Origin: Mustelus asterias
Taxonomy: Eukaryota
DNA length: 64,000 nt
Direction of reading: 5' to 3'
NCBI RefSeq assembly: GCF_964213995.1
Contig: NW_027590119.1
Location: 1,364,001-1,428,000 of the forward strand
Below are positions 1 to 64,000 of the stretch, piece after piece. The position numbers were made by a program, and so were the translations under genes. The notes under the pieces were generated by a model, which saw nothing but the letters and a program-made list of their open reading frames with translations, made no database searches and was not told the origin of the DNA. Every line of letters begins with the position of its first letter. Within the stretch, counting starts at the first letter, position 1.

Positions 1-59
1 GTCTCCATTCTGAACACTGGGGAACAAGCTCCTCCCACTGATTGACAATATTGCCCTCT

Positions 60-470
60 ACAAACATGGCGGCCGCACGCTGCATATTGCCCCCAATAAA
101 GATGGCGAACGTTAACCCGGGACGAACATGAGGAGCTGCCGCCCTTCTCGGTACAAACTGGGTCCGGGAAGTTCTCTTCCGCGGTTTACGGCTGACACAA
201 CATGCTTCCGCAGCGTTTCCACCCACCTGGACGATCCATTGCTCTCTCCGTACCTCCAATCACCTCAAACAAAGTTCCGAGCCCAAAACAAAAGCCGTTT
301 CCCATCGCCATTACTCACACTGCGCATGCTCCAGTCAAAGCTGGCCCCGCCCCTCGTTCGCTCCCATTGCTTGGAGGACCGACCGCTCCAGGTAGGTCCT
401 CCAGCACTGTCCCCTCTTCCCATTGGTCCGCGCTGCCGTCAATCAGCCGGGCATTGTGACGGTGATTTGC
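60..470 (-). promoter_or_regulatory. CpG-rich ZNF promoter cassette P1 (probably serves a gene left of the window)
   Basis: YY1-type AACATGGCGGC and AAGATGGCG, NRF1-like TGCGCATGCT, GC box CCCCGCCCC, ATTGG (CCAAT), dyad TGGAGGACC-N14-GGTCCTCCA at 372-403. Homologous to the arm upstream of the ZNF at 47754. Confidence 0.7.
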
Positions 471-486
471 TGCTTGTCCAATAATG

Positions 487-1903
487 ACAGTAAGAAGTTT
501 AACAACACCAGGTTAAAGTCCAACAGGTCTATTTGGTGGCAAAAGCCACAGCTTTCGGAGCCTCAAGCCCCTTCTTCAGGTAAGTGGGAATTCTGTTCAC
601 AAACAGGGCATATAAAGACATAGACTCAATTTACATGAATAATGGTTGGAATGCGAATCCTTGCAGCTAATCAAGTCTTAAAGGTACAAACAATGTGAGT
701 GGAGAGCTTCCACTCTAAACACGTTAAAGAAGCCATCCCCGACGGACAAGCCCTCCGTACACACAGGATCTGCTCGGATGAGGAGGATCGCAACAGACAC
801 CTCCAGACGCTGAAAGATGCCCTCATAAGAACAGGATATGGCGCTCAACTCATCGATCGACAGTTCCGACGCGCCACAGCGAAAAACCGCACCGACCTCC
901 TCAGAAGACAAACACGGGACAAGGTGGACAGAGTACCCTTCGTCGTCCAGTACTTCCTCAGAGCGGAGAAGCTACAGCATCTCCTCTGGAGCCTTCAACA
1001 TGTCATTGATGAAGACGAACATCTCGTCAAGGCCATCTCCACACCACCACTTCTTGCCTTCAAACAACCGCACAACCTCAAACAGGCCATTGTCTGCAGC
1101 AAACTACCCAGCCTTCAGGAGAACAGTGACCACGACACCACACAACCCTGCCACAGCAACCTCTGCAACACGTGCCGGATCATCGACACAGATGCCATCA
1201 TCTCACGTGAGAACACCATCCACCAGGTACACGGTACATACTCTTGCAACTCGGCCAACGTTGTCTACCTGATACGCTGCAGGAAAGGATGTCCCGAGGC
1301 ATGGTACATTGGGGAAACCATGCAGACGCTACGACAACGGATGAATGAATACCACTCGACAATCACCAGGTAAGACTGTTCTCTTCCTGTTGGGGAGCAC
1401 TTGAGCGGTCACGGGCATTCAGCCTCTGATCTTCGGGTAAGTGTTCTCCAAGGCTGCCTTCACGACACACGACAGCGCAGAGTCACTGAGCAGAAACTGA
1501 TAGCCAAGTTCCGCACGCGAGGACGGCCTCAACCGGGATATTGGGTTCATGTCACACTACCTGTACTCCCCACAGCTTGCCTGGACTTGCAGAGTCTCAC
1601 TGGCTGTCCTGTCTGGAGACAATACACATCTCTTTAGCCTGTCTTGATGCTCTCTCCACTCGCATTGTTTGTACCTTTAAGACTTGATTAGCTGTAAGTA
1701 TTCGCATTCCAACCACTATTCTGTAAATTGAGTTTGTGTCTTGAAATGCCCTGTTTGTGAACAGAATTCCCACTCACCTGAAGAAGGAGCTTAAGGCTCC
1801 GAAAGCTTGTGGCTTTTTCTACCAAATAAACCTGTTGGACTTTCACCTGGTGTTGTTAAACTTCTTACTGTGCTTACCCCAGTCCAACGCCGGCATCTCC
1901 ACA
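487..1903 (+). mobile_element. Penelope-like element (Neptune-type), 5'-truncated, with inverted pseudo-LTR
   Basis: ORF 699-1373 has a Cys-rich linker (CHSNLCNTC) and GIY-YIG motif (NVVYLIRC...WYIGET..LRQRMNE), with a stop at 1371. 489-707 is the reverse complement of ~1650-1870, followed by a ~33-nt unpaired tail. Confidence 0.9.
1775..1811 (+). ncRNA. Minimal hammerhead-ribozyme-like motif in the Penelope pLTR
   Basis: CAC-CTGAAGA-A-GGAGC(TTAAG)GCTCC-GAAA-GC-TT-GTG: core boxes, 5-bp stem II, palindromic AAGCTT stem III, 3-bp stem I. Confidence 0.65.
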
Positions 1904-4900
1904 TTAGCAATAACAGAGTCTCAGTGTAACAATGACACACACAGGCTCCAATACAATCAGAGTGGGGATGGAGCACAGAGACAACACAGCAAAGCACTGA
2001 CTTACTCTGAGTGTAACAAATACAATGTTTGTTCAAATAATAAGAGTCACGTTGCAGTATGTTAGCGAACACAGCATTGGATCCAATGTAATGGTAATAC
2101 AGTCAGTATCTCGTGCGCCATAACCAAAGTTTCGGTTTCATTTGATAGTGTGAGTGAGTCGTGGTCTATTGATATAATGTGTTTAGATTCCGGTGTGTGT
2201 TACTCTGCCACTGTCATTATCAGACAATAACCTGTCTGTTATTCCAATTCTGCTGTATTTTACAACTGCAGTTTCAGTGTCTCTGAGGTCATTTTAACTG
2301 CAGGTAATCTGATATTAATGGAGACAAGAGGCCCAACAAACATTTGATTATAATAGGAGGACAAAGTGTAAGGGAACAATGATATTTTAAGGCGTCTGTG
2401 TTGTGGTGAGTGTCACTGGGAAGTGAGTGATAAAATACAAGTGGAAACATCATGACAGAGACACATGTGACTGACTCGGCCTGACTGAGAGCTGTTATAC
2501 TCGAGGCGAGAATATTGAGGACATGGGGAACTCCTGAGATTTCTGATATCTGAGGTGTATCTGTTAGAGGAACTGAAAATAATCAGTTCCTCCTCATGGT
2601 TATCGCCAGTTCTCAAGTTACACAGACACACAGGAAAGAGATCTGACAGCTCATCAAACACAATATTTTAATCTTCTGTTTGAGACACATTATAACCGAA
2701 AAGATCAAATCTTAAAACCTTAGGAGAGAAACATTCAGAATGTCACAAAGATGAGTGAACTGTCTAATTAATCCCATTCACCATAACTCTGCCAATTTAC
2801 CTTCTGCAAGTATTTATCCAATTCCCTTTGAAAGCTACTATTAAACCTGCTTCTAGCACTTGTCAGTTTGTGCATTCCAGATCATATCAAGTTATTGTGT
2901 AAAACATTCTCCTTATCACCCCCTCCAGTTCTGTTGTTAATTAAATTAAATCTCTGTGTCCTCTGCTTACAGACCCTCCTGCACCTAGCAAATCGATTCT
3001 CTCCATCGACAGACCCTCGTGCTCCTGGGAGATAATTTCTCTCCATTGACACTATCATAAATCATTTGTCATTTTAAACACCTCTATTAAATCTCCCCAT
3101 CACATTCCCTCATCTAAGGTGGATAACGCATGTTTTTCCTGCCCTGAAGAATTATATGGACTCAAAATGTTAACTGTTTCTCTCTCAACAGATGCCGCCG
3201 GACCTGCTGGGTTTTTCTGCTTTTCTCCCTGTTTTTCCCTCTGTAATCAATCAGAAATTCTTCATGATTTTGAACATCTTGATTAAATAGGAACACACAA
3301 AGCCTGAGAGAGGTACAGAGGAAAGAAGAGACAGAAAGACTGAGAGAAAAATTGAGAAAGATTTTAAAAAGCAGAAAGTTGAGGTGGTCAAAGATAAAAG
3401 CTGAGAATCAGAGGAAACAAGCAATACAGAGAGAATGATATACAATATAAGGGAGCAGGCTATCAGTTCCTGGCTATGGGGAGCAGAGGGAACTCAGTGA
3501 GTGATCCACAGACACAGCTGGTTTTATCTGCGAATGGAAACTCTGAATAGAAATAACAGGCTCATTTGTAAATGTCACCACAATGTGACCTGTGTGACTC
3601 TGCCCTGACTCTGTGGACAGATATCGGCCGCATTGACAGATGTTCTCACCAGATTGTTGTGCCTGGATTTATTTTCTGCTCAGAAGTGAGATGTGAGGTT
3701 TTGAACCGGCAGCAGAGAAACAGGAAGTTGTGATACCTGAGAATGAAACAGCCGGCGTCAGTTTGATGTTATCACCGTGAACAGTCTTCCTGCCTGTGAG
3801 GGTGAACTCACTCTGACAGCATCAAGAACAACCACACAGATTGCTGCCGCTCTCAGCATTACATTCACCTCCATTCCCATTTTAAACAATAAAGGAGATT
3901 ATTTGGGTTTTTAACATTCACTGAATTGGGAGATGGACTGAGGGTCATCACTGGGAGAAATGAGGAGGAATTAGAGAACAAATGAGTTTTCCCAAAGAGG
4001 GTTATTAGAAAAGAGGAGATTTAAAGTGAGTCAGGGCCTGTCAGAGGAAGTGGGAGAGAGAAGCAGGGAGGATTGAATCTCCATCAATTAGATGTTTTCT
4101 CAGACAGTGAAGAGAGATGAAGTGTGTTTGTGCTTTTTCAGAAAGAGGTAATGAGAGAGAGAAAACAATGAATAAGTTTAAGCAGATCTGAAATAGGAAG
4201 GTTAAACGAGTGAGTGTTTGAAAGAAAGATAGAGAGACATTAAGTGACAAAGACAGTTTCTGAGAGGAGAGCGGTTAAGTGAATGTGAGAGAGGAGCGAG
4301 GTTAGAGTGTAAGAGAGGTGGAAGGTAAGGTGTGAGTGAATGCCTGGAGAGAGAGAGAGAGACGTTCAGTGAGTGTGAGAGAGATGAGAGATGTTGAGTG
4401 ATTGAGTTTCTGAGAGAGAGGAGATGTTGAGTGAGTGAATGTCTGAAAGAGAGGAGAGCAGGTTCACACCCAGGGGTCACTGAGAATGATCAAAATAAGG
4501 AGATCACCCAGAAAACTACCAACAGGAAACTTCAGCTGAACACACCACTCATTCTTAAATGGTCAGTCAGGGCTCTGATGCTGCTCAGCTTCTCTCTGTT
4601 CTGTTTATAATGGTTAAAGGCTGATAGGAGTGAGGTTTATTTAAAAGGATAGTGTATGGGAAGCACACATCAACAAAACTGAGAATTCTTGGACACACAC
4701 TGCAGCTCCTTCTCTATCTGGGAATCAAATTGTTGTCTAATTGTCCCAGCAGTTAACAGGCTCCTTTGAACTTCTCCAGCTGCTACTTTGATGCAGACTT
4801 CAACCAATTTATTTGAAGCCAGTTTCTGTTCAATAAACCAGGACTGACACACACACACATTAAAATGTTTTAGCCTTTTTTTCATTCTAAGTCTGGAAAC

Positions 4901-5373
4901 CTAAACCTGCCGTTTCACTCTCAGTCAGGAATAGATCCCAGTTTTACACCAATCTTTGTCAGCACGTTTCCAGCATTCACCGTTGTTCTTCCTGACTCTA
5001 AACACAGTTGTAAAGGAGCTTCTGTTCCGTGTCCAGGAGCTCTGAACCATGGAAAAGAACGACTGGGACACATTTCTCACACACCTCAGGATTCACCCAC
5101 ACGGGGACTTTGCTGTCAGTGAAAAGTGACGAAAAAGACCAAAGTGCTGTTTGTCCCTCTCAGCGTGACCCTGAAGGACTGGGTCAAGAATGAAGTTCTG
5201 TTCCGACTGTGTGATCCTCCCTCAGATTGCCCTTTCTGAGCTCCAGCCTGGTGACGTTAAACACTCAAATGGAAAAGACAAAAATCTACAACAATGATTC
5301 AATCAAATGTCTATTTCACATTTATTCAGAATATCAAATCTCAACAGAAGAAAAAAGTCAGAGTGAACATGAT

Positions 5374-6433
5374 TCAGACCTGGATATGATTAACAGCATC
5401 AATAAGTGTAGAATCCAAACCTTGCAGTCCCTTGTGAACTCGCCGGTGTGTTAGCAGGTGGGATGACTGAATAAATCCCTTTCCACAGACATTACAGGTG
5501 AACGGCCTCTCCCCACTGTGAACTCGCTGGTGGTTCAGAAGATAAGATAAATGAGAAAATCCCTTCCCACAGACAGAGCAGGTAAATGGCCTCTCCCCAC
5601 TGTGAACTCTCTGATGTGTCAGCAGGTTGGATGACTGACTGAATCCCTTCCCACACATGGAGCAGGTGAACGGCCTCTCCCCAGTGTGAACTCGCTGGTG
5701 GTTCAATAGGTTGGATGAAAGAGTGAATCCCTTCCCACACACGGAGAAAGTGAATGGCCTCTCCTCACTGTGAACCTGCTGGTGTGTCAGAAGGTTGGAT
5801 GAATTAATGAATCCCTTCCCACAGTCTGAGCAGGTGAAGGCCTCTCCCCAGTGTGAATTCTCTGGCGGTTCAGTAGGGCAGATGGACGGCTGAATCCCTT
5901 CCCACACACACAGCAGGTGAATGGCCTCTCCCCAGTGTGAGTATATTGGTGCGTCAGCAGATCCTTTTTGTTTTTAAAGCTCTTCGCAGTCGGAACAATT
6001 AAAAAGTTTGTTGTCAGAGTGAACAAGTTGATGTGTCTGCAGGTGGGATGACTGAATGAATCCTTTCCCACACACAGAGCAGGTGAATGGTCTCTCCCGT
6101 GTGAATACGTTGGTGTGTCAGCAGATCTTTTTTGCATTTAAAACTCTTCCCACAGTCAGAACATGTAAACATTCTCTCATCAGTGTGAACAAGTTGGTGT
6201 GTCACAATGTGGGATGAGCGAGTGAATCCCTTCCCACACACAGGGCAGGTGAACGGCCTCTCCCCAGTGTGAACCCGTTGGTGAGTCAGAAGGTTGTATG
6301 AATGGGTGAATCCCTTCCCACAAACGGAGGAGGTGAATGGTCTCTCCCCAGTGTGACTGCACCAATGAACTTCCAGTTGTGATGGGAAACTGAATCCCTT
6401 CCCGCACTCCACACATTTCCACGGTTTCTCCAT
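5374..6433 (-). pseudogene. C2H2 ZNF pseudogene, 12 fingers, paralog of 39017-39997
   Basis: Starts MEKPWKC; three frameshifts (~6095, ~5985, ~5840) and two Cys losses (TSSVC, TFSVC). Confidence 0.9.
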
Positions 6434-7059
6434 GGTGCTGGTGCCCTTGTGTTTCTCCAGGTTGGATGATCAGTTGAAACCTCGTCCACACACACAACAT
6501 ACATGTAGTTTCACCCTGCTGTGAACTGTGTGATGTTTCTTCAGGCTGTGGACTGGTTAAAGCACTTTCCACAGTCAGTTCACTGGAACACTCTCAATCG
6601 GGTGTGTGTTTGTTTCAATGCTTTTCCGGTCACACTGATGTTTAAAATCTTTGCCGACAGACAGAAGAGTCAAACATTTCTCCTCCCACATTCAAAGACC
6701 AATGATCTTCAGCTCTGAATGAACAAAGTGACTTTGCCAGTCATGATGTTCGTTTGAGTTTTCGGTCTACCAATCCTCCACTTCCAATATCCTGTAAAAA
6801 AAAATTTGGAAAAGTCATCACTGTCAGTCCAGAATAGAAATCCTGAACAGACAATTCTAGTTTCTCCGTAACATTTTTTCCTCTCTTGTTCCCCAAAATC
6901 TGTAAATCCCCGTCCCACACACTCTCCCTTCTCCCTGGGCTTAAACCCATCTCACCATCTGCATCATTTCTTTCCTCCACTCCCAGTTTTCTCCCTCCCT
7001 CTCCTCTGTCTGGGTTCAGTTCTCCAGCTCCTGTCTGCAGACTGACAATAAAACCAATG

Positions 7060-7750
7060 GGTCTTATTGGGGGTGTTGGGGCCTCCAGCGGGTGTTTGTG
7101 AATCCTCCCCGCCCACCTCCCAGGGTTTCCTTCCTTCCCAGAGATCAGAATCCTCATTGATTTGAGGCCAAAGTGTAACCTCTTATTTATTGTCCCCCTC
7201 CCCCATCCTCTGATGTGAACCATCCTCCAGTGGCTGAGCCAGGATGGGGCCGTTAACCTGGGCCTGTTCCCGGGAGGGAGGGAGGGAGAAGCCCCGCAGC
7301 TGCAAACCAGGGAGCTGACAATGATTCTGAAGGGTTTGCGGATCCACAAAGTGTTTCCAAATCCTCCCAGCCACCGCCTAACGCTGACTCCGCTTCTCCG
7401 GGACAAACAAGCGCCAAGGACAGCAATGACACTGCGCATGCTCCACATCACAATGCCCGGGGACTGATTGACGGCAGCTCCGGACCAATAGGACGAGGGG
7501 GCGGGGCTGGAGGACCGAGCGGGAGCGGCTGGTCCTCCAACCAATCGGAGTGAATGAGGGGCGGGACCTGAAGCATGCGCAGTGCGGGTAATGGCGACGG
7601 ACAGACGGACGGTTTTAATTTGGAAGCGAGATCAATACGAGGTAGAGGGCGGCGTGCGGGGAATGATAAAGTGGCGGGTGGGTGGAGAGGCTTTGTAAAC
7701 ATGATGTTCAAACCCAAACCCCGGAAATGAACTTCCTGGTCCCCCCCTTT
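7060..7750. promoter_or_regulatory. Bidirectional ZNF promoter cassette P2 plus conserved leader
   Basis: NRF1-like sites at both ends (TGCGCATGCT, GCATGCGCA), two CCAAT boxes, two GC boxes, dyad 7508-7539, ETS-like CCGGAAAT/ACTTCCTG at ~7720-7740. Lies between divergently oriented ZNF loci. Confidence 0.75.
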
Positions 7751-7801
7751 GTACCAAATGGAGCGGCAGCTTGTCGTGTTAGACCCGGGCTGACTGCTGC
7801 C

Positions 7802-8050
7802 TGTGGTAAACCACTGTTAAGCTTATTGCCTGTGTGTGTGTGACATGTCTGGGCATGCCCCTGCCAGCCCTGCATGAGACTCCTCCCCCCCCCCCCTGTC
7901 CAGGTATGAAGGTGACTGCTCCCCACCCTCCTGCCTCAGTTGCTGGACCAGTTCATCAGCATGGGTGTGTGCTCCAAGTCTTTTGCGAATAAAAGCCTAT
8001 TTGTTCTTGCAAACAAACTAGTCTTTACTTGATTGATAGATAGTGCATCA
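7802..8050 (+). mobile_element. Solo LTR
   Basis: TG...CA termini, TATA-like GGTATGAAGG, AATAAA near the 3' end; 5-bp TSD (CCGCC perfect in copy B, CTGCC/CCGCC here). Confidence 0.75.
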
Positions 8051-8100
8051 CCGCCATTGAGGCTGCATGTGGGAGGCCGGCAGGGATTGTGATCGGGGAG

Positions 8101-8350
8101 TGATGTCACAATGGAATGTGTGAGGGTGTGACGTCACAATGGAATGTGTGAGGGTGTGACGTCACAATGGAATGTGTGAGGGTGTGACGTCACAATGGAA
8201 TGTGTGAGGGTGTGACGTCACAATGGAATGGGTGAGAGTGTGACGCCACAATGGAATGGGTCGGAGTGTGATGTCACAATGGAATGGGTGAGGGTGTGAC
8301 GTCACAATGGAATGGGTCGGAGTGTGAGGTCACAATGGAATGGGTGAGGG
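8101..8350. repeat. 28-bp minisatellite, 9 copies (TGACGTCACAATGGAATG(T/G)GTGAGGGTG)
   Basis: Units start at 8101, 8129 ... 8325. Confidence 0.95.
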
Positions 8351-8371
8351 TTCCAAATTCGCCTGACTTCG

Positions 8372-11300
8372 GTCATTGCCAAGATTTCCGAGTCCATTAT
8401 TAAAGCTGAGATCGCGGAGTACTTGGAAGTGCAGGATAAAGTAGGACTGAGTCAGCACGGCTTTGTCAAGGGGAGGTCATGTCTGACAAATCTGTTAGAG
8501 TTCTTTGAGGAGCTTTTGATTTGATTTATTATTGTCACATGTATTAACATACAGTGAAAAGTGTTGTTTCTTGCGCGCTATACAGAGAAAATATACCATT
8601 CATAGAGAAGGAAATGAGAGAGTGCAGAATGTAGTTTTACAGTCAGAGTGAGAGTGGAGAGAAAGATCAACTGAATGCAAGGTAAGTCCATTCAAAAGAC
8701 TGACAGCAGCAGAGAAGAAGCTATTCTTGAGTCGGTGGTACGTAACCTCAGACTTTTGTATCTTTATCCCGAGGGAAGAAGGTGGAAGAGAGAATGTCCG
8801 GGGTGCTTGGGGTCCTTAATTATGCTGGCTGCTTTGCCGAGGCAGCGGGAAGTGTAGACAGAGTCAATGGATGGGAGGCTGGTTCGCATGATGGATTGGG
8901 TTACATTCACAACCTTTTGTAGATCCTTGCAGTCTTGGGCAGAGCAGGAGCCATACCAAGCTGTGCTACAACCAGAAAGAATGCTTTCTATGGTGCATTT
9001 GTAAAGGTTGGTGAGAGTCGTAGCTGACATGCCAAATTTCCTTAGTCTTCTGAGAAAGTAGAGGCGTTGGTGAGCTTTCTTAACAAGAGTGTCGACATGG
9101 GGAGACCAGGACAGGTTTTTGGTGATCTGGATACCTAAAAACCTGAAGCTCTTGACCCTTTCTACTTCGTCCCCATTGATGTCGACATGGGCATGTTCTT
9201 CTTTATGCTTCCTCAAGTCGATGACAATCTCCTTTGTTTTGTTGACATTGAGGGAGGGATTATTGTTGCCACACCAGTTCACCAGGTTCTCTATCTCATT
9301 CCTGTACTCTGTCTCATCATTGTTTGAAATCCGACCCAGTGCTGTGGTGTCGTCAGCAAACTTGAAAATCGAATTGGAGGGAAATTTAGCCGCACAGTCA
9401 TAGGTGTAGAAGGAGTATGTTAGGGGGCTGAGAACACAGCCTCGTGGGGCACCGGTGTTGAGGATGATCGTGGAGGAGGTGTTGTTGCCTATCCTTACTG
9501 TTTGTGGTCTGTGAGTTAGGAAGTTCAGGATCCAGTTGCAGAGGGAGGTGCCGAGACCCAGGTCACGGAGTTTGGAGATGAGTTTCGTGGGACTAATAGT
9601 GTTGAAGGCTGAGCTGCAGTCAACAAATAGGAGTCTGACATAGGTGTCCTTGTTATCTAGCTGTTCCAGGGTTGAGTACAGGGCCAGGGAAATGGCGCCT
9701 GCTGTGGACCTGTTGCGGCGGTCGGCAAACTGTAGTGGATCCAGATAGTCCGGGAGGCTGGAATTGATTTGTACCGTGACAAACCTTTCAAAGCACTTCA
9801 TCATGATGGATGTCAGAGCCACCGGCCGATAGTCATTAAGACACACTGCTTGGCTTTTCTTAGGTACCAGGATGATGGTCATCTTTCTTGAAGCAGATAG
9901 GGACCTCAGATTGTTGTAAAGAAAGGTTGAAGATGTCTGTGAATACCTCTGCCAGCTAATCCGCACAGGATCTGAATGCACATCCGGGTATCCCATCCGG
10001 GCCAGTTGCTTTCTGTGGGTTGACCTTCAAGAAAGCTGCTCTGACATCTGCAATGGAGACCCCAGATACAGGTTCATCCAGGGCTTCCAGGGGGAGAGCA
10101 TGCTTTCGCTGACCTCTTGCTCAAAACGAATGCATTGAGCTCATCAGGGAGAGGTGCGTTGGAGCCGGCGATTTTACATGCCTTCATCTTGTCGCCTGTT
10201 ATGTCTTGCAGACCTTGCCATAGTCAGCGGGGGTTGGTGTGGCTAGCCTGGGACTCTAGCTTCGTCCGGTATTGTCTTTTGGCATCTTTGATGGACCTCC
10301 TTAGATCATATCTGGTAACAAATAAGTTAGATAAAGGAGAACTAGTGGACCTGATTTATTTAGATTTCCAGAAGGCCTTTGACAAGGTGCTGCAGAGGAA
10401 ACTGTTAAATAAGTTAAGTGCCCATGGTGTTAAGGGTAAGATCCTGTCATGGATAGAGGATTGGCTGGCAGAAGGCAGAGAGTGGGGATAAAGTGGTCTT
10501 TCTCAGGATGGCAGCCGGTGACCAGTGGTGTGCCTCAGGGGTCAGTGCTGGGACCACAACTTTTCACAATATACATTAACGATTTGGAGGAAGGAACTGA
10601 AGGCACTGTTGCTAAGTTTGCAGATGATACAAAGATATGTAGAGGGAGAGGTAGTAACGAGGAAGCAGGGGGGCGGCAGAAGGACTTGGGACAGGTTAGG
10701 AGAGTGGGCAAAGAAGCAGCAGATAGAATACAATGTGGAAAAGTGTGAGTTTATGCACTTTGGAAGGAGGAATGGAGACATCAACTATTTTCTAAATGGG
10801 GAAATGCTTAGGAAATCAGAAACACAAAGGGACTTGGAAGTCATTGTTCAAGATTCTCTTAAAGTTAACGTGCAGGTTCAGTTGGCAGTTAGGAAGGCAA
10901 ATGCAATGTTAGCATTCATGTCGATAGGCCTAGAATACAAGGGCAGGGATATATTTCTGAGGCTGCGGAAGGCTCTGGTCAGTCCCCATTTGGACTATTG
11001 TGAGCAGTTTTGGTCCCCATATCTAAGGAAGGATGTGCTGGCTTTGGAAAAGGTCCAGAGGAGGTTCACAAGAATGATCCCTGGAATGAAGAGCTTGTTC
11101 TATGAGGAACAGTTCAGACTCTGGGTCTGTACTCATTGGAGTTTATAAGGATGAGGGGGGATCTTATTGAAACTTACAGGATACTGCGAGGCCTGGATAG
11201 AGTGGACGTGGAGAGAATGTTTCCACTAGTAGGAACAGCTAGAAATAGAGGGCACAACCTCAGACTAAAGGGCCGATCCTTTAAAACAGAGAGGAGGAGG

Positions 11301-11540
11301 AATTTCTTCAGCCAGAGAGTGGTGAATCTGTGGAACTCTTTGCTGCAGAAGGCTGTGGAGGTCAGGACATTGACTGTCTTTAAGACAGAGATAGATAGGT
11401 TCTTGATTAATGAGGGGATCAGGGATTATGGGGAAAAGGCAGGAGAATGGGGATGAGAAAAATATCAGCCATGATTGAATGGCGGAGCAGACTCGATGGG
11501 CCGAGTGGCCTAATTCTGTTACTGTGTCTTATGGTCTAAT
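8372..11540 (+). mobile_element. 5'-truncated CR1 LINE split by a Rex1 insertion (pieces 8372-8512 and ~10315-11540)
   Basis: RT sequence QHGFVKGRSCLTNLLEFFEE continues as VTNKLDKGE...LDFQKAFDKV...KFADDTK on the far side of the insert; frameshifted; CR1-type 3' tail. Confidence 0.9.
8513..10314 (-). mobile_element. Rex1/Babar-clade LINE fragment
   Basis: ORF 8764-9996: LNDYRPVALTSIMMKCFER, LDPLQFA, FADDTT, KKAHQRLYFLRRLRKF; 3' tail tgtgacaataataaatcaaatc. Confidence 0.85.
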
Positions 11541-11849
11541 GAGTTGAGACTGGGGTGGCGTCGGACGATGTCACTGAGGTGGAAATAGACAGTCTTGATG
11601 ATGATGTGGCTGGAAGCTCATCCTGGAGTGAAATATTTCACCATGGTTGTGAACAGCCTGGTTCCGGCTCCGACAGGGAGTGGAGTTTGTCGTGGGGACT
11701 GAAGACAATGGGTTCAGACTTCCCAGTATTTATATGGGTGAAGCTTCTGTTCTCTTAGTCCTGGATGTCAGACAAGTCAGGATGGTGTGTGGGTTGGAGG
11801 GGAACTTGGAGCTGATGGTGCTAACCACTGTGCCACCGTGCCGCAGAAT

Positions 11850-12325
11850 GCTAAATGGAATGAGAGAGAGAGAGTGTATGTGTGAGGGGCGTGGGTGGAG
11901 ATTTAAAGAATGTTCCATAGAAACTACAATTGTCTGTTTTGAATTTCTATCATGTGCTGACAGTGATGATTTTTGTAAACTCCTTTCAGTGGATATTGGA
12001 AGGAGAGGTTTTGACTGGAAAAGCACTGAGATTCTCACACCCGTATCAGAGTGTTCCAGTGCACTGATTGTGGAGAGACACAAGGACTCCGACACCATGG
12101 AGAAACCATGGAAATGTGGAGACTGTGGGAAGGGATTCAGAGCCCCATCTGAGGTGGAATCTCATCGACGCAGTCACACCGGGGAGAGACCGTTCATATG
12201 CTCCACTTGTGGGAAGGGATTCAATCATTCATCGAATCTGCTGAGACACCAGTGAATTCACACTGAGGAGGGGCTAGTCACCTGCTCACAGTGTGGGAAG
12301 GGAGTCAGAGATTCATCCACCCTGC
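11850..12325 (+). pseudogene. Truncated C2H2 ZNF (about 3 fingers)
   Basis: [16 protein letters not shown]..., stop at 12253 in finger 2; ends in a G-rich repeat. Confidence 0.85.
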
Positions 12326-12505
12326 GGAGGGAGGGGGGGGGGGGAAGAGCAAGGGGGGGAAAGGAGCGGGGGGGAGAGCAGGGGGGGATAGAGCGGGGAA
12401 GGGGGAGCAGGGGGGGAATAGAGCGGGGGGAAAGGAGCGGGGGGGAGAGCAGGGGGGGATAGAGCGGGGGGAAAAGAGCAGAGGGGGGGAAAGGAGCAGG
12501 GGGAG
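12325..12505 (+). repeat. G-rich ~16-bp degenerate tandem repeat (GAGC(A/G)GGGGGG...), G-quadruplex-prone
   Basis: More than 10 runs of 4-10 G; continues at 13022-13065, then (GA)n-rich sequence to 13140. Confidence 0.85.
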
Positions 12506-12509
12506 AAAG

Positions 12510-13017
12510 TATAGAATTTGTGTTTCGGAAGTCGGATCAAAAACTGAAGAGACACAGGTTTCTCCGAAAGCCGCCTTTATTGTATCGGAGGAGAGATCGC
12601 AAGACCATGCACATCCAGCATGGGTTTGTGAGTCTCTGTCTGGCTTACAAAACAGTTTCAGTTATACACGACAGAGATACATCCACATACTTCTGTTAGC
12701 CAATAAGGGCATAGCTGTAATGTTACATTTTGATTAGATTACTTTCAAGAACAAAAGACGATAGCCACGTAAGGACATGGCTATTAAAGTTTCTGATTAG
12801 ATTACTTTCAAGGACAAAAGGCCAATTGATAAGGCCCTGCCCTCTGAAGCCAGAACCACAATTACCTATCAGCAGTTTCTTTCACGTGATCATTAGTTTC
12901 GCTTGTCGCCCTCGCCTCAGGCCCTTTCCAAAACCAGTTTATCCCTCAACTGATTTCTAGTTACGCATCCCAATTTTAACCCTTTTCTCTTCTCAATCTA
13001 CCTTATACACATTCTCA
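12510..13017 (-). mobile_element. Solo ERV-type LTR
   Basis: 4-bp TSD AAAG (12506-09 and 13018-21); on the minus strand begins TGAGAATGTGT and ends ACAAATTCTATA; AATAAA and TATA-like GTATAAC on minus; internal ~60-bp direct repeat typical of U3. Confidence 0.7.
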
Positions 13018-13149
13018 AAAGAGCAAGGGGGGGAAAGGAGCAGGGGGGGGGGGGGGCGGGCGGGAGAGCAAGATTGAGAGAGAGAAAGATTGAGAGAGAA
13101 AGATTGACAGAGAGAGAGAGAGAAAGATTGAGAGAGAAAGAATCCAACC

Positions 13150-13905
13150 CCTGTAATCACTTGTTGGTGTCTCTGCAGGTTGGATGACCGATTGAATCCC
13201 TTCCCACACACAGAGCAGGTGAACGGTCTCTCCCCGGTGTGAACTCGTTGGTGTCTCCACCGTGTGGATGACCTCCTAAACCTCTTTGTGCAGTGAGAGC
13301 AGCTAAACGGTCTCACGTCAGTGTGAATGGGTTGGTGGTTCATCAGTTCCTGAGGGCTTTTGAAGCCACTCCCACAGTCAGAGCATTTAAAGGGTCTGTC
13401 TTGGGTGTGAGTGACCTTGTGGCTCAACAGGTTGGGCAACTGAGTGAATCCCTTCCCACACACAGAGCAGATGTACGGTCTCTCTCTGGCATGAACCCGT
13501 TGGTGTGTCAACAGATTGTTAACCGAGTGAACTCTTTCCCACAGTCAGAGCAGGTGAATGGCCTCTCCCCGGTGTGAACTCGCTGGTGTACCCGCAGGCT
13601 GGATGACCTTCTAAACCTGTTTGTGCTGTGAGAGCAGCTGAACGGTCTCTCCTCACTGTGAATGCGCTGGTGGGACACCAGTTCCCCAGAGCTTTTGAAG
13701 CTACTCCCACAGTCAGAGCATTTAAAGGGTCTCTCCTGGATGTGAGTGAGATTGTGTTTCAGCAGGTTGGATAACTGACTGAATCCCTTCCCACAGACAC
13801 AGCAGGTGAATGTCTCTCTCCAGTGTGACTGCGCCGATGAGTTTCCAGTGCAGATGGGAACCTGAATCCTTTCCCACAGTCCCCACATTTACACAATTTC
13901 TCCAT
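13150..13905 (-). pseudogene. C2H2 ZNF pseudogene, 9 fingers
   Basis: [10 protein letters not shown] start at 13905; frameshifts at ~13812 and ~13510; one Cys lost (SCSHS). Confidence 0.88.
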
Positions 13906-14675
13906 GGTGCGGGTGTCCTTGTGACTCTCCAGGCTTGACAATCAGTTCAGTTACAACATAACATGGGTGCGGTCTCTCTGCTGCAATGTATTTTCAGGCT
14001 GTTTAACTGGTTAAAGTTCTTCCCACAGTCACTCAGGTGTGTGCATGTTTCAGTGTGTGTGTGTCTCGGTGCTTTTCCAGTCACACTGATGTTTAAAATC
14101 TCCTGAAGCAGACAGAGCAGAGAAACATTTCCATTCTAGGTTCAAATGTCAATGATATTCAGGTCCCAATGAACTGAGTGACTCTGTTAGATTTTGATGT
14201 GAAGTTTGGTTTGATATTCATCTTTAAATTTTCGCCTTCTGATATCCTGCAAAAGGAATTTACAAAATTCACCACTGTCAGCACAGGATAGAAATTCAGA
14301 ACAGACAATTCCAGTTTCTATGGAACATTCTTTCCTCTCTTATTCCCCAAGAGCTGTAAATCTCCATCCCACACACTCTCCCTCCATTCTCACTCTGCTG
14401 TATCAAATATTCACCCTCCCAATTCTCCTGAAGGTGCTGATTGAGGCTGATTGACAGATCCATGCTCAATGCTTCCTGTTCTGGACACAGAGAGCTGGAA
14501 ATCTCCATGCAGGCTGCCAGACAGATATATGTCTATCTGTCTGGACTAACAATGTGTGGAATATACAGACCGAATTCACTTCCTTTCCCTTCAGTTGCTG
14601 CAAGTCCCCAATTTCCCCCAGAATGAGAAAAGAAATGGAAAGGGGGAAACATTGATTTCCTCCCAGATGTTGCCC

Positions 14676-16268
14676 TCTTTTTAGGTCAAACCCTAATAAA
14701 CCAAATAAACAAACTCAGATTAAATCAGGACAAAGTAAAAGGGGCAGCTCCCCAAAAAGGAGGGGGAACAGCCCGAACAGAAATCAAAGTACAAAGGAAA
14801 CTTAAAAACATCAAATTAAAATGTGATTATTAGGGTCAATAATGCACCCCAACCCCTGCGGTGCCCAGCGGGCGCGGAAAGCGTCAACCTCGCCCGTGGA
14901 CACCGCATGCTCCCTCTCCAGGGACACCTGGCCGCGAACGTAGCCGCGGTAGAGGGGAAGACAGTCAGGATGGACGGCCCCCTCGATCACCGGCTGCCTG
15001 GACCGGTAAATGGCGCGTTTCACCAGGAGCAGGTTCATGAGGAGGTCGCCATCCCAACCCTCCCCTCTCCGCACCGGGTGTCCGTAGATCAGGAGCGTGG
15101 GACTGAAGTGCAAACAAAATATCAATAAAAGGTTCTTTAGGAAAACATAAAGGGAGTGCAGCCTAAGACACACAACATAGACATGGTCCACGGACTCCAC
15201 AAGGCCACAGAAAGGGCAGTCTTTGGAGCCCGTGAACCAGTGAATCCTACGGTTGTGCAGCACTGCTGCATGCATCACCCTCCACCCCAGGTCCCAGACG
15301 TAAGTGGGGGAGATCCCTCCGTAGAGGGACCTCCAGCGGGGACCTCCGCCGCCCGGCGGCAACAAGGCCCACCATGGTGTACCCGGGCGACAGGCGAGGA
15401 GGCGGTAGTGGAAGGTGTGCAGCAGCAGCCCGCACAGGAAACGCCTCCGCGCGGTAGAAAAAGGCACGGAGGACATTTCCGCGAGGCGGCTCAGGCTGTG
15501 GGGCATCTCACCCAGGGAGGGGGGTTGAGGCTTTGGGCCAATGTGGAATTCTGTCCGAGCAGGGGAATGCTCGGGCGGGGTCCCACCGCACGCCTGCGCT
15601 GCCTTGGGTTTGCGTGCAGTTTCGGGGCTGAGCACGACCGTCCTAAGGTCTAGGATGGCTTTGGCCATGCGCCGGACGGTCGTCCCCGCGCGCTCAGCCA
15701 GCACGCGGGGACTCATCCAGCCCGCTCCTCCGCCATCGAGCACGTCCCCGATTCTGGTCACCCCGGCGTCCACAGCCCTCCTCTCCGCCAGCCACCTGAA
15801 GTCACGAGAGCCGCTACTCCTGACGGGGGAGAGCTGCGTCGCGAGGCGACCTTGTTCCAGACAGTGAGGAGGTCCTGGTAAAAGATGGGCAACTCCTGCA
15901 GGGCGGTCGAAGCACGCCCCAGTTCGATATGCAGGAGCTGCACATCATAATTGAGGCCGTGCCACTGGCGGAAGAAATACGTCGCCATGGCACACCACTG
16001 TGGAGGGGGCTCAACGTAAAGGTACCTCTGCAGGGCCTGGAGGCGGAAGGTCGCTATCTGAGTGCGGAGGCACACCAGACCTTGTCCACCCTCCTCAAGC
16101 GGGAGATGCAAAACCGCAGCAGGGACCCAGTGCAGTCAATTGTCCCAGAAGAACCGCAGGAGGGTTCTCTGGATATTGGCGACAATGCCAGGGGGAGGGG
16201 TCAAAGGGACCAGCCGGTACCACAGCATGGAGGCGACCAGCTGGTTTATGACGAGAACTCGCACCCGT
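14676..16268 (-). mobile_element. Tx1-clade (L1-like) retrotransposon, 3' part of ORF2 and 3' UTR
   Basis: LPLEEGGQGLVCLRTQIATFRLQALQRYL, DLGWRVMHAAV, zinc knuckle CPFCGLVESVDHVYVVC; GC-rich; internal deletion near 15790. Confidence 0.85.
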
Positions 16269-16489
16269 GAATGGTCACAAACACTCACCTCTGAAACAAT
16301 TTAACTGATTTTAATATTAAAATCTCCTGCTGGAGCCTGCAGCTGGAAAGATATCAGAAGCATTGGCATCAGAAAAAAATCTCCCAGTTGAGGAAATCCC
16401 CGGGGAGCGGGGATGATGTCACTGTGCAATTGTAAGTACGCGATGAGATCACAGACAGGAACACAGAATACCTGGGATTGTGCAAACCA

Positions 16490-16650
16490 GTGATCACCAC
16501 ACATTATGGAGGATGTGAGGCTCCTTGACAGGGTGCAGAGGAGATTTATCAAAATGGTTTCAGGGATGAGGAATTATAGTTACAATGTTAGGCTGGATAA
16601 CTTGGGGTTGTTCTCCTTGGAGCAAAGTAGATTGATAGAGGTGTACAAGG
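16490..16650 (+). mobile_element. Old CR1 ORF2 fragment
   Basis: DVRLLDRVQRRFIKMVSGMRNYSY...LGLFSLE. Confidence 0.75.
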
Positions 16651-16944
16651 GTACATGGAGGTGTCAAAGTTTACATGCTCTGTTTACACGTGTACAAGCT
16701 CTGACTATGGGTCATCCAGTCTCGAAACGTTGGTTCTATTCTCTCTCCACAGATGCTGTCAGATCTGCTGAGATTTTCCAGCATTTATTGTTTTTATTTT
16801 CCTTTCTTTTTCCTTCTCTACCACCGCTCTGCCTCATCAATAAGACATTGGGACTCAGGGTTGATGCAGTTTGATGGACAAGTTGTCTCCATTCTGAACA
16901 CTGGGGAACAAGCTCCTCCCACTGATTGACAACATTGCTCTCTA

Positions 16945-17330
16945 CAAACATGGCGGCCGCACGTGCGCACTGCTGCATATTGCCCCCAATAAAGATGGCG
17001 AACGTTAACCCGGGACGAACACGAGGAGCTGCAGCCCTGCTCGGTACAAACTGGGTCCGGGAAGTTCTCTTCCGCGGTTTGCGGCTTACACAACATGCTT
17101 CCGCAGCGTTTCCACCCACCTGGACGATCCATTGCTCTCTCCGTACCGCCAATCACCGCTAACAGATTTCCGAGCCCAAAACAAAAGCCGTTTCCCATCG
17201 CCATTACTCACACTGCGCATGCTCCAGTCAAAGCTGGCCCCGCCCCTCGTTCGTTCCCATTGGCACTGTCCCCTCTTCCCATTGGTCCGTGCTGCCGTCA
17301 ATCAGCCGGGCATTGTGACGGTGATTTGCT
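16945..17330 (-). promoter_or_regulatory. ZNF promoter cassette P3 (candidate promoter of ZNF 13150-13905); dyad deleted
   Basis: Paralog of 60-470 with the same motifs, minus ~35 bp that included the dyad. A consensus donor AG|GTGAGT lies on minus at 16289/16288. Confidence 0.65.
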
Positions 17331-17401
17331 GCTTGTCCAATAATGACAGTAAGAAGATTAACAACACCAGGTTAAAGTCCAACAGGTTTATTTGGTCGCA
17401 A

Positions 17402-19177
17402 ATGAATGACCAGGGTGAGGTTAGGGCCGGTCAAGGACAGTGGTGGGAACTTGTGTATGGAATCAGTAGAGATAGGCGAGGTGATGAATGAATACTTTTC
17501 TTCAGTGTTCACCAAGGAGAGGGGCCATGTTTTTCAGGAAGAGAAGGTGTTACAGGCTAATAGGCTGGAGGAAATAGATGTTCGGAGGGAGGATGTATTG
17601 GCAGTTTTGAATAAACTGAAGGTCGATAAGTCCCCTGGGCCTGATGAAATGTATCCTAGGATTCTTTGGGAGGCGAGGGATGAGATTGCAGAGCCTTTGG
17701 CTTTGATCTTTGGGTCCTCGCTGTCCACGGGGATGGTGCCAGAGGACTGGAGAGTGGCAAATGTTGTTCCTCTGTTTAAGAAAGGGAATAGAAATGACCC
17801 TGGTAATTATAGACCGGTTAGTCTGACTTCGGTGGTTGGTAAATTGATGGAAAAGGTCCTTAGGGATGGGATTTACGACCATTTAGAAAGATGCGGATTA
17901 ATCCGGGATAGTCAGCACGGATTTGTGAAGGGCAAATCGTGCCTCACAAATTTGATAGAATTTTTTGAGGAGGTAACTAGGTGTGTTGATGAAGGTAGGG
18001 CGGTTGATGTCATATACATGGATTTTAGTAAGGCGTTTGATAAGGTCCCCCATGGTCGGCTTATGATGAAAGTAAGGAGGTGTGGGATAGAGGGAAAGTT
18101 GGCCGATTGGATAGGTAACTGGCTGTCTGATCGAAGACAGAGGGTGGTGGTGGATGGAAAATTTTCGGACTGGAGGCAGGTTGCTAGCGGAGTGCCGCAG
18201 GGATCGGTGCTTGGTCCTCTGCTCTTTGTGATTTTTATTAATGACTTAGAGGAGGGGGCTGAAGGGTGGATCAGTAAATTTGCTGATGACACCAAGATTG
18301 GTGGAGTAGTGGATGAGGTGGAGGGGTGTTGTAGGCTGCAAAGAGACATAGATAGGATGCAAAGCTGGGCTGAAAAATGGCAAATGGAGTTTAACCCTGA
18401 TAAATGTGAGGTGATTCATTTTGGTGGGACTAATTTAAATGTGGATTACAGGGTCAAAGGTAGGGTTCTGAAGACTGTGGAGGAACAGAGAGATCTTGGG
18501 GTCCATATCCACAGATCTCTAAAGGTTGCCAGTCAAGTGGATAGAGCTGTGAAGAAGGCATATAGTGTGTTAGCTTTTATTAACAGGGGGTTGGAGTTTA
18601 AGAGCCGTGGGGTTATGCTGCAACTGTACAGGACCTTGGTGAGACCGCATTTGGAATATTGCGTGCAGTTCTGGTCACCTCACTATAAGAAGGATGTGGA
18701 AGCGCTGGAAAGAGTGCAGAGGAGATTTACCAGGATGCTGCCTGGTTTGGAGTGTCGGTCTTATGAGGAAAGGTTGAGGGAGCTGGGGCTGTTCTCTCTG
18801 GAGCGGAGGAGATTGAGGGGAGACTTAATAGAGGTTTATAAAATGATGAAGGGGATAGATCGAGTGAACGTTCAAAGACTATTTCCTCGGGTGGATGGAG
18901 CTATTACGAGGGGGCATAACTATAGGGTTCATGGTGGGAGATATAGGAAGGATATCAGAGGTAGGTTCTTCACGCAGAGAGTGGTTGGGGTGTGGAATGG
19001 ACTGCCTGCAGTGATAGTGGAGTCAGACACTTTAGGAACATTTAAGCGGTTATTGGATAGGCACATGGAGCACACCAGGATGGTAGGGAGTGGGATAGCT
19101 TGATCTTGGTTTCAGATGAAGGTCGGCACAACATCGTGGGCCGAAGGGCCTGTTCTGTGCTGTACTGTTCTATGTTC
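17402..19177 (+). mobile_element. Young 5'-truncated CR1 LINE with an uninterrupted RT ORF
   Basis: 565-aa open frame 17406-19103 ([42 protein letters not shown]); tail tgttctatgttc; absent from copy A. Confidence 0.95.
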
Positions 19178-20262
19178 AAACGTCACACAAGCTTTCGGAG
19201 CCTCAAGCTCCTTCTTCAGGTGAGTGGGAATTCTGTTCACAAACAGGGCATATAAAGACATAGACTCAATTTACAGAATAATGGTTGGAATGTGAATCCT
19301 TGCAGCTAATCAAGTCTTAAAGGTACAAACAATGTGAGTGGAGAGCTTCCACTCTAAACACGTTAAAGAAGCCATCCCCTACGGACACGCCCTCCGTATA
19401 CACAGGATCTGCTTGGGTGAGGAGGATCGCAACAGACACCTCCAGATGCTGAAAGATGCCCTCATAAGAACAGGATATAGCGCTCAACTCATCGATCGAC
19501 AGTTCCGACGCGCCACAGCGAAAAACCGCACCGACCTCCTCAGAAGACAAACACGGGACAAGGTGGACAGAGTACCCTTCGTCGTCCAGTACTTCATCGG
19601 AGCGGAGAAGCTACGGCATCTCCTCTGGAGCCTTCAACATGTCATTGATGAAGATGAACATCTCGCCAAGGCCATCCCCACACCCCCACTTCTTGCCTTC
19701 AAACAACCGCACAACCTCAAACAGACCATTGTCCGCAGCAAACTACCCAGCCTTCAGGAGAACAGTGACCACGACACCACACAACCCTGCCACAGCAACC
19801 TCTGCAACACGTGCCGGATCATCGACACGGATGCCATCATCTCACGTGAGAACACCATCCACCAGGTACACGGTACATACTCTTGCAACTCGGCCAAAGT
19901 TGTCTACCTGATACGCTGCAGGAAAGGATGTCCCGAGGCATGGTACATTGGGGAAACCATGCAGACGCTGTGACAACGGATGAATGAATACCACTCGACA
20001 ATCACCAGGCAAGACTGTTCTCTTCCTGTTGGGGAGCACTTGAGCGGTCACGGGCATTCGGCCTCTGATATTCGGGTAAGCGTTCTCCAAGGCGGCCTTC
20101 ACGCCACACGACGGCGCAGAGTCGCTGAGCAGAAACTGATAGCCAAGTTCTGCACACATGAGGACGGCCTCAACCGGGATATTGGGTTCATGTCACACTA
20201 TCTGTAATCCCCACAACTTGCCTGGACTTGCAGAGTCTCACTGGCTGTCCTGTCTGGACAGT

Positions 20263-20616
20263 GGGGCGGCGCGGTAGCACAGTGGTTAGCACTGCTGCTT
20301 TACAGCTCCAGGGACCTGGGTTCGATTCCCGGCTTGGGTCACTGTCTGTGTGGAGTTTGCACGTTCTCCTCGTGTCTGCGTGAGTTTCCTCCGGGTGCTC
20401 CGGTTTCCTCCCACAGTCCAAAGATGTGCGGGTTAGGTTGATTGGCCATGCTAAAATTCCCCTTCGTGTCCTGAGATGCGTAGGTTAGAGGGATTAGTGG
20501 GTAAATATGTAGGGATATGGGGGTAGGGCCTGGGTGGGATTGTGGTCGGTGCCGACTCGATGGGCCGAATGGCCTTTTTCTGTGCTGTAGGGTTTCTATG
20601 ATTCTATGAGTCTATG
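20263..20616 (+). mobile_element. HE1-like tRNA-derived V-SINE with a CR1-type tail
   Basis: A box GGTAGCACAGTGG, B box GGTTCGATTCC, V-domain GGGTTTCCTCCGGGTGCTCCGGTTTCCTCCCACAGTCCAAAGA, (ttctatga)n tail; absent from copy A. Confidence 0.9.
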
Positions 20617-22598
20617 AATATACATCTCTTTAGCCTGTCTTGATGCTGTCTCCACTCACATTGTTTGTACCTTTAAGACTTGATTAGCTGTAAGTATTTG
20701 CATTCCAACCATTATTCTGTTAATTGAGTTTGTGTCTTTATATGCCCTGTTTGTGAACAGAATTCCCACTCACCTGAAGAAGGAGCTTAAGACTCTGAAA
20801 GCTTGTGGCTTTTGCTACCAAATAAACCTGTTGGACTTTAACCTGGTGTTGTTAAACTTCTTACTGTGTTTACCCCAGTCCAACGCCGGCATCTCCACAT
20901 TAGTAATAACAATGACAGAGTCTCAGTGTAACAATGACACACACAGGCTCCAATACAATCAGAGTGGAGATGGGGCACAGAGACAACACAGCAAAGCACT
21001 GACTTACTCTGAGTGTAACAATGACACACACAGGCTCCAATACAATCAGAGTGGGGATGGAGCATAGAGACAACACAGCAAAGCACTGACTTGCTCTGAG
21101 TGTAACAAATACAATGTTTGTTAAAATATTTAGAGTCACGTTGCAGTATGTTAGTGAACACAGCATTAGATCCAATGTAATGGTAACACAATCAGTATCT
21201 CGTGCACCATAACCAAAGTTTAGGTTTCATTTGATAGTGTGAGTGAGTCGTGGTCTATTAGTATGATGTATTTAAATTCCGATGTGTGTTACTCTGCCAC
21301 TGTCAGTATCAGACAATAACCTGTCTGTTATTCCAATTCTGCTGTATTTTACAACTGCAGTTTCAGTGTCTCTGAGGTCATTTTAACTGCAGATAATCTG
21401 ACATTAAGGGAGACAAGAGGCCCAACAAACATTTGATTATAATAGGAGGACAAAGTGCAAGGGAACAATGATATTTTAAGGTGTCTGTGTTATGGTGAGT
21501 GTCACTGGGAGGTGAGTGATAAAATACAAGTGGAAACATCATGACAGAGACATGCGACTGACTCGGCCTGACTGAGAGCTGTTATACTCGAGGCGAGAAT
21601 AATGAGGACATGGGGAACTCCTGAGATTTCTGATATCTGAGGTGTATCTGTTAGAGGAACTGAAAATAATCAGTTCCTCCTCATGGTCATCTCCAGTTCT
21701 CAAGTTACACAGACACACAGGAAAGAGATCTGACAGCTCATCAAACCCAATATTTTAATCTTCTGTTTGAGACACATTATAATCGAAAAGATCAAATATT
21801 AAAACCTGAGGAGAGATACATTCAGAATGTCACAAGGATGAGTGAACTGTCTAATTAATCCCATTCACCATAACTTTGCCAATTTATCCTCTGCAAGTAT
21901 TTATCCAATTCCCTTTGAAAGCTACTATCAAACTTGCTTCTAGCACCTGTCAGTTTGTGCATTCCAGATCATATCAAGTTATTGTGTAACAAATTCTCCT
22001 TATCACCCCCTCCAGTTCTGTTGTCAATTATATTAAATCTCTGTATCCTCTGCTTACAGACCCTCCTGCACCGAGGAAATCGATTCTCTCCATCGACAGA
22101 CCCTCCTGCTCCTGGGAGATAATTTCTCTCCATTGACACTATCATAAATTATTTGTCATTTTAAACTCCTCTATTAAATCTCCCCATTACATTCCCTAAT
22201 CTAAGGTGGATAACCCATGTTTCTCCTGCCCTGAAGAATTATATGGACTCAAAATGTTAACTCTGAACAGATGCCGCCGGACCTGCCGGGTTTTTCTGCT
22301 TTTCTCCCTGTCATTCCTTCTATAATCAATCAGAAACTCTTCATGATTTTGAACATCTTGATCAAATAGGAACACACAGAGCGTGAGAGAGGTACAGAGG
22401 GAGAGACAGAAAGACTAAGAGAAAAATTGAGAAAGATTTTAAAAAGCAGAAAGATGAGGTGGTCAAAGATAAAAGCTGAGAAACAGAGGAAACAAGCAAT
22501 ACAGAGAGAATGATCTAGAATATAAGGGAGCAGGCTATCAGTTCCCAGCTATGGGGAGCAGAGTCGGCATCTCCACGGTAGAGCAGAGGGGACTCAGT

Positions 22599-22940
22599 GG
22601 GTGGCACGATAGCACAGTGGTTAGCACTGCTGCTTCACAGCTCCAGGAACCTGGGCTCGATTCCCGGCTCGGGTCACTGTCTGTGTGGAGTTTGCACATT
22701 CTCCTCGTGTCTGCGTGGGTTTCCTCTGGGTGCTCTGGTTTCCTCCCACAGTCCAAAGATGTGTGGGTTAGGCTGATTGGCCATGCTAAATTTGCCCCTT
22801 AGTTTTCTGAGAAGTGTAGGTTAGAGGGATTAGCGGGTAAAAATATGGAGGGATATGGGGGTAGGGCCTGGGTGGGATTGTGGTCGGTGCAGACTCGATG
22901 GGCCGAATGGCCTCTTTCTGCACTGTAGGGTTTCTATGAT
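22599..22940 (+). mobile_element. HE1-like V-SINE
   Basis: Same family as 20263; 5-bp TSD TCAGT; absent from copy A. Confidence 0.9.
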
Positions 22941-24828
22941 TCAGTAACTGATCCAAAGACACAGCTGGCTATATCTGCGAATGGAAACTCTGAACAGAAA
23001 TAACTGACTCATTTGTAAATGTCACCACAATGTGACCTGTGTGACTCTGCCCTGACTCTGTGGACAGATATCGGCCGCATTGACAGATGTTCTCAACAGA
23101 TTGTTGTGCCTGGATTTATTTTCTGCTCAGAAGCGAGATGTGAGGTTTGGAACCGGCAGCAGAGAAACAGGAAGTTGTGTTACCTGAGAATGAAACAGCC
23201 GGCATCAGTTTGATGTTATAACTGTGAACAGTCTTCCTGCCTGTGAGGGTGAACTCACTCTGACAGCATCAAGAACAACCACACAGATTGCTACTGGTCT
23301 CAGCATTACATTCACCTCCATTCCCATTTTAAACAATAAAGAAAGGAGATTATTTGGATTTTTAACACATTCACTGAATTGGGAGATGGACTGAGGGTCA
23401 TCACTGGGAGAAATGAGGAGGGATTAGAGAACAAATGAGTTTTCCCAAAGAGGTTTATTAGAAAAGAGGAGATTTAAAGTGAGTCAGGGCCTGTCAGAGG
23501 AAGTGGGAGAGAGAAACAGAGAGGATTGAATCTCCATCAATTAGATGTTTTCTCAGACAGCAAAGAGAGATGAAGTGTGTTTGTGCTTTTTCAGAGAGAG
23601 ATAACGAGAGAGAGAAAACAATGAATAAGTTTAAGCATTATCTGAAATAGGAAGGTTAAATGAGTGAGTGTTTGAAAGAACGATAGAGAGACATTAAGTG
23701 ACGAAGACAGTTTCTGAGAGGAGAGAGGTTAAGTGAAAATGAGAGAGGAGTGAGGTTAGAGTGTAAGAGAGGTGGAAGGTGAGGTAAGTGTGAGTGAATG
23801 CCTGGAGAGAGAGAGAGACGTTCAGTGAGTGTTAGAGAGATGAGAGATGTTGAGCGATTGAGTTTCTGAGAGAGAGGAGATGTTGAGTGAGTGAATGTCT
23901 GAAAGAGAGGAGAGGAGGTTCACACACCCAGGGATCACTGAGAATAATCAAAATAAGGAGATCACCCAGAAAACTACCAACAGGAAACTTCAGCTGAACA
24001 CATCACTCATTCTGAAATGGTCAGTCAGGGCTCTGATGCTGCTCAGCTTCTCTCTGTTCTGTTTATAATGGTTAAAGGCTGATAGGAGTGAGGTTTATTT
24101 AGAAGGATAGTGTATGGGAAGCACACAACAAAACTGAGAATTCTTGGACACACACTGCAGCTCCTTCTCTATCTGGGAATCAAATTGTTGTCTCATTGTC
24201 CCAGCAGTTAACAGGGTCCTTTGAACTTCTCCAGCTGCTACTTTAATGCAGACTTCAACCAATTTATTTGAAGCCAGTTTCTGTTCAATAAACCAGGACT
24301 GACACACACACACATTAAAATGTTTTAGACTTTTTTTCATTTTTAGTCTGGAAACCTAAACCTGCCGTTTCACTCTCAGTCAGGAATAGATCCCAGTTTT
24401 ACACCAATCTTTGACAGCATGTTTCCAGCATTCACCGTTGTTCTTCCTGACTCTAAACACAGTTGTAAAGGACCTTCTTTTCCGTGTCTAGGAGCTCGGA
24501 ACCATGGAAAAGAGCGACTGGGACACATTTTTTTCACACCTCAGGATTCACCCACACAGGGACTTTGCTGTCAGTGAAAAGTGACGAAAAAGACCAAAGT
24601 GCTGTTTGTCCCTCTCGGCGAGACCCTGAAGGACTGGGTCAAGAATGAAGTTCTGTTCCTACTGTATGATCCTCCCTCAGATTGCCCTTTCTGAGCTCCA
24701 GCCTGGTGACGTTAAACACTCAAATGGAAAAGACAAAAATCTACAACAATGATTCAATCAAATGTCTATTTCACATTTATTCAGAATATCAAATCTCAAC
24801 AGAAGAAAAAAGTCAGAGTGAACATGAT

Positions 24829-25978
24829 TCAGACCTGGATATGATTAACAGCATCGATAAGTGTAGAATCCAAACCTTGCAGTCCCTTGTGAACTCGCCG
24901 GTGTGTTAGCAGGTGGGATGACTGAATAAATCCCTTTCCACAGACATTACAGGTGAACGGCCTCTCCCCAGTGTGAACTCGCTGGTGTTTCAGAAGATAA
25001 GATAAATGAGAAAATCCCTTCCCACAAACAGAGCAGGTAAATGGCCTCTCCTCACTGTGAACTCTCTGGTGTGTCAGCAGGTTGGATGACTGACTGAATC
25101 CCTTCCCACACGTGGAGCAGGTGAACGGCCTCTCCCCAGTGTGAACTCGCTGGTGTGTCAGGAGATTGTATGAACGGGTGAATCCCTTCCCACACACGGA
25201 GCAAGTGAATGGCCTCTCCTCACTGTGAACCTGCTGGTGTGTCAGGAGATTGTATGAACGGGTGAATCCCTTCCCACATTCAGAGCAGGTGAATAGTCGA
25301 TCCCCTGTGTGGAGCTGCTGGTGTATCAGAAGGTTGGATGAATTAATGAATCCCTTCCCACAGTCTGAGCAGGTGAAGGGCCTCTCCCCAGTGTGAATTC
25401 TCTGGTGGTTCAGTAGGGCAGATGGGCGGCTGAATCCCTTCCCACACACACACAGCAGGTGAATGGCCTCTCCCCAGTGTGAGCATATTGGTGCGTCAGC
25501 AGATCTTTTTTACTTTTAAAGCTCTTCTCACAGTGGGAACAATTAAAAAGTTTGTTATCAGAGCGAACAAGTTGATGTGTCTGCAAGTGGGATGACTGAA
25601 TGAATTCTTTCCCACACACAGAGAGGTGAACGGTCTCTCCCCAGTGTGAATACGTTGGTGTGTCAGCAGATCCTTTTTGCATTTAAAACTCTTCTCACAG
25701 TCAGAACATGTAAACAGTTTCTCATCAGTGTGAACAAGTTGGTGTGTCACAATGTGGGATAAGCGAGTGAATCCCTTCCCACACACAGGGCAGGTGAACG
25801 GCCTCTCCCCAGTGTGAACCCATTGGTGAATCAGAAGATTGTATGAATGGGTGAATCCCTTCCCACAAACAGAGCAGGTGAACGGTCTCTCCCCAGTGTG
25901 ACTGCGCCGATGAACTTCCAATTGTGATGGGAAACCGAATCCCTTCCCACAATCCACACATTCCCACGGTTTCTCCAT
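24829..25978 (-). pseudogene. C2H2 ZNF, 13 fingers, frameshifted paralog of 39017-39997
   Basis: 1-nt deletion at ~25623 and 2-nt (TG) insertion at ~25445; net +1, so not compensating. Confidence 0.85.
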
Positions 25979-37769: not shown

Positions 37770-38390
37770 CACCCACCCGCCACATTTATCATTCCCCGCG
37801 CGCCGCCCTCTACCTTGTATTGTTCTCGCTTCCAAGTTGAAACCGTCCGTCCGCCGCCGCCATTACCCGCACTGCGCATGCTTCAGGTCCCGCCCCTCAT
37901 TCACTCCGATTGGTTGGAGGACCAGCCGCTCCCGCTCGGTCCTCCAGTCCCGCCCCCTCTTCCTATTGGTCCGGAGCTGCCGTCAATCAGTCCCCGGGCA
38001 TTGTGATGTGGAGCATGCGCAGTGTCATTGCTGGCCTTGGCGCTTGTTTGTCCCGGAGAAGCGGAGTCAGCGTTAGGCGGTGGCTGGGAGGATTTGGAAA
38101 CACTTTGTGGATCCGCAAACCCTTCAGAATCATTGTCAGCTCCCTGGTTTGCAGCTGCGGGGCTTCTCCCTCCCTCCCTCCCGGGAACAGGCCCAGGTTA
38201 ACGGCCCCATCCTGGCTCAGCCACTGGAGGATGGTTCACATCAGAGGATGGGGGAGGGGGACAATAAATAAGAGGTTACACTTTGGCCTCAAATCAATGA
38301 GGACTCTGATCTCTGGGAAGGAAGGAAACCCTGGGAGGTGGGCGGGAAGGATTCACAAACACTCGCTGGAGGCCCCAACATCCCCAATAA
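37770..38390 (+). promoter_or_regulatory. ZNF promoter cassette P5 plus leader
   Basis: Dyad at 37915-37946; NRF1/CCAAT/GC motifs; possible weak donor CAG|GTTAAC at 38197 and acceptor ttttacag at 38658. Confidence 0.75.
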
Positions 38391-39016
38391 GACCCATTGG
38401 TTTTATTGTCAGTCTGCAGACAGGAGCTGGAGAACTGAACCCAGACAGAGGAGAGGGAGGGAGAAAACTGGGAGTGGAGGAAAGAAATGGTGAGATGGGT
38501 TTGGATTTCAGCCCAGGGAGGAGGGAGAGTGTGTGGGACGGAGATTTACAGATTTGGGGGAACAAGAGAGGAAAAAATGTTCCAGACGAACTAGAATTGT
38601 CTGTTCAGAGTTTCTATCGTGTTCTGACAGTGATGACTTTTCTAAACTGTTTTTACAGGATATTGGAAGTGAAAGATTGGCAGACAGAAAATTCAAACCG
38701 GACATCACATCTGACAAAGTCATTCAGTTCCTTCGGAGCTGAATATCATTGGTCTTTGAATATAGAAAGAGAAATATTTGTCTGTTCTGCCTGTGGGCAA
38801 AGAAATTAAACATCAGTGTGACCGGAAAAGCATCGAGACAAACACACACCCGAGTGAGAGTGTTCCAGTGAACTGAATGTGGAAAGAGCTTTAACCAGTT
38901 ACACAGCCTGAAAAAACATCACAGTTCACAGCAGGGTGAAACTACGTGTATGTTGTGTGTGTGGATGAGGCTTGAACTGATCATCCAACCTGGAGAAACA
39001 CAAGGACACCCGCACC

Positions 39017-39997
39017 ATGGAGAAACCGTGGAAATGTGTGGATTGTGGGAAGGGATTCGGTTTCCCATCACAACTGGAAGTTCATCGGCGCAGTCACACT
39101 GGGGAGAGACCGTTCACCTGCTCCGTCTGTGGGAAGGGATTCACCCATTCATACAACCTTCTGACTCACCAACGGGTTCACACTGGGGAGAGGCCGTTCA
39201 CCTGCCCTGTGTGTGGGAAGGGATTCACTCGCTCATCCCACATTGTGACACACCAACTTGTTCACACTGATGAGAGAATGTTTATATGTTCTGACTGTGA
39301 GAAGAGTTTTAAATGCAAAAAGGATCTGCTGACACACCAACGAATTCACACTGGGGAGAGACCGTTCACCTGCTCTGTGTGTGGGAAAGGATTCATTCAG
39401 TCATCCCACTTGCAGACACATCAACTTGTTCACTCTGATAACAAACTTTTTAATTGTTCCCACTGTGAGAAGAGCTTTAAAAATAAAAAGGATCTGCTAA
39501 CGCACCAATATGCTCACACTGGGGAGAGGCCATTCACCTGCTGTGTGTGTGGGAAGGGATTCAGCCGTCCATCTGCCCTATTGAACCACCAGAGAATTCA
39601 CACTGGGGAGAGGCCCTTCACCTGCTCAGACTGTGGGAAGGGATTCACTCGTTCATCCAACTTATTGAATCACCAGCGAGTTCACACTGGGGAGAGGCCG
39701 TTCACCTGCTCTGTGTGTGGGAAGGGATTCAGTCAGTCATCCAACCTGCTGACACACCAGAAAGTTCACAGTGCGGAGAGGCCATTTACCTGCTCTGTCT
39801 GTGGGAAGGGATTTTCTCATTTATCTTATCTTCTGAAACACCAGCGAGTTCACACTGGGGAGAGGCCGTTCACCTGTAATGTCTGTGGAAAGGGATTTAT
39901 TCAGTCATCCCACCTGCTAACACACCAGCGAGTTCACAAACGACTGCAAGGTTTGGATTCTACTCTTAATGATGCTGTTAATCATATCCAGGACTGA
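39017..39997 (+). CDS. Intact C2H2 zinc-finger protein, 11 fingers plus a 19-aa tail, 326 aa
   Basis: ACCATGG start, 11 complete fingers, no frameshift, upstream promoter cassette. Confidence 0.92.
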
Positions 39998-40924
39998 ATC
40001 GTGTTCACTCTGACAGTCTTCATCCGTTGAGGTTTAATATTCTGAATAAATATGAAATAGACCAGCTTTGTTTTTTAAAATTGTTGTCGATTTTTGTCTT
40101 TCCCACCTGACCCCACATCACCAGGCTGGAGCTCAGAAAGGACAATCGGGGGAGGATCATATGGCAAACAGGACGCAGTCCTTCAGGGTCACAGAGAGGG
40201 ACAAACAGCACTTTGCTCTTCCTCATCTCTCTTCACGACAGCAAAGTACCCGTGTGGTTTAATCCTGAGATGTGCAAGAACCTCAGTCGCTCCCTTCTAT
40301 GTTTCAGCGCTCCTAGACCAGGAACAGAAGTTCCTTTACAACTGTGTTTAGAGTCAGGAAGAACAACAGTGAATGCTGGTAGGATGCTGCTAAATCAGAG
40401 ATTGGTGCAAAACTCGGATCTGTTCCTGACTGAGAGTGAAACGGCAGGATTAGATTTCCAGACTGAAAATGCAGAAAAGTCTAAAATATTTTAATGTGTT
40501 TGTGTCAGTGCCAGTTTATTGAACAGAAACCAGTTTAAAATAAATTGGTTAAAGTCTGCATTAAAGTAGCAGCTGGAGAGTTCAAAGGAACCTGTTATCT
40601 GCTGGGACAATTGGACAACAATTTGATTCCCAGATAAAAAGGAGCTACAGCGTGTCCAAGAATTCCCAGTTTTATTGATGAGGCTTCCCACACATTGTCC
40701 TTTTAAATAAACCTCACTCCTATCAACCTTTAACCATTATAAACAGAATAGAGAGAAGAGTGAAGCTGTGCCTGTCCCTTTAACTGGAAACTGAACAGCA
40801 TCAAGCCCCAACTGTCCCTTTAAGAATGAATGATGTGTTCAGCTGAAGATTCCTATTGGTAGTTTTCTGGGTGATCTCCTTATTTTGGATTATTCTCAGT
40901 GATCCTCAGTTGTGTGAACCTCTT

Positions 40925-41230
40925 CTCACTCACTTAATATCTCTCCTCTCTGTCAGATACTCACTTAATATCTCTCCCCTCTGTCAGGTACTCACTTAAT
41001 ATCTCTCCTCTCTGTCAGATACTCAATATCTCTCCTCTCTGTCAGATACTCAATATCTCTCCTCTCTGTCAGATACTCAATATCTCTCCTCTCTGTCAGA
41101 TACTCACTTAATATCTCTCCTCTCTGTCAGGTACTCACTTAATATCTCTCCTCTCTGTCAGATACTCAATATCTCTCCTCTCTGTCAGGTACTCAGTTAA
41201 TATCTCTCCTCTCTGTCAGATACTGACTCA
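40925..41230. repeat. 28-32-bp minisatellite, ~10 copies (CTCACTTAATATCTCTCCTCTCTGTCAGATA)
   Basis: Direct inspection; only a few degenerate units at the paralogous sites (~4260-4450). Confidence 0.9.
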
Positions 41231-41524
41231 CTTAACATCGCTCTCCTCTCAGACACTCATTTCACTTACCTTCCACCTCTACACTCAATTAAACACGCTC
41301 CTTTCACTCCCTTACCTCTCTCTCAAATACTGTCTCAGTCACTTAACCTCTATCTTTCTCTCAGACACTCATTCATTTAACTTTTTTATGTCAGATAGTG
41401 CTGAAACTCACTTAATTTTTTTATTCTCTGGTTATCTCTCTCTAAAAAAGCACCAAACACCTTCAATCTCTCTTCTCTGTCTGAGACAACATCGAATTTA
41501 CAGAGACTCAATCTTCTCTCTCTG

Positions 41525-41883
41525 TTTTTTTTATTCATATGTGGGACACAGGTGCCGCTGACTGGCCAGCATTTATTACCCATCCCTAGTTGCCCTTGTT
41601 CAGAGGGCAGCTGAGAGTCAACCACATTGCTGTGGCCCTGGAGTCACATGTAGACCAGACCGGGTAAAGACAGCAGATTTCCTTCCCTAAAGGACATTAG
41701 CGAACCAGATGGGTTTTTCTGACAATGGTTTCATGGTCATCACTCGATTCTTAATTCCAGATGTTTTGAATTGAATTCAAATTCCACCATCTGCCATGGC
41801 GGTATTCGAATCTGGGTCCCCAGAAAATTTGCTGAGTTTCTGCATTAACATCTAGCGATAATACCACGAGGCCATTGTCTCCC
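41525..41883 (-). mobile_element. SacSINE1-like tRNA-derived SINE
   Basis: Minus strand: tRNA-like head, body ccatctggttcgctaatgtcctttagggaaggaaatctg, tail agggatgggtaataaatgctggcc...aataaaaaaa; absent from copies A and B. Family name recalled, not searched. Confidence 0.75.
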
Positions 41884-42884
41884 CACTTCTCTCTCCCACT
41901 TCCTCTGACAGGCCCTGACTCACTCTCATTTTCTGATCACCCTCTTTGGGGGAAACTCATTCCTTTCTATAATTTCCCCTCATCTCTCCCAGTGATGACC
42001 CTCAGTCCATCTCCCAATTCATTGACTGTTAAAAACCCAAATAATCTTTGTTTATTGTTTAACATGGGAATGGAGATGAATGTAATGCTGAGAGCGGCAG
42101 CAATCTGTGTGGTTGTTCTTGATGCTGTCAGAGTGAGTTCACCCTCACAGACAGGAAGAATATTCACGGTGATAACATCTCAAACTGATGTCGCCTGTTT
42201 CACTCTCAGGAAATACAACTTCCTGTTTCTCTGCTGCCGGTTGCAAACCGCGCATCTCACTTCTGGGCAAAAAATAAATCCAGGGGCCACAATCTGGTGA
42301 GAACATCTGTCAGTGCGGCCTATATCCATCCACAGAGACAGGGCAGAGTCACACAGGATCACATTGCAGTGACATTTACAAATGAGTCTGTTATTTCTGT
42401 TCAGAGTCTCCATTCCCGGATATAACGAGCTGTATTTGTGGATCAGTCACTGAGTTCCCTCTGCTCCCCATAGCTGGGGACTGATAGCCTGCTCCCTTAT
42501 ATTGTATATCATTCTCTCTGTATTGCTTGTTTCCTCTGTTTCTCAGCTTTTATCTCTGACCACCTCATCTTTCTGTTTTTTAAAATCTCTCTCAATGTTT
42601 CTGTCTTTCTGTCTCTCCTCTGTATCTCTCTCAGTCTCTGTGTGTTCCTATTTAACCGAGATGTTCAGCATCATGAAGGGTTTCTGATTGATTATAGAAG
42701 GAAAAACAGGGAAAAAAGCAGAAAAACTCAGCAAGTCAGAGAGAAACAGTTAACATTTTGAGTCCATATGATTCTTCAGGGCAGGAAAAACATGGGCTTT
42801 TCTGTCTTAGGTCAGGGTACGTGATGGGGAGGTTTAATAGAGGTGTTTAAAATGACAAACGATTTATGATAGTGTCAATGGAGA

Positions 42885-43075
42885 GGAACTGTTTCCCAGA
42901 AGCAGGAGGGTCTGTCGATGGGGAGAAACTTTCCCAGGTGCAGAAGGGTCTGTCGATGGGGAGAAACTTTCCCAGGTGCAGAAGGGTCTTTCGATGGAGA
43001 GAATCTATTTCCCAGGTATTGGAGGGTCTGTCGATAGGAAGAAACTGTTTCCCAGGTGCAGGAGAGTCTGTTCAC
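42885..43075. repeat. ~38-bp minisatellite, ~5 copies
   Basis: AGGGTCTGTCGATGGGGAGAAACTTTCCCAGGTGCAG units; ~2 units at the paralog 2970-3050. Confidence 0.85.
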
Positions 43076-43199
43076 AGAGGGGATACAGAGATTTAACATA
43101 ATTGACAACTTAACTGGAGAGGGTGATGAGGATGATTTTTTACACAATAATTTGATGCAATCTGGAATGTACAAACTGACAGGTGCTAGAAGCAGATTT

Positions 43200-43483
43200 C
43201 AAGTAAAGTTTATTAGTCACAAGTAAGACTTACATTAACACTGCAATGAAGTTATGTGAAATTCCCCGTGTCGCCACAGTCCGGCGCCTGTTTGGGTCAA
43301 TGCATCTAACTAGCACGTCTTTCAGAATGTGGGAGGAAACCGGAGCACCCGGAAAAACCCACGCAGACATGGGGAGAACGTGCAAACTCCACACAGTGAC
43401 TCAAGCCGGGAATTGAACCCGGCGCTGTGAAGCAGCAGTGCTAACCACTGTGCCGCCGTGTTGCCCAGCCACCGTGCTGCCCA
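43200..43483 (-). mobile_element. V-SINE with an alternative 3' tail
   Basis: HE1-like head and V-domain; tail gcagtgttaatgtaagtcttacttgtgactaataaac. Confidence 0.85.
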
Positions 43484-44294
43484 ATTTAATAGTAAATTTC
43501 AAAGAGAATTGGATAAATACTTGCAGAGGGAATTTGGCAGAACGATGGTAAATGGGATTAATTGACAGTTCACTCGTCTTTGTGACATTCTGAATGTTTC
43601 TCTCCTGAGGTTTTAACATTTGATCTTTTCAGTCACAATGTGTCTCAAACAGAAGATCAAAATATTGGGTTTGATGAGCTGTCAGATCTGTTTCCCATGT
43701 GACTGTAACTCAAGAATTGCAGATAACCATGAGAAGGAACTGATTATTTTCAGTTCCTCTCACAGGTACACCTCAATATCAGAAATCTCTGGAGTTCCCC
43801 ATGTCCTCATTATTCTCCCCTTGAGCATAACAGCTCTCAGTCAAGTAGAGTCAGTAACACATGTCTCTGCCATAATGTTTGCATTCCTATTTTCCCACTC
43901 ACCTCCCAGTGACACTCAGCATAACACACAAACCTCAAACTATCATTGCCCCCTTACATCTTGTCCTCCTCTTACAAGCAAATATTTGTTGGGCCTCTTG
44001 TCTCCCTTAATGTCAGGTTACCTGCAGGCAAAATGACCTCAGCGACACTGGAACCGATCTTTGTGATTATCATTGTTACACCAGATTCCAATCAGCCCCA
44101 GGACCTGCAGTTGTAAAATGCAGTAACATTTTAATATCAGGCAGGTTATTGTCAAATAGTAAGTGGCAGAGTGACAAATAACAGAATTGGAATATATTAT
44201 ATCAATAGACCATGACTCACTCGCTATCAAATGAGACCCAAACTTTGGTTATGGTGCACGAGATATTGACTGTATTATCATTACATTGGATCCC

Positions 44295-45478
44295 CAGGCC
44301 TAGAATACCCGACGCTAAAATGCCACCCTGACTACCTTCCATGGGAGTTCACCTCTGTTAGCCTGACAGCAGTTTACGTCCCACCCCACGCAGGCGTGAA
44401 GACGGCATTGGATGAAATATACACCACCACAAATAGCCTTGAGACGAGGCCTTGTCCTGAGGCCTTGTTCATCGTAGCCGAAACTTCAATCAGGCCAAGC
44501 TCAAGGGTGTTCTACCAAGGTACCTGCAACACATCTCCTGTTCCATCAGAGGCCCAAACATCCTAGACCACTGCTATACAAATATCAAAAATGCCGACTG
44601 CTCTATCACCAGTCCACACCTTGGAAAATCACGTCTGTGCTCCTGCTCCCAGCTTAAAAGCAAAAACTGAAATGGGAGAATCTGCCAAAGAAAGTCGTGC
44701 AATATTGGTCTGAGGAATCGGATGATCTCCTACTAGACTGCTTAGAGTCAGTAGATTGGTCAGTATTTAAAAACTCTGTGACCAGCCTGAATGAGTCCTC
44801 CACCACAGTAACTGACTCATTAGTAAGCGTGTAGAAGACTGCGTGCCAAAGAAGCAAATCCATGTGTTTCCCAACCAGAAACCATGGATGAACAGGGATA
44901 TCCACTGTCTGCTGAAGTTTAGATCTGAGACGTTCATGTCAGGCGACACTGACCTATACAAGACAGCCAGATATGATCTATGAAGATCCATCAAAGATGC
45001 CAAAAGACAGTACCGGATCAAGCTAGAATCCTAGGCTATCCACATGGATTCCCGTCGACTATGGCAAGGTCTGCAAGACATAAAAGGCTACGAGATTAAG
45101 GCAGGTAAAATCACCGGCTCCAATGCACCCCTCCCCACTGAGCTCAACACATTCTATGCCCGTTGTGAGCAAGAGGTCAGCGAGAGCACACCCTCCATAC
45201 CAGAAGCCTCGAATGATTCTGTATGTTAGGTCACCAGTGCAGACATCAGAGTAGCCTTCTCAAAAGTCAACCCATGGAAAGCAACTGGCCCAGACGGGGT
45301 ACCCCAATGAGCACTGAGGTCCTGCGTGGACCAGCTGGCAAGCGTATTCACAGACATCTTCAACCTCTCATTACAACAATCTAAGGTCCCTACCTGCTTC
45401 AAGAAGAGGACCATCATCCCGATACCAAAGAAAAGCCAGGGCAGCGTGCCTTAATGACTATCATCCGGTGGCTCTGAC
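44295..45478 (+). mobile_element. Degenerate Rex1 LINE (endonuclease end to RT start)
   Basis: [36 protein letters not shown]; many stops. Confidence 0.8.
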
Positions 45479-45479
45479 A

Positions 45480-45935
45480 AACCATCTTTTTGTGATTCAT
45501 GCACAAGGACACCCAGGTCCCTTTGCGCAGCAGCTTGCTGCAATTTATTACCATTTAAATGCATGGTTGGGGACCCCGCGCACCCCCGACATTCTCTCTT
45601 CCACCTTCTTCCATCGGGAGGGGGATGCAGAGGTCTTGAGGTCGCGTGCCGACCGACTCGAGAGCAGCTTCTTCCCGTGCTGCTGTCGGACTTTTGGGTG
45701 GGCCTATCTTGCATTGGGTTGGTCTTTCTCTGCACCCTAGCTGTGGCTGTGGCACTGCATTCTGCGCTCTCTCATTTCCTTCTCTATGAACGGTATGTTT
45801 TGTCTTTATAGCGCAGAAGAAACAATACTTTTCATTGTATGCTAAAACATGTGACAATAAAAAAAAATAGTCCATTTTGCTGTTATTCCTACCAAAATGG
45901 ATGACCTCACATTTACCAACATTGTACTCGATTTC
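45480..45935. mobile_element. CR1 fragment (-) interrupted by a Rex1 3' end (+, ~45560-45866)
   Basis: EYNVGKCEVIHFGRNNSKMDYF joins LNGNKLQ...RDLGVLVHE across an insert encoding HPRHSLFHLLPSG with a tgtgacaataaaaa tail. Confidence 0.8.
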
Positions 45936-46007
45936 TGTTGGAAAAATAGGTTGCATGCTTACTTTTTAATTATACAATGTTCAGAGCACTAAATTTGACA
46001 CACACAA

Positions 46008-46275
46008 TCATAGAATCCCTATAGTGCAGAAGAAGGCCATTCGGCCCATCAAGCCTGCACCGACAACGATCCCATCCAGGCCCTATTCCTGTAATCTCAT
46101 GCCCCAGCATGAAAGGGGCAATTTATCATGGCTAATCCACCTAACCTGCACATCTTTGGACTGTGGGAGGAAACCCACGCAGACACAGGGAGAATGTGCA
46201 AACTCCACACAGTAAACTGAGGCTGGAATTGAACCCAGGTCCCTGGCGCTGTGAGGCAGCAGTGCTGACCACATG
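46008..46275 (-). mobile_element. HE1-like V-SINE, partial
   Basis: B box GGTTCAATTCC, V-domain, CR1-type tail. Confidence 0.8.
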
Positions 46276-46399
46276 TGACCAATAATCAAGGACATGGCAG
46301 ACATGACCAGTGTGTGAATTGCTGATGAATGGTCTTGTCCCTGTTGTTCCAATCTGTGTCCACAAAGGGACAATCCAATGGCAGAGCCATTGCCCAGCA

Positions 46400-46770
46400 T
46401 TCACTGCGGGAGCTGCTGCGCATGCGCACTGTCAGGCTGTGATTGGAGCATGCGCGGTGCGGGTGCTGCAGCTTGATGGAAGCGCGAGGCGGTCGTGTGG
46501 CTTTCGCAACGGGTGAAATAAAACACCCAGTGTGGGTGGGGAACGGAGCCGGTGGGTGGAGAGATTTCATTACCACCGGACTCGGCTCGCAAAGTTCGAG
46601 TAAAAATCTAACGGTCCCCAATTTGGACCGAGACGGTTGTTCTCTCGGTGTCGGGCCGGGCTCGCCGGCCGCCATCTTTATAAGGGGCAATGTTCCGGCA
46701 AGGGCACTGCCATCTTTATAAGGGGCAATGTTCCGGCAAGGGCGCTGCCATCTTTATAGGGGGCAATACC
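46400..46770 (+). promoter_or_regulatory. ZNF promoter arm P6 with a triplicated YY1-type site
   Basis: Perfect NRF1 TGCGCATGCGCA, ATTGG, and three 38-bp units starting GCCATCTT at 46671, 46709, 46747. Confidence 0.7.
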
Positions 46771-47084
46771 AGCAGCAGGACAGAGCTTTATGCATTTCTA
46801 TGTTAAAAGCAAAATTCTGTGAGTTCTAGAAATTTGAAATAAAAACTGAAAATGGTGGATTGCTAACCTGGACTGACAATAATGTATTTACAGGATACTC
46901 GGAGGAGAGAATTCACAATTCAAAACATTGTATCTAGATTCAGTCGATTCATCAAGATCATTGACCTTTGAATGTGTAAAGAAGCTGTTCTGTCTGTGGG
47001 AAATGATTTCAGCTATCAATGTGTCTGGTATTTGGATATAAGACTGATAATTTCAAAATCAAGATTCCGCTTGACTGGAAATCA

Positions 47085-47210
47085 TGACAAAGTACTGCAG
47101 ATGCTGAAATCTGATGAAGGGTCATCCTGACTCGAAAAGTTGGCTCTATTCTCTGTCCACAGATGCTGTCAGACCTGCTGAGAGTTTCCAGCAGTTTCTG
47201 CTTTTGTTGT
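47085..47210 (+). mobile_element. Short Penelope-derived element with a hammerhead-like motif
   Basis: CTGATGA-A-GGGTCA(TCC)TGACTC-GAAA followed by cacagatgctgtcagacctgctgag; relatives at ~16700-16800, ~3140-3230, ~22228 and ~42720-42785 (-). Confidence 0.6.
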
Positions 47211-47753
47211 GACTGGGAATCAATGTGGGTGAGCAGGCACTGAGGTCTTGGGGCTAACTGGACTTGCTGTCATAGAGTCACACAGCACAGAAAGAGGTCC
47301 TTCAGCCCATAAGTGAACAAGCAAGGAAAAGATGTTCCACAGCATCAGAATTGTCTATTTAGAATTTCTGTCCTGTACTTACGAGGATTCATTTTATAAA
47401 CTCCTTTTACAGGCTATGAGAAAGGGAGGAATTCCAAACAAGAACATCAAACCAAACATGACATCCAACATCTACTCACTTGATTCATCAGCGCTTGAAT
47501 ATTGTGAACCTTTGAATGTGGAATGAGAAATGTTTCTCTGTTTCTGTCTGAGGATTTCAAACTGAAAGTTTTGAAACAATTGACTGGAAAAGCACCGAGT
47601 GAGAGTGTTCCAGTGAACTGACTGTGGAAAGAGCTTTAACCAGTTATACAGCCTGATAAAACATCACATCATTCACAGCAAGGAGAAACCATACAGTTTG
47701 GACAAGGTTTCAACTGATTGTCCAATCTGGAGAGTCACAAGGACACTGGCATC

Positions 47754-48424
47754 ATGGAGAAACTGTGGAAATGTGGGGACTGTGGGAAGAGCTTCAATTA
47801 CCCAAAGCTGAGAAAACGTTATCATTGTCACACTGGGGAGACACCATTCACCTGCTCTGTATGTGGGAAGCGATTCACTCAGTCATCCCATCTCACTGAC
47901 CATCAACTTGTACACAGTGATCAGAGACCTTTTAAATGCTCTGATTGTGAGAAGAGGTTTAAAAGCAAGAAGCACCTGGTAGCACATCAGCTTGTTCACA
48001 CTGGGGAGAGGCCGTTCCTCTGCTCTGTGTGTGGGAAGAGATTCAATCGGTCATCCCACCTTCTGACACATCAGCAAGTTCACACTGGGGAGAGACCATT
48101 CCTCTGCTCTGTGTGTGGTAAGGATTCATTCAGTCATCCCAACTTCTGAGACATCAGCGAGTTCACACTGGGGAGAGGCCATTTACCTGCTGTGAGTGTG
48201 GGAAGGGATTCAGTCAGTTGTCCGACCTTCTGGTACACCAACGAGTTCACACTGGGAAGAGGCCTTTCACCTGTTCTGTATGTCGGAACAGCTTTGCTCA
48301 GTCATCTACTCTTCAGAGACACCAACGAGTTCATACTGGAGAGAGGCCATTCACCTGCTCTGAGTGTGAGAAGGGATTCATTCAGTTATCCGACCTTCTG
48401 AGACACCAGCGAGTTCACAAATGA
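47754..48424 (+). pseudogene. C2H2 ZNF, ~8 fingers, first finger damaged and one frameshift
   Basis: MEKLWKCGDC; 1-nt deletion at ~48122. Confidence 0.8.
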
Positions 48425-48954
48425 TTGTAGAATTTGGAGTTTGTCATTGCTGCTTTTAGTGACATCCCGGACTGAACATGTGGCTGTGTAAGCTGAGGTG
48501 TGTAAGGAATGTGTCCCAGCCACGCTCTTCCATGGTTCAGTGGTCCTGGAGGCAGAACAGAAACTCCTTTACAACTGGGTTTAGAGTCAGGAAGAACAAC
48601 GGTGAATTTTGGAAATGTGATGTCAAGTCAGAGATTGGTGTTAAATTGGGATCTGTTCCTAACTGAGACTTTGAGAAGAAATAGAAATGTGGAATGAACA
48701 TTTAAAATGTTTGTGATATTCCTGATCTATCATTGTCAGACAATAACAACACTCTACATTTATATTGTCTCTTTAACAGAGTAAATGTGAAAACTGACAC
48801 TGTTTTCAGATGATGTCACTGATGGGAATATGTTGATAAGAAATAAGAGGCTAAGGCTGGAGCTCTGGAGACACCAGAGGTAAGTGTGGGAATGGGAAGG
48901 GAAGATATTATAAGTGATTCTCTGACTCTGATTAAAGAGAGAAGAATAGGTTTA

Positions 48955-49227
48955 AAGTTTAATGTTTATTTATTAGTTTCACAAGTAGGCTTAACAATTA
49001 ACATTGCGATGAAGTTACTATGAAAATCCCCGAGTCGCCACATTCCTGTGCCTGTTTGGGTACACTGAGGGAGAATTTGGCATGGTCAATGCGAACCAGT
49101 ACATCTTTTGGACTGTGGAGGAAACCAGAACATCCGGAGGAAACCCACACAGACAGTGACCCAGAATCGAACCCGAGTCCCTGGTGCTTGAGACAGCAGT
49201 GCTAACCACTGTGCCACCGTGCCGCCC
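48955..49227 (-). mobile_element. V-SINE with the alternative tail (same type as 43200)
   Basis: Head gggcggcacggtggcacagtggttagcac; tail aagcctacttgtgaaactaataaataaac. Confidence 0.85.
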
Positions 49228-49495
49228 ATGTCGAACCAGGAGAGAGTAGCCCCACCCAGCTGGACGATAGTGGAGAGGGATGGAGCAGAATGATGTGGGC
49301 GACCTTGCCAAAGGCTGCAAATAGGTCGAGGATAAAAAGGGAAAGTTCATTTTTGTTGCAGTCACATAGGATGTCAGTGCGGACTTTGATAAGAGCTGTT
49401 TCAGTAATGTGGCAAGGCAGAAACCTGATTGAAGAATTCAAATGTGGAGTTCTGGGAAAGATGGCCTTGGGTTTTGGGAGAAGACAAAACATTCA
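49228..49495 (-). mobile_element. Old L2-type RT fragment
   Basis: TETALIKVRTDIL...LDLFAAFGKVAH resembles the L2 motif STETAL...LDLSAAFDTVDH. Confidence 0.7.
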
Positions 49496-49499
49496 GAAT

Positions 49500-50390
49500 G
49501 AATGAGGGGGCGGGGCTGGAGGACCGAGCGAGAGCGGCTGGTCCTCCAACCAATCGGAGTGAATGAGGGGCGGGGCTGAGGGCGAGTTGCACTGTGGGGA
49601 TCTGGAGCATGCGCAGTGCCGATCACTGAGGATTGAGGCGGTTGAGGAAATATTCAGTCCGGGCGATAACACCGGGTAAATCAGGAATGAGTGATGGAGC
49701 CGGTGGGTGGGCGGACTTGGAGGCTTCATAAAAGTCCCGTGTAGGCCGCAAGCCCCCAATAGGAAGCTCGAATTCGATATTTGAACCGTTGAAAGGTTGT
49801 TCGGGCTTTTCCCCCGATTCAGGCCCGGGTGAACGACCGCCATCTTGACAGTGTGCGGCCGAGCGCGCGCGCAGACAGAGGGAGCTCCATGCTCAGCCCC
49901 CTCCGCCCCGATTCAGTCTGATTGGTTGGAGGACCAGCCGCTTGTGCTCGGTCCTCCAGCCCCGCCCCCTCCTCCTATTGGTCCGGAGCTGCCGTCAATC
50001 AGCTCCCGGGCATTGTGATGTGGAGCATGCGCAGTGTCATTGCTGTCCTTGTCCCGGAGAAGCGGAGTCAGCGTTAGGCGGTGGCTGGGAGGATTTGGAA
50101 ACACTTTGTGGATCCGCAAACCCTTCAGAATCATTGTCAGCTCCCTGGTTTGCAGCTGCGGGGCTTCTCCCTCCCTCCCTCCCGGGAACAGGCCCAGGTT
50201 AACGGCCCCATCCTGGCTCAGCCACTGGAGGATGGTTCACATCAGAGGATGGGGGAGGGGGACAATAAATAAGAGGTTACACTTTGGCCTCAAATCAATG
50301 AGGACTCTGATCTCTGGGAAGGAAGGAAACCCTGGGAGGTGGGCGGGGAGGATTCACAAACACCCGCTGGAGGCCCCAACACCCCCAGTA
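49500..50390. promoter_or_regulatory. Two promoter cores in opposite orientation (P7, P8) plus leader
   Basis: Dyads at 49517-49548 and 49927-49958; NRF1, CCAAT, GC and YY1 (CGCCATCTT) motifs; leader 50050-50390 near-identical to 38050-38390. Confidence 0.75.
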
Positions 50391-51274
50391 AAAAGCTGCA
50401 GCTCCCGGGTTTGCAGCTTTTTCCCGGGAGAGAGTTGGGGAAGTTTTGTGGAGACAATTCCCGGCTGGTTCAGTTAGTGGTCAATGAAGCTCAGAAATCC
50501 TGAGTCAGGATCCTCATTGGGTGGTTGTTTTATTAAAATATTATTATTCATCTGTTGAAGAAAATATTAATTTGTTTTGAAGAATCATTTTTATAGCGTT
50601 TGTGAAAATGTCCATTAAAATAGCCATTTTTCCAATGTATTTCTGATGAGAATTTTAATATTACTGATTTGGGAATTGATTCTCGGGAATGGTCATTCTG
50701 AAAATGATTATGTTTTAATTTACTCCATAATGCCAGAAGTCAGTTTGTATTTCAAATGTAATTTAGAATATCTGGGAGCAAATGTTAAAATGAGGTTTGA
50801 GACACCAGCTGCCATTACTTCCTGTGACTGATGATACCTTTGTGCCTGTGCAGGAGGTAATTCCCCTGGTGCTGTGGCACAAATAAAATGGAGCCTTTCC
50901 TCGGAACAGGTCCGTGTTAACGGTCACCGTGTTGTTTCAGTGGTGAGCAGGGGACGTGTGGCCATTGTGGTAACAACAGAGTCGGTGGGACTTCATGTCC
51001 CCTGACCTTAAAAGAAAATAATTGACTCCTTGGTTGTACAGTCAATCTGCACATGGTCTGGAGAACTGAATCCAGCCAGAGTGACAAGGCAGAGGGAGCT
51101 GGTCTCAGAGTGGAGACATGAAATGGTGGAGATGGGGCAAGGAGTTTGATTTAGACCAGGGACAAGAGAGAGTGTGTGGGATGGAGATTATAGCTCAAGA
51201 TAAATGAGATGAAGAAGTGTTCCATGGAAACTCGAATTGTCTGTTATGAATTCGTTTTTTAAGCTCTTTTTGCA

Positions 51275-52515
<1,241 letters not shown>

Positions 52516-52639
52516 TATTCTGACAATATTGGTTTGTTTCTGCTGACATTAACAATCCCTACAACTGGAATTCTGCTTTAATATTTAGTTTAATATTTCA
52601 CAATCCACAGAATAGATATATTCAAACAAGAATGAACAA

Positions 52640-53528
52640 TGTTGTGGGTTTAATCTCAGTTGTTTGGATTTAATCTCAGTTGTTTGGATTTAATCTCAGT
52701 TGTTTGGGTTTAAACCCAGTTGTTGTGGGTTTAATCTCAGTTGTTTGGATTTAATCTCAGTTGTTTGGGTTTACTCTCCGTTATTTGGGTTTAATCTCAG
52801 TGGTTTGGGTTTAATATCAGTTGTTTGGATTTAATCTCAGTTGTTGTGGGTTTAATCTCAGTTGTTTGGATTTACTCTCCGTTATTTGGGTTTAATCTCA
52901 GTGGTTTGGGTTTAATATCAGTTGTTTGGATTTAATCTCAGTTGTTTGGATTTAATCTCAGTTGTTTGGATTTAATCTCAGTTGTTTGGGTTTAATCTCA
53001 GTTGTTTGGGTTTAATCTCAGTTGTTTGGGTTTAATCTCAGTTGTTTGGGTTTAATCTCAGTTGTTTGGGTTTAATCTCAGTTGTTTGGGTTTAATCTCA
53101 GTTGTTTGGATTTAATATCAGTTGTTTGGGTTTAATCTCAGTTGTTTGGGTTTAATCTCAGTTGTTTGGGTTTAATCTCAGTTGTTTGGGTTTAATCTCA
53201 GTTGTTTGGGTTTAATATCAGTTGTTTGGGTTTAATATCAGTTGTTTGGGTTTAATATCAGTTGTTTGGATTTAATCTCAGTTGTTTGGGTTTAATATCA
53301 GTTGTTTGGGTTTAATATCAGTTGTTCTGGGTTTAATCTCAGTTGTTTGGGTTTAATATCAGTTGTTTAGGTTTAATCTCAGTTGTTTTGGGTTTAATCT
53401 CAGTTGTTTGGGTTTAATATCAGTTGTTCTGGGTTTAATCTCAGTTGTTCTGGGTTTAATATCAGTTGTTTGGGTTTAATCTCAGTTGTTTGGGTTTAAT
53501 CTCAGTTGTTTGGGTTTAATATCAGTTG
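52640..53528. repeat. 20-bp satellite, ~44 copies (GTTGTTTGGGTTTAATCTCA)
   Basis: Direct inspection. Confidence 0.97.
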
Positions 53529-53869
53529 TTAATATCAGGGATTTGTTCCCAGGAGCAGGCTGAGGGTAAGAGAGTGGGTTTTCTGACTTTAATTAATTAT
53601 TTATTTTTTCAGTTAATTTTGGGTTTAAAATCGGAGGTTTTTTTCAAAACCGGAAGTCGGGCCAGGAGAGGCCTGGGGAAGTTTTTGGAGGGTTTAAAAG
53701 CGCACCAAAGTATACAGCGGGCAGCATCGTAGCGGGCAGCAGAGTGAGTGGGAAGTTGAGTGAGCTGTCAGGGCTTTGGCTCACAGGGCTTGGACGAGCA
53801 GGGGTGAGTTTTTGTTTCCTTACACTCTTATTAACTTTTCACTGTCTTACTTGACATAAAGTGTCCAGT

Positions 53870-54799
53870 ATGAGTGTGAAACCAGTGTGTTGTTCCCAGT
53901 GTAGGATGTGGGAGGTCCTGGAGGCATCTGGCCTCCCGGACATCCACATCTGTGAGGGGTGTGTCGAGCTGCGGTTCCTGAGGGACTGTGTTAGGGAGCT
54001 GGAACTGCAGCTCGAGGATCTTAGGCTGATGAGGGAGAATGAGGAGGTGATAGACAAGAGCTATCATCAGGTGGACACACCAGGGCAACGGGAGGAGGCC
54101 AAGTGGGTGATGGCCAGGAAGGGTAAGGCTAGGGTGGTTGAGAGCACCCCAGTGGATTTGCCTCTGCACAACAAGTACTCCTGCTTGAGTACTGCTGGGG
54201 GGGACAGCCCGCCTGGGGGAAGCAGCAGTGGCCGTGTCTCCGCAGTGGAGTCCAGCCCTGTAACTCAGAGGGCTAAGGAAAAGAGGAGGAAGGCGGTATT
54301 AATCGGGGACTCGATGGTGAAGGGGACAGACAGGCGTTTCTGCGGAGGTAGGCGGGATTCTCGCATGGTGGTCTGCCTCCCTGGGGCCGGGATCCAGGAT
54401 GTCGCTAGTCGCGTCCCGGAAATCCTGAGGTGGGAGGGAGAGGAGCCTGAGGTAGCGGTACATATTGGTACCGCTGATGTGGGTAGGAAGGGAGAAGGGG
54501 TCATGAAAAGGGAGTACAGGGAATTAGGGAGACAGCTGAGAAAGAGGAAAGCAAAGGTAGTAATCTCAGGATTACTACCTGTGCCACGGGAAGGTGAGGG
54601 CAGGAATGGAGTGAGGTGGAAGATGAATGTGTGGCTGAGGGACTGGTGCAGGGGGCAGGGATTCAGGTTCCTGGACCATTGGGACCTCTTTAGGGGCAGG
54701 GGTGATCTGTATACAAAAAACGGGTGGAACTTGAATCACACGGGGACCAATATCCTGGCCGGTAGGTTGGCTAAGGTTACTGGGGAGAATTTAAACTAG
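53870..54799 (+). CDS. CR1 ORF1p: Cys zinc motif, coiled coil and SGNH-esterase-like domain
   Basis: CSQC...CEGC, LRDCVRELELQLEDL, LIGDS, CLPGA, VHIGT. Confidence 0.9.
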   Translation: MSVKPVCCSQCRMWEVLEASGLPDIHICEGCVELRFLRDCVRELELQLEDLRLMRENEEVIDKSYHQVDTPGQREEAKWVMARKGKARVVESTPVDLPLHNKYSCLSTAGGDSPPGGSSSGRVSAVESSPVTQRAKEKRRKAVLIGDSMVKGTDRRFCGGRRDSRMVVCLPGAGIQDVASRVPEILRWEGEEPEVAVHIGTADVGRKGEGVMKREYRELGRQLRKRKAKVVISGLLPVPREGEGRNGVRWKMNVWLRDWCRGQGFRFLDHWDLFRGRGDLYTKNGWNLNHTGTNILAGRLAKVTGENLN

Positions 54800-54804
54800 A
54801 TAGG

Positions 54805-57800
54805 TTGGGGGGAGGGGAGCTAGAAGAGTTGACTAGGATCAAGGAACTAATTGATGGGGTGGAGGATGCAGGGGTAAGGGGAATTACAAAATTAATGGTA
54901 GAGGAGAGGGTGCAAGTGAATGAAGGCGGTAATTTAGATAAGGGAGTAGAGGGAGAGGGTGTTCGTGACTCATCAAAGCGGGTCCAGATAAAAGCTGGAA
55001 TAAGGACACTTTGCCTGAATGCACGAAGCATTCGGAACAAGGTAAATGAGTTGATGGTGCAAATCAGCACGAGTGGGTACGATCTAGTGGCCATTACAGA
55101 AACGTGGCTGAAAGGTGACCAGGACTGGGAGATGAATATCCAGGGGTATCAGGCGTTTAGGAAGAATAGACAGGAAGGAAAAGGTGGTGGGGTCGCGCTA
55201 TTAATAAGAGATAATATCAGGGTAGTACTGAGGGATGACATAGGCTCTGAGGAACAAAACGTGGAATCATTATGGGTAGAGATGAGGAATAGTAGAGGGA
55301 GAAAGACACTAGTAGGTGTGGTATATAGGCCCCCAAATAATAATGTTGAGGTAGGGAGGGCTATAAACAAGCAGATAAGGGATGCGTGTAAAAACGGAAC
55401 GGCAATAATCATGGGGGACTTCAACATGCACATTGACTGGCAGACTCAAGTCGGTAAGGGTGGAATGGAGGAAGAGTTCTTAGAATGCTGTCGGAATAGT
55501 TTCCTTGAACAGCATGTTACGGAACCGACGAGGGAACGAGCTATTTTGGATCTGGTATTGTGTAACGAGGTAGGTAGAATTAAGGATCTTATTGTGAAGG
55601 ACCCTCTTGGGTCTAGTGACCACAATATGGTCGAATTTCTGATTCAGATGGAAGAGGAGAAAGTTTGGTCCCAAACCAGTGTCCTCTGTTTGAACAGAGG
55701 GAAATATGATAGGATGAGGGATGAATTGGCTAAGGTAGACTGGGAGAGCAGGCTGGCAGGTAGGATAGCTGAGGAACAGTGGAGGATTTTTAAGGAGATC
55801 CTTTTCAGTTCTCAGCAAAAATATATTCCAGCAAAAAACAAGGATTGCAAGAAAAGGGAGAACCAGCCGTGGATAACGAAGGAAATAAAGGAGAGTATTA
55901 AAATAAAAACAGCTGCGTACAGAGTGGCCAAAAATAGTGGAGAAACAAGTGATTGGGAAAAATTTAAGAAACAACAAAGAGAGACTAAGAAAGCGATAAA
56001 GAAAGGAAGGATAGACTATGAAGCTAGGCTAGCAATTAATATAAAAAATGATAGTAAAAGTTTTTATAAATATATAAAAAGGAATAGAGTGGCTAGAGTG
56101 AATGTTGGACCCTTGGAGGACGAGAGGGGGGAGTTAATAGTGGGAAATGAGGATATGGCTGAGTCTTTAAATAAGTTTTTTGTGTCGGTCTTCACGGTGG
56201 AGGACACAAATAGTTTGCCAAATATTAATGATAGAGGGTTGGCAGCAGGAGAAATACTTAATACAATTAATGTTACCAGAGAGGCAGTGCTGGGTAGACT
56301 AATGGGACTGAAGGTGGATAAGTCCCCGGGTCCGGATGGAATGCATCCCAGGGTATTGAAAGAAATGTCAGAGGTAATAGTGGATGCGTTAGTGATTATT
56401 TATCAAAACTCGTTGCATTCTGGGGTAGTGCCGGTTGATTGGAAAACGGCTAATGTTACGCCGCTGTTTAAAAAAGGAAGGAGACAAAAGGCGGGTAACT
56501 ATAGGCCGGTCAGCTTAACGTCTGTAGTAGGGAAAATGCTGGAATCCATTATTAAAGAGGAGATAGCAGGGCATCTGGATAGAAATGGTTCGATCAATCA
56601 GACGCAGCATGGATTCATGAGGGGAAAGTCGTGCTTGACGAACATGTTGGATTTTTATGAAGATGTGACTAGGGCGGTTGATGGAGGAGAACCGGTGGAT
56701 GCGGTGTTTTTGGATTTCCAAAAGGCGTTTGATAAGGTGCCCCATAAAAGGCTACTGAAGAAGATTAGGGCACACGGAGTTGGGGGTAGCGTGTTAAAGT
56801 GGATTGGGGACTGGCTATCCGACAGGAAGCAAAGAGTCGGAATAAATGGGTGTTTTTCCGGTTGGAGGAAGGTAACTAGTGGCGTGCCGCAGGGATCGGT
56901 ACTCGGGCTGCAACTATTTACCATTTATATAGATGATCTGGAGGAGGGGACGGAGTGTAGGGTAACGAAGTTTGCAGACGACACAAAGATAAGTGGAAAA
57001 GTGAATCGTGTGGAGGACGGAGAAGATCTGCAGAGAGATTTGGACAGGCTGAGTGAGTGGGCGAGGATATGGCAAATGGAGTATAACGTTGAGAAATGCG
57101 AGGTTATACACTTTGGAGGAAATAATAACAAATGGGATTACTATCTCAATGGAAACAAATTAAAACATGCTACCGTGCAAAGGGACCTGGGGGTCCTTGT
57201 GCATGAGACGCAAAAGCCTAGTCTGCAGGTACAACAGGTGATCAAGAAGGCAAATGGGATGTTGGCCTATATTGCGAAGGGGATAGAATATAAAAGCAGG
57301 AATGTCTTGATGCACCTGTACAGGGCATTGGTGAGGCCGCAGCTGGAATACTGTGTGCAGTATTGGTCCCCTTATATGAGGAAGGATATATTGGCATTGG
57401 AGGGAGTGCAGAGAAGGTTCACCAGGTTGATACCGGAGATGAGGGGTTTGGATTATGAGGAGAGGCTGAGGAGATTGGGTTTGTACTCGTTGGAGTTTAG
57501 AAGGATGAGGGGGGATCTTATGGAGACTTATAAGATAATGCGGGGGCTGGATAGGGTGGAGGCGGAGAGATTCTTTCCACTTAGTAAGGAAGTTAAAACT
57601 AGAGGACACAGCCTCAAAATAAAGGGGGGTCGGTTTAAGACAGAGTTGAGGAGGAACTTCTTCTCCCAGAGGGTGGTGAATCTCTGGAATTCTCTGCCCG
57701 CTGAGGTGGTGGAGGCTACCTCGCTGAATATGTTTAAAGCGCGGATGGATGGATTCCTGATCGGTAAGGGAATTAAGGGTTATGGGGATCAGGCGGGTAA

Positions 57801-57810
57801 GTGGTACTGA
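54805..57810 (+). CDS. CR1 ORF2p: APE endonuclease plus reverse transcriptase (~1000 aa)
   Basis: LNARS, ITETW, GDFN, SDH; KSPGPD, LDFQKAFDKV, KFADDTK; no stops. First in-frame ATG at 54895; true start uncertain. Confidence 0.93.
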   Translation: MGGGELEELTRIKELIDGVEDAGVRGITKLMVEERVQVNEGGNLDKGVEGEGVRDSSKRVQIKAGIRTLCLNARSIRNKVNELMVQISTSGYDLVAITETWLKGDQDWEMNIQGYQAFRKNRQEGKGGGVALLIRDNIRVVLRDDIGSEEQNVESLWVEMRNSRGRKTLVGVVYRPPNNNVEVGRAINKQIRDACKNGTAIIMGDFNMHIDWQTQVGKGGMEEEFLECCRNSFLEQHVTEPTRERAILDLVLCNEVGRIKDLIVKDPLGSSDHNMVEFLIQMEEEKVWSQTSVLCLNRGKYDRMRDELAKVDWESRLAGRIAEEQWRIFKEILFSSQQKYIPAKNKDCKKRENQPWITKEIKESIKIKTAAYRVAKNSGETSDWEKFKKQQRETKKAIKKGRIDYEARLAINIKNDSKSFYKYIKRNRVARVNVGPLEDERGELIVGNEDMAESLNKFFVSVFTVEDTNSLPNINDRGLAAGEILNTINVTREAVLGRLMGLKVDKSPGPDGMHPRVLKEMSEVIVDALVIIYQNSLHSGVVPVDWKTANVTPLFKKGRRQKAGNYRPVSLTSVVGKMLESIIKEEIAGHLDRNGSINQTQHGFMRGKSCLTNMLDFYEDVTRAVDGGEPVDAVFLDFQKAFDKVPHKRLLKKIRAHGVGGSVLKWIGDWLSDRKQRVGINGCFSGWRKVTSGVPQGSVLGLQLFTIYIDDLEEGTECRVTKFADDTKISGKVNRVEDGEDLQRDLDRLSEWARIWQMEYNVEKCEVIHFGGNNNKWDYYLNGNKLKHATVQRDLGVLVHETQKPSLQVQQVIKKANGMLAYIAKGIEYKSRNVLMHLYRALVRPQLEYCVQYWSPYMRKDILALEGVQRRFTRLIPEMRGLDYEERLRRLGLYSLEFRRMRGDLMETYKIMRGLDRVEAERFFPLSKEVKTRGHSLKIKGGRFKTELRRNFFSQRVVNLWNSLPAEVVEATSLNMFKARMDGFLIGKGIKGYGDQAGKWY

Positions 57811-58209
57811 TCCACGTCAGATCAGCCATGATCTTATTGAATGGCGGGGCAGGCTCGAGGGGCTAGATGGCCTACTCCTGCTCCTATTTCTTATGTTCTT
57901 ATGTTCTTTAATATTCTGAGATGTCACTGATTTTCAGGGCTGTTGTGTCCCCTTTTAAACGTACTATCTGTGATTTTTTTTTTTGTTTTATTCAGGAACT
58001 TGTTTATAATACATTTTCCTTCAATCTGAAATTGACATTTGGTACAAACTACAATTCAGTGTCTGAAAGATTCCACTGATTAAGATTTCCAATGAGAAAA
58101 TGCTGACAATTCTTACTGACTTACACATTCTTCACAGTGAAACTTCCACGATCACATTTAATTATCAAGGAACATAAAACAATGCACAGATACTTGTTGG
58201 TACTGAACT

Positions 58210-58600
58210 TGAATATTGCTGACAAGAGAGACATGTTGCTGAATCTTTTCAGCATGCACTCATCAGGACAAATGGAAGAATGCCAAATTTTAAATGATTG
58301 CAATTTATACTACAGGAGAAAAGGGTGCTAATTGGTGGACTCTCATTGACTTGAAGCTTTGCCATGGAGAAACCAATAGGAGACTGTAGGTTTCTCAAGC
58401 TTCTGGGAAATTCAAAAAAGGTGCAAGGCTTTTGTTTGCAGGGAAAGGATCGCTGCGTATGTATGTATGTCAGTCACTTCTCGCAAATATAACTGAGCCG
58501 TATTATGAACTCGACTGATTATCTTCAATTGATTGAGTGTAGCTATTAGCACACTCAGGATTGTTCAGCAAGTGCTGCCCAATCTGTAATCACAGTAAAC
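58210..58600 (-). mobile_element. Degenerate Penelope-type 3' fragment (second family)
   Basis: Minus strand reads IGQHLLNNPECANSY...KIISRVHN...CKQK (GIY-YIG C-terminus) followed by ttgtcCTGATGAgtgcatgctGAAAagattc. Confidence 0.6.
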
Positions 58601-58719
58601 ATTGTATTTTTGGTTTTGAGAGTGTGGGCTGCTGAAAAGGAAATCACGACCCATTATGAACAAATCAAGGAATATGCTGTTTTATTCTGTCAGCCATTTA
58701 CTGGGCGAGCCGGCACTGT

Positions 58720-60623
58720 AATGTTCACCATTTTATATTCAAATCTGGGGGGGATAATGTTCACTGTTTTATATTCGGGTCTGGGGGGGATAATGTTCAC
58801 TGTTTTATATTCGGGTCTGGGGGATAATGTTCACTGTTTTATATTCGGGTCTGGGGGGGATAATGTTCACTGTTTTCTATTCGGGTCTGGGGGATAATGT
58901 TCACTGTTTTATATTCGGGTCTGGGGGATAATGTTCACTGTTTTATATTCGGGTCTGGGAGATAATGTTCATTGGTTTAAATTTGGGTCTGGGGGGGATA
59001 ATGTTCACTGTTTTATATTCGGGTCTGGGGGATAATGTTCACTGTTTCATATTCGGGTCTGGGGGTGATAATGTTCACTGTTTTATATTTGAGTCTGGGG
59101 GGGATAATGTTCACTGTTTTATATTCGGGTCTGGGGGAGAATGTTCACTGTTTTATATTTGGGTCTGGGGGATAATGTTCACTTTTATATTCGGGTCTGG
59201 GGGTGATAATGTTCACTGTTTCATATTTGGGTCTGGGGGTGATAATGTTCACTGTTTCATATTCGGGTCTGGGGGGGATAATGTTCACTGTTTTATATTC
59301 GGGTCTGGGGGGGATAATGTTCACTGTTTTATATTCGGGTCTGGGGGGGATAATGTTCACTGTTTTATATTCGGGTCTGGGGGATAATGTTCACTGTTTT
59401 ATATTCGGGTCTGGGGGATAATGTTCACTGTTTTATATTCGGGTCTGGGGGGGATAATGTTCACTGTTTCATATTCGGGTCTGGGGGTGATAATGTTCAC
59501 TGTTTTATATTTGGGTCTGGGGGATAATGTTCACTGTTTTATATTCGGGTCTGGGGGGGATAATGTTCACTGTTTTATATTCGGGTCTGGGGGGGATAAT
59601 GTTCACTGTTTTATATTCGGGTCTGGGGGTGATAATGTTCACTGTTTTATATTCGGGTCTGGGGGATAATGTTCACTGTTTTATATTCGGATCTGGGGGA
59701 TAATGTTCACTGTTTTATATTCGGGTCTGGGGGGGATAATGTTCACTGTTTTATATTCGGGTCTGGGGGATAATGTTCACTGTTTTATATTCGGGTCTGG
59801 GGGATAATGTTCACTGTTTTATATTTGGGTCTGGGAGATAATGTTCACTGTTTTATATTCGGGTCTGGGGAGGATAATGTTCACTGTTTTATATTCGGGT
59901 CTGGGGGATAATGTTCACTGTTTTATATTCGGGTCTGGGGGGGATAATGTTCACTGTTTTATATTCGGGTCTGGGGAGGATAATGTTCACTGTTTTATTT
60001 TCGGGTCTGGGAGATAATGTTCACTGTTTTATATTGGGGTCTGGGGGGGATAATGTTCACTGTTTTATATTCAGGTCTGGGGGATAATGTTCACTGTTTT
60101 ATATTCGGGTCTGGGGGATAATGTTCACTGTTTTATATTCGGGTCTGGGGGGGATAATGTTCACTGTTTTATATTCGGGTCTGGGGGATAATGTTCACTG
60201 TTCTTTATTTGGGTCTGGGGGGGATAATGTTCACTGTTTTATATTCGGTCTGGGGGATAATGTTCACTGTTTTATATTCGGGTCTGGGGGAGTTAATGTT
60301 CACTGTTTTATATTCGGGTCTGGGGGATAATGTTCACTGTTTTATATTCGGGTCTGGGGGGGATAATGTTCACTGTTTTATATTCGGGTCTGGGGGGGAT
60401 AATGTTCACTGTTTTATATTTGGGTCTGGGGGGGATAATGTTCACTGTTTTATATTCGGGTCTGGGGGGATAATGTTCACTGTTTTATATTCGGGTCTGG
60501 GAGATAATGTTCACTGTTTTATATTCGGGTCTGGGGGGGATAATGTTCACTGTTTTATATTCGGGTCTGGGGGGGATAATGTTCACTGTTTTATATTCGG
60601 GTCTGGGAGATAATGTTCACTGT
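58720..60623. repeat. 32-34-bp satellite, ~57 copies (GATAATGTTCACTGTTTTATATTCGGGTCTG5-7)
   Basis: Direct inspection; unit length varies with the G run. Confidence 0.97.
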
Positions 60624-61589
60624 CTGGGGTTTGTTAGCTCGGGTTGATTCTGCCTACGGTGCATTCTCGGTTATCAGAGCTCTCATTAAAAGCCCTAATT
60701 TCCAGTCAGTGACTGAGTTGTCTCTGATGGGATGGAGAATCAGAGTGGGGGTAATGTGCTTCATGGACAGCGATGGGTGGGAGTGAGTATTAAATAAACC
60801 AGGACTACACCAAGTAATTTTGAGAACATTGAAACCATCACAAAATATCACAGCATCATGTTGGAAAACAGAATACTTTATCTGAATCTTTGATCAATTT
60901 TGTTTGATTCAATATTGTGAGTGACTTGTTGGATTGCTGGTTATTTTCTAAAGGCAGCTCAGCACCATCATTTTGACCATCAACTCGGCCCTGGTAACTG
61001 CTGTTTTTTCTCTGTACCTTCTGTTTTAATTTTAAGTGGAACCTTAATATTTGCTTGGTCCACCAGCCGATTGATCTTTCCAGGGGTGTGTGTCTGAGAA
61101 ATATACAACGAAAAACATTCTCTATTTACCTCCTGCATTGCTGCAGTAAATATACATTGTTCTGACTCTGCCAGCAAGGCTGTGGAATTAATTGGATCGA
61201 TCTTAAAGAGAGCCCGGCTGGGCAGGATAGAGTCACAGAGGTTTACAGCATGGAAACGTGAGCCAAATGGTTTCCATCTGTGATGTATCATTGCATAAAA
61301 CAGAATATTCAGTCTCAGGAGAAAGAAAGTGAAATAAACCAGTTTCTGGGGGATTTACCCAATCAGTATGAGCACCTTCAGGAGAGCAGAGAGGGGGGGG
61401 AGGGGGGAAACCAGTGAGAAATGTTTTAAAAACTCTGGGTATTCCCACAGGAGAGCACTGGTTTAAATCAATTTTAGAAATAGAGAATGGCAGTGCACAA
61501 ATTCAGAGGAATGTATTTTTAAAAATTAATTGATCTCAATTGCACAAGATAATTTTCTATTATGTCTTTGATTGACAATGGCGCTGTTA

Positions 61590-64000
61590 ATTCCCAGGTG
61601 CCCCTGCGGTTGTGAACGTGCCCTATTCTTCCGGTGAAGCGGGCAGAGAGGGGAGTGATTTTTGGAGGGCAGAACTGGAAGATAAGCTGAATTTATTTTT
61701 ACTTACTTTTTTCGGAGTTGTTTTTTTCCTGAGAAACAGGAAACCGGAAGTCAGCCGTAGGGAGACCTGGGACGGTTTTTTTTTTGCCCACTAAATTTGA
61801 ACGGGGAGGTAACCCGAGACTCTACACGTGTAGAGTCTCCCACCCTCCCTCCTCCTCTAACCTAAAAAAAAAGACTCTGCGTGAGAGCAGGTGAGCTTTC
61901 TTTTTCTTTTTCTTTTCTCTTTCATTTATTAGTTCGGGAAGTTAGCAGGGATGTCAGTGCAGGCAGTGCAATGTTCCTCCTGTGGGATGTGTGAGGTGAG
62001 GGACACCATTAGTGTCCCAGCTGAGTACACCTGCAGGAAGTGCACCCAATTCCAGCTCCTTGAAGACTGTGTTAGGGATCTGGAGTTGGAACTGGATGAA
62101 CTCAGGATCATTCGGGAGGCAGAGACAGTTATAGATAAAAGCTACAGGGAGGTTCATACTCCTAGGAATGAGGATACTTGGGTGACTGTTAGAAAGGGTA
62201 AGAAGCAGACAGTGCAGCGATCCCCTGTGGCCGTTCCTCTGTATAACAAGTATACCGTTTTGGATCCTGTTGGGGAGGGCGACTTACCAGGGGTAAGCCA
62301 TGGGGTACAGGTCTCTGGCACAGAGTCTGTCCCTGTTGCTCAGAAGGGAAAGGGGGGGAGGAGTAGAGCATTAGTCATTGGGAACTGCATAGTTAGGGGG
62401 ACAGATCGGAGATTCTGTGAGAGCGAGAGGGACTCGCGGCTGGTGTGTTGCCTCCCAGGTGCCAGGGTCTTTGATGTCTCGGATCGTGTTTTCAAGATCC
62501 TTAAGGGGGAAGGGGACCAGCCCCAAGTTGTGGTCCACACAGGCACCAATGACATAGGTAGGAAAAGAGATGGGGATGTAAGGCAGAAATTCAGGGAGTT
62601 AGGGTGGAAGCTTAGAGCGAGAACAAATAGAGTTGTTATCTCTGGTTTGTTACCCGTGCCACGTGCTAGTGAGGAGAGGAATAGGGAGAGAGAGCAGTTG
62701 AACACGTGGCTACAGGAATGGTGCAGGAGGGAAGGATTTAGATACCTGGATAATTGGCGCTCATTCTGGGGTAGGTGGGACCTCTACAAACGGGATGGTC
62801 TTCACCTGGACCAGAGGGGTACTAATATCCTGGGGGGGAAATTTGCTAATGCTCTTCGGGAGGGTTTAAACTAATTCGGCAGGGGGGTGGGAACCTGGAT
62901 TTCTGCTCCAGTGTACAGGAGGATGTGAGTGGTGAGGTGATGAATAAGATTTCAAGGTCGCAGGAGTGTACCGGCAGGCAGGAAGGTGCTTTGAAGTGTG
63001 TCTACTTCAATGCCAGGAGCATCCGGAATAACGTGGGTGAACTTGCAGCATGGGCTGGTACCTGGGACTTCGATGTTGTGGCCATTTCGGGGACATGGAT
63101 AGAGCAGGGACAGGAATGGTTGTTGCAGGTTCCGGGGTTTAGATGTTTCAGTAAGATCAGGGAAGGTGGTAAAAGAGGAGGAGGTGCGGCATTGTTAGTC
63201 AAGGACAGTATTACGGTGGCAGAAAGGATGTTTGATGAGGACTCGTCTACTGAGGTAGTATGGGCTGAGGTTAGAAACAGGAAAGGAGAGGTCACCCTGA
63301 TGGGAGTTTTCTATAGGTCTCCGAAAAGTTCCAGAGATGTAGAGGAAAAGATTGCAAAGATGATTCTGGATAGGAGCGAAAGTAACAGGGCAGTTGTTAT
63401 GGGGGACTTTAACTTTACAAATATTGACTGGAAATGCTATAGTTCGAGTACTTTAGATGGGTCAGTTTTTGTCCAATGTGTGCAGGAGGGTTTGCTGACA
63501 CAGTATGTAGATAGACCAACAAGAGGCGAGGCCACATTGGATTTGGTACTGGGTAATGAACCAGGCCAGGTGTTAGATTTGGAGGTAGGTGAACACTTTG
63601 GTGATAGTGACCACAATTCGGTTACGTTTACTTTAGCAATGGAAAGGGATAGGTATACACCGCAGGGCAAGTATTATAGCTGGGGGAAAGGAAATTATGA
63701 TGCGATTAGGCGAGATTTAGGATGCACAGGATGGGGAAGAAATCTGTAGGGGATGGGCACAATTGAAATGTGGAGCTTGTTCAATGAACAGCTACTGCGT
63801 GTCCTTGATAAGTATGTACCTGTCAGGCAAGGAGGTAGTGGTCGAGCGGGGGAACCGTGGTTTACTAAAGAAGTTGAATCTCTTGTGAAGAGGAAGAAGG
63901 AGACTTATGTAAAGATGAGACGTGAAGGCTCAGTTAGGGCGCTTGAGAGTTACAAGTTCGCCAGGAAGGAGCTGAAGAGAGAGCTAAGAAGAGCCAGGAG
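61590..64000 (+). mobile_element. Second CR1 family, 5' half (runs off the window)
   Basis: 5' UTR with CCGGAAGT; ORF1 61951-62874 (GTND, DGLHL; GDS decayed to GNC); ORF2 APE domain with a premature TAG at 63747. 5' boundary approximate. Confidence 0.9.

Follow-up and report, generated by a model that had tools for sequence, protein, structure and literature searches.

A recurrent but not invariant dyad in apparently inverted-duplicated promoters of a Mustelus asterias zinc-finger gene cluster

The zinc-finger cluster and its promoter cassettes

The stretch analysed here (the window, 64,000 nucleotides of Mustelus asterias) is a C2H2 zinc-finger (ZNF) gene cluster, with 11 finger arrays spread over both strands and broken up by retroelements, reverse transcriptase being recognised by Pfam in 3 open reading frames (ORFs). 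In kind, the ZNF starts and the retroelements would fit a shark or ray. Only two long ZNF frames are intact, one of 16 fingers at 33777-35123 (+) and one of 11 fingers at 39017-39997 (+), both with Pfam zf-C2H2 matches. The arrays at 5434-6415, 13239-13887, 24889-25960, 47853-48418 and 51643-52371 are broken over several frames and are either pseudogenes or assembly errors. Elsewhere, a further inverted repeat of 9-10 bp with a 6-nt spacer (2567-2592, 21654-21679 and 43735-43758) is shared by three paralogous regions downstream of ZNFs, of which one is only about 80% alike, and two long tandem arrays lie at 52637-53530 and 58719-60623, with units of about 60 and 35 bp.

A promoter cassette recurs through this cluster. 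Its reference core (37855-38022, +) comprises, in order, an NRF1-type site, a GC box, a reverse CCAAT box, a dyad of two 9-bp arms, a second GC box, a second reverse CCAAT box, a DECA-like decamer and another NRF1-type site, and outward of the core lie YY1- and ETS-type sites; the names NRF1-, NF-Y- and YY1-type denote matches to consensus patterns, and the ETS-like sites are read from the alignment. In 6 cassettes the decamer lies close to the second CCAAT box, at a gap of 10 nt in 4 copies, the reference core among them, and 9 nt in 2. By profile search the window contains 8 cassette cores, which we name by the position of the dyad: six carry a perfect dyad, one (36768) a degenerate dyad and one (17260) none.

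The perfect dyads, with their 14-nt spacers, lie at 372-403 (+; lineage B), 7508-7539 (-; lineage A, a complete two-way cassette), 27051-27082 (-; lineage A), 37915-37946 (+; lineage A), 49517-49548 (-; within a 71-bp module of lineage A) and 49927-49958 (+; lineage A, its spacer carrying three changes). Divergent ZNF arrays are found on both sides of copy 7508 (5434-6415, -, and a remnant at 12115-12177, +) and of copy 27051 (24889-25960, -, and a remnant at 31858-31920, +), the rightward ones being one-finger remnants about 4.6 kb off. Copy 37915 lies upstream of the intact 11-finger gene and likely drives it.

Several other features adjoin the cassettes. Frames of 295-322 codons, carrying short in-frame indels, are open across three lineage-A cassettes (6744-7631, -; 26290-27174, -; 37841-38806, +); they are not treated as genes because they match no Pfam family, and their first 110 residues gave no protein homolog. 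Tandem arrays of a 28-bp unit with CRE-type palindromes (8093-8351 and 27875-28105) lie outward of the left flanks in cassettes 7508 and 27051, at a distance of about 260-500 bp, and are possibly an amplified promoter element; their core, TCACAATG, is found again in the conserved block of the cassette and at 36453. A tRNA-Val(GAC)-like gene or pseudogene (36882-36956, +) stands some 85 bp away from the degenerate dyad, occupying the side on which other cassettes carry a half-promoter, and the tRNA, at 36883, is the single match in an Rfam scan of the window, which returned none for the dyad. The segments 487-1871 and 19186-20867 are presumably a Penelope-like element with inverted terminal copies; it is inserted immediately to the right of the lineage-B cassette, at the place of the missing second NRF1-type site. 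An apparent splice donor near 577 was set aside as exon evidence, since it lies in the repeat that we take to be the Penelope end. The 17260 copy contains a LINE whose reverse transcriptase frame (17406-19103) is open.

Copies of the dyad and constraint on its arms

All six exact dyads of the preliminary description are present with the coordinates and spacers it gave, dinucleotide shuffles produced 0 matches in 100, and every one of the 13 exact 9-mer half-sites in the window falls within a dyad. Perfect inverted repeats of at least 9 bp with a spacer of 3-20 nt number 2-6 per shuffled 64-kb window (8 shuffles) and arise in 26 of 3000 shuffles of one cassette. The sixfold repetition of the dyad is duplication, not six origins. 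Prokaryotic genomes hold at least 120 dyad loci; among the matches listed (120) none resembles the cassette beyond the dyad region, the spacer is 14 nt in 4, and lengths of 10, 13, 16 and 19 nt are commonest, and we treated these matches as chance and not as relatives of the cassette.

The preliminary description did not recognise the arms as a standard motif, and a search of the main text of papers found no description of the arm motif, the dyad or the cassette promoter, the matches to the 9-mer that were examined being oligonucleotides only. The parts of the cassette are of known kinds and, as far as we have seen, the literature holds no description of their arrangement or of the 9-mer.

Independence of the copies is lower than it first appeared. 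A 71-bp module around the dyad is identical at 69-71 of 71 positions among copies 7508, 27051, 37915 and 49517, to which the module of 49927 is identical at 62-63 of 72 and that of 372 at 58-59 of 71. Because five of the six exact copies share one recently copied module, they represent two lineages, with only 372 separate, where about four independent copies had been counted. Copy 49517 combines a module 70/71 identical to lineage A with a left flank only 58-59% identical to it; a lineage-A module on so diverged a flank is therefore a recent transfer and not independent evidence. The transferred module ends in or near GC boxes, and in the segment 49500-50020 two dyad modules stand back to back round one diverged left flank. 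In copy 49927 the left half is cut off near 49901, and the left-flank homology of 37915 ends near 37769.

Nor are the 18 arm bases and the 14-nt spacing constant, as had been stated, since a homologous seventh copy was missed. This lineage-C dyad (36768-36796, -) keeps 17 of the 18 arm bases about an 11-nt spacer, in a cassette (nhmmer E 7e-11, with the copy itself part of the model) whose CCAAT boxes are both decayed and which is without the second GC box. The reported loss of the dyad near 17260 does hold: in this cassette (17196-17320, +), a sister of copy 372 with a 93% identical left flank, a clean loss of 34 nt, equivalent to 370-403 of copy 372, leaves a junction at 17262/17263. The setting described for the dyad, between CCAAT and GC boxes and flanked by NRF1 sites, stands in part, with NRF1-type sites on both sides in only 3 of the six copies and with the first CCAAT and second GC box mutated and the right NRF1-type site absent in copy 372.

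Homologs outside the window were sought in protein sets with chance reading frames over the dyad, three of the six frames being searched. One forward and one reverse chance ORF gave no matches; a second forward frame gave 2 protein matches and then 1 weaker match (E 0.046) that aligns to the window at E 1e-14. These three homologs (P0001-P0003) align along the promoter, and are read through peptides that fix only some bases and show only in-frame changes. P0001 has a compatible left arm and the lineage-A spacer peptide, followed by a 15-nt deletion reaching into the right arm. P0002, related to copy 36768, has an 11-nt spacer, at least 2 uncompensated changes in the left arm and a compatible right arm, and reads as retaining both CCAAT boxes, while P0003 is missing 33 nt with the right arm and second GC box. 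Read in this way, no outside homolog (0/3) has an intact dyad and all three have single-arm damage. Some of the copies with a broken dyad may be dead promoters. Across the homologous cassettes of the window and outside, the dyad is perfect in 6 of 11 and broken or lost in 5; it is neither invariant nor essential.

The proposal that the arms are constrained cis-elements, and the comparison of arm and spacer rates suggested as its check, fared better. Between copies 7508 and 372 the arms are identical at 18/18 positions, the spacer at 9/14 and the flanks at 103/127; the arms change less, as do the neighbouring factor sites. By Fisher test, p is 0.010 for arms versus spacer, 0.021 for arms versus every non-arm position and 0.003 when a longer flank is counted. 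The dyad is the only 18/18 placement among 128 at 14-nt spacing; at any spacing of 3-40 nt there are 103 in 4579. By hand tally, substitutions in arms and spacer number 0 and 9 over the six exact copies, and 3 and 15 with lineage C added (p about 7e-4), where the lineage A-C spacer count varies with the alignment (4-7; 5 taken). These estimates span two or three lineages, and copy 36768 was itself found by arm search. Contrary to constraint, at least 3 arm changes against about 1 in the spacer have occurred within lineage C, and the core holds 8 comparable identity runs, of which the arms are just 2. From these comparisons we read the constraint on the arms as moderate, not strict, and the arms as probably kept as two separate candidate protein-binding sites.

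Inverted homology of the two flanks

The left flank of copy 7508 (7571-7829, -) carries ETS-like and GGTGGG blocks and ends at an NRF1-type site, and that of copy 372 (52-331, +) carries two YY1-type sites. In reverse orientation, a left-flank profile also matches the right flanks of all 4 lineage-A copies in which such a flank exists (nhmmer E 2.6e-6 to 7.6e-5), among them those of 7508 (7243-7443, +; E 9.4e-6) and 37915 (38011-38211, -; E 2.6e-6). The inverted match scores 21.3 bits, where the highest of 500 base shuffles reaches 3.5; leaving out the NRF1 site lowers the two values to 16.4 and 0.1 bits. In pairwise comparisons beyond the NRF1 sites, two left flanks are clear, with 0 of 500 shuffles (7508) and 0 of 300 as good, and the flank of 372 is marginal (9/300). 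The flank at 46446, belonging to a paralogous half-promoter (46446-46765, -) that has three YY1-type sites, a GGTGGG block and NRF1-type sites and no CCAAT-dyad core, gave no pairwise inverted homology (155 of 300 shuffles as good).

Each flank extends over about 250 nt, and the halves are now about 60% alike, so that, judged by alignment, the promoter reads as a decayed palindrome of about 600 bp with two half-promoters head to head. Because the flanks are inverted homologs, they point to an old head-to-head duplication of the promoter, and the centre of symmetry must fall between the NRF1-type sites. The centre of the dyad lies 52.5 and 86.5 nt from these two sites, 17 nt from their midpoint. 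The longer distance exceeds the shorter by 34 nt, roughly the length of the second GC-CCAAT unit, which directly repeats the first. As the inner segments between arm and NRF1-type site on the two sides give no convincing alignment, that the dyad is the centre of symmetry is something we infer rather than observe. The homology of the 49927 cassette ends at a second inverted match to the left-flank profile (50336-50415, E 7.7e-7) together with an 11-bp inverted repeat (50390-50422); weaker matches occur at the corresponding place in other lineage-A copies, and a further internal duplication is suggested.

Possible origin and function of the dyad

The reading we prefer, tentatively, is that the dyad may be the fold-back centre of the inverted duplication, each arm being an upstream element of one half-promoter that is bound singly and kept under moderate selection. 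An ancestral ZNF gene with its promoter appears, from the flank homology, to have been duplicated head to head, producing a two-way promoter; the dyad, to judge from its position and rarity, would be the innermost remnant of that event and the spacer its unduplicated loop, much as fold-back duplications are described in PMC3907307 as leaving a spacer between short inverted sequences. A later direct repeat of the GC-CCAAT unit may have moved the dyad off the exact midpoint. The module then travelled with the ZNF genes in segmental duplications and, at least once, in a short transfer. Each arm would act beside the CCAAT and GC boxes as a single-factor site, adding to activation by NF-Y, Sp, TALE and NRF1; selection on it would be moderate, no fixed spacing would be needed, and loss would be tolerated. 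In single-stranded DNA the arms may also pair transiently, favouring deletions like that at 17262. Such a single-site fold-back would account for the free spacer, its two lengths, the single-arm losses and the lack of covariation, and the symmetry of the dyad would need no dimer because the whole promoter appears to be a decayed inverted duplication. The arms are broken one at a time, without mirror change. Against an assignment of arms to halves, arm loss is not consistently paired with loss of the matching half-promoter: P0001 reads as having an altered left NRF1 site, yet it is the right arm that is cut.

Known systems resemble the cassette in parts. According to passages of PMC3082894, GABPA, NRF1, NF-Y and YY1 are enriched in human bidirectional promoters, and the vertebrate set includes ZNF143. 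The cassette is like such promoters in its head-to-head genes and its NRF1-, CCAAT-, YY1- and ETS-type sites, but differs in that the cassettes match neither of two ZNF143-type patterns and in that its halves are paralogous inverted copies with a 9-bp dyad at the centre. It shares with the fold-back inverted duplications of PMC3907307 the inverted copies and, if the dyad is the centre, the short unduplicated spacer with short inverted borders; unlike these, it is gene-scale, ancient and fixed, its outer arms are about 60% alike, and its junction is deduced. The decamer by the second CCAAT box recalls the DECA-CCAAT composite of PBX/PREP, NF-Y and Sp2, a likeness that concerns the dyad's neighbour and not the dyad; passages of bioRxiv 10.64898/2026.02.16.706105 give a canonical PBX/PREP-NF-Y distance of 11, a 10-bp case in the Sp2 promoter and predicted clashes at 9, whereas the cassette gap is 10 or 9 nt, although the paper's counting rule may differ. 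Zebrafish FZNFs (PMC10547256) are similar in that the joint expansion of tandem ZNF families goes with a shared promoter design; their classes are TATA or TATA-less, the relevant passages of that paper contain no dyad and its text does not contain 'shark'. The part of PMC8455134 that we draw on serves as context for ZNF families only.

That the dyad has the same fold-back origin and its arms no function, their constancy coming from recent duplication, gene conversion and local template switching, is an unlikely but serious alternative. Five of the six exact copies are one recent module, one of them transferred; the dyad is broken or lost in 5 of the 11 homologous cassettes; the sister cassette with its closely similar left flank has lost it whole; and short template switches make hairpin patterns without selection, as described in PMC5453318. 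This alternative sits poorly, however, with arms that are 18/18 identical where the extended promoter is 72% identical and the neighbouring CCAAT and GC boxes have changed, and homogenisation of the arms would hold their symmetry while permitting drift, but none of the 7 copies has a mirrored change. We give lower probability still to the dimeric or paired regulator of the preliminary description, perhaps a cluster ZNF, that would need both arms at fixed spacing and coordinate the cluster, although two lineages combine perfect symmetry and 14-nt spacing with a spacer of variable sequence, and although spacers of 11 and 14 nt place the arm centres, by arithmetic, 20 and 23 bp apart, both about two helical turns. 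An obligate site at a fixed 14 nt is not supported, since 36768 and P0002, of the third lineage, have 11 nt, and half-sites are not lost together, one arm being broken in all three outside homologs, of which P0002 reads as keeping its CCAAT boxes; the paralogous promoter at 46446, moreover, has no core. The accompanying suggestion of autoregulation gained nothing from a rough recognition code, a weak test that was null for all 6 local finger arrays (223-500 of 500 shuffled targets as good).

A functional RNA hairpin or DNA cruciform, also proposed earlier, is very improbable. In its favour, 7 strands from perfect copies have good folds (z -2.4 to -4.5), the sole arm change in the window still permits pairing, as G-U, on the cassette strand, and the 17262 deletion takes out little more than the stem; that deletion would fit transient pairing as the DNA replicates and does not speak for function. 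Yet two-sided changes occur in none of the 9 arm pairs (covariation term +0.47; pairs that never vary are uninformative), spacer shuffles fold equally well in 15-43% of cases with no significant selection on the inner stem, the left-arm changes of P0002 (at least 2) are uncompensated, and the dyad, between NRF1-type sites, is probably upstream of both start sites. Least credible of all is that the arms are the termini of a MITE or other small mobile element, an alternative named in the preliminary description, with 17260 as the empty site. The symmetry is like that of terminal repeats and the filled and empty pair is clean, but 5 of the 6 copies have no target-site duplication and one has a 2-nt match, every window copy occupies the same homologous cassette context with no unrelated flanks, and the element would be only 32 bp long. 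Because the filled state is common to lineages A, B and C, the empty state at 17260 is derived.

A bolder extension of the fold-back reading, which we regard as improbable, is that the arm might be the site of a new factor licensing a whole lineage-specific ZNF family, probably of cartilaginous fish. The dyad would then be a preserved scar of the fold-back by which the family gained its two-way promoter at a stroke, and a formerly single site would have become symmetric and be read cooperatively in expressed members. If true, this would give a sequence handle on the joint switch-on of a non-KRAB ZNF family, as well as a dated example of inverted duplication giving rise to a bidirectional promoter.

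By itself the dyad opens no new mechanism, and its history illustrates how duplication and short transfers inflate the apparent invariance of motifs in gene clusters. Should the preferred fold-back reading with singly bound arms hold, the cassette would be a small, clear case of a two-way promoter formed by inverted duplication, its centre still legible, and would point to one promoter element of a ZNF family for which we found no description.

Follow-up and report, generated by a model that had tools for sequence, protein, structure and literature searches.

The window analysed here comprises 64,000 nucleotides of Mustelus asterias contig NW_027590119.1 (positions 1,364,001 to 1,428,000) and contains a cluster of poly-C2H2 zinc-finger genes lying among retroelement fragments. 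On the forward strand, an intact C2H2 open reading frame of 326 amino acids (39017..39997, with a probable ATG start) encodes 11 fingers followed by an 18-residue tail and belongs to a group of copies referred to below as lineage A. The last finger and the Lys codon following its last His occupy 39875..39940, CGA stands at 39941..39943 where TGA stands in most paralogs, and the remaining 17 codons and terminal TGA (39944..39997) correspond by homology to the initial 54 nt of the family's 3' UTR. The CGA is also present in an error-free contig of run X19 spanning 39934-40319. Upstream lies a leader of decayed fingers (38659..39016, forward strand), which is probably untranslated and served as an internal control; it is preceded by a predicted acceptor AG at 38657-38658 and carries a TGA in frame at 38978, which precedes the MEKPW start by 13 codons. 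A Pfam search of the 39017-39997 protein returned finger families only, with no match on the tail, and a first protein search with the 39941 end retrieved two proteins, both of which matched the finger only.

The same segment follows other zinc-finger genes in the window. On the reverse strand, GGA followed by the tail and TGA was found at 5374..5430, in lineage A, and in its tandem duplicate at 24829..24885; both genes are frameshifted upstream, and the two ends are halves of a tandem duplication of about 19.4 kb. The duplicated units (547-14479 and 19186-33194, at ~19.4-kb spacing and 92-97% identity) contain three broken ZNF genes and retroelement pieces. On the forward strand, TGT precedes the tail and TGA at 52459..52515 in a broken copy of lineage B (61 genome matches), whose last finger is disrupted (TPLQVH) and which has one in-frame finger. 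Directly behind this gene end is a tandem minisatellite with a period of ~20 nt (52640-53530), and a second minisatellite array lies at ~58900-60620. An intact 16-finger gene ends in TGA followed by a tail variant of +3 nt (35121..35180, forward strand), in which TGC occupies the position of the second TGA, so that readthrough would run to the next stop at 35253. A frameshifted gene has TGA-TTG-TAG and a tail of -3 nt (48422..48475, forward strand), and at 32013..32033 on the reverse strand TGA precedes a truncated tail cut by a CT microsatellite, the last finger being frameshifted. An eighth copy at 13131..13165 (reverse strand), absent from the initial annotation, is the duplicate of the 32033 end and has a deletion across the last His. 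The seven segments reported in that annotation were all recovered with the places, codons and translations it gave. Its description of divergent paralogs sharing a peptide is right as to the sharing but not as to the divergence of the 39941, 5374 and 24829 copies, which are 94-99% identical over the last finger and tail. The evidence from within the window is thinner than its first appearance.

Several of the ZNF coding exons have a shared GC-rich, repeat-like segment just upstream (37769-38390, 6741-7833, 26287-27375 and 49903-50477), which showed high contig depth in runs X19 and X20. LINE-type open reading frames lie on the forward strand at 53855-57810, 17406-19103 and 61933-63749, and from their motifs we take these to be CR1-like; an open frame of 1011 amino acids at 54775-57810 has endonuclease- and reverse-transcriptase-like motifs. 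Further fragments are, by motifs, presumably Penelope/GIY-YIG-like (699-1373 and 19338-19973), otherwise LINE-like (8764-10026 and 28518-29873) and Tx1-like (14811-16135).

The shared segment makes up the opening 57 nt of a 3' UTR common to the family, whose similarity extends more than 200 nt beyond the second TGA. It had been proposed that most copies end at this second TGA; the similarity runs on well beyond it, and none of the three TGA copies (0/3) would give the peptide in question by one readthrough event. The 5' side mirrors the tail, as the leader of decayed fingers differs at 0.145 per site (0.147 for the tail) with a dN/dS of 1.00. Non-coding windows showed a median divergence from the majority sequence of 0.065-0.16, a range that includes the tail's 0.10. 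Conservation was slightly higher in the tail than in the leader's first 153 nt (0.113 vs 0.144, p 0.004), in a sample chosen by means of a tail profile. In copies L045, L069 and L072 the common 3' UTR is broken just downstream of the tail by a tRNA-derived SINE-like sequence, at about the same site in the latter two.

With anchors at the last His and the tail end, a search pattern matched the genome 510 times and its control not at all, a result far above chance. This pattern biases the sample, missing the 61 matches of lineage B. TGA-TGA was found in 321/510 copies and a first base other than T in 61/510; 37 had T followed by a base other than G, 34 of them TAA (counted manually, with the gap window shifted by one base), and three had TGC-TGA with a 2-nt deletion, so that approximately 443/510 have a stop at the variable codon. 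A second sample was drawn from seven 200-kb blocks and the window (1.46 Mb). Here 142 profile hits reached the tail, of which 14 short or weak hits were dropped, leaving 128, and removal of 11 near-duplicates left 117 copies non-redundant at 95%. The profile was seeded from 34 stop-ending arrays and favours well-conserved tails, and some of the 5' anchors may belong to a neighbouring gene. The codon was TGA in 82 of these copies, TAA in 13 and sense in 19, with three copies gapped at the codon and excluded; a stop is therefore present in 95/114. The initial annotation placed every sense variant one substitution from TGA, which is correct for 15/19 non-redundant sense copies but fails for GAA (twice), CAA and CAT; three more of the 19 are one step from TAA. 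The stop is kept in 41/50 genes with at least seven in-frame fingers vs 48/57 broken genes, and a sense codon was found in 9/50 intact genes; the tail is coded in about one-sixth of genes. Among intact sense copies, CGA is over-represented and TGG is rare.

A tree of 84/117 copies shows the sense codons scattered, with at least nine changes of state, although the tree is unrooted and gives no direction. The control TGAs of the leader offer a comparison: they keep a stop in 62/77 copies at -39 and 63/78 at -279 (81%), and vary to TAA, TCA, TGG, AGA, GGA, TGC and CGA by single steps, like the terminal codon. As the variant spectrum and the share of stops are so similar, the changes at the terminal codon can be attributed to ordinary point mutation. 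TGA is likely to be the ancestral state for this expansion, judging from the spectrum of the control TGAs, the scatter on the unrooted tree and the HK-stop endings seen in other taxa. An ancestral CGA decaying recurrently at its CpG was considered and is disfavoured: CGA was found in four and CAA in one of 114 copies vs about half CGA at true CpG sites, where the leader keeps CGA in 30/59 and 19/47 copies. The majority tail contains no CpG.

Behind a stop, the tail evolves like non-coding DNA. Stop-copy tails gave a dN/dS of 1.00 (47 non-overlapping pairs; 66.5 synonymous and 204.5 non-synonymous changes), and those of intact genes 0.83 (p 0.25), while the last finger gave 0.55 in intact genes (p 9e-8) and 0.92 in broken ones; all these values come from pairwise and majority-sequence comparisons, with no branch-wise counts. 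Random deep pairings of stop copies gave 0.79 for the tail and 0.85 for the downstream UTR in the same test, and distinct tail variants fit the expectation in each frequency class (0.27, 0.20 and 0.24 vs 0.243). An early second stop or a non-triplet length occurs in 56/95 stop copies, including 20/41 intact ones, and the next codon is itself a stop in 28/95. Length differences, which had been described as whole codons, do not hold to this in the wider sample, where 18/32 distinct tail indels are non-triplet. The 14/32 triplet events do exceed the 10/60 seen downstream, an excess that favours the earlier description; 11/20 indels inside the GCT/GTT repeat core were triplet vs 3/12 outside it (counted manually). 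The commonest deletion removes 12 nt of the core in 11 copies, because a 9-nt direct repeat is spaced 12 nt apart there. The caveat in the initial annotation, that slippage in threes or conservation at the nucleotide level might produce the pattern, accounts for the stop copies, their triplet indels being concentrated in this internal 12-nt repeat.

Open, in-frame sense tails differ from these. In 12 non-redundant copies forming six pairs, 14 synonymous and 17 non-synonymous changes gave a dN/dS of 0.37 (p 0.006), although this rests on 31 changes in one of many subsets tested, and five of the 14 synonymous changes come from a single lineage-B pair. The difference from stop tails had a Fisher p of 0.03, 2/1000 same-size subsets of stop copies reached 0.37, and the alternative frames of the open sense tails gave 1.4 and 0.81. 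Dividing dN/dS by codon state, as had been suggested, separates neutral stop copies from sense copies in which the tail appears to behave as coding sequence and to be mildly protected by selection. The proposal that gain and loss of the stop switches the tail is borne out to the extent of this synonymous excess, but not as regards a dedicated effector. All three tail indels in intact sense copies were triplet (3/3). Intact sense tails also trend towards lower hydrophobicity (-0.06, n=4, vs 0.36, n=12; p 0.059), which would fit avoidance of clearance of the BAG6 type.

Most sense copies with a non-T first base, 53/61 anchored copies by manual count, belong to lineage A (CGA/GGA). Of the 40 matches to 39900-40010 that were scored, 29 were 100% identical, counting the window itself, and the full ORF is kept at 29/30 loci, from which lineage A appears to be a single, very recent amplification. 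Its fingers gave a dN/dS of 0.43, which together with the intact ORF is an indirect sign that the gene may be expressed, and its tail two synonymous and four non-synonymous changes (p 0.45). Within lineage B, a set of 20/61 copies chosen for tail diversity plus one from the block sample (11/21 with at least nine in-frame fingers) gave six synonymous and nine non-synonymous tail changes (p 0.10). Lineages A and B include a nonsense and a frameshift variant. HLQVH closes the last finger of lineage B (L263-L282), and a double stop, TGA-TAG, terminates the tail in most of the copies fetched. The 39941 gene and a gene of the 52459 type recur approximately 12.5 kb apart on many contigs (38400-52600 in the window; C118, C128, C138, C143, C210 and C252), and an inverted GGA copy often lies 13-19 kb upstream. 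This multi-gene block may have been amplified very recently (~98.5% identity) or may in part represent redundancy of the assembly. As A and B amplify together in one block, their copy number provides no independent support for function.

In other species, the tail was recovered as protein in automated gene models from Heterodontus, Mustelus, Hemiscyllium and, partly, Pristiophorus by a profile search against 1.84 billion representatives and by a further search, both of which favoured tails. Three of the 18 Heterodontus (horn shark) models examined end in a nearly unchanged full tail. In Mustelus 2/4 models end in the tail; one of these is nearly the same as a lineage described here and is therefore not deep evidence. 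Models ending one residue after the last His were found in Heterodontus (8/18), Pristiophorus (2/5), Amblyraja (1/1) and a single Carcharodon model. Homology of these stops in other sharks and the skate is suggested by the protein models.

The initial annotation raised the possibility that stop copies have their tail switched on by readthrough of the TGA. UGA is described as the leakiest stop codon, and UGA-CUA and UGA-CGG as leaky contexts (PMC7026636). The shark copies resemble the programmed UGA readthrough described there in having UGA as the first stop and, in part of the copies, a frame open to a second stop, usually a TGA 18 codons further on; C stands at +4 in 11/82 TGA copies. They differ in an unconserved context and in an extension that often meets a double stop, evolves neutrally and is often frameshifted. 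UGA-CUA was found in 0/82 copies and UGA-CGG in 1/82, the commonest next codon being TGA (27 copies), and TAA, in 13/95, takes the place of the leaky codon. One canonical copy when folded gave no stimulatory structure (z -0.75). Together with the neutral stop-copy tails (47 pairs), the 56/95 disrupted extensions and the double stop in 321/510, this leaves a stop-skipping switch unlikely, and programmed readthrough as its mechanism the least credible of the explanations considered. Selenocysteine recoding was rejected, as R, G, C, L, S, W, E, Q and H all occur among the sense variants; as regards a SECIS element, 500 nt around one copy yielded no Rfam match. Conservation of the segment as an RNA or DNA element, be it a microRNA or protein site, a short intron at the stop or a structure, with the peptide incidental, would agree with identity that is high and even across codon positions, with the slight advantage of the tail over the leader, with the finding of the segment and downstream UTR in contigs of four organisms, and with sequences resembling splice signals, namely GT at the stop and, ~76 nt further on, a pyrimidine-rich YAG. 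Against this, a search of 500 nt around one copy gave no Rfam match and the fold was the unremarkable one given above; the 12-nt core is deleted in 11 copies, and leader windows are equally conserved. No GT-AG was seen among the 15 joints listed of 37, and contigs run unspliced across the segment, although the RNA status of these runs is a guess. A short intron was rejected on the same joints listed in four contig sets, weakly, as contigs show presence only. An element of this kind is improbable, though better placed than readthrough.

A different account takes the tail for an ancient, functional amphipathic helix at the C-terminus, a partner-binding or repressor motif that selection has kept or re-recruited in the sense lineages and that elsewhere was lost through stop gain or stayed silent. 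The low dN/dS of open sense tails, with its binomial p of 0.006 and the higher values in alternative frames, speaks for it, as do the triplet indels of intact sense copies, the near-identical tails in Heterodontus and partial one in Pristiophorus, and the amplification of lineages A and B (53 and 61 matches). The 39941 tail has a hydrophobic moment of 0.50 (p 0.0014; 7/5000 shuffles as high). The amphipathic spacing noted initially therefore stands for this copy and, less strongly, for the majority tail (p 0.034), whereas none of the five other tails tested showed it (p 0.1-0.5), so that 2/7 were significant overall. A likeness to the Sin3-interaction helices of Mad/Mxi was not upheld. The Sin3 interaction domains described for Mad1, HBP1, Pf1 and TGIF1 (PMC8657803) are likewise short, potentially amphipathic helices, C-terminal in TGIF1, but none of the 128 tails, read in either direction, contains their PAH2 consensus phi-x-x-L-phi-x-phi-A; those PAH matches that the genome gave are partial exons. 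The tail is also missing from most intact genes, and since 41/50 genes with at least seven in-frame fingers stop before it, the idea of a general substitute for KRAB finds no support. The selection signal comes from 31 changes in six pairs and one subset of many, is not significant within A or B, and sits beside a nonsense and a frameshift variant inside these lineages; the copy numbers of A and B, amplified as a joint block, are not independent, and the pattern of CGA decay misfits recurrent stop gain at a CpG. An old or re-recruited helix is thus doubtful, and we regard as slightly more doubtful the version in which the same 3' UTR was repeatedly made protein in KRAB-less shark ZNFs and selection shaped an amphipathic partner-binding helix where it is translated, 39941 included. 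In the sense lineages the tail may have an effector role. Derivation of the tail from a decayed zinc finger was also considered and rejected (alignment score 19.5 vs a shuffle mean of 18.1, p 0.32).

The explanation that we favour, with a probability of roughly 0.7, is an inherited 3' UTR with a backup TGA, in which recurrent stop loss creates an 18-residue C-terminus that is then mildly constrained. Hundreds of shark C2H2 paralogs would share their 3' end by common descent, possibly with gene conversion. TGA would be the ancestral state, with about 85% of copies keeping a stop, and repeated ordinary point mutation of this stop would lengthen the frame by 18 codons to the downstream TGA. Copies that have lost the stop would be translated with the tail, and the synonymous excess would reflect modest purifying selection on a real C-terminus (its frame, stability and lower hydrophobicity) with no dedicated effector; no programmed readthrough would be required. 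Several results sit less easily with recurrent stop loss. The dN/dS of 0.37 in sense tails is as low as in the fingers, which is strong for freshly recruited UTR; full tails occur in 3/18 Heterodontus models, the tail is slightly better conserved than the leader, and deep stop pairings gave 0.79. The tail also shows an excess of triplet indels, CGA is over-represented and the stop is no commoner in intact genes.

Extension by loss of a stop codon is an already known process, described for single polymorphic genes in yeast and fly as de novo C-terminal extension (Andreatta et al. 2015, PMC4494051; Kosinski and Masel, 10.1101/737452). In those descriptions, as here, 3' UTR becomes C-terminus upon mutation of the stop and a downstream stop ends the frame; in the shark family, relatives stop at the homologous codon (95/114) and the extension is homologous to their non-coding UTR. 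Compared with the yeast and fly cases as presented there, one homologous UTR has here been recruited at least several times across paralogs, with hundreds unrecruited. This shark instance was not found among the open-access literature listings searched. Surveillance of hydrophobic UTR-derived tails by BAG6 (Kesner et al., 10.1101/2022.07.20.500724) provides a generic reason for selection on a new tail, although in the shark tails lower hydrophobicity is only a trend (p 0.059). KRAB families are reported lost in cartilaginous fishes (PMC8455134). Tetrapod KRAB-ZNFs and cyprinid FiNZ-ZNFs, as described in PMC10547256, are similarly large, clustered poly-finger families with rapid birth and decay, but there KRAB and FiNZ define the family and sit at the N-terminus, each on a separate exon, whereas the shark tail is C-terminal, in the finger exon and coded in about one-sixth of genes.

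On the favoured reading, these results correct the annotation of the family, most members of which terminate a single residue behind their last finger. They also provide a replicated natural test of the passage from UTR to protein, in which one stretch of 54 nt drifts neutrally when a stop precedes it and seems constrained where it is coded. Should the tail bind a partner, this would have a bearing on how KRAB-less fish zinc-finger families recruit repressors, in a minority of genes only, and if it has been shaped into a partner-binding helix, it would be an effector motif caught at birth or rescue, with hundreds of silent copies as controls.

Follow-up and report, generated by a model that had tools for sequence, protein, structure and literature searches.

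How does a dead zinc-finger gene come to share a promoter-proximal block, almost base for base, with three genes to which it is only distantly related? This question is raised by a cluster of C2H2 zinc-finger (ZNF) genes and gene fragments, with segmental duplications and satellites, in the 64,000 nucleotides of shark DNA analysed here (the window). Four loci are concerned, which we call A (7 kb, minus strand), B (26 kb, minus), C (38 kb, plus) and D (50 kb, plus). The first-pass annotation of this DNA had proposed that a promoter and first-exon module is copied between ZNF genes, by gene conversion or as a duplicated cassette, or else is held under very strong constraint as a structured 5′ leader. 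Our comparisons of the four loci indicate that repeated non-allelic gene conversion, with the promoter at its centre, is likely to have maintained the uniformity of the block.

A, B and C are paralogous over the whole gene, with about 92% identity across 2.2-2.4 kb. Their coding sequences (CDS) are 95.5-96.2% identical, with a pS of 0.085-0.097 and a pN of 0.026-0.035. Gene D is 74-75% identical to these three across the acceptor, the exon-2 start and the first fingers (69% by BLAST, 80-82% once gap columns are dropped). The start codon of D has been removed by an 11-bp deletion, and three-frame translation reveals at least three frameshifts and one in-frame stop; it is a pseudogene. The gene at 51275-52515 had been called distant and decayed, and so it is. 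The broader statement, that coding and flanking DNA are diverged at all four loci, holds for D but not for A, B and C.

A search with the 60 N-terminal residues of the intact 39-kb gene returned 106 matches, among which the named ones at 70-79% identity are nearly all from sharks (Pristiophorus, Heptranchias, Heterodontus, Scyliorhinus, Chiloscyllium and Cetorhinus). A Pfam scan of four proteins found finger domains only and no KRAB domain. The genes at A-D appear to be C2H2 genes of an elasmobranch type, KRAB-less in the exons scanned, with a further upstream exon possible. The gene families lost in cartilaginous fish are enriched in KRAB-bearing ones (PMC8455134).

The cluster holds several other features. 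The 5′ part of exon 2 (38660-39016 in C, with equivalents in other ZNF genes) is a decayed finger-coding relic, in which TGA stops occur at matching places in paralogues of about 70-75% identity, ahead of the shared start. As its frames are broken, it is probably an inherited untranslated region. Positions 1-14479 and 16885-33194 form a tandem segmental duplicate, a patchwork ranging from about 90% to over 99% identity (11.3-12.2 kb). A GC-rich stretch at 14810-16300 (minus), within the intron of a gene at 13-14 kb, resembles a retrotransposon fragment by eye. Satellites with units of 20 bp and 36 bp lie at 52640-53530 and 58719-60623, and a 28-bp array carrying TGACGTCA, which we take to be CRE-like, is found at 8096-8351 and 27878-28102.

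The block that D shares with A, B and C covers about 490 bp (49903-50391) and falls into two layers. In the younger (50050-50391) D is 98.8-99.4% identical to the other loci, in the older (49903-50049) 92.5-93.9%, and upstream of 49903 its similarity to C drops to 46-48%. The near-identity between 50050-50390 and 38050-38390 that first drew attention is confirmed: D 50049-50347 and C 38048-38346 are the same at all 299 bp and, apart from two satellites and one finger array, which were excluded, no exact match in the window is longer. Four differences come next, at 50348, 50364, 50382 and 50388. Over D 50050-50391 as a whole, C differs at 4 of the 342 sites. A (7064-7405, minus) and B (26607-26948, minus) differ from D at two sites each, in agreement with the earlier remark that 7060-7410 and 26610-26950 are nearly the same. 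Private substitutions in D set the layers apart, with eight in the adjacent 147 bp and none in the 342 bp (Fisher p = 6e-5). Relationships in tract and flank conflict, the leader of D being 98.8-99.4% identical to the others and its gene 74-75%. On its left the young tract is bounded by an 11-bp indel, on its right by a 630-bp presence/absence breakpoint. Homology-dependent conversion would stop at heterology in this way.

Table 1. Features of the four loci and of the leader family (positions in the window).
Feature	Position	Strand	Remarks
Gene C CDS	39017-39997	+	Intact, 11 C2H2 fingers, no KRAB match
Gene A finger array	5434-6433	-	Three frameshifting deletions, near 6099, 5986 and 5841
Gene B finger array	24889-25978	-	Two frameshifting indels, near 25624 and 25454
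Gene D exon 2, decayed C2H2 gene	51276-52515	+	Start codon lost, frameshifts, stop
Youngest tract in D, putatively homogenised	50049-50391	+	Equals four-copy consensus, no private substitution
Older layer in D, promoter-like	49903-50048	+	Eight private substitutions, 11-bp deletion at right end
Block only in D, 630 bp	50392-51021	+	Unit 2 3′ remnants at 50399-50418 and 50898-50923; absent from A, B and C
Leader unit 1	50019-50218	+	Family donor-like site near 50080 degenerate
Leader unit 2	50325-50420	+	Crosses the 50391 junction in D; predicted donor-like GT at 50339-50340
Leader unit 0, upstream of D	49600-49859	+	Same family, diverged
Inverted 71-bp promoter copy	49504-49574	-	98.6% identical to A/B, 90% to D's own direct copy
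Diverged family member (control)	16980-17229	-	Duplicate at 87-336, 95.9% identical
Divergent-strand leader of A promoter (control)	7567-7811	+	Duplicate at 27111-27353, 96.2% identical
Diverged family member	46441-46690	+	Upstream of ZNF gene at 47.4-48.4 kb
Low-divergence tract, locus C	37858-38479	+	Maximum-likelihood bounds; 2-unit ranges 37853-37901 and 38465-38485
Low-divergence tract, locus A	6975-7596	-	Bounds projected from C
Low-divergence tract, locus B	26518-27139	-	Bounds projected from C

The elements of the block follow the order promoter-like segment, leader unit 1, spacer and leader unit 2. Within the promoter-like segment are motifs that we take to be CCAAT-like, GC-box-like and NRF1-like. 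All 11 motifs in the window to which we give the name NRF1-like have a donor-like GGTGG 55-104 bp downstream, and in A, B and C two outward-facing copies make a bidirectional-promoter-like arrangement. As the donor-like site of unit 1 is degenerate, a long predicted first exon, with its end at 50338, is plausible. The block is probably the promoter, a probable non-coding first exon and the start of the intron of an elasmobranch C2H2 subfamily.

The leader family is an old one, with further members at 37761-37887 and at the places given in Table 1 (unit 0, the two controls with their duplicates and the member at 46441). Distinct members are mostly 39-64% identical; units 1 and 2 are 73% identical in a pairwise alignment with gaps and 58-59% in another comparison. 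Unit 0 carries at 49839 a motif that is presumably YY1-like, and in another leader a motif that we likewise assume to be YY1-like is triplicated in a 38-bp tandem repeat (46671-46767, plus). The inverted promoter copy lies 330 bp from the direct copy of D. Being closer to A and B than to the copy of D, it may be a second short homogenised patch. Between the members of a head-to-head pair of ZNF genes (33353-35117, plus, and 32013-33194, minus), one of which has an intact 16-finger array, we found no unit of the family.

D was also said to retain what looked like an old leader of its own, on the strength of motifs near 50400 and 50903. These motifs do exist: 50399-50418 matches 50138-50157 at 19 of 20 positions, and the motif near 50903 matches at 81% over 26 nt. 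They are not a separate leader. A family HMM built without unit 2 matches D 50325-50420 at model positions 100-193, whereas its match to the A/B/C counterpart covers positions 97-167 only. When the 3′ part of unit 1 was aligned to D 50392-50450, the score exceeded that of all 2,000 shuffles, compared with p = 0.38 for the intron of C. Since unit 2 runs in register through 50391, what looked like an 'old leader' is the distal half of a unit that begins inside the shared block. The 50903 motif taken alone gives a weak HMM match (E = 0.11) and a local alignment above all 2,000 shuffles. After 38390, the alignment of C to D picks up again near 51022; the junction carries an AATAA-like microhomology, and the intervening block in D includes an AT-rich stretch (50420-50890, 36% GC). 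It appears from this alignment that A, B and C deleted about 630 bp that D keeps.

Locus D is one part of the pattern; the other is a trough of low divergence among A, B and C themselves. A change-point fit on these three loci placed it at about 620 bp, with 14 of 622 columns variable, compared with 12-15% next door. Variable columns number 7 of 341 for the core. The intron exceeds this with 32 of 269 (p = 1e-6), as does the 5′ part of exon 2 with 55 of 355 (p = 1e-10); the CDS has 60 of 957 and the 3′ flank has 124 of 876. Leader identity might have equalled flanking identity once the loci were aligned, a possibility raised in the first-pass annotation, and instead the core is far less variable than its flanks. 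In a permutation test none of 10,000 replicates was as low as the observed minimum (341- and 456-column windows). Pairwise differences in the trough number 7-12 of 622, more uniform than nonsynonymous sites. Non-CpG columns are 2.1% variable in the trough and 13.5-14.1% just downstream, so an absence of CpG decay does not explain it, and reduced CpG mutation was rejected as a sufficient cause. The tract has too few sites (seven S>W and three W>S changes) for its GC bias to be informative.

The trough reaches about 90 bp past the homology with D, so D is not its source. The A-B duplicon has further windows with at most three mismatches in 342 bp (near 5.2, 8.8 and 11.0-12.2 kb), so the identity of A and B is not by itself exceptional. 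The sister leaders within the same duplicon stand at background divergence (95.9% and 96.2% identity, about 4% divergence like the flanks). Sites private to A, B and C number 12, 8 and 100 in the 3′ flank, versus 35, 22 and 29 in the intron and 5′ part of exon 2, and a GENECONV-like test gave significant agreeing runs for A-B (39993-40149) and B-C (38490-38521). The GENECONV check that had been suggested therefore brought out mosaicism elsewhere in the cluster, and by its design this run test is blind to a tract common to all three sequences.

Two independent protein records, P0001 and P0109, provide an outside view of the block. They were found by searching with the open frame of the core (two of the eight candidates in one search), lie on contigs of 1,235 and 809 bp, and were compared as protein only. 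P0001, at 85-87% residue identity, contains indels, switches frame and reads on across the D-type junction. P0109 has the A/B/C-type junction; its first 59 residues are those of the consensus, and its divergence begins at about C 38470, which is the fitted boundary of the trough. The undeleted D-type junction is supported as old by the protein comparison with P0001, whose divergence with indels also means that the leader can diverge. The identity of P0109 would point to constraint if this record came from a distant species. A third candidate, P0002 (29% identity in five stretches), was treated as a spurious match.

Copying between ZNF genes by gene conversion, as the first-pass annotation had suggested, accords with an identity in the tract far above that of the flanks and with discrete ends at heterology. 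The history of the block could have run as follows. An older exchange would have aligned the 490 bp of D with the A/B/C lineage. Later conversions would have made A, B and C uniform together with one or more further copies, and the latest event would have overwritten D 50049-50391, stopping where homology ends. The donor of this last event was probably B-like, judging by one site: a G at 50388 is common to B and D, while A, C and both protein records carry the other state, and polarisation from P0001 at the amino-acid level suggests that the G is derived. For D, receiving the tract was probably neutral. The trough possibly owes something to purifying selection on the promoter as well; A and B, with a pN/pS near 0.3, were maybe functional until recently, so selection can contribute to theirs. 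The least supported step is that breaks or their repair would favour open, CpG-rich promoter DNA. Such a preference can be inferred from the PRDM9 literature: in the available text of one paper promoter-like features are where recombination is concentrated once PRDM9 has been lost or is partial (PMC8892340), and in that of another SSXRD is reported as lacking or only weakly present in the PRDM9 of cartilaginous fish (PMC5519329).

Could selection have done this without conversion? In that case 340-620 bp would have been frozen, after one old transfer, by a function at the sequence level, e.g. dense factor binding, a regulatory RNA or pairing between copies. Such constraint would suit a trough that spans promoter, predicted exon 1 and intron start, as well as the boundary that recurs in P0109, and the promoter layer of D (about 93%) is similar in age to the A/B/C split (pS about 9%). 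We regard it as improbable, because nearly every site would have to be constrained, more tightly than the protein and in a gene without a start codon, while the sister leaders drift freely, P0001 stands at 85-87% at the residue level with indels, and no signal of folding or covariation is seen. Folding energies compared with shuffles gave z-scores of -1.55 (6/100 shuffles), 0.51 and -1.19, and the family consensus has an energy of -3.2 kcal/mol with an unfavourable covariation term of +1.24. Covariation analysis, which had been proposed as a check, found no compensatory signal in the leader family, and four near-identical copies give no power. Rfam had no match to the tract at gathering score (nearest E = 4.2). 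With an unremarkable fold, no Rfam match, sister leaders at background and a diverged P0001, the suggestion of a structured 5′ leader under strong constraint is not upheld. The sole Rfam match over the whole window is a tRNA at 36883; ARAGORN and Rfam both identify 36882-36956 (plus) as tRNA-Val(GAC)-like, possibly a pseudogene or SINE head.

A promoter swap would have brought unit 1 and the promoter newly into D, through one long recombination in which unit 2 and the promoter would have served as homology arms, or through a mobile element. It would account for a similarity to C of only 46-48% upstream of 49903, and the identity between units 1 and 2 is similar in depth to the split between D and the A/B/C genes. 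Yet a single event cannot yield two layers, the more diverged P0001 already has unit 1 with an undeleted unit 2, and a repeat search run without a repeat library saw no terminal repeats or target-site duplication at the block ends, nor was a tRNA or Rfam-type head found on the block. We consider a swap very unlikely as the whole explanation; as the origin of the older layer it is possible, and compatible with gene conversion. The variant in which a cassette was inserted before an intact old leader fails, since unit 2 is in register across the junction and P0001 has the same junction. Transposable elements (SINE, LTR or MITE) were rejected, as no element ends were found and homology runs through the right end. 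To an artefact of assembly or polishing, in which reads from another copy overwrote the tract or D was misjoined, we give even less credence. D does equal the consensus exactly, and several genes carry indels of 1-2 bp that are possibly sequencing errors. However, private bases survive in the adjacent 93% segment of D and, for A, B and C, in the core; the D junction continues the leader family in register, and both types of junction, as well as the boundary, recur in the independent records, which makes a misjoin or polishing artefact unlikely. The poorest candidate is conversion of the first exon from an RNA or cDNA template, which we hold to be extremely improbable. In its favour, the exact tract of D starts close to the likely start site, a little way downstream of the NRF1-like motif, and the exact match of C ends 8 bp past the donor-like site. 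Against it, A, B and D remain identical for about 50 bp beyond the donor-like site, and the trough in A/B/C covers promoter DNA upstream along with some 140 bp of the predicted intron. Promoter-centred gene conversion between DNA copies thus remains the explanation that we favour.

A stop-free frame of 322 codons (37841-38809, plus) crosses the promoter, leader and intron of C. In A and B the frame stays open as well, until roughly where exon 2 starts, and a frame of this length is reached in 5 of 1,000 simulations. A coding reading was rejected: variable sites show no bias by codon position (3/4/4 and 10/11/11), P0001 switches frame, and there is no Pfam match. None of 64 candidates was a longer protein, and the frame is probably fortuitous.

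The mechanism is already known, and the shark promoter case is one cluster in which the striking recipient is a dead gene. It nevertheless offers a clear case of concerted evolution confined to the promoter, in a large gene family that has received little study; its layers are dated and its tract ends visible to the base. A more far-reaching idea, which we regard as rather doubtful on these comparisons, is that shark ZNF clusters contain a standing hotspot of promoter conversion, through which one variant would sweep many loci, distant paralogues included. If so, finger arrays would diversify while the regulatory front end evolves in concert, and subfamilies could be re-wired by a few hundred bases of conversion. 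The first-pass annotation had supposed that new finger arrays might enter a common expression programme in this way; the only distant recipient in this cluster no longer has a start codon. If general, this would explain how shared expression is kept across expanding ZNF clusters. It would also offer a way to ask whether recombination in cartilaginous fish, whose PRDM9 is reported as partial or weakly complete in the available text of one study (PMC5519329), is drawn to promoter-like DNA.

We found no literature on promoter conversion in shark ZNF clusters, in a search whose scope left out most subscription papers. The comparisons that follow draw on the available parts of the papers cited. Clusters of recently duplicated ZNF genes are reported in the catshark (PMC11979771). 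Mouse KRAB-ZNF genes resemble the shark case in their tandem clusters, segmental duplication and decayed units. They differ in that the promoters of one cluster are markedly divergent despite similar genes, the opposite of the pattern here, and in that KRAB is absent from the four window proteins scanned (PMC5363842). The zebrafish FiNZ-ZNF genes are likewise a large clustered family with shared promoter classes and first exons so similar that one morpholino is predicted to hit 447 of 684 genes, but there the shared first exon carries the translation start; the terms 'gene conversion' and 'shark' have 0 occurrences in the available text (PMC10547256).

Closer parallels come from gene conversion itself. 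SIGLEC11 and SIGLEC16P share a recurrent 5′ conversion tract of 98-99% identity, compared with about 93% in the flanks. As in our case, a non-functional allele and 5′ untranslated DNA are involved, and a change of expression has been proposed. That tract is about 2 kb long, includes coding exons and concerns two genes, whereas the shark ZNF tract is non-coding only and involves at least four loci, one of them far more distant (PMC5701461). The mouse V1R genes show unbroken identity peaks of 500-1000 bp around the start site in clustered paralogues, and in the A and G subfamilies substitution is low between paralogues, not orthologues, with gene conversion as a possible cause (PMC1955453). The likeness lies in the promoter-centred peaks. 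Start sites were mapped and orthologues tested for V1R, while ours is a sequence comparison of paralogues; the ZNF case differs further in its CpG-rich, bidirectional-looking promoter and in a peak that extends to a pseudogene of 74-75% identity (PMC1955453).
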